32,000 nucleotides of DNA. It comes from Halanaerobiaceae bacterium (GTDB taxonomy: Bacteria; Bacillota; Halanaerobiia; Halanaerobiales; Halarsenatibacteraceae). The stretch is from the NCBI GenBank assembly GCA_003553485.1, contig PWEJ01000098.1, positions 1 through 32,000 on the forward strand, in the 5' to 3' direction. Under the pieces are notes generated by a model that was given only the letters and a program-made list of their open reading frames with translations, did not search any database and was not told the origin of the DNA. This document shows, piece by piece, positions 1 through 32,000 of the stretch. How positions within the stretch are numbered: the first letter of the stretch is position 1; each line of letters starts with the position of its first letter. The translations under genes were made by a program, and so were the position numbers.

Positions 1-33
1 AAATTACAACTTCTGGTTTACAGGGATAAAGGG

Positions 34-1671
34 CTATTCAGTTAGAATATCAAGGGCTTCCTCCTGCAGTGCTTCAGTCAGATAAGGAATACCCGTCAAT
101 TTTTCAACCTCCCTGTTTCCAGACATGAGGTCTGATTTTTCTATAGCAGAAAGATTAAACTTCCTAACCCCGGCCATGAGCTGCTTAAGGCCAGTGGCCA
201 GTTTGGTAGTCAAAGTATATAGGGCTACAGCCCCAAAGGGGATGTTTTCCATTTCTCGGGCTCCAACAATATCTTCCACATCATACCAGCCAGCAAAAAT
301 ATTGCGAGGTTTGCTGCCTGCTTCTTTGACAGTTTTTGGCAGTTCATCCCAGTTTCCATTTAATTCCGCTTTTCTATCAGGATAAAAGACTCCTTCTATA
401 TTAGAACCTAAAAATCCGGCAATCATGGGAGCCCTTCCCAGGCATACCATCTTAACATAGGGAGATCCTAAAGCTAAGGCCTTGAAGATATGATCTTCTC
501 TAGCAAAACCTCCGCCAAAGGATAGGTCCGGTACGTTAAAACCCTCTTCTGCCAATATTTCGGCAAATTCAACGGCTTTAGTATGCAGGGGTAGAGAAGG
601 AACGCCCCAGTGTTCCATCATATTCCAGGGACTCATTCCGGTTCCACCTCCTGCACCATCTATGGTTACCAGCTCTAGCTCAGCTTCTGCAGCAAAACGC
701 AAAGCCATAGCCAGTGCTCTCATACCATAGGCACCGGTCTTTAAGGAAATTCTTTCAAAACCTAAAGACCTCAAATAATCTACTCTATCAAGAAAATTTT
801 GCTTAAATATTGCTATATCATCAGCATCAGTACCGCCTAAACGGCTATGGCGGGCAAAACTATCTATAGCTCCTGATTCAAAGGATTTTTTGGTAACCTC
901 TTTGGTGGGATCGGGGTCGACAATATAACCTCTTTCAGCCAAAAACTCGGCATACTCCAGGCTTTTAACCTGGATTTCGCCACCTATATTTTTAGCTCCC
1001 TGGCCCCATTTTAGCTCTACTATTAGATCGTTACCATAATTCTCGATCAGATATTCAGCCACTCCATTGCGAGTGTCTTCAACGTTTAATTGCACAAAAA
1101 TATCTCCATAGCCATCTTGAGTGTATTTCTGATAAGTATTAATCCTTCTATCCATCTCAGGAGCTTCAGCAATCCCTCCCTTTTCCATCTGGGATTCTCT
1201 ATCGACTCCCACTACGTTTTCTCCAATAACCACTGGAAAACCAGCTAAAGCCGCGCCAATGGCAAAGGAGTCCCAGTATTTTTCAGCAATAAAAGTAGAA
1301 CCAAGAGCGCCTGTCATTATTGGTATTTTGGCCTTGCTTTCACCTTTATTGCCAAAGGACGACTCTATATTTACATTAGGATATATGCAGTCATCAGCAT
1401 CAGAAGTTAAATTTTCTTCCAGACCCTGAGCTCCAAAGGCATAGCCCTGTATTCTTAAGGCTTCATAGGAAGTCCCCTGAGGGTCAATGTTTTGGGCGCC
1501 AGCAGTTATGGAACCAAAATCCCTGGGATATAACATCTGCTTGCCATATAAAGAAGAAAGCCAGGTCTCACATTTGCCCCTACAATCTGATTGACAGAGG
1601 GTACATAGCCCTGAAGGACAGGGGTCACCTCTATTAACTGCTCCTAAAGCATCAATTCTTTTATCTGACAT
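34..1671 (-). CDS. Glutamate synthase-related FMN-binding protein (stand-alone GltB FMN-domain family)
   Basis: 545-aa ORF. N-terminal Cys cluster CPSGLCTLCQSDCRGKCETW. FMN-domain-type motif IDGAGGGTGMSP. AGGAGG lies 7 nt upstream of the ATG. Confidence 0.7.
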   Translation of the reverse strand: MSDKRIDALGAVNRGDPCPSGLCTLCQSDCRGKCETWLSSLYGKQMLYPRDFGSITAGAQNIDPQGTSYEALRIQGYAFGAQGLEENLTSDADDCIYPNVNIESSFGNKGESKAKIPIMTGALGSTFIAEKYWDSFAIGAALAGFPVVIGENVVGVDRESQMEKGGIAEAPEMDRRINTYQKYTQDGYGDIFVQLNVEDTRNGVAEYLIENYGNDLIVELKWGQGAKNIGGEIQVKSLEYAEFLAERGYIVDPDPTKEVTKKSFESGAIDSFARHSRLGGTDADDIAIFKQNFLDRVDYLRSLGFERISLKTGAYGMRALAMALRFAAEAELELVTIDGAGGGTGMSPWNMMEHWGVPSLPLHTKAVEFAEILAEEGFNVPDLSFGGGFAREDHIFKALALGSPYVKMVCLGRAPMIAGFLGSNIEGVFYPDRKAELNGNWDELPKTVKEAGSKPRNIFAGWYDVEDIVGAREMENIPFGAVALYTLTTKLATGLKQLMAGVRKFNLSAIEKSDLMSGNREVEKLTGIPYLTEALQEEALDILTE

Positions 1672-1868
1672 TATTATTCCTCCTAAAAATTCTCCCTGCT
1701 TGTTTAAATTTTGTTAAAAATACCTGCTATTGCTGCTATTACTCAACTTAAATAATAGATATGTATTGCTATGAATACTAACATATTACTTTACTATTGT
1801 AAAGGAAAGAGTAATAAATCTATATTTTCATATATTTATAAATATTTTTAATTTTATTGAACTGGCTT

Positions 1869-2579
1869 TTAAGTCAATCCCCGACGCTGATAACAGTAAA
1901 GCAAAAGTGCTAAAATCACTAAAGAGCTAAAGAGGATAAATCCAAGTCCCGTCAAATAAAGAGCCGTTGTAATCTCTGCTGTTAAAGTTTTTTCTAAAAG
2001 CAAAAGATAATGATAAGTGGGAAGCAGATAGGCTAACCTCTGCAAGACTCCCTGCTCCAACCCGGCGGTCTGCGGTATAATCAACAATAACAGGTAGACG
2101 GGCATGCCAATTATACCTGTAGAGCGCTGATCTTTAGCTACTAGACCAACTATCATTCCCACCATTATGGCAAAGATAACTGTTAGAGCAGTGGCCAATA
2201 TGATGAGAAAAAGAGCCCCATCCTGATTACCTGTTATGAAAATCAAAAGCAGGGCTACCATGATAATAGAAAGAAAAGTCAGTAACCCCTTACCTATAAT
2301 CACCTCCAGGGGGGTAGCCGGAGAAAGCAGCAACACCTCCATGGTATTCTTTTCCTTCTCTTCAGCTATCATAATCGAAGGTACATACATTCCCACCATG
2401 ACCACTAAAAACAAAAGGCCAAAGCTCAAAGCCACAGTCTCCTCCATTACCGGCAGGATATTATGCCAGAGAAAAGTTAGAAATACTGGCAGGGCATACA
2501 TGATTAATATATTGGGATTTTTCTTAATATCCTGCAATTCTTTGAGCACAATAGCCAGAATCCGCTTGAATTTTTTCAT
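1869..2579 (-). CDS. ABC-2 type transporter permease
   Basis: 236-aa highly hydrophobic ORF with about 6 predicted TM segments. Its start abuts the stop of the upstream ABC ATPase (2579/2580). Confidence 0.75.
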   Translation of the reverse strand: MKKFKRILAIVLKELQDIKKNPNILIMYALPVFLTFLWHNILPVMEETVALSFGLLFLVVMVGMYVPSIMIAEEKEKNTMEVLLLSPATPLEVIIGKGLLTFLSIIMVALLLIFITGNQDGALFLIILATALTVIFAIMVGMIVGLVAKDQRSTGIIGMPVYLLLLIIPQTAGLEQGVLQRLAYLLPTYHYLLLLEKTLTAEITTALYLTGLGFILFSSLVILALLLYCYQRRGLT

Positions 2580-3431
2580 CTATGTCAACTCCTTGCCAGT
2601 GATGGTGACAAATATATCAGCCAGGGAAGGCTCCTGGGAATGAATAGCCAATAATCTTTCCTGGGTTATAAGCAGTGATAATTTCTGGGCCAGCCGGTCC
2701 CTCTGAGTCATATCGAAAATTTTTTCTTTAACCTGACCTTCCTCACGATAAACAATCTTGATATCTGAGGAAGAATACTGTAGTTTCAATTTCTGCGGGG
2801 TCCCCTCTTCCACTAATCTACCCTGGTGTAAAAAAGCAACGCGATGACATAATTTATCGACCTCTTCCATATTATGTGAGGTCAGCAGAATTGTTATGCC
2901 TTTTTCATTTAACTGCTGTAATATTTTATGGATTACAGCAGCCGAGCCGGGGTCCAGTCCTGAAGTTGGTTCATCCAAAAATAAAATATCAGGCTCATGG
3001 AGGAGAGCTCTAATTAATAAAACCTTTTGCTTCATACCCCTGGAAAGTTTTTTGACGGCTCTACTCTTAAAATCCTGTAGATCTACTAGCTTCAAATAAC
3101 GATCAATTAAGGAATAATCCTGGTTATAGAGCCGACAGTAAAACTTTAAATTTTCTAAAATTGTCAGTCTTTCATAGAGGTTTGTATTTTCTGGCACTAT
3201 CCCCATTTTGCTTAGTAAATCCTCTCTATGGCTCTGGATGTTCTTTTCATATATATAGGCCTGACCGGCATCGGGCTTTAGTTGTCCCGTTAAAATTTTA
3301 ATAGCCGTGGTCTTGCCAGCCCCATTGGGTCCTAAAAGACCAAATATTTCTCCGGCAGCAACTTTCAGGTTAACCTCCTGTAATGCAGTGGTGCCATTAT
3401 AATTTTTGGCAATATTTCTTAGTTCAATCAT
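2580..3431 (-). CDS. ABC transporter ATP-binding protein
   Basis: Walker A GPNGAGKTT, signature LSRGMKQK, Walker B ILFLDEPTSGLD, H-loop TSHNMEE. Confidence 0.9.
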   Translation of the reverse strand: MIELRNIAKNYNGTTALQEVNLKVAAGEIFGLLGPNGAGKTTAIKILTGQLKPDAGQAYIYEKNIQSHREDLLSKMGIVPENTNLYERLTILENLKFYCRLYNQDYSLIDRYLKLVDLQDFKSRAVKKLSRGMKQKVLLIRALLHEPDILFLDEPTSGLDPGSAAVIHKILQQLNEKGITILLTSHNMEEVDKLCHRVAFLHQGRLVEEGTPQKLKLQYSSSDIKIVYREEGQVKEKIFDMTQRDRLAQKLSLLITQERLLAIHSQEPSLADIFVTITGKELT

Positions 3432-3482
3432 AGTTTACACTTCCCTATTAAATATATTATTTCAATTACCGGTCAAAATCAA

Positions 3483-3511
3483 TTGCTGATAGAGAGTTTT
3501 TATATTATAAT
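3483..3511 (+). promoter_or_regulatory. SigA-type promoter (TTGCTG-N17-TATAAT) for the 3637 ORF
   Basis: TTGCTG at 3483-3488, a 17-nt spacer, and perfect TATAAT at 3506-3511, about 125 nt upstream of the ATG. Confidence 0.45.
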
Positions 3512-3512
3512 A

Positions 3513-3537
3513 TAACTAACTAACCATTAGTTAGTTA
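3513..3537. promoter_or_regulatory. Perfect palindromic operator candidate TAACTAACTAA-cca-TTAGTTAGTTA
   Basis: 11-bp perfect inverted arms separated by 3 bp. It starts 2 bp after the -10 box, so it overlaps the predicted transcription start. It is too AT-rich to be a stable RNA hairpin. Confidence 0.5.
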
Positions 3538-3636
3538 ATCCGTGACTAGTAAGTTAAACCTTTAGTTAAATTCAAGATCCAAAAAGAAGTCAGCAGGTTA
3601 GCAGCAGAACAACACCATTTTGAAGGAGGGAAAGAT

Positions 3637-4791
3637 ATGGATCAATTGACAAAGGAAGATGTTATGGAATTAATATCCTCCGATTCCCGACCTAAAATCT
3701 CTCTCTACATGCCAACGGAAAAATCAGCTGGAAATGCCGTCAACAAGATGAAGATTAGAATCAAAAATTTGCTAAGCACTACCAGGAAAAAATTAAAGGA
3801 AGACTGGGATTTCTCGGAGATTGAGATGGATGATTTGCTCTCTCCCTTAGTGAGTTTAACCAATGACCGGGATTTTTGGCTTAGACAGAGTGATGGCCTG
3901 GCCATCTATCTTACCCCAGAAAATTTTCAATACTATCGCTTACCCCTAAACTTTTACGAGCAGGTATCAGTATGTAATTTTTTCGACCTCAAACAGGCAA
4001 TCCCTGAAATTTATGAAAATAGAGAGTTTTATTTATTAGCTCTCAGCAGAAACAATACCCGGTTGTTTTATTTGACCGAAAACAGTATAACTGAAGTAGA
4101 GTTAGATAAACTACCTGGCAGTTTTGCTGAAATATTAGAAAAAGACACCTCCGGAAGAACTTTACAGCATCATTCCAGCTCTAGAGGAGGTGGTTCAGCC
4201 GTCTTCCATGGCCAGGAAACTGTAGAAGGAGATAAAAAAGAGGATATTCTCCAATATTTTCGCCTGGTTGATGATGCCGTTAGCGAATATCTAAAAGGTA
4301 AAGGTATACCACTGTTGTTAATGTGCGCCGAAGAGATTTATCCCATTTATGAAAGAGCTAATACCTACCAGCACTTGCACGCCGACTTCGTTAAGGGCAG
4401 CCCAGGAAAATTAGAACCCCAGCAAATTTTTGCTGCCTCTCAAAAAGTTATAGCTCCCCTGACTAAATCGGACCGGCATAAGGCTATCGCTCGATTAAAA
4501 GAGCTAACTGGTACGGAAAAGGCAGAATCTGACCTGGAAACCCTGGTAACCGAAGCCTATTTTGGCAAAATCCAGACTCTTATTTTTGAAAAAGGAGTTG
4601 AGAAATACGGCTCTTACAATGTCGACAAGAATCAGGTCGTGTTCTCAGATAATGATAACCCTCAGGAAGACTATGAGCTCTTTAATTATACATTGTTAAA
4701 AACCATTTCTCAGGGAGGAGAAGCTTTTCTGGTTCCCCAGGAAGAAATGCCGGCAGAGGCAGGAAAAATCAACGCCATATATCGCTACTAA
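3637..4791 (+). CDS. Hypothetical protein, bacterial eRF1-like (baeRF-type) family candidate
   Basis: 384-aa ORF with GAAGGAGG RBS. The N-terminal pattern PKISLYMPT...IRIKNLL and the central SSSRGGGSAVFHGQE loop (HGQ at aa 191-193, nt 4207-4215) recall bacterial archaeo-eukaryotic release-factor-like families. Assigned from memory of family motifs only. Confidence 0.4.
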   Translation: MDQLTKEDVMELISSDSRPKISLYMPTEKSAGNAVNKMKIRIKNLLSTTRKKLKEDWDFSEIEMDDLLSPLVSLTNDRDFWLRQSDGLAIYLTPENFQYYRLPLNFYEQVSVCNFFDLKQAIPEIYENREFYLLALSRNNTRLFYLTENSITEVELDKLPGSFAEILEKDTSGRTLQHHSSSRGGGSAVFHGQETVEGDKKEDILQYFRLVDDAVSEYLKGKGIPLLLMCAEEIYPIYERANTYQHLHADFVKGSPGKLEPQQIFAASQKVIAPLTKSDRHKAIARLKELTGTEKAESDLETLVTEAYFGKIQTLIFEKGVEKYGSYNVDKNQVVFSDNDNPQEDYELFNYTLLKTISQGGEAFLVPQEEMPAEAGKINAIYRY

Positions 4792-4882
4792 TCTTATAGC
4801 GATTTATTGCAATTTAAGCTATTTACCTTAAATATATATATTATCAGGTTGAAAAATTAGCGACAAATTTTCCAGTGAATTC

Positions 4883-4917
4883 AAGCCCCTGCATTGATTC
4901 AGGGGCTTAATTTTTTT
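4883..4917 (+). terminator. Rho-independent terminator of the 3637 ORF
   Basis: Stem AAGCCCCTG (4883-4891) / CAGGGGCTT (4900-4908), 8-nt loop, then AATTTTTTT. The right arm overlaps the last codons of the convergent PHP ORF. Confidence 0.7.
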
Positions 4918-6365
4918 ACCGCTTCACCCCAGGTCAACTCTGCTGATTTTGCAGAATTACCCTGCCCCGGCGGAAGACAATATAAAGGATTGCTGAAGGC
5001 TAATAACCTATTATCTGCTGCCCGCACCTCCATTCTACCCCATCTATACTGTCGGCCTGACCAAGCAATTTCCACAATCAGCTGGCCCCGATTCACTATT
5101 TTTTTCTCCTGACGGGGAATCCCGTCTTCCAGCCATAACAGCCTGGCTTTTTTATATTCCGAAGATAAATTTACCTCAAGGGTAATCTTGATTTTATTCC
5201 CCTCAAGACAGATAGAAGTAATATTATCTCCGGGGTAAATTGCAGTATTAACTCCCTGGCCTTTCCAGGTAAGATCAAGACCTGTGGCTACCAGCAATTT
5301 CCCTTTAGCTAACGATTTTATCACTTCACTGGGCGATAGTTCAGGAGCCTTAATTATATTGCGTGGCTGGCCGATCTTCGATGGCAGTACATCAGGGGCA
5401 TAACTCTCCCCTGGTTTCATATGGATATCGCTGCCACCAAAGCCCCAGAGAAAGATTTTATTTTGCCAGAGATAATCCAGCAGCTTAATTGCTTTAACAC
5501 TGGATTCTTTACTCCCTGGGAGGCGAGGGTCCAGCAAGACTTCTAATCCTGTTAGCTGCTCAAAGGTTATTTCGTCATAATCCCAGGCCCAGTCTGATAA
5601 AAAAGGGTGACATATTATAACCTGAGCCCCATTATTTTTAGCTCTCTCCATAATTTGGGTCATAATTTTAGCTGACAGAGAAAAGGATTCACTGGCTTTA
5701 AATCCCTGGAGCAGTTTTATATAATCAGCGGTATAATACAACCTATCAACACCCAACAGATTAAAATGACCCCGGGAAGTGGTTACTTCCATGCCTGGAA
5801 TACTTAAGGGAGGAGCTTCTGATTGGGGCCACCCTGTAGGAAGCAGATTATGTTCTGTGATAAAATAAAAATCCAAATTCTGCCTGGCTGCTTCCTGATG
5901 TAACTCTTCAGGTTTCATCCTGCCATCTGACAGCAACGAATGGCAGTGTAGGTCGCCATCATACCAGTCCCTTTCAGTGGGCAAAGCTCTATTCCAGCAA
6001 TAATCATTTAACAATGGTTTTGTATCATCGTTTTTTTGGTCCAGAGGGGTTGCCCAGGTTTCTGCAGTTAACCGGGGGTAATCAGTACTAATTACTTTAG
6101 AATTTGAGCCTGCCTTGACCTGGATCCGAATAATAAAGGATTCTGACCTGGGTGGTAAGTAACAGACTAATCGCCAACTGCCAGAGGTTATTTTGCCTGC
6201 CACTCCTCCTAAGCTGGTATGCTCTCTTTTTTCTGCTAAAAAGATTTGCTTTATATCTTTATGGGAAGAATTGATGAATTGCAAGCGCAGATTATCATTA
6301 TTATCATATATTAATAACAGATAAAAATTCTGATAGCCACGGGATTTTAAATAATTCAAATTCAC
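4899..6365 (-). CDS. PHP-domain metallohydrolase (CehA/McbA-like)
   Basis: 488-aa ORF with PHP signature GDLHCHSLLSDG, FITEHN and ICHPF. The N-terminal roughly 130 aa look like a beta-rich accessory domain. The start is uncertain: GTG in the track, with an in-frame upstream extension (see findings). Confidence 0.7.
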   Translation of the reverse strand: MNLNYLKSRGYQNFYLLLIYDNNDNLRLQFINSSHKDIKQIFLAEKREHTSLGGVAGKITSGSWRLVCYLPPRSESFIIRIQVKAGSNSKVISTDYPRLTAETWATPLDQKNDDTKPLLNDYCWNRALPTERDWYDGDLHCHSLLSDGRMKPEELHQEAARQNLDFYFITEHNLLPTGWPQSEAPPLSIPGMEVTTSRGHFNLLGVDRLYYTADYIKLLQGFKASESFSLSAKIMTQIMERAKNNGAQVIICHPFLSDWAWDYDEITFEQLTGLEVLLDPRLPGSKESSVKAIKLLDYLWQNKIFLWGFGGSDIHMKPGESYAPDVLPSKIGQPRNIIKAPELSPSEVIKSLAKGKLLVATGLDLTWKGQGVNTAIYPGDNITSICLEGNKIKITLEVNLSSEYKKARLLWLEDGIPRQEKKIVNRGQLIVEIAWSGRQYRWGRMEVRAADNRLLAFSNPLYCLPPGQGNSAKSAELTWGEAVKKLSP

Positions 6366-6663
6366 TTCTAATTGTTTGGCCTCATTATCTAGGGTAAAAT
6401 AAAAAGACTTTATGGTAGGCCTGTCACTGGCTGCTACAGCTATCTCCTTAACCCAACTTAGCTCTTTAATATTACCACTCCCTCAAAGGCAAGATTAAGT
6501 GCCAACAGATTTAGTATACCGAAAAACTGGCTAAATGTCCATCTATCCTCAATTGGGCATCAATTGTGCTTTGCAAAAAACTTTGTTATACTTAATTTCC
6601 AGGCAAAATTAACGCTAGAAATAATTTTTCTCTTCCTATCTCATATTGCAAGGAGGATAATCA

Positions 6664-7656
6664 ATGAAGGCCAAAGATATTTTTACTGAATTACTTAATT
6701 CTCGCCAGAAAGTCAGAGAAAAAACAGCTGATGGTTTTAAGCCACCAATTATATTAGGTGATGGGGCTATGGGAACTGAATTAATGAAAATAGCCACCAG
6801 AGAAACAAAGATACCGCTACAGCACAATTTGATTAACCCGGCTAAAGTGAGTGAGATTCACCAGAGATATTTGCAGGCTGGCGCTGATATTATCACTACC
6901 AATACTTTTTGTGCTAATAGATTATATCTGCAACAGACTGAGATGAAGGAAGAAAGTGAAGCTATTAAAAGGCTGGTAAAGGAGATAAATCAAGGCGGAG
7001 CAGAAATTGCCAGGCAGGCAGTAAATAGTTTCCAAAAAAACAACTCCCGGACAGGTCCTAAATTGACAGCAGGCAGCATAGGTCCCACAGGCTCAGAAAA
7101 AGCAATCTTTCCTGAAGAGGGCGATAATAAAGAAGAGCTTATTAGGGCCTTTAAAGAACAGATTGCTGCCCTTGAAGAGGGAGGCGTTGATATTTTGATT
7201 TTTGAGACTTTTTCTTATCACCTGGAGTTAAGAGCAGCTTTAGAGGCAGCCGATAACTTTAGCCTGCCCTGGATTATTAACATGTCCTTTGATAATTATA
7301 ATACCACCAATTACGGCACTAAACCAGCTGATATGGCTCAAGTGGTGAGAGATTTTCCTCAAGAGAAAATTTTAGCTGCCGGAATCAATTGCATTGCTCC
7401 TGATAGGGGTTATCAGAAGACAATTAAAAACTTAACTGCTGAGTTAGCACCTCTACCCTTGAGTCTTTATTATAATGCTGGTACTCCTGAACTGGATATT
7501 GATTCTGGTAAGACCAGTTATAAGCTAGAGGAAAGTTTTTATAAAGAAATGGAAGAAGCAGCAAGACTAAAAAGCCCTGCTGCCAAAATATTAGGCGGTT
7601 GTTGTGGCACATCTCCTGCAGTTATCAAGGAATTAAAAACCCGCTTTAATATTTAG
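6664..7656 (+). CDS. Homocysteine S-methyltransferase family protein (stand-alone Hcy-binding domain)
   Basis: 330 aa. N-terminal GDGAMGTEL. Zn-ligand cysteines GINCIAP and GGCCGTSP near the C-terminus. AAGGAGG RBS. Confidence 0.85.
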   Translation: MKAKDIFTELLNSRQKVREKTADGFKPPIILGDGAMGTELMKIATRETKIPLQHNLINPAKVSEIHQRYLQAGADIITTNTFCANRLYLQQTEMKEESEAIKRLVKEINQGGAEIARQAVNSFQKNNSRTGPKLTAGSIGPTGSEKAIFPEEGDNKEELIRAFKEQIAALEEGGVDILIFETFSYHLELRAALEAADNFSLPWIINMSFDNYNTTNYGTKPADMAQVVRDFPQEKILAAGINCIAPDRGYQKTIKNLTAELAPLPLSLYYNAGTPELDIDSGKTSYKLEESFYKEMEEAARLKSPAAKILGGCCGTSPAVIKELKTRFNI

Positions 7657-7692
7657 TTTATCTTGGTATATCATTAAATAAAGAGAAGTTTC

Positions 7693-8652
7693 CTAAAGTA
7701 GATTTACTCCATTATAAAGAGAAAATTCCATGTCTTCACTGATCTTACTAATATCATAGGGGGTTTCCTGATAAACACAGTAATTAAGCCAGTTGCCAAA
7801 GAGAAGATGAGCATGAGCCCGCCAGGTATTTAAAGGTTTTTTACCAGGGTCCTCCCCGGTAAAATAATTCTGGGGCCTGGGCGGGTTTTCTTCTTTTTCT
7901 AAATCTCGCAGGTATTCATTCTTTAAAGTATCATGATCATATTCTGAGTGGCCGGTAACAAAGATCTGCCGGTTATCTTTATTAGCTACAATATAAACTC
8001 CTGCTTCAGGTGATTTAGCCAGTAATCTCAGCTCGTCACATTCTTTAATATCCTCTTCTCTTACCTCAGTATAGCGAGAATGAGGGGCATAAAATTCATC
8101 ATCAAAGCCCCGCAACAATTTGGTGTTCTGCTGGTGAATTCTATGTTTAAAGACCCCGGTTATCTTATCTTCTAGTGGATATTTATCTATTCCATAATGA
8201 AATTTCAATCCTGCCTGTGCTCCCCAGCAGAGATGAAGGGTAGAGAAAACATTAGAGCGAGTCCAGGCCATAATATCTTTAAGCTCACTCCAGTAATCAA
8301 CTTCTTGAAAAGCCATTCTTTCCACAGGAGCCCCGGTAATGATCATGCCATCATATTTTTGCTCTTTAATATCAGCAAAGACCTGATAAAACTTAACCAG
8401 ATGCTCCTGAGATACATTCTTGGCATCATAAGAAGCTGTCTGCAGTAAATCCACCTCTACCTGGAGAGGAGAGTTACTTAAAAGCCTTAAAATCTGGGTT
8501 TCGGTAGCTATTTTGGTGGGCATTATATTTAATACAACTATCCTCAAAGCCCTGATATCCTGAGTTAGAGCTCTCTGCTGGGGCATGACAAATATATTTT
8601 CTTCCTGTAATGTTTCAGCTGCTGGCAAATTGTCTGGTATTTTTATTGGCAT
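7693..8652 (-). CDS. metA: Homoserine O-acyltransferase MetA (probably O-acetyltransferase)
   Basis: [11 protein letters not shown]...[13 protein letters not shown]-terminus typical of MetA. 12 nt after the metY stop, with a GGAGG RBS. Confidence 0.9.
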
Positions 8653-8664
8653 AATTTTTCCTCC

Positions 8665-10143
<1,479 letters not shown>

Positions 10144-10174
10144 TTATTTAAGCTGTTATCGATTAGTTTTTATT

Positions 10175-10203
10175 ATGCTAACATAGAAAAGTAATTCTGT
10201 CAA
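10175..10203 (-). promoter_or_regulatory. Promoter of the S-box metY-metA operon (TTGACA-N17-TAGCAT with TG extension)
   Basis: Minus strand: TTGACA (10203-10198), 17-nt spacer ending in TGt, TAGCAT (10180-10175). About 35 nt upstream of the aptamer. Confidence 0.5.
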
Positions 10204-10256
10204 GATTTTTTTGAGGCTAAAAATTGAGCTGGAAAATCTAAACTGATATAGATAGT

Positions 10257-11366
10257 TTAACTCAAATAGGACATAACCTCATCTAAATCTATATGTGTTT
10301 TTACCAATTCTTGAATTTTTTCTATTTTTCTTCTATCATTGGGCCTTAACTTCACCGTCATCCCCTTAATGCGGCTGGCTACAGAATAGGTATCCTCTTC
10401 CGATTGCAGCATCAAAATACCCAGGTTCTCTGCCGTCTCAATCAGGGAGTCATGAGGTTTTAAACCTCCAGTAGCAATAATACCGGATACACTACCTCCT
10501 CGACCTGATTGCAGATGGATAGCTGTACGAGCCAGGGCAGAAACTATTATATCTTCGCGGTCACCACCGGTAATTAAAAGCTCTCTCCCCTTCAAATATT
10601 TTAAAGCCTCATGGGGAGTCATAGCGCCCACTATTATCTTACTTATGTTGCGGTGCATAACTGTTTTGCTGGCCTGGGTAAGAGGTTTAAACTCCGGACA
10701 TTCGGAAACAATATGTTCCAGGGTGGGATGAGTCAATATTCTTTCATAGGGTAAAACACCTAAAACATTCACCCCTCTATCCCTTAAACCTTTGCCGGTA
10801 ATCTCCTTAACCTCTTCATATTTCTTTTTAAAGACTTTGTTAATAACTACCCCCAGAATATCTATATCAAATTGTTTCAGAAAGGCAATATTTAACATAA
10901 CTGTATCAATGGTGCTGCCAAAGCCACCCTGGGCTACCAAAATCACTTTGGCGTCCAGCAGTTCTGCTACTCTAGGATTGGAAAGCTTAATCACCTCGCC
11001 AACACTGCATTTGCCTGACCCTTCAACTAAGACCATATCACGTCCTGTTTTGATTCTTTCATAGGCCAGAGCTAGCTGCTGCTCCACTTCTCGGCCACAA
11101 TCATGCTGGATGCAGTGTTTGGTATAGCCACTATCCACAATTATAGGACTTACATCTTTCAAATTATCATCAAAGCCGTAGATAGAATCTATAAGCTCTG
11201 CATCCTCATCAATTTTTAAGCCATCTTCGGTAGTGGTAAACCTCTGCCCCACTGGCTTCATATAACCAATTCTATCAACCTTCTCCAGCAGAGCCGATAT
11301 CATACCCACGGAAAAAGAAGTTTTTCCTCGGTCCTGCCCTGTTGCTGCAATAAAAAGATTTTTCAT
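10257..11366 (-). CDS. Pta N-terminal-like protein (BioD/CobQ-type nucleotide-binding fold + DRTGG domain, no PTA catalytic domain)
   Basis: 369 aa. N-terminus IAATGQDRGKTSFSVG resembles the non-catalytic N-terminal part of long phosphotransacetylases. DRTGG-type motif LITGGDREDII. AGGAGG RBS 19 nt after the RACo stop. Confidence 0.6.
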   Translation of the reverse strand: MKNLFIAATGQDRGKTSFSVGMISALLEKVDRIGYMKPVGQRFTTTEDGLKIDEDAELIDSIYGFDDNLKDVSPIIVDSGYTKHCIQHDCGREVEQQLALAYERIKTGRDMVLVEGSGKCSVGEVIKLSNPRVAELLDAKVILVAQGGFGSTIDTVMLNIAFLKQFDIDILGVVINKVFKKKYEEVKEITGKGLRDRGVNVLGVLPYERILTHPTLEHIVSECPEFKPLTQASKTVMHRNISKIIVGAMTPHEALKYLKGRELLITGGDREDIIVSALARTAIHLQSGRGGSVSGIIATGGLKPHDSLIETAENLGILMLQSEEDTYSVASRIKGMTVKLRPNDRRKIEKIQELVKTHIDLDEVMSYLS

Positions 11367-11385
11367 ATTCTAGCCTCCTAAATTA

Positions 11386-13320
11386 TCACTCTTGTGCTTC
11401 ATCCTCTTCATTTATCAGAGAGGGAAATAATGATAGGTCAGTATGGGGGATAAATTGGGCTGCTACAAATTCATCCATAAAATCTTTGCTATTTTCATCT
11501 GAGCTCAACTCTAGATATGTCATCTGCCCGGCCAGCTCCAGGGCATCTTTAAATTCATCACCCTTTAAAACTGCCCTGCGGGCCCCCTTTAATGCACTGT
11601 TACCGATAAATTGAAATCTATCCCGGGGCAGGTCTGGTAACAGGCCGATTCTGATTGATGCTTCTACATTTAAGTAATTCCCAAAACCCCCGGCTATATA
11701 AACTTTTGCTAGCATCTGTTCATCCATGGAGAGGCGGTCTAACATTATTTTAATGGCGGCATAGATAGCCCCTTTAGAACGCAGCAGATGCTTTATATCA
11801 TTTTCACTAAAGGCAAGGTCTTCGCCTATATCGGTCTCTTCGGCTGGAACTAATAGAAATTCATAGGTCTCATCGTCTTTTTGCCTTAAGCGAGGAGAGG
11901 AAATCTCGCGATTATATCTACCAGAGCGGTTGATAATGCCCTTTTCCTGCATGGTTGCCAGCAAATCAATTAAACCGGAACCACAGACTCCCCGTGGAGG
12001 TTTATTACCGATAGTGCGATACTGAAATTCAAAGTCATCGGTAAAACCAACCTGCTCGATAGCACCTTCCATTGCCCTTATTCCACAGGAAATTCCGCCT
12101 CCTTCAAAGGCAGGGCCTGCTGAAGCTGAGCAGCTTATCAGAAGACTTTCATTGCCGACAACTATCTCGCCATTGGTGCCAATATCAATTAACATGGTTA
12201 AATCTTCGTTTTCATGGAGGCGAGAGGCTAATATTCCCGCTGTAATATCTCCGCCTACAAAGCTCCCCACGGCAGGAAAACAATATACCGGGGCCTGGGG
12301 TAAAGCCTTAAGCCCTAGTTCTTGCGCCTCTACCACCGGCGGCATGAAAAAATTAGGCACGAAGGGTGAGCGCCTGATATTGTTGGGATTAACTTTCATC
12401 AGGGTATGAATCATGGTGGTATTTCCAGCCATCATCAGCATCTTAATCTCAGTGGACTCCAACTCTTCTTCAGCTAATAACTCTTCTATCAATTCATTAA
12501 TAGTTGCAATCAAAGACTCATGGACCTCGGTTACTCCATCTTCATTTTTGCTGGCATAATTAATCCGGGAGATCACATCTTCACCATAGCGGCTCTGGCG
12601 ATTATATTCTCCCTGTCGCCCTTTTTCCCGGCCATCTGCTAAATCGATTAAAGCAGCCACCACAGTGGTGGTGCCAATATCTACCGCTAATCCATAGCCG
12701 GTGCTGCTATCTTTGGCTTTTATATCTAAAATTTTCTGATGAGTCAAAAGGTCAGCCTTTTGCAGGTTTATCTCCCAATCATTTTCTCTTAATAGCTCTG
12801 GAAGTTCCTTCACCTTAGCTAAGGGAAGAGTATAATCGGTAAAAGTTGTCTCCCCGGCCAGTTCACGGTAAATTCTATCAAGGTCAGCTGTATTATCCTG
12901 AAGAGAAGGTTGATTTAAAGAAAGCTCCTGGCTCTCTACCAGAGGATTTATTTCTTCTGGCTCTGCAGTAAGCTCCTGACTCTCTAAATACATATCTTCT
13001 TTTTCACTGCCAATGAGTATCTGCTGACCAGCTAATAGAGAAGACTCCGGTATTTCTATCTCTAAATCTCCCTGTACCTCCAATTGACAGGCCAGGCGGT
13101 ACCCGGCCTCTAATTTGTCTTTACTCAATAGATTGCCTGCATAGGTGAATTCTTCACCAGAAACAATCTGGACCTGGCAGCGACCGCAGGTACCCTGGCC
13201 TCCACAATCTACCTGGAGGTCGTACTCTGCTTTTTGTAATAATTTAAGAAGATTCTCCCCCGGTTCTGCTTTTATATCTATATTACCTGGATTTATTGTT
13301 ATATCACAGGTCTTAACCAT
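11386..13320 (-). CDS. acsV: Reductive activator of corrinoid/Fe-S protein (RACo; 2Fe-2S ferredoxin + ASKHA ATPase)
   Basis: Plant-type ferredoxin motif CGGQGTCGRCQV...LACQ at the N-terminus. ASKHA phosphate-1 motif GLAVDIGTTTVV and a later DIGTNGE. Start placed at MVKTCDITINPG (ATG 13318-13320), which has an upstream AAAGGGG. Confidence 0.8.
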   Translation of the reverse strand: MVKTCDITINPGNIDIKAEPGENLLKLLQKAEYDLQVDCGGQGTCGRCQVQIVSGEEFTYAGNLLSKDKLEAGYRLACQLEVQGDLEIEIPESSLLAGQQILIGSEKEDMYLESQELTAEPEEINPLVESQELSLNQPSLQDNTADLDRIYRELAGETTFTDYTLPLAKVKELPELLRENDWEINLQKADLLTHQKILDIKAKDSSTGYGLAVDIGTTTVVAALIDLADGREKGRQGEYNRQSRYGEDVISRINYASKNEDGVTEVHESLIATINELIEELLAEEELESTEIKMLMMAGNTTMIHTLMKVNPNNIRRSPFVPNFFMPPVVEAQELGLKALPQAPVYCFPAVGSFVGGDITAGILASRLHENEDLTMLIDIGTNGEIVVGNESLLISCSASAGPAFEGGGISCGIRAMEGAIEQVGFTDDFEFQYRTIGNKPPRGVCGSGLIDLLATMQEKGIINRSGRYNREISSPRLRQKDDETYEFLLVPAEETDIGEDLAFSENDIKHLLRSKGAIYAAIKIMLDRLSMDEQMLAKVYIAGGFGNYLNVEASIRIGLLPDLPRDRFQFIGNSALKGARRAVLKGDEFKDALELAGQMTYLELSSDENSKDFMDEFVAAQFIPHTDLSLFPSLINEEDEAQE

Positions 13321-13426
13321 AAAATTATCTAACCCCTTTCTTGATGAATAGTAAAAGATAAAAATTGACACCTGTATTAATAATTATACTTTAAATAGAT
13401 AACTCCTGCCTGTTAACCATTATACT

Positions 13427-13467
13427 TTTAAAAAGTTATATCCACTGCAGGGGCAGTGGATATAACT
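13427..13467 (-). terminator. Strong intrinsic terminator after acsE
   Basis: Perfect 15-bp stem AGTTATATCCACTGC / GCAGTGGATATAACT (13434-13448 / 13453-13467), 4-nt loop, followed on the minus strand by TTTTAAAA. Confidence 0.7.
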
Positions 13468-13516
13468 AAAGGATTTAAATTATCAATCTAAGCGTTAAAT
13501 ATAGCTAACTAACAAT

Positions 13517-14317
13517 TTATTTCTTACTGCTGCGATAAGCGCTTAGATAGTCATCATTATAAATATGCTTGTTAAGCAGAATTTCTGCTGTTATAATCGC
13601 ATCCATTAACTCCTCATCCATGGGATCAATAATAGCAGTATCTACACCATGGGCGATGCACATTACAGCATAAGTTCTGTTAATCAGGTGATTTTCTTTG
13701 GTATTGGAAGAGATATTGCTAAGTCCAATATTAAAGTGAGGTAGAGGGTCGGAAATATTTTGCAGTTGCTGCATGGCATCCAGTAAAAATCCTGGTTGCG
13801 TCTGGGTAGCACTTACAGGTAATACTATGGGATCAATAAATAATTTATCAAAGTCATAACTATACTCAGTAGCTTTCATAACAATATTACCTGCTAATTC
13901 CACTCTTTTAGCAGCATCGTTAGGTACTCCATCTTTATCCATGGTCAGGGCAATTAATCCAGAGTCATATTCCTTAGCCATGGGAATATATTCATCTAAC
14001 TCCTCTAAATCGGCCTGGCAGGAATTAATAATTGGAGGCTTTTCCACCTCTTCTAAAGCCGCTTCAATAACTGGTCGCCGGGGACTATCAATACAGAGAG
14101 GAGCATCTGTGCATTCCTGTACAGTATCCACAAGCCATAACATGGCATCAACTCTATCACTGGAAGGAACTGATGTCCCTACATTAACATCGAGATAATC
14201 GGCGCCACATTCCAGCTGTTTTTGAGCTAGATTTTGAATAACTTCTTTGTCTTTATCCTGAATCGCCTTCTCCACATCGGTAAACTGGCCATTAATTCTT
14301 TCTCCAATAACAATCAT
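13517..14317 (-). CDS. acsE: Methyltetrahydrofolate:corrinoid/Fe-S protein methyltransferase
   Basis: 266 aa, pterin-binding (DHPS-like) family. N-terminus MIVIGERINGQF with GADYLDVNVG. Confidence 0.9.
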   Translation of the reverse strand: MIVIGERINGQFTDVEKAIQDKDKEVIQNLAQKQLECGADYLDVNVGTSVPSSDRVDAMLWLVDTVQECTDAPLCIDSPRRPVIEAALEEVEKPPIINSCQADLEELDEYIPMAKEYDSGLIALTMDKDGVPNDAAKRVELAGNIVMKATEYSYDFDKLFIDPIVLPVSATQTQPGFLLDAMQQLQNISDPLPHFNIGLSNISSNTKENHLINRTYAVMCIAHGVDTAIIDPMDEELMDAIITAEILLNKHIYNDDYLSAYRSSKK

Positions 14318-14417
14318 TATTTTATACCTCCCCAGAATATTTTATAGTTTATCATTTTAAAACAAATTAACCAGGTTTTATTCTGCAAATTAAGATATTC
14401 ACATCTTATTTTAGCCT

Positions 14418-14447
14418 GAAAAGAGCCGGACATAAAAATGTCCGGCT
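14418..14447 (-). terminator. Intercistronic hairpin / partial terminator between acsD and acsE
   Basis: Perfect 10-bp GC-rich stem AGCCGGACAT / ATGTCCGGCT (14424-14433 / 14438-14447), 4-nt loop, then CTTTTC on the minus strand. 11 nt after the acsD stop. Confidence 0.5.
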
Positions 14448-14458
14448 GTTTTAATTAC

Positions 14459-15400
14459 TTACTCAGTCATCCTATCAATATAACTTTGCATATATTCAAT
14501 GGCATCAGGATTAGACATGGTTAAGATATCAGCTCCAGCCTGTAAATAGGCTACCCCGGTGCTGGTCTCCCAGGCAATCTCTCTCTCTGGCTGTTCTCCC
14601 CAGCTAGGCTCTTCTTCCTGGGTAACTTTAACCTCTTTAGCTCTTTGACTCTCGGGGCCAATATTGGCAATGATAGGCATAGCCATCATTTTGTCTCCCC
14701 CAAGAGAAGCCAGTCTGGTCCTTTCCATTATGGAATAAGCATATTCGATTCCATAACCCAGTGGACCATTAGTAGTGAATATAACTATTTTATCGGTGGG
14801 AAAACCCATATCTGAGAGTAAGATATTGACCTGTTTACAGATATTGATATCGATGGGTGATTCACCAATAACATTATGGCCATCAGCAATCGCTGTAGCT
14901 GCCAGAGTCTTATAATTATCTTCAGTAGCTGAGCCGATTAAACATTGTTCACCGGCCAGGGCCTGACTTACTTCCGGGAATAATTTATTGTCAGGTTCTT
15001 CATCGCCACTTCCCCAGATGACCAGAGGTTTATCTACAGCATCATTAATAGCCTTAGCCAGTTCTGCACATTCTTCAGGAGAAGCGGGATCTTCTTCCGC
15101 TGCATGCTGGGTAAATCTCAATGAAACTAGATCAACATCATACTCCTCGGCTTTCTTGGCCCATTCTACCGGGTCAGAGATAACGTCTTTACCGATCTTT
15201 TCCTTCAAGGTTTCTGTCCAGCGACCTGGTTCAGTATCAAAAACATCTAGAGCTATCACCGGAGAGTGAGGAAGCTCTGCTTCATCATAAAGAAAAGGTA
15301 GTCCAGTATGTCCACCTACAGTAACAGCATTATCGCCAGTACCAATGGTAACGGTATTTATCGTGTTTTTAAATTTCCGCTCTACTTTTTCTACAGTCAC
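14459..15400 (-). CDS. acsD: Corrinoid/iron-sulfur protein small subunit (delta)
   Basis: 313-aa TIM-barrel-type CFeSP small-subunit-like sequence, positioned between cooC/DUF166 and acsE as in other acs clusters. Confidence 0.85.
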   Translation of the reverse strand: MTVEKVERKFKNTINTVTIGTGDNAVTVGGHTGLPFLYDEAELPHSPVIALDVFDTEPGRWTETLKEKIGKDVISDPVEWAKKAEEYDVDLVSLRFTQHAAEEDPASPEECAELAKAINDAVDKPLVIWGSGDEEPDNKLFPEVSQALAGEQCLIGSATEDNYKTLAATAIADGHNVIGESPIDINICKQVNILLSDMGFPTDKIVIFTTNGPLGYGIEYAYSIMERTRLASLGGDKMMAMPIIANIGPESQRAKEVKVTQEEEPSWGEQPEREIAWETSTGVAYLQAGADILTMSNPDAIEYMQSYIDRMTE

Positions 15401-15418
15401 GTTTGTCCCCCCTTAATA

Positions 15419-16156
15419 TTATCGTGCTTCTTTAATTTTATCGCTATCGTTCTCAGATTTATTTTGATCATCGGTAGATTCTTTTTGTTGCTGAGCCCTC
15501 TTAAGGGCAGCTTCAGTTATATAGGCAGAACGATGGATTAAATCCACTGAAGCTTTACAGGGATAATATTGATGATATAATCCTGATTTTCTAGCAGCCT
15601 CTTCAATTTTATCGTCAGTAAGTTCCCTGGCCACAAAGGGGCTTCCACCACAGGGTGAGCTTCGCAGAACATCAACCTTGGCAATTTTATCTTCCTGATT
15701 TTGATAATGTAAAACAAATTCTGGCCTGCCGTAGTTCTCGGCAAATTCCTGCAGGTATTTATTATTCTGACCTCTTGCCGATAGAGAACAGAAGGGTTCT
15801 GGCGTTATAGCCGGCACTCCCTGCTCTTCAAGTTCAGCAATTACTTGCTTTTTTAACCCGGCTGGAAAGCCCTTCTCAAAGTCAACAGGAGCAATCACAG
15901 CTTTAGCGGCTATTTCAGCAACTATTGCAGGTATTATTTGAGCCAGCCCGGTGCTTTCCACCAGGGCCAATAAAAGATCTGAATCAGGTAAATCGGCAGG
16001 CACAAACTGCTCTGGTTCATCAATAACAGGCAGTTTTAATGGTGGCATTCTTTGTAGTTCAACCTGCCAGTTTTCTGGAGCAGTTTCAGCAATAAATTTA
16101 GCTATTCTGTTACCCCATTGTCGACCTGTTCTCTGGTAAACTATCAGCAGTCTCAT
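15419..16156 (-). CDS. Uncharacterized acs-cluster protein, DUF166-like
   Basis: 245 aa. The pattern LPVIDEPEQFVPADLPDSDLLLAL...AKAVIAPVD...PEPFCSL resembles DUF166/COG1810 proteins. C-terminal cysteines SSPCGGSP and YYPC, with a Lys/Glu/Asp-rich tail. Its ATG overlaps the cooC stop by 4 nt. Confidence 0.4.
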   Translation of the reverse strand: MRLLIVYQRTGRQWGNRIAKFIAETAPENWQVELQRMPPLKLPVIDEPEQFVPADLPDSDLLLALVESTGLAQIIPAIVAEIAAKAVIAPVDFEKGFPAGLKKQVIAELEEQGVPAITPEPFCSLSARGQNNKYLQEFAENYGRPEFVLHYQNQEDKIAKVDVLRSSPCGGSPFVARELTDDKIEEAARKSGLYHQYYPCKASVDLIHRSAYITEAALKRAQQQKESTDDQNKSENDSDKIKEAR

Positions 16157-16908
16157 TTCATAACCTGCTCCATTATCTTAGCTACAGCTTCACGGGCCGG
16201 GGTATCTGCTGGCAGGTCAAGCATGGGCTTCTGATTTAAATTAAAGTCCAGTACATTATCATCTTCAGGTATTCTTCCCACCAGGTTAAGATCCAGTTTA
16301 TCGATCTCTTCCTTCAATTTAGGATGAAGCTCATCCTGTCGGGCTCTATTTAAAATCAGATGAGTCTCTCCCACGTAGATTTCCAGATCTTTTACCAGCT
16401 TGTGAATCCGTCCAGCAGCTCTTATGCCAATGGGATTTTCATCGCTAACCAGTAGCAGGTCATCAATATCACGGGTAGTTCTTCTGGAGATATGCTCCAT
16501 TCCCGCTTCGTTATCTAAAACTGCATACTGATAATTCGGCATTAACTCATCCAGATAAGAGCGCAAAATATCATTTACTGAACAATAACAGCCAGGACCT
16601 TCAGTCCGGCCCATGACCATAAGATCAAAACCATTCTTCTCTATAAGAGCAGTCTGAATCTGATATTCAATATGTCGCCTTTTACTAATTCCTGCTGGCA
16701 TATCTTTTCTATCTTTAGTTTCAGCTAGAATGTCACCTAAAGTAGGTGGAGAGTCTACCCCTAAATTTTCATTGAGATTAGCGTTAGGGTCAGCATCGAC
16801 GGCAAAAACAGGAGTGTTGCCCCGGCGAATCAAATCTGCAATTACCAGGGAAGCAACTGTGGTTTTGCCAGTTCCACCTTTGCCAGCAACAGCGAGTGTA
16901 TATGGCAT
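16153..16908 (-). CDS. cooC: CODH/ACS nickel-insertion accessory ATPase CooC/AcsF
   Basis: Deviant Walker A GKGGTGKTT and Ni-binding CxC motif GPGCYCSVN. MinD/ParA-type fold, 251 aa. Confidence 0.9.
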   Translation of the reverse strand: MPYTLAVAGKGGTGKTTVASLVIADLIRRGNTPVFAVDADPNANLNENLGVDSPPTLGDILAETKDRKDMPAGISKRRHIEYQIQTALIEKNGFDLMVMGRTEGPGCYCSVNDILRSYLDELMPNYQYAVLDNEAGMEHISRRTTRDIDDLLLVSDENPIGIRAAGRIHKLVKDLEIYVGETHLILNRARQDELHPKLKEEIDKLDLNLVGRIPEDDNVLDFNLNQKPMLDLPADTPAREAVAKIMEQVMK

Positions 16909-16957
16909 TTATTTTCCTCCTAATCTAAACTAACTTAAATAGTAAAACACCTTTAAT

Positions 16958-18319
16958 TTACTGCCCTTCTCCTGGAGTATAATCTCTTAAAAAGGCAGGT
17001 ATGCCACTGGCTTCTCTGGGACCTACTACAACGTCCCAACCTGATTCGACTTCCAGAGAGCCACTCATAACTGCAATATAGCCTGGTAATATAACTTCTT
17101 TATGAGCCAGTTTGTCTTCCAGACCTGACTCTTTAAGGGCTTTAGCAGCTATTTCAGCATTGAGATTCTCAGAAGAATAAGCAGTTAAAACTGATTGACC
17201 TTCAGTATCTACTGTCAAAATATAAGAGGGAACTCTGCTGGTCTCAACCTCTGAAGCAACAGTAAAGTAAGTCAGAGCAAAGTTAGTGGTTAGAAGTACC
17301 GGTGCATCTTCGCCCACTTCATCGCCTACTTCAAAGGCTTTAGCCTCTACTGTAGGTGGTACGCGGGGATCGGTATAAATATTTTGCCTTAAAACGGTAA
17401 GAGGTAGGGCCTGCCAGGCTTTGGCATCCTCTATTAAAATTATATCATTATATTTACAGGTAAAAGTTGAAGCATCTAACAACAGCTCATGGGGGTCATC
17501 CCCTTCTACTAAAGTGGCTGTTGGATAACCAAGAGGACGGAAGCTTTTATTTAATGCCTGCCGGCGAATCTGGGTTACATCCTGTAAATTCTCCAGAGGA
17601 CCTTCGGCTCCTGAATTAAGGAAGATATTCTCCACTCCAGCTTCTTTAACTGCCGGGGTTAGTTCAGCCAGTTCATCCAGGTCATTACCTTCAACGACTA
17701 AAGCAGCATCTTTGTCAGCAGCAATAGCGGCGAGCTCTTCACAATTATCTGCTGTTGCAGCATAGATAAGAGGCCGCTTATCAGCCAGAGCAGAATTTTC
17801 GGCAAAGGCTTTTTCTATAGCTTCAGGATCATCGCTTACCAGAGCTGGTATCTGGTCAGTGTTATCCAGCAACAATCCCACTACTTCCGCAAAACGGTCC
17901 GGGTCTCCACTATCATTTCTAACGCCAACCAGTTCAAATTCAATAATCTCACCAATTCGCTCAAAACTAAACTGCTTGAACTCAGCAAATTTCTCAGCTA
18001 ACTCATCATCGGACAGGTCATCACTGACTAAAGCTCCCAAACCCGGTTGATTATGAAAGGTCTCTTCATGACGGTACATAACGGTCTCTTTACCCAATTC
18101 CAGTTCTTGCTCTCCAGCACCTACTTTAGAAAGTTGAATAGGCGGGGCTGAAGCGCTGGCAAGTTCATTTTTGGCCTCTTCAGAAACATGAGGACAGTCA
18201 TCCAGGGATACCTGTTTATTAGCCAGTTGCATAGCAAAGGCTAAACAGGTAGGATGACCACAATCTCCACAATTGGTCTGTGGTAAAAGCTTGTAAATCT
18301 CCATTGCAGATAGTGCCAT
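16958..18319 (-). CDS. acsC: Corrinoid/iron-sulfur protein large subunit (gamma)
   Basis: N-terminal 4Fe-4S motif CGDCGHPTCLAFA...CPH. 453 aa, strongly acidic. Confidence 0.9.
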   Translation of the reverse strand: MALSAMEIYKLLPQTNCGDCGHPTCLAFAMQLANKQVSLDDCPHVSEEAKNELASASAPPIQLSKVGAGEQELELGKETVMYRHEETFHNQPGLGALVSDDLSDDELAEKFAEFKQFSFERIGEIIEFELVGVRNDSGDPDRFAEVVGLLLDNTDQIPALVSDDPEAIEKAFAENSALADKRPLIYAATADNCEELAAIAADKDAALVVEGNDLDELAELTPAVKEAGVENIFLNSGAEGPLENLQDVTQIRRQALNKSFRPLGYPTATLVEGDDPHELLLDASTFTCKYNDIILIEDAKAWQALPLTVLRQNIYTDPRVPPTVEAKAFEVGDEVGEDAPVLLTTNFALTYFTVASEVETSRVPSYILTVDTEGQSVLTAYSSENLNAEIAAKALKESGLEDKLAHKEVILPGYIAVMSGSLEVESGWDVVVGPREASGIPAFLRDYTPGEGQ

Positions 18320-18363
18320 TATTTTTCACCCTCCAGTTACATTATTCTATAGTTATGTTTACT

Positions 18364-18406
18364 AAATATCTCCCTGCAGCAAATCATGGTCTGCAGGGAG
18401 ATATTT
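18364..18406. repeat. Perfect 16-bp inverted repeat in the acsB-acsC intercistronic gap
   Basis: AAATATCTCCCTGCAG (18364-18379) and CTGCAGGGAGATATTT (18391-18406) with an 11-nt loop. A T-rich run follows only on the plus strand. Confidence 0.6.
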
Positions 18407-18473
18407 TTATCTTTTGTGTTATTCTTAATTATACGAGTTTCAAGCTATATCATTGTTGCTATAGATTGAATGC

Positions 18474-20711
18474 TTACATCATTGGTTCCATCTCTAAGGC
18501 CGGATGACCAACTTCTTGCATAAATTCTAATACTTCCTCTTCCGTGGTTGCTACTTCTTCATCTGCTATCATGGAAACGAAGTCTTCTATTCCTTCTTTG
18601 GCTGCCCGTTCATTGAGTCTATCGCCAATCTCTTCCTTGAGCATTTTGGGCATCCAGACCAGACGGCGGAAACCACCATCAGCACTGATGAACTTTTCAC
18701 TGGCGATATAGAGCTTAGAGTGACCGATGAAGCCAGGAGTCTGAATACCTCCACCTATCTGCCCGGCCAGAGTTGAAAACTTCATCCCTGAAGGAGTCAT
18801 ACCATCATATTCTCTGGGTACAGTCATTATTCCATTGGCAGAGGGCAGAATAGTAGCGATGCATTCAAAACACCCACAGGAAGTCATGGGATCAACTATC
18901 ATGGAATAGGCACTGAATCTTTCTAGATTACCGCGAGAAGCTTCCTCGAGGTATTCATTAACACCTCGCCACTGACCTAGCTCCTCATCTATACATTCAC
19001 CCTTCTTGACTGGCTGGTTGGGTCCAGTGGGGATGATTTCGTAATTGGCTTTAGCATCAAGCCAGGTGTATCCGCCACAGAGACCAGACCTCTCTGGAGT
19101 GATAATACAGACATGATCAGGGGCAAAACTCTGACAGAGGACGCAGGAATAATAGGTATCCACATCGGTATCTTCCATGCCCATTATTCTCTCATCGCGC
19201 TGGTGATAGGCATCTCTAGCATCTTCCCTCAGTTCTTTTACCTTTTCTTCGTCAGTATGGATATGCACTTCAACTTTGTCCAATACTGAACCATATTCCT
19301 GGTGCATCCGGGCATGGATAATATCTCCCATGTTTTCAAAGGTAAAGCCCTCTTCCTTGGCAGCCTTAGAAATTCTAACCCAGTTAATATCTCGCTGCCC
19401 GTTATGCCAGAGACCAGAAGCCTGGTTGAAGTAGGTATGGATCATTCTTTCCATGACCGGTTCAAAGTCTTCCTGCATATCCCGGCCATAAATATAGACC
19501 ATAACTCCTAAGGGAAGCTGAGAACCTTCTTCAATTTCATCAATCTTAGGCCCGTTAACTACCACTTTACCATCTTCCACAGAATCAGAATCCTTAACCA
19601 TCTGCAGATATTCAAAGGAAGGAGTTCGCTGACCGCCAAACTCCACAAACATATCTTCTTTTCTGATTATCTCACCTTCGAAGGCAGGACCATAGGAAAC
19701 AGGAACCGGTACTTCTTCTACTTCAACTTTAAGCCCTCTAACTTCAATGGCTTTACTTACTATTTCATCATAAATATCTTCCTCTTCTGTCTGCTTGGGC
19801 ATAGCAACTACATGCTCATAGGTACAGATACCAGTGGGTAGAATCTCTGGTATGTCAGTATCAGCTATAGTTGGGAAGCCAAAGTTTATGGCTCCAGCAG
19901 CCTGAGCATATTTTATATCATCGACTTCATCTAGAGCTAAGACAAAGGCATAGGTTCTATTTTTGTTATATATTAAGTTACGGCGATAATCTCCTGGCTG
20001 TACTCCACCAAAGGCCATGGCAACCCGGGAGGCAAAACCCAGGGCAAAGACTGTAGCAGTTATATCTTTGCCAAAGGGCACTAATCTGGTTTCCCAACCC
20101 ATCTGGACGCCTTCCTGACGGAGCTGTTCGGCAAAACTAACCCCATCGGGGTTAGCACCAGACATGAAGACATATAAGTTTTTCTCCTGCAACTCTCTGG
20201 CTATATCAGCAGCTATTTCACTGCTGGGAGCAGCCCCAACAATAGCGGCAAATCCAGGAGCACTGCCATCGACAAACTCCAGACCTCTTTTTCTAAACAT
20301 GTTATCATTGGCAGCACCTAACCAGAAATCATCACCTTCTGGGGGGCAATTTTCTTCTAAGTGATAAGGGATAGGTTCTTCCACATATTTTAGTGATTCT
20401 ATTATTTCATCAGCAAATAAAGTGGCCATACCAGCATCCAGAGTTGGCCCGAGATAAGGAGTCCACACCTTATCTTTGGGTTCCTCTGGCACTAGATTAT
20501 TGATTTTTTTCATTACCTCTTGCATATCACCAATTTTTTCTACCTTGTAACCTGTCATAGCATAGATGACAGGCAAAAAGTAGGCTGTATCTGGTAGTTC
20601 GACTTTTTTATCAGGGCCATGTTCAGCTAAAGCTTTTTCTAACTCCTCTTCAGCCTGCCTGGCAACCTGGTTAGCTCCTCTAATTGCAGCGGATGCAATT
20701 TTTTTAGACAT
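18474..20711 (-). CDS. acsB: Acetyl-CoA synthase (CODH/ACS alpha subunit)
   Basis: 745 aa. A-cluster Cys-Gly-Cys motif in MTSCGCFECI, plus CVLCQSFAPDHVCIITPERSGLCG. Confidence 0.95.
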   Translation of the reverse strand: MSKKIASAAIRGANQVARQAEEELEKALAEHGPDKKVELPDTAYFLPVIYAMTGYKVEKIGDMQEVMKKINNLVPEEPKDKVWTPYLGPTLDAGMATLFADEIIESLKYVEEPIPYHLEENCPPEGDDFWLGAANDNMFRKRGLEFVDGSAPGFAAIVGAAPSSEIAADIARELQEKNLYVFMSGANPDGVSFAEQLRQEGVQMGWETRLVPFGKDITATVFALGFASRVAMAFGGVQPGDYRRNLIYNKNRTYAFVLALDEVDDIKYAQAAGAINFGFPTIADTDIPEILPTGICTYEHVVAMPKQTEEEDIYDEIVSKAIEVRGLKVEVEEVPVPVSYGPAFEGEIIRKEDMFVEFGGQRTPSFEYLQMVKDSDSVEDGKVVVNGPKIDEIEEGSQLPLGVMVYIYGRDMQEDFEPVMERMIHTYFNQASGLWHNGQRDINWVRISKAAKEEGFTFENMGDIIHARMHQEYGSVLDKVEVHIHTDEEKVKELREDARDAYHQRDERIMGMEDTDVDTYYSCVLCQSFAPDHVCIITPERSGLCGGYTWLDAKANYEIIPTGPNQPVKKGECIDEELGQWRGVNEYLEEASRGNLERFSAYSMIVDPMTSCGCFECIATILPSANGIMTVPREYDGMTPSGMKFSTLAGQIGGGIQTPGFIGHSKLYIASEKFISADGGFRRLVWMPKMLKEEIGDRLNERAAKEGIEDFVSMIADEEVATTEEEVLEFMQEVGHPALEMEPMM

Positions 20712-20763
20712 TTACTTAACCTCCTTGCATATTTAACAGGATATTTTTGTGTTCCAAAGTATA

Positions 20764-22758
20764 TTAATCGATCATCTCTCTTCTCATTTCCATATCAAAG
20801 AGTTCTCTTTCGGCACCTTTTTCAATGCCCAGAGCCTCTCTTTTAGCATCAATTCTATCGATCATTTTTCCAGCCATTTCATGGGGGTCCTGAGCATTAT
20901 CCCAGGTAGCACCGTATACTTTTTCATATTCTTCAAAGAGATAATCGGTTACTCTCTTACTTCCGATAGTTGGGAAGTTCCCGCCAAATACTGTGTAAAC
21001 ACCGGAAGTTACAAAATACTGGCCGATGGCAATGGCCTTTTCACTCATCCATTCTGGAGCAGCCCCGGCTACCGGTAATTCGCTGACATCATCGCCTATA
21101 TTGAGGCGTTGATTCTCCTGGCCAACATTTACCATTTCAGCTAGAGCATGGAGTATCCTGGTGTTGTCAACACAGGAACCGGCATGTAACACGGGAGGTA
21201 TACCTACAGTTTCACAAACCTCTGCCAGACCGGAACCGGCTTTTTCTTTAGCAGTCTCGGGTTTTAAGAGACCGGCCTTTGCACTGGCTATGGCCGAGCA
21301 ACCTGTTTGCACAACCAGGACATCATTGGCAATTAGCTCTTCAACCAGCGGAATATGCATGGCATCCATGGGCATAGCTACGTTGTTACAACCAACCACA
21401 CCGGCTACACCTCTAATGCGTCCATCAATTATATTACTGTTTAGAGGCCAGAATGAACTTCTGAAGCTTCCTCCCAGCATATATTTGATATATTCAAAGG
21501 AGAATCCTGCCAGGCCCTGTTCCGATTCTTCTATTATATTAACTTCTCCTCTATTGGCAAAATTATCGATAGCATTTTTGACAATCTTCCGAGCAGAAGC
21601 TAAAGGCTTGCTTTCATCAAATTCAATATGCTCTGCCATCTCCATACGAGCTTTATCGGTAGTGGTAACTACCTTAGTATGGTAATCATCGAGCATATCG
21701 GCTAGAGATTGCATTACACACTGAACGTCCACAAGCATCATTTCCACGGCACCTGTGACTACAGCTAATTCCTGCTGCAAGAAGCTGCCTGCCACTGGAA
21801 TACCATGGCGCTGTAATAACTCATTGGCGGTACAGCAGATTCCCGCTACATTAATTCCTGAAGCGCCTTGCTCTTTAGCATATTCTATTAATTCATCGTC
21901 TTGAGCAGCTATGGCAATCATCTCTGAAATTAAAGGTTCATGGCCATGAACCATAATATTAACTTTATCTTCTTTAATAACTCCAAGATTAGCCTCAAAG
22001 TTCATGGCTGATTTTCGTCCAGTCTCATCAGGTCCTCCTGGAGTACCAAACATAACATCCTGAAGCTCGGTGGCAATCATGGAGCCACTCCATCCGTCGG
22101 CTAAAGCAGCTCTCGTTCCCTGGCGCAGAATATTTTTAAAGTCCTGGTCTACACCCATTGTAGAACGATGCATTGCTTCCACTACTTCTCTATCAATACC
22201 TCGAGGGGTTACATTTTCTCTTGTCCAGAGTTCCTGCCGCTTTTGAGGAGCTTTCTTGACAAAATCTGAGTATCCTTCCTGGCGGCCGAAGTTCTCTAGA
22301 GCTCTCAAGCCAACTTCTTCTGCTATTTCATATTTATCCTTATCTTCTGTTTCAATTTCAAAGAAACGGGCAATTTCCATCAACTTGCTGACATCTTTAA
22401 TATCATAACCTTCATTTTCTCCGCGAGCTGTTTCCAGAAAAGCCTTGACGACTCCCCGACCGTGATCGGAGTGAGCTGAAGAACCACCGGCTATTAAACG
22501 GACAAAGTTTCGAGCTACAATAGTGGCGGCATCTGCACCGCAGGCGCCCAATTCCTGCCGGCCCTCAATTATCCTGCAGGGGCCCATATTACAAATTCTA
22601 CAGCAAAGTCCTTCAGTTCCAAACTTACAATGAGGTTCCTGCTGTTCATAGCGGTCCCAGACCAGCTCGACTTTAGCTTTGCTGGCACAATCCATTGCAG
22701 CACACGAAGCTTTGTCAATAACTACTTCGTTATTTTCATTGTTTTTCTTTTTAGACAT
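20764..22758 (-). CDS. acsA: Anaerobic Ni-dependent carbon monoxide dehydrogenase catalytic subunit
   Basis: 664 aa. N-terminal Fe-S motifs CKFGTEGLCCRICNMGPCRI. AGGGAGGG RBS. Confidence 0.95.
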   Translation of the reverse strand: MSKKKNNENNEVVIDKASCAAMDCASKAKVELVWDRYEQQEPHCKFGTEGLCCRICNMGPCRIIEGRQELGACGADAATIVARNFVRLIAGGSSAHSDHGRGVVKAFLETARGENEGYDIKDVSKLMEIARFFEIETEDKDKYEIAEEVGLRALENFGRQEGYSDFVKKAPQKRQELWTRENVTPRGIDREVVEAMHRSTMGVDQDFKNILRQGTRAALADGWSGSMIATELQDVMFGTPGGPDETGRKSAMNFEANLGVIKEDKVNIMVHGHEPLISEMIAIAAQDDELIEYAKEQGASGINVAGICCTANELLQRHGIPVAGSFLQQELAVVTGAVEMMLVDVQCVMQSLADMLDDYHTKVVTTTDKARMEMAEHIEFDESKPLASARKIVKNAIDNFANRGEVNIIEESEQGLAGFSFEYIKYMLGGSFRSSFWPLNSNIIDGRIRGVAGVVGCNNVAMPMDAMHIPLVEELIANDVLVVQTGCSAIASAKAGLLKPETAKEKAGSGLAEVCETVGIPPVLHAGSCVDNTRILHALAEMVNVGQENQRLNIGDDVSELPVAGAAPEWMSEKAIAIGQYFVTSGVYTVFGGNFPTIGSKRVTDYLFEEYEKVYGATWDNAQDPHEMAGKMIDRIDAKREALGIEKGAERELFDMEMRREMID

Positions 22759-23066
22759 TTAGCTGCCCTCCCTTATCTTAGTTCTAGATTTAAAAGTTAA
22801 GCAAATTTAAAGAAAAATTTCCTGATGATAATTCTAAGTGGTAAAGCAAAATTTAAAGAATTGTTATAGCAAGTTTAATGAGACAATTTTTTTTGCCGTT
22901 AACCACCAACCCCCTTCTAATGCTCGACTATAAATTATTACTTAAAGGTCTTTTTAATATAATTAAGCAAGTGGTTTTTAAAAGCTAATCAATAAAACCT
23001 GAATTTTCAATTGTTAAAAAATTCTCTCTCGTTTCCTTACCAGCATAATGCACAATCCCACTGCTA

Positions 23067-23094
23067 ATTATATCAAATAATCACTGTTTGTCAA
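23067..23094 (-). promoter_or_regulatory. Near-consensus promoter of the acs operon (TTGACA-N16-TGaTATAAT)
   Basis: Minus strand: TTGACA (23094-23089), 16-nt spacer ending in TGa, TATAAT (23072-23067). It is the only strong match in the 600-bp gap and implies a leader of roughly 300 nt. Confidence 0.6.
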
Positions 23095-23360
23095 AGCTAA
23101 ATATTTTTTTCACAAATTTAGTAAGAGGTTTCACGAACTTATGACTTTAAAGCGGGGGCAATTCACCTCCCAATAGCTAAAAACAGGTTCATAAACCCAG
23201 TTTAATCATGATTACCTTATTATTTAGACTAATTTTAACATAATACCCCTCAAAAAATCAATAGTAAATAGAAAAATAAATTAAATTTTTCACATTAACT
23301 GGCCAATTAAGGGATCCAGGCCTTAATCCCGGACTAATTTACTATAACCCTAGCCTGTTC

Positions 23361-24359
23361 TCAATTGCCAACTAATAAATCCTGAAAATTAGTGCTGTTA
23401 TTTAAAAGAATAGGTAGTCCTCCAGTATGTAGAAAAAGAATATCCTGGTTATGAAGATTTTTTTCTTCTATAAAACTTAAGAGTCCGGCAAAGGCCTTAG
23501 CAGAGTATACAGGATCTAATAGTATTGCCTCTTCCCTGGCCATTAAAGAGATAACTTCCAGAAGATCATCTTCTATGATGCCATAACCAGCTCCAATATA
23601 TTCATCTAGCAAAAGCAAATCATGACTAATCTCCAGGGCCGATAAATCAAGATCCTGACAATATTCTTTTAAAGACTCCTTTATCTTATTTTCGCCCTCC
23701 TCTTTGCCAGGCTCTACACTAATTCCCACTATGGCTTCAGAGCATTTATGAAGATAATTGCCGATTAAGAGCCCGGCCTGGGTAGTTCCAGTGCCGGTAG
23801 CTAAAAATAATAAATCAAATTTTCCTTTTTCACCTAAATAGTCTTTAGATTGAGCTTTGATCTCAGCAGCAGCTTCCACATAACCATGAATACCGGCCTT
23901 GCTATATCCTCCTGCAGGAATCAAATGCGGTTTCTCTCCCTGATCTTTTAGCTTTTGCTCAAGCTGCTCCATTTTCTCGTCTCTTTCGGACTTATCGACT
24001 AATTCAATATTCACCCCTAATAAATTGTAGAGAAAATAATTACCGCTAAAATCAATAGCTTCAGAATCAGCGGCAGGTCTATTTAAAACCAAAGTACAAT
24101 CTAAACCCTCCCTGACAGCAGCCATGGCCGTTAGGCGGCAATGATTAGAAAAAACACTGCCACAGGTAATTAGATGATTGGCTCCTTTTTTCCTGACCTC
24201 ACCTAAAATATATTCTAATTTTCTGGCCTTATTACCACCTGGCTCAGGACCTGCTAGGTCATCTCTTTTAATATAGATATTATTGTCATATATTCGTGAA
24301 ATATTTGCCAGATATTCTAATGGAGTTGGTAAATCACATAATTTAACTCTGGTATACAA
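23361..24359 (-). CDS. PLP-dependent D-cysteine desulfhydrase / ACC deaminase family protein
   Basis: DLPTPLEYL and RDDLAGPEPGGNKARKLEY (PLP lysine motif). 332 aa. TTG start with GGGAGG 8 nt upstream. Confidence 0.8.
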   Translation of the reverse strand: MYTRVKLCDLPTPLEYLANISRIYDNNIYIKRDDLAGPEPGGNKARKLEYILGEVRKKGANHLITCGSVFSNHCRLTAMAAVREGLDCTLVLNRPAADSEAIDFSGNYFLYNLLGVNIELVDKSERDEKMEQLEQKLKDQGEKPHLIPAGGYSKAGIHGYVEAAAEIKAQSKDYLGEKGKFDLLFLATGTGTTQAGLLIGNYLHKCSEAIVGISVEPGKEEGENKIKESLKEYCQDLDLSALEISHDLLLLDEYIGAGYGIIEDDLLEVISLMAREEAILLDPVYSAKAFAGLLSFIEEKNLHNQDILFLHTGGLPILLNNSTNFQDLLVGN

Positions 24360-24389
24360 ATTAACTACCTCCCAATTATAACGTCAAAA

Positions 24390-24620
24390 TCAACCCATCC
24401 TGTCGTAAAAAAAGGCAAAGATAAACATAACAACAAAGATATAAACAAACAAAAGACCAAACCAAAAAAGCAAAAATATTCTCTGATTTCCTCTTCTCAT
24501 AATATCAAGCCACATAGAACTATCTCCAGCATATAAAAAGGCAATACTGATAGCAACGGACAGAAAAGAGATTAGAGATACCACTATAACAAAAAGAATA
24601 AAGCGCAAATAATCATCCAT
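24390..24620 (-). CDS. Small membrane protein (2 TM helices), hypothetical
   Basis: The track ORF starts at GTG 24629. The ATG at 24620 has AGGGG with better spacing. Two long hydrophobic segments. Its RBS overlaps the stop of the upstream DUF3343-like frame. Confidence 0.5.
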   Translation of the reverse strand: MDDYLRFILFVIVVSLISFLSVAISIAFLYAGDSSMWLDIMRRGNQRIFLLFWFGLLFVYIFVVMFIFAFFYDRMG

Positions 24621-24631
24621 GGTTTTCACCC

Positions 24632-24884
24632 CTAACTAGCTTTTTTCCATTTACTAGGGCTTAATTTGCAGGGTTTAAACCGGGAAAAATTTTCTATATC
24701 CTTTTGCTCTAACAATTTAAGAGACTCTTTTAATTCCTTTGGTTTTAACTCCAGACCAAAATTACAGTCAGCAGTAATTTCTGGAGGCAAAGGATAGAAA
24801 CGAGGATTGAAACCTGCTTCCTTTAGAATTTTTTCGCCTTTAAGTGAATTCAGTGGTATTGGCAGTCAAGTTTTTGCTGTTCAT
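24632..24884 (-). pseudogene. DUF3343-like (putative S/Se carrier) gene with apparent +1 frameshift near the 5' end
   Basis: The ATG at 24884 (GGGGAG RBS) gives MNSKNLTANTTEFT then TAA. The +1 frame continues LPIPLNSLKGEKILKEAGFNPRFYPLPPEITADCNFGLELKPKELKESLKLLEQKDIE... for 77 codons to TAG (24632-24634). That frame has no start codon of its own and is absent from the ORF track. Confidence 0.45.
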
Positions 24885-24907
24885 TTTGTTCTCCCCTTTA
24901 TAGTAAA

Positions 24908-24936
24908 ATTATAGCAAAAAATTCACTATTATGCAA
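24908..24936 (-). promoter_or_regulatory. Promoter of the DUF3343-like / membrane / PLP-enzyme operon (TTGCAT-N17-TATAAT, TG-extended)
   Basis: Minus strand: TTGCAT (24936-24931), 17-nt spacer ending in TGc, TATAAT (24913-24908). 24 nt upstream of the ATG at 24884. Confidence 0.55.
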
Positions 24937-24981
24937 TTATTAAGATGCTCTTATTTTTGTTTATTAAAATTATAATAAAAT

Positions 24982-27900
24982 CTAATAGAAAAGCAACAGG
25001 CTCCAGGGAATCAAAGCTTCGAATAAACCATTATTTCCATGAAGATAACGGGGGGTTTCATATTTCTCACTTTTTTTGAACTGATGATTAATGCTAAAAC
25101 CATGATCAGCCAAAAACAAAACCGGCTGTTCCGGTGGCAGCTCCGATAGCAGCGGAAAGAGACGATTTTCTACCTGAAATATTATTTCATCGATAAAATC
25201 CAGATAATTTTGCTTGCTGGTATGAACTTTTTCATCTATACAGGAAAAAGTAATAAGCTGGGGCTTTTTAACATCAGTTAAATTCTGTTGCTGGAAAAAT
25301 TCGCTGGTTATCTCCTCAGCCTGATGTATTTCTCCAGCAAAATCAGAGTTTTTTAAGGCTTCCAGCTGTCTTTCAGTATTTGTCGGGTCCAGGGCAAACA
25401 TAAGATCTTCTTTCAGCACTCGGAGAGAAAATTCCTCCGCTATCCTCTCTTTTATTAACTGCCATAAATCCCAGCGCATGCCATCCATGAGCAGACACAG
25501 GTTGCTACTTAATCTCATTTGCTTGAGCATCCTGGGAAAGCGGATATTAATCAGCTCTTCCAGATGATAAAAATCTTCTGCCTGTGGTGAGGATTTCGCC
25601 TCAGCCACCATAAATTCTCTCCCCTGGTAAAACTGGCGGAATCTATTTTCATAACGGCGCAACAGTTTATTAACTGCTTCTTTTTTATTGTGAAGTGGCA
25701 GAGATGCTGACAGCGAAAGTTCATCAGCCAGGAACAACATTCTGCTTTGATGGTACTCCAGCTGAGAGAGGTGATTTTTAAAAAGATTTTTCCAGGAAGC
25801 AGCAGTTTCTGGCTCTTTCTCTGAAGTTAAATTAAGAGCAGCCGTAATTTCTATAACACTTTCCAGCAAATCAATATAATCATTTTTGTAATAAGGATAC
25901 TCATAACTCTCTCTCTTTTTTAATTCCCGCATATATCTCCGGCAGTCCTTTACCTCTCCTTCGCTGGCACTGCTGGCAAATCTCTGCATAAACTGCTCTG
26001 ATAATTTTTTAATCAATTGCAGGGAAATCCGCTCTCGAGCCACAGCTGTTAGCCAATCCCCTGGTTTTTTAAGTTTCAGTTTTTCTGCCAGATTGACTGC
26101 TAAATTCTCCTCTGTCATTATGGCATTTAACTGGTTGCCTGTAAGCTCTCTCAGTTTATTTTCTTTATTCTCTTCCGCTTTTATATTAGCCTCTTCCTGT
26201 TTATGATTACCTGCAAAAAGATCAGTGCTCAAATCTATTAGGGCTGTAAGCAAAATATCATCTGCCTTTAGAAGCGAAATAACTTCAGCCTGATTGTGCG
26301 GCAAAAACTTTTCCCCTAAAACCAGCACCTCTTCTTCAGGAAGATTATGTGCTCTTTGCCAGTCACTTAAGGCCAAAAGCAAAGCAAAACCCTTTAGTCC
26401 AGCAGTGTCATACAGGGTAAGCAGTTCTGGGTAATAGTTTTCCAGATACTCTTCCATTAAATTAACTTCCTCTAGTCCAGGTTCTTTACTGGTTCTGCTT
26501 TCCTCTTCCTTGCTTCCTCTTCCTGTCCTGGCTCTGGAAGCAGTTACTCGAATATAGGTCTGGTCATCCAGAGCCGCCGAACCTTCTTCTCCTGCCAGCC
26601 ACTGCTCGATTATTTCTCTAATCTGCCCAGGAGAAAAACTTCTCTCCAGTAAATTTTCATAGAGTTCATCCAGATCTCTCTCCACCACAGAAATATCCCG
26701 GGAGAGAGCCTTATTTATCCGCTTAACCACCGAACGATTTAGAATGTCATCCAGTTCAGGTAAAACTTTTTGAGTTTCCTCCCCGGATAATTTCAGCAGT
26801 CGGCGGAGAGGTCGGGCAAAGCGTTTTTCTCCAGCCGCTTCCATGCTCTCCAGGTATTCCTGGAGTTTTTCCCGGTGCTCCTGTTGTTTTAAATTATGCA
26901 GATACTGCCTGATTCCTGAACTGATGGTAGACTGAATCTTCTGCAGTGAAGGCAATTCTATCTCGTCTTCTAAAGTAAAACCACAGGAGCAGACAGGCCT
27001 CTCCTGTAATCTGGCCTGGGAAAAATTACGGCACTGCTGCCGCAGAGCCTGAGATAATATTCTATCGACTCGTACCAGGTCATCCTGCACCGAGATAATT
27101 TCAATATCGGCCAGCTGGTTTAAAACTTGATAACTTTTGCTTTTTTTAATCTTCTCATAGGGTTTAAATCTATCAGCGGCCAGCTGTTTTTCATGCTCCT
27201 CCCTGTAGATTTCAATATAATTACGGCGAAAATTATTAAAAAGTTCTTTCGTCTCCCTAAAATAATCCTGGCTGAAGACGACATCTTCTTCTGCCAGAGA
27301 CTGTTTTAAATTCTCATAATCTCGCCTTAGCTCTTCATACTTTTCCTCCTCGGGAATCTGCAGACGGGAATCCTGCAGATAGCCTCTCATCCGGCGATAA
27401 ACTTCCTGCCTATCCTCAAAAAACTCCTCCACATCAGCCATTCTATTAAGATAATTCTCTACCTGGGGCATACTGCGGTACTGAGAGGCAAATCTCTCCA
27501 GACCTTCCTCGGAGGAATAACTAACTTTTATTTCTTCCAGCAAATCTTCTAAACTCTGCAATTGAGAATTTATTCTTTTCCGATTAATTATTTCAGCCTC
27601 ATCGCCGGAAAGACGCTTCAACTCAACCTTGATTTTTTCTATTCGCTGCTCTAGCTCCTGCTTTTTTTCCACCAAATGATCCCAGATCTCATGCTGTAGC
27701 GGCAGGGAGAAGGGCTGGTTTTTATAGCGCGGCGGCAACAGCATACATTCTCTCAATATCTCCTGAAATTCATCTGCAATAATCTCGCCATAACCCAGAT
27801 ATTCAATACGATTAAAATTGCGGGCATTGAGGTTCTTAAGACTAATCTTACGTCGACTGGAAAAAGCGGTTATATAGCCGGAAAAGAGCAGACAGTAGAC

Positions 27901-30507
27901 CAAAAGTTTAAACTGCTGCCTGCTGAGACCATAACTTCCCTTGCGCAGTTTATTATATACTTCCTCCAGAGGAGTTTTTTCACCTTCCAGATAGGAAAAA
28001 AACCTCTGCAGCAGGGGGTTTTTATCGGGTTTTACTTTCAAACTGACAGAATTTTTTCTTTTCTTGATCAACCCCATAGGTTTAAGCCTGGTATCAATCA
28101 AATTTAACACACTACCCTCTGCTTTTTTAAGGCTATCAATTTCTCCAGGTCGGAGAAAATTATCTATTAGCTCATCTATTTGACTGGTTCGCACCAGTCG
28201 ACCATAGGGAGCAATTCCGATATGATCAGGAAAACGTTTTTCTAGCAGCCGGGCTACAGCTTGTTGTTTAAGCCGGTTAAAGGGCAAAAAAGCAATCTCC
28301 TCCAGGGGTAAAACCTGCTGTTCCTGGCCATCAATTAACTCACCCTCATAATAAGCCCGCCGGAAAATATCTTTGACCGCACTCCAGTCAGCTGCAATCT
28401 GATCCTGCAATTTGTCTTTTACTTCCTGGCCAGTAGGGGAGGCATCATCTTCATATTCATCCAGCAAAAGCAGACGACTTAAGACCTGCTGGAGAAATTC
28501 TTTTTCCTTAAGTTTAGCAGGCAACCAAAATAAAAAGGACCTTCTTTCTTCATCAGTAAGCTCAGGCAGCAACACCTCCTGCAAATGCTTTCTCTGTTCT
28601 TCAATTTTATAGGCCTGTCCGATGATAAACATGAAATCCTCTTCCTGCTCCTGCAGTCTGGCAGCTGAAGTTCTGATATTTTCCAAAGTGATCTCAGTTA
28701 ACGGTAGAAAGTAGAGAAAACCCTGCCGTTCAGTATTATGCCATTCTACAGTTCTTTTGCTACGGGGATTGGAAAAGAGACGAGTAAAGGGTAAAACCTT
28801 ATCATCAATCTCCTGAGCCGGACGGGTGAAGAGACGGCTGTCATCAGCAAAGAGATTGCTCTGAATATAATCTGTTCTGCGCTGAATAATCAGATTAATA
28901 TCAGCCTCAAGGTCTATCTCATAGACTAGCTCAGTGCTTTTCTCACCTTCTGAGCGGGTTAAGTAAGCCCCCTGACTATAAAGACGCTCCAATATATCAG
29001 CAATATATTCATAATTCACCGCTGGATCCAGATCGGTCACCTGGTGCAGCAGCATATGAGCGATATCCTCAACTGTATATTTTTTATCCACCGGGGAAAT
29101 TTTAAAGAGAATCAATAGTTTAATTATCTCCATCCCTATAGTCGCATCTTCCTCACTGAGCAGGGACTCAATCTCCTGTTCGTAATATTTAAATACTTTG
29201 TCATAGTAGGAAGAAGTCTCCATCATCTCTCTAATTCGAGGTAAAAAATGATCAAAAATCTGAGCAGGCGTCAATAGCCTATCAGCAGAGCTTTCCATCA
29301 TACCAGCAATATTGCGTGAACTGTCACCCTTGATACGATAATGAATAAAATCTATTATTCCACGGTGTTGAGAAAATAAAGGCTTTAGATTATCAAGCAA
29401 ATTCACCGCCAGCGGATGCACCGGATATAGAGAGACAAATTCTGCGGGAGAAATAGGCAGTTCGGGAAAAGCTGAGCTGTAAAATTGGAAAATTTCTTCG
29501 ATATAATCCTCTGCTCCATCTTTGAGTTTTATCAATCTTTTGCTGATAATCTCTTTAATATGAGCACCTGATAGGCGAAAACGAGCTGGATAACGATCCT
29601 TGATTTTATTAAAGGCTTCAGGGGTATTCTCTCCTGTTTTTTCAATTTCTTCCTGCAAAGTAGCAACCACCCAGCAGGGCATACGACCAGTAAACTCTCC
29701 TAAAAACTGCAGAAAGCGAATATCCTCGTTAAAGCGTCGCCCATCGGTGCGGGAACGCAAAAACTCCGAAAGCTCATCAATTAAAATTACCACTCCGGCA
29801 TAAGAAGCACTACTAACAATATCCTTAAGCTGCTGAAAAATATCGCTGCGATCAAAATTAAATCGATAGGGAAGATTGAGACGGTCAGTCAGTTTTTCCA
29901 CCAGAAATAGATTGCCCGGGGAGAAAAGCTCTTCTGCGGTGAGATCATTCTCTCGCAAAAAACTTTTAAGCTTATCAGAATAATCTTCCACAACTAAAGT
30001 TTTAAGACGTTCGATGAAATCCTGCTCCCCGCTGAAAGAAAAGTCCTGAGAAGAAATTTGCTCGTCCTGCTTAAAAAAATCAGTTATAGCAGCCATCACT
30101 ATATCCTCTAAATTTTCTCGATTGCTATGTTCTACCAGAGAAATATTAATAACTATATAATCATTATTCTTTACCTTTTCACTGGACCGGACTAAAGGCC
30201 CCTTTGGGGAGCTTTGAGCCAGGATAGGAGGCCAGGAATCCTGCCAGGTTAGAAGCAGACTCATAATTCCCAGAAGGTGAGATTTGCCTGAACCAAAATT
30301 ACCTTCAATAAAGTAACCCTTACCCTTCTGCTGGCCAATATCATTAAAAAAAGCCGCAAGCACTCTCTCCACTTCATCGGTGAGCAGAAAACTGCTGGTA
30401 AGAAAATCGCGCAATTCTGGATCTTCGATATCCGACATCTGAATAACTGTTTTTACTCTGGGGATTTCTACTAAATCTTTAATTCTCTTTTCCGTCATCA
30501 TTATCAC
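24982..30507 (-). CDS. Giant fusion protein: PglY/BrxC-like P-loop ATPase + long helical region + C-terminal PglZ (alkaline-phosphatase superfamily) core
   Basis: 1,841-aa uninterrupted ORF. Walker A GNFGSGKSH (aa 69-77, nt 30280-30303). Walker B VVILIDELSEF (aa 239-249), then WVVATLQE. Charged helical/coiled-coil region about aa 940-1130, and a C-x13-CSC motif (C1159, C1173, C1175). PglZ-type motifs: CLLMDGMRWD (D1675, nt 25483-25485), IDEKVH (aa 1757-1762), LADHGF (aa 1800-1805, nt 25099-25107). Alternative ATG starts at 30501 and 30498. Confidence 0.8.
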   Translation of the reverse strand: MIMMTEKRIKDLVEIPRVKTVIQMSDIEDPELRDFLTSSFLLTDEVERVLAAFFNDIGQQKGKGYFIEGNFGSGKSHLLGIMSLLLTWQDSWPPILAQSSPKGPLVRSSEKVKNNDYIVINISLVEHSNRENLEDIVMAAITDFFKQDEQISSQDFSFSGEQDFIERLKTLVVEDYSDKLKSFLRENDLTAEELFSPGNLFLVEKLTDRLNLPYRFNFDRSDIFQQLKDIVSSASYAGVVILIDELSEFLRSRTDGRRFNEDIRFLQFLGEFTGRMPCWVVATLQEEIEKTGENTPEAFNKIKDRYPARFRLSGAHIKEIISKRLIKLKDGAEDYIEEIFQFYSSAFPELPISPAEFVSLYPVHPLAVNLLDNLKPLFSQHRGIIDFIHYRIKGDSSRNIAGMMESSADRLLTPAQIFDHFLPRIREMMETSSYYDKVFKYYEQEIESLLSEEDATIGMEIIKLLILFKISPVDKKYTVEDIAHMLLHQVTDLDPAVNYEYIADILERLYSQGAYLTRSEGEKSTELVYEIDLEADINLIIQRRTDYIQSNLFADDSRLFTRPAQEIDDKVLPFTRLFSNPRSKRTVEWHNTERQGFLYFLPLTEITLENIRTSAARLQEQEEDFMFIIGQAYKIEEQRKHLQEVLLPELTDEERRSFLFWLPAKLKEKEFLQQVLSRLLLLDEYEDDASPTGQEVKDKLQDQIAADWSAVKDIFRRAYYEGELIDGQEQQVLPLEEIAFLPFNRLKQQAVARLLEKRFPDHIGIAPYGRLVRTSQIDELIDNFLRPGEIDSLKKAEGSVLNLIDTRLKPMGLIKKRKNSVSLKVKPDKNPLLQRFFSYLEGEKTPLEEVYNKLRKGSYGLSRQQFKLLVYCLLFSGYITAFSSRRKISLKNLNARNFNRIEYLGYGEIIADEFQEILRECMLLPPRYKNQPFSLPLQHEIWDHLVEKKQELEQRIEKIKVELKRLSGDEAEIINRKRINSQLQSLEDLLEEIKVSYSSEEGLERFASQYRSMPQVENYLNRMADVEEFFEDRQEVYRRMRGYLQDSRLQIPEEEKYEELRRDYENLKQSLAEEDVVFSQDYFRETKELFNNFRRNYIEIYREEHEKQLAADRFKPYEKIKKSKSYQVLNQLADIEIISVQDDLVRVDRILSQALRQQCRNFSQARLQERPVCSCGFTLEDEIELPSLQKIQSTISSGIRQYLHNLKQQEHREKLQEYLESMEAAGEKRFARPLRRLLKLSGEETQKVLPELDDILNRSVVKRINKALSRDISVVERDLDELYENLLERSFSPGQIREIIEQWLAGEEGSAALDDQTYIRVTASRARTGRGSKEEESRTSKEPGLEEVNLMEEYLENYYPELLTLYDTAGLKGFALLLALSDWQRAHNLPEEEVLVLGEKFLPHNQAEVISLLKADDILLTALIDLSTDLFAGNHKQEEANIKAEENKENKLRELTGNQLNAIMTEENLAVNLAEKLKLKKPGDWLTAVARERISLQLIKKLSEQFMQRFASSASEGEVKDCRRYMRELKKRESYEYPYYKNDYIDLLESVIEITAALNLTSEKEPETAASWKNLFKNHLSQLEYHQSRMLFLADELSLSASLPLHNKKEAVNKLLRRYENRFRQFYQGREFMVAEAKSSPQAEDFYHLEELINIRFPRMLKQMRLSSNLCLLMDGMRWDLWQLIKERIAEEFSLRVLKEDLMFALDPTNTERQLEALKNSDFAGEIHQAEEITSEFFQQQNLTDVKKPQLITFSCIDEKVHTSKQNYLDFIDEIIFQVENRLFPLLSELPPEQPVLFLADHGFSINHQFKKSEKYETPRYLHGNNGLFEALIPWSLLLFY

Positions 30508-31504
30508 CGCTTTTGGCTTCCAGTTTTCTGATCATACCATAAAGCTTCTCAAATCCTGGATTGTTTCTGATCACATCTTGAAAAAATTCTATGCCTTCCT
30601 GGAATAATTCCAGCTCAGTGAAAATTTTCATCAGCATCGAACGAGTATAATAATCACCGGGATCGTTGCGAAAAGCTTCCTTCAAATGGGGCAGGGCCTT
30701 TTTATAATCTTTCGCCTGGTAAAGACAGAGCCCCAGTTTCTGGCTGACAAAATTATTGCCGGGATCCAATTCTAAAGCTCGACTGTACTCCTCTGCTGCC
30801 TGAGAGTATTTTTCCATTTCTAGCAGTTTCTCACCCAGCAGAGAATGGAGATGGGGGTTTTGTTCATGATTTTTTAGCCGTATTATATTCTTAAGCTCCT
30901 CAACTGCTTCTGCTGGAGTTTTTTCATTCAAGCGCAGTTTTATTTTTTCTTTATAGGCAAATTGATCCTGAGGTTTATTTCCCAGATAATCCTCATAGAT
31001 CTCCTCTGCCCTTTCCCTATCCCCCATTTTTTCATAGAGCAGGGCAGCCAGCTTGGGTAAATACTCATGCTCAGGTTCTTCCTCCAGCCAGTACTCCAGT
31101 ATCCGGCGGGCCTCGGCAAATTTTTCCAGCCTGAGCAGGGTTCTGGCCAGGCGCTGAGCTACATAAACTGTCCTATCACTTTCATAGGCGGCTGTAAAGA
31201 GCTCCCGGGCTTTTTTATATTCGCGCTTACGGAAGGAAATATTGCCTTTAACCGTTAGGGCACGGCCGTCATCTGGCTTATACTGCAAAATATCGTCGGC
31301 CAGTTTCTCTGCCTGGTTAAACTGCTGCTGGCGGTAAAGCAAGTCAGCTAAACTGGCTTTGAGATAACTATTTTGGGGGTAAGCATCTAGCCCTGATTCC
31401 AGCACCTCTCGAGCCTTTGCTAGCTCCTTATTTTGTTTTAACTTAACGGCTTTCTCCACTATATCCTTTACCTGCTGGTATTCATTTTTACTCATCATTA
31501 TCAC
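30479..31504 (-). CDS. Tetratricopeptide repeat (TPR) protein
   Basis: 341 aa with about 8 recognisable 34-aa TPR-like units (e.g. AEEYSRALELDPGNNFVSQKLGLCLYQAKDYKKALPHLKEAFRNDPGD). The 3' end overlaps the start of the fusion gene by 20-29 nt. Alternative ATG starts at 31498 and 31495. Confidence 0.85.
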   Translation of the reverse strand: MIMMSKNEYQQVKDIVEKAVKLKQNKELAKAREVLESGLDAYPQNSYLKASLADLLYRQQQFNQAEKLADDILQYKPDDGRALTVKGNISFRKREYKKARELFTAAYESDRTVYVAQRLARTLLRLEKFAEARRILEYWLEEEPEHEYLPKLAALLYEKMGDRERAEEIYEDYLGNKPQDQFAYKEKIKLRLNEKTPAEAVEELKNIIRLKNHEQNPHLHSLLGEKLLEMEKYSQAAEEYSRALELDPGNNFVSQKLGLCLYQAKDYKKALPHLKEAFRNDPGDYYTRSMLMKIFTELELFQEGIEFFQDVIRNNPGFEKLYGMIRKLEAKSGDNDDGKEN

Positions 31505-31593
31505 CTAATTTAGGAAATCCTGGTTCTCCAAAGAGTTTTTTAGAGCAGAGAAGATTATCATTGTATAAATTCCACTGATTAATTTTTTGTTTT

Positions 31594-31623
31594 TAAGTTG
31601 AGCCAGTCTAAGTTGAGCCGGTC
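31594..31623. repeat. Tandem 15-bp direct repeat upstream of the TPR gene
   Basis: TAAGTTGAGCCAGTC (31594-31608) is immediately followed by TAAGTTGAGCCGGTC (31609-31623), with 1 mismatch. About 90-120 nt upstream of the TPR start. Confidence 0.6.
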
Positions 31624-31650
31624 TACAAAGAAAATTATATGTTAATCTTT

Positions 31651-31679
31651 ATTATAGTTTAAAATTTGCATAATTTAAA
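31651..31679 (-). promoter_or_regulatory. Possible promoter of the TPR / PglZ-fusion operon (TTTAAA-N17-TATAAT)
   Basis: Minus strand: TTTAAA (31679-31674), 17-nt spacer, TATAAT (31656-31651). A second TATAAT lies at 31639-31634. The -35 is weak and the region is AT-rich, so this is tentative. Confidence 0.3.
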
Positions 31680-31890
31680 CAGGGGAAAGCAAAGTCGACT
31701 CAATACAATTTTATAATAGAATCAAAACTTTTGCACGAAATTTTAGCATAAAAATGAGCCCGGAGCAAATAAAAGACTAAAACCAACCAGATAAACGATT
31801 GTAAGATCACAGAAAAGAAGGAGAATTTTGCTTTATCAAGAATTATATGAACGATGAATTAAATTAAATACAAACAGAGGAGTGAGAAAT

Positions 31891-32000
31891 ATGGACCATT
31901 TTGGTATTATTTCAATAATACCACCTTTGCTGGCGATTATTCTTGCAATCATATCCAAAAGAGTCGTCATGTCGTTATTTCTGGGTATTGTCGCTGGTCT
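31891..32000 (+). CDS. NhaC-family Na+/H+ antiporter-like membrane protein (5' fragment, runs off the window)
   Basis: GAGGAGTG RBS, then ATG at 31891. MDHFGIISIIPPLLAIILAIISKRVVMSLFLGIVAG resembles NhaC-family N-termini. Only 36 codons are visible. Confidence 0.5.
   Translation, partial: MDHFGIISIIPPLLAIILAIISKRVVMSLFLGIVAG

What the first reader, a model, noticed from the sequence alone, without database searches (positions are those of the whole stretch)
24982..31504. Orphan two-gene module: TPR protein + PglY/BrxC-like ATPase fused to PglZ, with no methyltransferase or other BREX/Pgl partners
**Seen in sequence**
- A 341-aa TPR protein is translationally coupled (20-29 nt overlap) to a single 1,841-aa ORF.
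- That ORF starts with a P-loop NTPase of the type I associate with BrxC/PglY and DUF499/DUF6079-like proteins: N-terminal IKDLVEIPRVKTVIQ, Walker A GNFGSGKSH, Walker B VVILIDE, then VATLQE.
- It ends with the three metal-ligand motifs of a PglZ domain: hydrophobic strand + DGMRWD, IDEKVH, ADHGF.

**Established knowledge**
- In BREX and Pgl systems, the ATPase (BrxC/PglY) and the phosphatase-superfamily protein PglZ are separate proteins.
- In most BREX types they act with a PglX methyltransferase plus BrxA/BrxB/BrxL or PglW. The methyltransferase-less type still carries BrxP and BrxL.

**What is unusual**
- The two hallmark activities are fused in one polypeptide.
- The only partner is a TPR protein.
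- The neighbours are housekeeping genes: an NhaC-like antiporter divergently upstream, and a separately promoted sulfur-metabolism operon downstream.

**Inference**
- This is a minimal BREX-derived module, either a modification-independent defence system or a PglZ-based signalling device.
- The TPR protein may act as sensor or adaptor.
Basis: partly seen in the sequence, partly recalled or inferred. Interest (0 to 1): 0.85.

Follow-up and report, generated by a model that had tools for sequence, protein, structure and literature searches.

The report
TPR protein plus BrxC–PglZ fusion
A conserved two-gene operon fuses the two core proteins of the BREX phage-defence system (the BrxC ATPase and the PglZ phosphodiesterase) into one 1,841-residue protein. 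Its only partner is a dedicated TPR protein, there is no DNA methyltransferase, and this natural minimal BREX core recurs in hundreds of anaerobic bacterial species without being described in the literature I could search.

Summary
Window 30479-31504(-) encodes a 341-aa all-TPR protein. It overlaps window 24982-30507(-), a 1,841-aa ORF.

**The fusion protein**
- Residues 1-~1310 are a full BrxC/PglY-type AAA+ protein (Pfam DUF6079 E 9e-50; the model's best fold match is Acinetobacter BrxC).
- Residues ~1345-1841 are a helical linker plus a compact PglZ domain.
- Pfam does not detect PglZ on this sequence.
- Three results support it instead: a family-profile hit to PorX (E 9e-8), a fold match to BREX PglZ (E 1.3e-9), and invariant metal ligands with T1711 aligned to PorX's nucleophile.

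**Conservation**
- At least 309 species-level genomes encode a relative.
- 70 of 76 usable loci carry an orthologous TPR gene directly upstream.
- In one Desulfobacterota clade (15 loci) a RecQ-family helicase lies between the two genes.
- No methyltransferase, BrxA, BrxB, BrxL or other recurrent partner occurs nearby.

**Corrections and limits**
- The downstream genes are a PLP enzyme and the CODH/ACS cluster, not a sulfur operon.
- Flanks are housekeeping, with no defence islands, plasmids or phages.
- The gene tree broadly follows taxonomy.

**Verdict**
- It is a new, methyltransferase-less variant of the BREX kind.
- A DNA-targeting ATPase-phosphodiesterase role is well supported.
- An anti-phage role is only inferred (confidence about 0.5).

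The parts
30479..31504 (-). TPR partner gene (341 aa from GTG; about 338 aa from the likely ATG at 31495). It is all-TPR and has no hydrophobic N-terminus, so it is probably cytoplasmic.
   Evidence: ORF. Only TPR-type Pfam hits, for example TPR_19 at 1.9e-31. A specific orthologue (phmmer E 1e-30 to 1e-128) lies upstream of the fusion in 70 of 76 loci. Its identity co-varies with that of the fusion.
24982..30507 (-). BrxC-PglZ fusion gene (1,841 aa from GTG; likely ATG start at 30498; stop codon at 24982-24984).
   Evidence: An identical protein (P0001) lies on a 247-kb metagenome contig.
29098..30507 (-). AAA+ ATPase module of the ORC/Cdc6 clade with its helical lid (aa 1 to about 470). Walker A K75, Walker B D244/E245, arginine finger R305.
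   Evidence: All these residues are invariant. The family profile aligns to Acinetobacter BrxC structures 9zn5, 9zll and 9zdx at E 5e-16 to 5e-14, with E245 opposite the E269Q site and R305 opposite the arginine-finger position (PMC13326643). Foldseek finds the BrxC N-domain at E 1.5e-12, then ORC/Cdc6.
27718..29097 (-). BrxC middle region (aa about 471-930): winged-helix and alpha+beta domains.
   Evidence: The AF2 model has pLDDT 86.5 and a secondary-structure pattern of wHTH-like and alpha/beta units. The region is covered by Pfam DUF6079 and PADLOC BrxC models. This matches the BrxC architecture described in 10.1101/2025.10.09.681413.
26578..27717 (-). BrxC C-terminal coiled-coil region (aa about 931-1310) with an invariant Cys cluster (C1159, C1173, C1175) in a non-helical stretch (aa about 1134-1187).
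   Evidence: Long helices in the model. PADLOC BrxC model PDLC02482 matches aa 972-1288 to model positions 892-1196 of 1231, E 1.5e-35. The cysteines are invariant.
26476..26577 (-). Low-complexity, poorly conserved linker joining the BrxC part to the PglZ part (aa about 1311-1344).
   Evidence: pLDDT is below 50 for aa 1322-1336. Conservation drops from aa 1321 onwards; the lowest 40-aa blocks lie in the adjoining helical domain.
25519..26475 (-). All-helical domain (aa about 1345-1663). It is equivalent to the helical linker that precedes the phosphatase core in PglZ and PorX, and it is the fastest-evolving part of the protein.
   Evidence: Model secondary structure. It is co-aligned with the PorX and BREX PglZ helical regions. 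Conservation profile.
24985..25518 (-). Compact PglZ (alkaline-phosphatase superfamily) catalytic core (aa about 1664-1841). Key residues: D1675, R1678, D1680, T1711, D1758, H1762, D1801, H1802, H1823.
   Evidence: These residues are invariant in 58 sequences. The family profile hits PorX 7pv7 at 9e-8, with T1711 in 'lPtvTetQ' opposite PorX 'LPTATQY' (nucleophile T271/T272). Foldseek's top hit is BREX PglZ 9zn5_B at E 1.3e-9, followed by PorX and then MCR-1/NPP. PF08665 is precomputed for several orthologues. PADLOC PglZ is weak, E 0.002.
31634..31679 (-). Two overlapping sigma-70-like promoter matches (TTTAAA / TATAAT) upstream of the TPR gene.
   Evidence: Consensus scan, 10 of 12 matches each. 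This is a pattern match only.
31594..31623 (.). Tandem 15-nt direct repeat TAAGTTGAGCC(A/G)GTC between the promoter-like sites and the TPR start. It is a candidate operator; its function is unknown.
   Evidence: the repeat finder family D1.

Best explanation
This is a self-contained BREX-related module that lacks a methyltransferase. One polypeptide carries a complete BrxC-type AAA+ DNA-binding ATPase, covalently tethered through a flexible linker and a helical domain to a minimal but catalytically intact PglZ phosphodiesterase/nuclease. A dedicated cytoplasmic TPR protein is made from the same transcript by coupled translation.

**Proposed mechanism**
- The BrxC part dimerises through its C-terminal coiled coil and binds DNA under ATP control, as shown for BREX BrxC. 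This step is inferred by homology.
- That places two PglZ active sites on the bound nucleic acid, where they cut phosphodiester bonds. This step is inferred from PglZ and PorX biochemistry.
- The fusion makes the BrxB bridge of canonical BREX unnecessary. That is consistent with the absence of the PglZ N-terminal BrxB-binding domain, which is shown.
- The TPR protein regulates or triggers the enzyme, acting as a sensor or adaptor, or as a cap on ATPase oligomerisation. This step is inferred.
- In one Desulfobacterota clade a RecQ-family helicase is added, which is shown.

**Most likely biological role**
- Modification-independent restriction of invading DNA.
- Self/non-self discrimination would come from the TPR-dependent trigger rather than from an epigenetic mark.
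For: **Domain identity**
- Pfam DUF6079 (now named BrxC-PglY_N), E 8.7e-50.
- Nine PADLOC BrxC models, down to E 1.5e-35.
- The family profile hits BrxC structures in the PDB at about 1e-15 and PorX at about 1e-7.
- AF2 models are confident: pLDDT 88.6 with pTM 0.86 for the C-terminal part, and pLDDT 86.5 for the N-terminal part. Their best PDB matches are BREX PglZ (9zn5_B, E 1.3e-9) and BREX BrxC (9zll, E 1.5e-12).

**Catalytic competence**
- Walker A and B, the arginine finger, and all PglZ metal-ligand and nucleophile positions are invariant across phyla.

**Operon**
- The genes overlap by 20-29 nt and share the same SD-start motif.
- The TPR orthologue is adjacent in 54 loci, separated only by RecQ in 15, and about 950 nt upstream in 1, out of 76.
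- TPR and fusion identities co-vary.

**Self-containment**
- All-against-all clustering of every ORF within 10 kb of the gene in 80 loci found no other recurrent family.
- No N6-methyltransferase, BrxA, BrxB or BrxL was found among the neighbours.

**Accessory character**
- The context differs completely among Halanaerobiaceae relatives at 56-75% identity.
- In Moorella glycerini the module is wedged between spoVT and mfd-pth-prs-glmU.
- Only about 309 of 185,579 species representatives matched.

**Published background**
- BrxB, BrxC and PglZ form the core BREX complex.
- PglZ has nuclease activity (PMC13326643).
- A minimal PglZ replaces nucleases in type-3 BR systems.
Against: **No defence context**
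- Of 144 genes flanking 24 diverse loci, none is a recurrent defence family.
- The few PADLOC hits look like generic helicase or ATPase cross-matches. This is my inference: for example, an Mfd gene lies next to the module in Moorella.
- Five loci with Pfam-annotated 10-kb flanks are all housekeeping.

**No mobility signal**
- No copies on plasmids, on phages, or in IMG/VR contigs.

**Inheritance and evolutionary rate**
- The NJ tree of 61 fusions groups by order or phylum.
- One Halanaerobiales subclade keeps downstream synteny, and the fusion diverges about as fast as its housekeeping neighbours.
- The BrxC part is evenly conserved rather than showing the hypervariable sensor regions reported for BREX.

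**Other gaps**
- No component for marking self DNA is present.
- Two relatives lack the PglZ part altogether (L057, L073).
- No experiment exists for any member.
Confidence: 0.5

Rival explanations
1. It is a chromosomal DNA-maintenance or repair machine rather than an immune system. The BrxC-like ATPase loads on particular DNA structures, PglZ processes DNA ends or adducts, the TPR protein links it to other cellular proteins, and in Desulfobacterota a RecQ helicase works with it.
For: - Flanks are housekeeping in every locus inspected.
- The tree is broadly congruent with taxonomy, and synteny is retained in a Halanaerobiales subclade.
- Conservation along the protein is even and moderate.
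- The inserted helicase has the full RecQ set of DEAD, Helicase_C, RecQ_Zn_bind, RQC and HRDC domains.
- The module is absent from plasmids, phages and viral contigs.
Against: - Distribution is patchy: about 309 species matched, and neither the 120 best proteins nor the 80 best loci included a named, cultured Halanaerobium or Moorella thermoacetica.
- The insertion site differs between close relatives.
- The module interrupts a conserved spoVT-mfd region in Moorella.
- Every characterised BrxC plus PglZ pair is part of a defence system.
- The RecQ paralogue carries an HTH-containing insert of about 190 aa, and its best PADLOC matches are DpdF and PsyrT.
Confidence: 0.25
2. It is a nucleotide-signalling device. 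The PglZ domain acts like PorX as a phosphodiesterase on cyclic or linear oligonucleotides, and the ATPase and TPR parts control when signals are degraded.
For: - At sequence-profile level the C-terminus matches PorX (E 9e-8) rather than a solved BREX PglZ.
- PorX hydrolyses cyclic and linear oligonucleotides (PMC9757075).
- No DNA-modification partner is present.
Against: - The best structural match is BREX PglZ, not PorX.
- There is no receiver domain and no cyclase or other signalling gene in the neighbourhood.
- About 1,300 residues of DNA-binding BrxC architecture and a RecQ partner point to DNA as the substrate.
Confidence: 0.1
3. It is one half of a split canonical BREX system whose methyltransferase and accessory genes lie elsewhere in the genome, or it is a decaying remnant of one.
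For: - Only 32 kb of this genome could be inspected.
- In Streptomyces the Pgl genes are split over two loci (PMC3632139).
Against: - The same two-gene unit recurs in at least 70 loci from several phyla with no BREX gene within 10 kb.
- All catalytic residues are invariant, so it is not decaying.
- The fused PglZ lacks the BrxB-binding N-domain that canonical assembly needs.
- The fused PglZ type is found almost only in this architecture.
Confidence: 0.07

Closest known systems
BREX core complex BrxB:BrxC:PglZ (type 1 BREX; Acinetobacter structures 9zdx, 9zll, 9zn5)
   Same: - BrxC-type ORC/Cdc6-clade AAA+ ATPase with the same Walker and arginine-finger positions and a long C-terminal coiled coil.
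- PglZ phosphodiesterase fold preceded by a helical domain.
- The two activities act together.
   Different: - Here the two are one polypeptide.
- There is no BrxB, BrxA, BrxL or PglX.
- The PglZ part lacks the N-terminal BrxB-binding/iSwi2-Snf2 domain, the HTH units and the C-terminal beta-sandwich.
- The partner is a TPR protein.
- The NCBIfam BrxC score is 100 bits against a cutoff of 400.
[quoted passage not shown]
   Same: They use a stripped-down, stand-alone PglZ catalytic domain as the presumed nuclease effector next to a BrxC-like ATPase, and they include a helicase.
   Different: - BR systems use a DUF499 ATPase, always carry an N6-methyltransferase, and usually carry an iSTAND protein.
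- Here the ATPase is DUF6079-type, PglZ is fused to it, there is no methyltransferase or iSTAND, and the helicase (present in only some loci) is RecQ-type rather than Swi2/Snf2.
Type 4 BREX (BrxP-BrxC-PglZ-BrxL) and Ssp/Dnd systems with SspC
   Same: A DUF6079-type ATPase working without a methyltransferase.
   Different: Those systems mark DNA by phosphorothioation using a PAPS-reductase protein. No such gene is in the window or recurs in related loci.
PorX (PorXY two-component response regulator with a PglZ domain)
   Same: A helical bundle followed by a PglZ domain. The catalytic Thr and the metal ligands align (T1711 with PorX T271/T272).
   Different: PorX has a receiver domain, no ATPase, is restricted to the FCB group, and acts in type IX secretion regulation and oligonucleotide turnover.
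STAND/Avs-type NTPases with TPR sensor arms
   Same: The logic of a P-loop NTPase, TPR repeats and a nuclease-type effector. The Pfam TPR-S model gives a marginal hit (28.7 bits against a cutoff of 27.6).
   Different: The ATPase here belongs to the AAA+ ORC/Cdc6 clade, not STAND. The TPR is a separate protein. This resemblance is an analogy, not tested homology.

Membership tests
BrxC/PglY ATPase family (Pfam PF19557 DUF6079 / BrxC-PglY_N) | Match to the family profile above the curated threshold | tested here: met
   169.6 bits against a cutoff of 23, E 8.7e-50. Nine PADLOC BrxC models also match.
BrxC/PglY ATPase family (Pfam PF19557 DUF6079 / BrxC-PglY_N) | NCBIfam BREX_BrxC (NF033441) equivalog score | tested here: not met
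   100 bits against a cutoff of 400. It is a relative, not an equivalog of canonical BrxC.
BrxC/PglY ATPase family (Pfam PF19557 DUF6079 / BrxC-PglY_N) | ORC/Cdc6-clade AAA+ fold with Walker A, Walker B and arginine finger | tested here: met
   Foldseek finds the BrxC N-domain at E 1.5e-12, then ORC/Cdc6. K75, D244/E245 and R305 are invariant and align to the BrxC motifs.
BrxC/PglY ATPase family (Pfam PF19557 DUF6079 / BrxC-PglY_N) | Downstream wHTH, alpha+beta and wHTH domains plus a long C-terminal coiled coil | tested here: inconclusive
   The model's secondary structure and the PADLOC alignment to the BrxC C-terminus fit this architecture. Foldseek aligned only the N-terminal ~600 columns, to BrxC chains of about 520-550 residues, so the C-terminal part was not compared by fold.
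PglZ domain (Pfam PF08665; alkaline-phosphatase superfamily) | Pfam PglZ profile match on this protein | tested here: not met
   No hit even at E <= 10 on the C-terminal fragments. PADLOC PglZ gives only E 0.002. Several orthologues do carry a precomputed PF08665 hit.
PglZ domain (Pfam PF08665; alkaline-phosphatase superfamily) | PglZ/PorX-type alpha/beta fold preceded by a helical linker | tested here: met
   AF2 model pLDDT 88.6. Foldseek finds 9zn5_B (BREX PglZ) at E 1.3e-9, PorX at about 1e-7, then MCR-1/NPP.
PglZ domain (Pfam PF08665; alkaline-phosphatase superfamily) | Metal-ligand Asp/His residues and the Thr nucleophile | tested here: met
   D1675, D1680, T1711, D1758, H1762, D1801, H1802 and H1823 are invariant in 58 sequences. 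T1711 aligns with the PorX nucleophile.
PglZ domain (Pfam PF08665; alkaline-phosphatase superfamily) | BREX-PglZ accessory domains (N-terminal BrxB-binding/iSwi2-Snf2 domain, C-terminal beta-sandwich) | tested here: not met
   The region before the core is a disordered linker plus an all-helical domain, and the protein ends with the catalytic core. Compare the descriptions.
BREX system (types 1-6) | brxC and pglZ together in one locus | tested here: met
   Both are present, as a single fused gene.
BREX system (types 1-6) | A DNA-modification gene (pglX/brxX methyltransferase, or the brxP PAPS reductase in type 4) in the locus | tested here: not met
   None in the 32-kb window. No recurrent family other than TPR and RecQ within 10 kb in 80 loci. 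Only generic small methyltransferase domains in 2 of 144 neighbours.
BREX system (types 1-6) | BrxA-like and BrxB-like (iSTAND) components, reported as universal | tested here: not met
   No such recurrent neighbour. The TPR protein has no BrxB hit in PADLOC.
BREX system (types 1-6) | Partner genes elsewhere in the same genome | not testable with these tools
   Only the window and 10-kb flanks of the 247-kb contig could be read.
BREX system (types 1-6) | Confers phage resistance | not testable with these tools
   This needs an experiment.
PorX-type PglZ response regulators | N-terminal receiver domain | tested here: not met
   No Response_reg hit. The N-terminus is an AAA+ ATPase.

The most novel reading that the evidence does not exclude
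The BrxC-PglZ core can work with no epigenetic self-marking. In these anaerobes it is a largely vertically inherited chromosomal machine, regulated by a TPR protein and sometimes joined by RecQ, that acts on the cell's own DNA in repair, replication-conflict or end processing rather than in immunity. That would mean the BREX core was recruited from, or into, housekeeping DNA metabolism.
Probability: 0.2. Interest if true: 0.8.

Novelty: new variant of a known kind. Interest (0 to 1): 0.65.

Why it matters
**An open question in the BREX field**
- How BREX stops phage is still unresolved.
- Recent work places a BrxB:BrxC:PglZ core and PglZ nuclease activity at its centre, but the six-protein system is hard to dissect.

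**What this module offers**
- A natural fusion joins BrxC and PglZ covalently, drops BrxB, BrxA, BrxL and the methyltransferase, and needs only a TPR partner.
- That makes it a ready-made minimal system for asking how the ATPase controls the phosphodiesterase.
- It also allows a test of whether the core can tell foreign from self DNA without methylation.

**Other consequences**
- The fusion is independent, Rosetta-stone-type evidence that BrxC and PglZ act as one unit.
- If the module is not defensive, it would show that BREX parts have a housekeeping life.
- Practically, hundreds of proteins now labelled only 'DUF6079 family protein' could be annotated as BrxC-PglZ fusions.

Tried and rejected
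**Sequence searches that did not detect PglZ**
- Pfam on the C-terminal 399, 672 and 573 aa at E <= 10 gave no PglZ hit.
- Single-sequence phmmer of aa 1603-1841 against the PDB gave nothing relevant.
- The motif-level call therefore had to be confirmed by family profile and by fold.

**Libraries not available**

**Searches for mobile carriers**
- tblastn against plasmids found one weak archaeal BrxC-like hit at 22% identity.
- tblastn against phages found nothing.
- The IMG/VR scan found nothing.

**Search for defence neighbours**
- PADLOC and Pfam on 144 flanking proteins from 24 loci found no recurrent defence family.

**PALP enzyme as a possible third component**
- It lies near the module in the window and in L085 and L086.
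- I rejected it: only 1 of the 80 genome-scan loci has a homologue.

**'Downstream sulfur operon'**
- Rejected. The downstream genes are PALP plus CODH/ACS.

**Literature**
- Searches used DUF6079; PglZ+BrxC+tetratricopeptide; PglZ+RecQ+TPR; PglZ+TPR; and fused/minimal.
- Targeted reading of the 2026 BREX-diversity paper found no mention of a BrxC-PglZ fusion, TPR or RecQ.
- Goldfarb 2015 is not held.

**Split or truncated variants**
- L049 and L071 look frameshifted.
- L057 and L073 genuinely end after the BrxC part, with no PglZ gene downstream.

Full report
**1. What is in the sequence**

The minus strand carries a 341-aa ORF (30479-31504) and a 1,841-aa ORF (24982-30507).

The ORFs overlap by 29 nt when counted from their GTG codons. 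Each GTG is part of the same 14-mer, GGTGATAATGATGA, which occurs exactly twice in the window against 0.02 expected by chance. The closest relatives have GGTGATAAnnATG at the corresponding places. The GTG is therefore probably part of a Shine-Dalgarno-like GGTGA, and the true starts are the second ATGs at 31495 and 30498. That gives a 20-nt overlap. It also places the ribosome-binding site of the large gene inside the end of the TPR gene, which is the classic arrangement for translational coupling.

Sigma-70-like promoter matches (31634-31679) and a tandem 15-nt repeat (31594-31623) lie upstream of the TPR gene.

The divergent upstream gene is a Na+/H+ antiporter family protein. The downstream genes are a PALP-family PLP enzyme and then a complete CODH/ACS (Wood-Ljungdahl) cluster. 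They are not a sulfur operon. The methionine genes with a SAM riboswitch are about 15 kb away.

**2. The N-terminal 1,300 residues are a BrxC/PglY-type protein**

Sequence evidence:
- Pfam DUF6079, which the collection now labels BrxC-PglY_N, matches at E 8.7e-50.
- Nine PADLOC BrxC models match. One covers the C-terminal coiled-coil region (aa 972-1288 against model positions 892-1196 of 1231).
- NCBIfam's BrxC equivalog model scores only 100 bits against a cutoff of 400. The protein is a relative of canonical BrxC, not an equivalog.

Profile and structure evidence:
- A profile of 58 family members hits the recently solved Acinetobacter BrxC structures at about 1e-15.
- In that alignment Walker B E245 lies opposite the E269Q site, and invariant R305 lies opposite the arginine-finger position (PMC13326643).
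- An AlphaFold2 model of aa 1-1200 (pLDDT 86.5) finds the BrxC N-domain first (E 1.5e-12), followed by ORC/Cdc6.
- Its later secondary structure fits the winged-helix, alpha+beta, winged-helix and coiled-coil plan described for BrxC.
- An invariant C-x13-C-x-C cluster sits in a non-helical stretch within the coiled-coil region.

**3. The C-terminal 500 residues are a helical linker plus a minimal PglZ**

Pfam does not see PglZ in this sequence, even at E <= 10. Single-sequence phmmer against the PDB also fails. Four independent results support PglZ nonetheless:
- About 15 of the 120 best homologues carry a precomputed PF08665 hit.
- The family profile hits PorX structures at E 9e-8. The 'lPtvTetQ' segment aligns opposite PorX 'LPTATQY', which contains the T271/T272 nucleophile, and 'YlHGG' aligns opposite PorX 'FQHGG'.
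- A confident model of aa 1290-1841 (pLDDT 88.6, pTM 0.86) has BREX PglZ (9zn5_B) as its best PDB match at E 1.3e-9. All PorX entries follow, and then other alkaline-phosphatase-superfamily enzymes.
- D1675, R1678, D1680, T1711, D1758, H1762, D1801, H1802 and H1823 are invariant in 58 sequences from several phyla.

The model shows three segments:
- a disordered linker (aa about 1311-1344);
- an all-helical domain (about 1345-1663), which is the least conserved part of the protein;
- a catalytic core of about 175 aa that ends the protein.

The N-terminal BrxB-binding domain, the HTH units and the C-terminal beta-sandwich of BREX PglZ are absent (compare).

A search of 1.84 billion representative proteins with this C-terminal part returned only 137 hits. 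Nearly all are proteins of 1,650-1,850 aa matched at their C-terminal end, or fragments. A few stand-alone PglZ proteins of 750-830 aa form the outgroup. This PglZ type therefore lives almost exclusively in the fusion.

**4. The pair is a conserved module**

Spread of the fusion:
- Full-length homologues (31-76% identity) are numerous.
- A scan of one genome per species found 309 contigs encoding a relative.
- The 80 best come from Halanaerobiales, Moorellales, Syntrophomonadaceae, Peptococcaceae, Thermodesulfobacteriota/Desulfobacterota, Vulcanimicrobiota, Cloacimonadota, Marinacidobacterales and Spirochaetia.
- Where named or environmentally typed, they are anaerobes and mostly MAGs.

The TPR partner:
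- An orthologue of the window's TPR protein scores phmmer E 1e-30 to 1e-128, far beyond generic TPR similarity.
- It lies directly upstream of the fusion in 54 loci, upstream with one gene between in 15 loci, and about 950 nt upstream in 1, out of 76 loci with enough upstream sequence.
- TPR and fusion identities track each other, for example 75/75, 59/60 and 46/46 percent.

Other neighbours:
- All-against-all clustering of every ORF in the 10-kb flanks found only one further recurrent family, a protein of about 790 aa in 16 loci.
- That protein is a RecQ-family helicase with DEAD, Helicase_C, RecQ_Zn_bind, RQC and HRDC domains and an HTH-containing insert. Its best PADLOC matches are DpdF and PsyrT.
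- It is confined to the Desulfobacterota clade of the fusion tree.
- No methyltransferase, PAPS reductase, BrxA, BrxB, BrxL or PglW recurs.
- Two relatives (L057, L073) end after the BrxC part and have no PglZ gene downstream.

**5. Is it a defence system?**

The homology says BREX. The genomic context does not add support.
- Among 144 genes flanking 24 diverse loci there is no recurrent defence family. The commonest domains are histidine kinases, metallo-beta-lactamase fold proteins and transporters.
- Five loci with 10-kb Pfam-annotated flanks are entirely housekeeping.
- No copy was found on plasmids, phages or viral contigs.
- A neighbour-joining tree of 61 fusions groups by order or phylum, with few exceptions.
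- One Halanaerobiales subclade keeps downstream synteny, and there the fusion diverges about as fast as its neighbours.

Other features point to an accessory gene.
- The module is patchy. Only about 309 species matched, and neither the 120 best proteins nor the 80 best loci include a named, cultured Halanaerobium or Moorella thermoacetica.
- It sits in completely different contexts in Halanaerobiaceae relatives at 56-75% identity.
- In Moorella glycerini it is wedged, together with an MscS gene, between spoVT and mfd-pth-ctc-prs-glmU.

I therefore treat 'DNA-targeting ATPase-phosphodiesterase module' as well supported. 'Anti-phage system' is the most likely role but remains unproven.

**6. Proposed mechanism**

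What is shown and what is inferred:
- Shown: a complete BrxC and a catalytically intact minimal PglZ are joined in one chain by a flexible linker, and they are co-translated with a dedicated TPR protein.
- Established for BREX (PMC13326643): BrxC dimerises through its C-terminus and binds DNA under ATP control. [quoted passage not shown] PglZ is a metal-dependent nuclease.
- Inferred here: the fusion replaces the BrxB bridge, which explains the loss of the PglZ N-domain. A dimer would bring two PglZ sites onto DNA bound by the ATPase. The TPR protein regulates or triggers this, acting as a sensor of a foreign protein, an adaptor, or a cap on ATPase assembly. RecQ adds unwinding in one clade.

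Without a methyltransferase, discrimination would have to come from the trigger or from DNA structure.

Rival readings:
- a housekeeping DNA-maintenance machine (confidence 0.25);
- a PorX-like oligonucleotide phosphodiesterase (0.1);
- a split or remnant BREX (0.07).

**7. Comparison with what is known, and novelty**

The module works like the BREX core, but it fails the membership test for a BREX system. It has no modification gene and no BrxA-like or BrxB-like components, and it falls below the BrxC equivalog cutoff.

It also differs from other related systems:
- Type-3 BR systems use a DUF499 ATPase, a methyltransferase, an iSTAND protein and a stand-alone PglZ.
- Type 4 BREX and Ssp systems use a PAPS reductase.
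- The HerA/FtsK-centred PglZ plus DUF6079 system is a seven-component locus.
- PorX has a receiver domain.

Searches of the held literature found no description of a BrxC-PglZ fusion or of its TPR or RecQ partners. Databases name the proteins only 'DUF6079 family protein' or 'hypothetical'. The library does not hold every paper; Goldfarb 2015, for example, is missing. Prior mention therefore cannot be excluded.

I class the module as a new variant of a known kind, with interest 0.65. It is a widespread natural minimal BREX core that could make the BrxC-PglZ mechanism directly testable. Its biological role is still open.

Noticed in passing
L050:7514-9991, L069:7071-9893, L072:2178-4577, L073:7508-9880, L081:7596-9974 (16 loci in all): A RecQ-family helicase (DEAD, Helicase_C, RecQ_Zn_bind, RQC, HRDC) lies between the TPR gene and the fusion, only in the Desulfobacterota clade. 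It carries an HTH-containing insert of about 190 aa, and its best PADLOC matches are DpdF and PsyrT.
   Followed up: partly
window 30495-30508 and 31492-31505 (-): An identical 14-mer, GGTGATAATGATGA, sits at the start of both genes (2 copies against 0.02 expected). Relatives have GGTGATAAnnATG. This suggests a shared SD-start context and true starts at the second ATG.
   Followed up: yes
window 31594-31623: A tandem 15-nt direct repeat, TAAGTTGAGCC(A/G)GTC, lies between the promoter-like sites and the TPR start. It is a possible operator. Conservation in relatives was not checked.
   Followed up: no
window 3637-4791 (+): A 384-aa protein matches bacterial eRF1-like (baeRF) families 7, 3 and 6 (E 1.6e-38). 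It sits beside a 488-aa ORF (4899-6365, -) with no Pfam hit.
   Followed up: no
window 10031-10139 (-): A SAM riboswitch (96.9 bits) precedes a Cys/Met PLP enzyme (8665-10107) and a homoserine O-succinyltransferase (7693-8652). The listed GTG start of the first gene overlaps the riboswitch, so its real start must be further downstream.
   Followed up: no
window 10257-22758 (-): A complete CODH/ACS Wood-Ljungdahl cluster: CooS-type CODH, ACS, both CFeSP subunits, CooC-like ATPase, DUF166, methyltransferase and RACo. Together with trimethylamine/dimethylamine methyltransferase genes just beyond the window (L001:2439-6865), this suggests an acetogenic, methylamine-using Halanaerobiaceae organism.
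   Followed up: no
L057:7907-11953 and L073:9989-13786: Two relatives keep the TPR gene (and RecQ in L073), but their large protein ends after the BrxC part (1,348 and 1,265 aa) with no PglZ gene downstream. L049 and L071 have the PglZ part in a separate frame, which is probably a frameshift or assembly error.
   Followed up: partly
L084:4481-11931 (Moorella glycerini): The TPR-fusion pair plus an MscS channel gene lies between spoVT and mfd-pth-ctc-prs-glmU. This looks like an insertion into a conserved Firmicutes housekeeping block.
   Followed up: no
L044:3169-4413: In one Deltaproteobacteria MAG a phage-type integrase, not the TPR gene, lies directly upstream of the fusion.
   Followed up: no
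window aa C1159, C1173, C1175 of the fusion (about nt 26983-27033): An invariant C-x13-C-x-C cluster sits in a non-helical stretch (aa about 1134-1187) within the BrxC coiled-coil region. It recalls a zinc hook or hinge. Metal binding is untested.
   Followed up: no
window 24390-24620 (-): A 76-aa gene with no Pfam hit is called on the identical metagenome contig, in the 620-nt gap between the fusion and the PALP gene. Its conservation was not examined.
   Followed up: no
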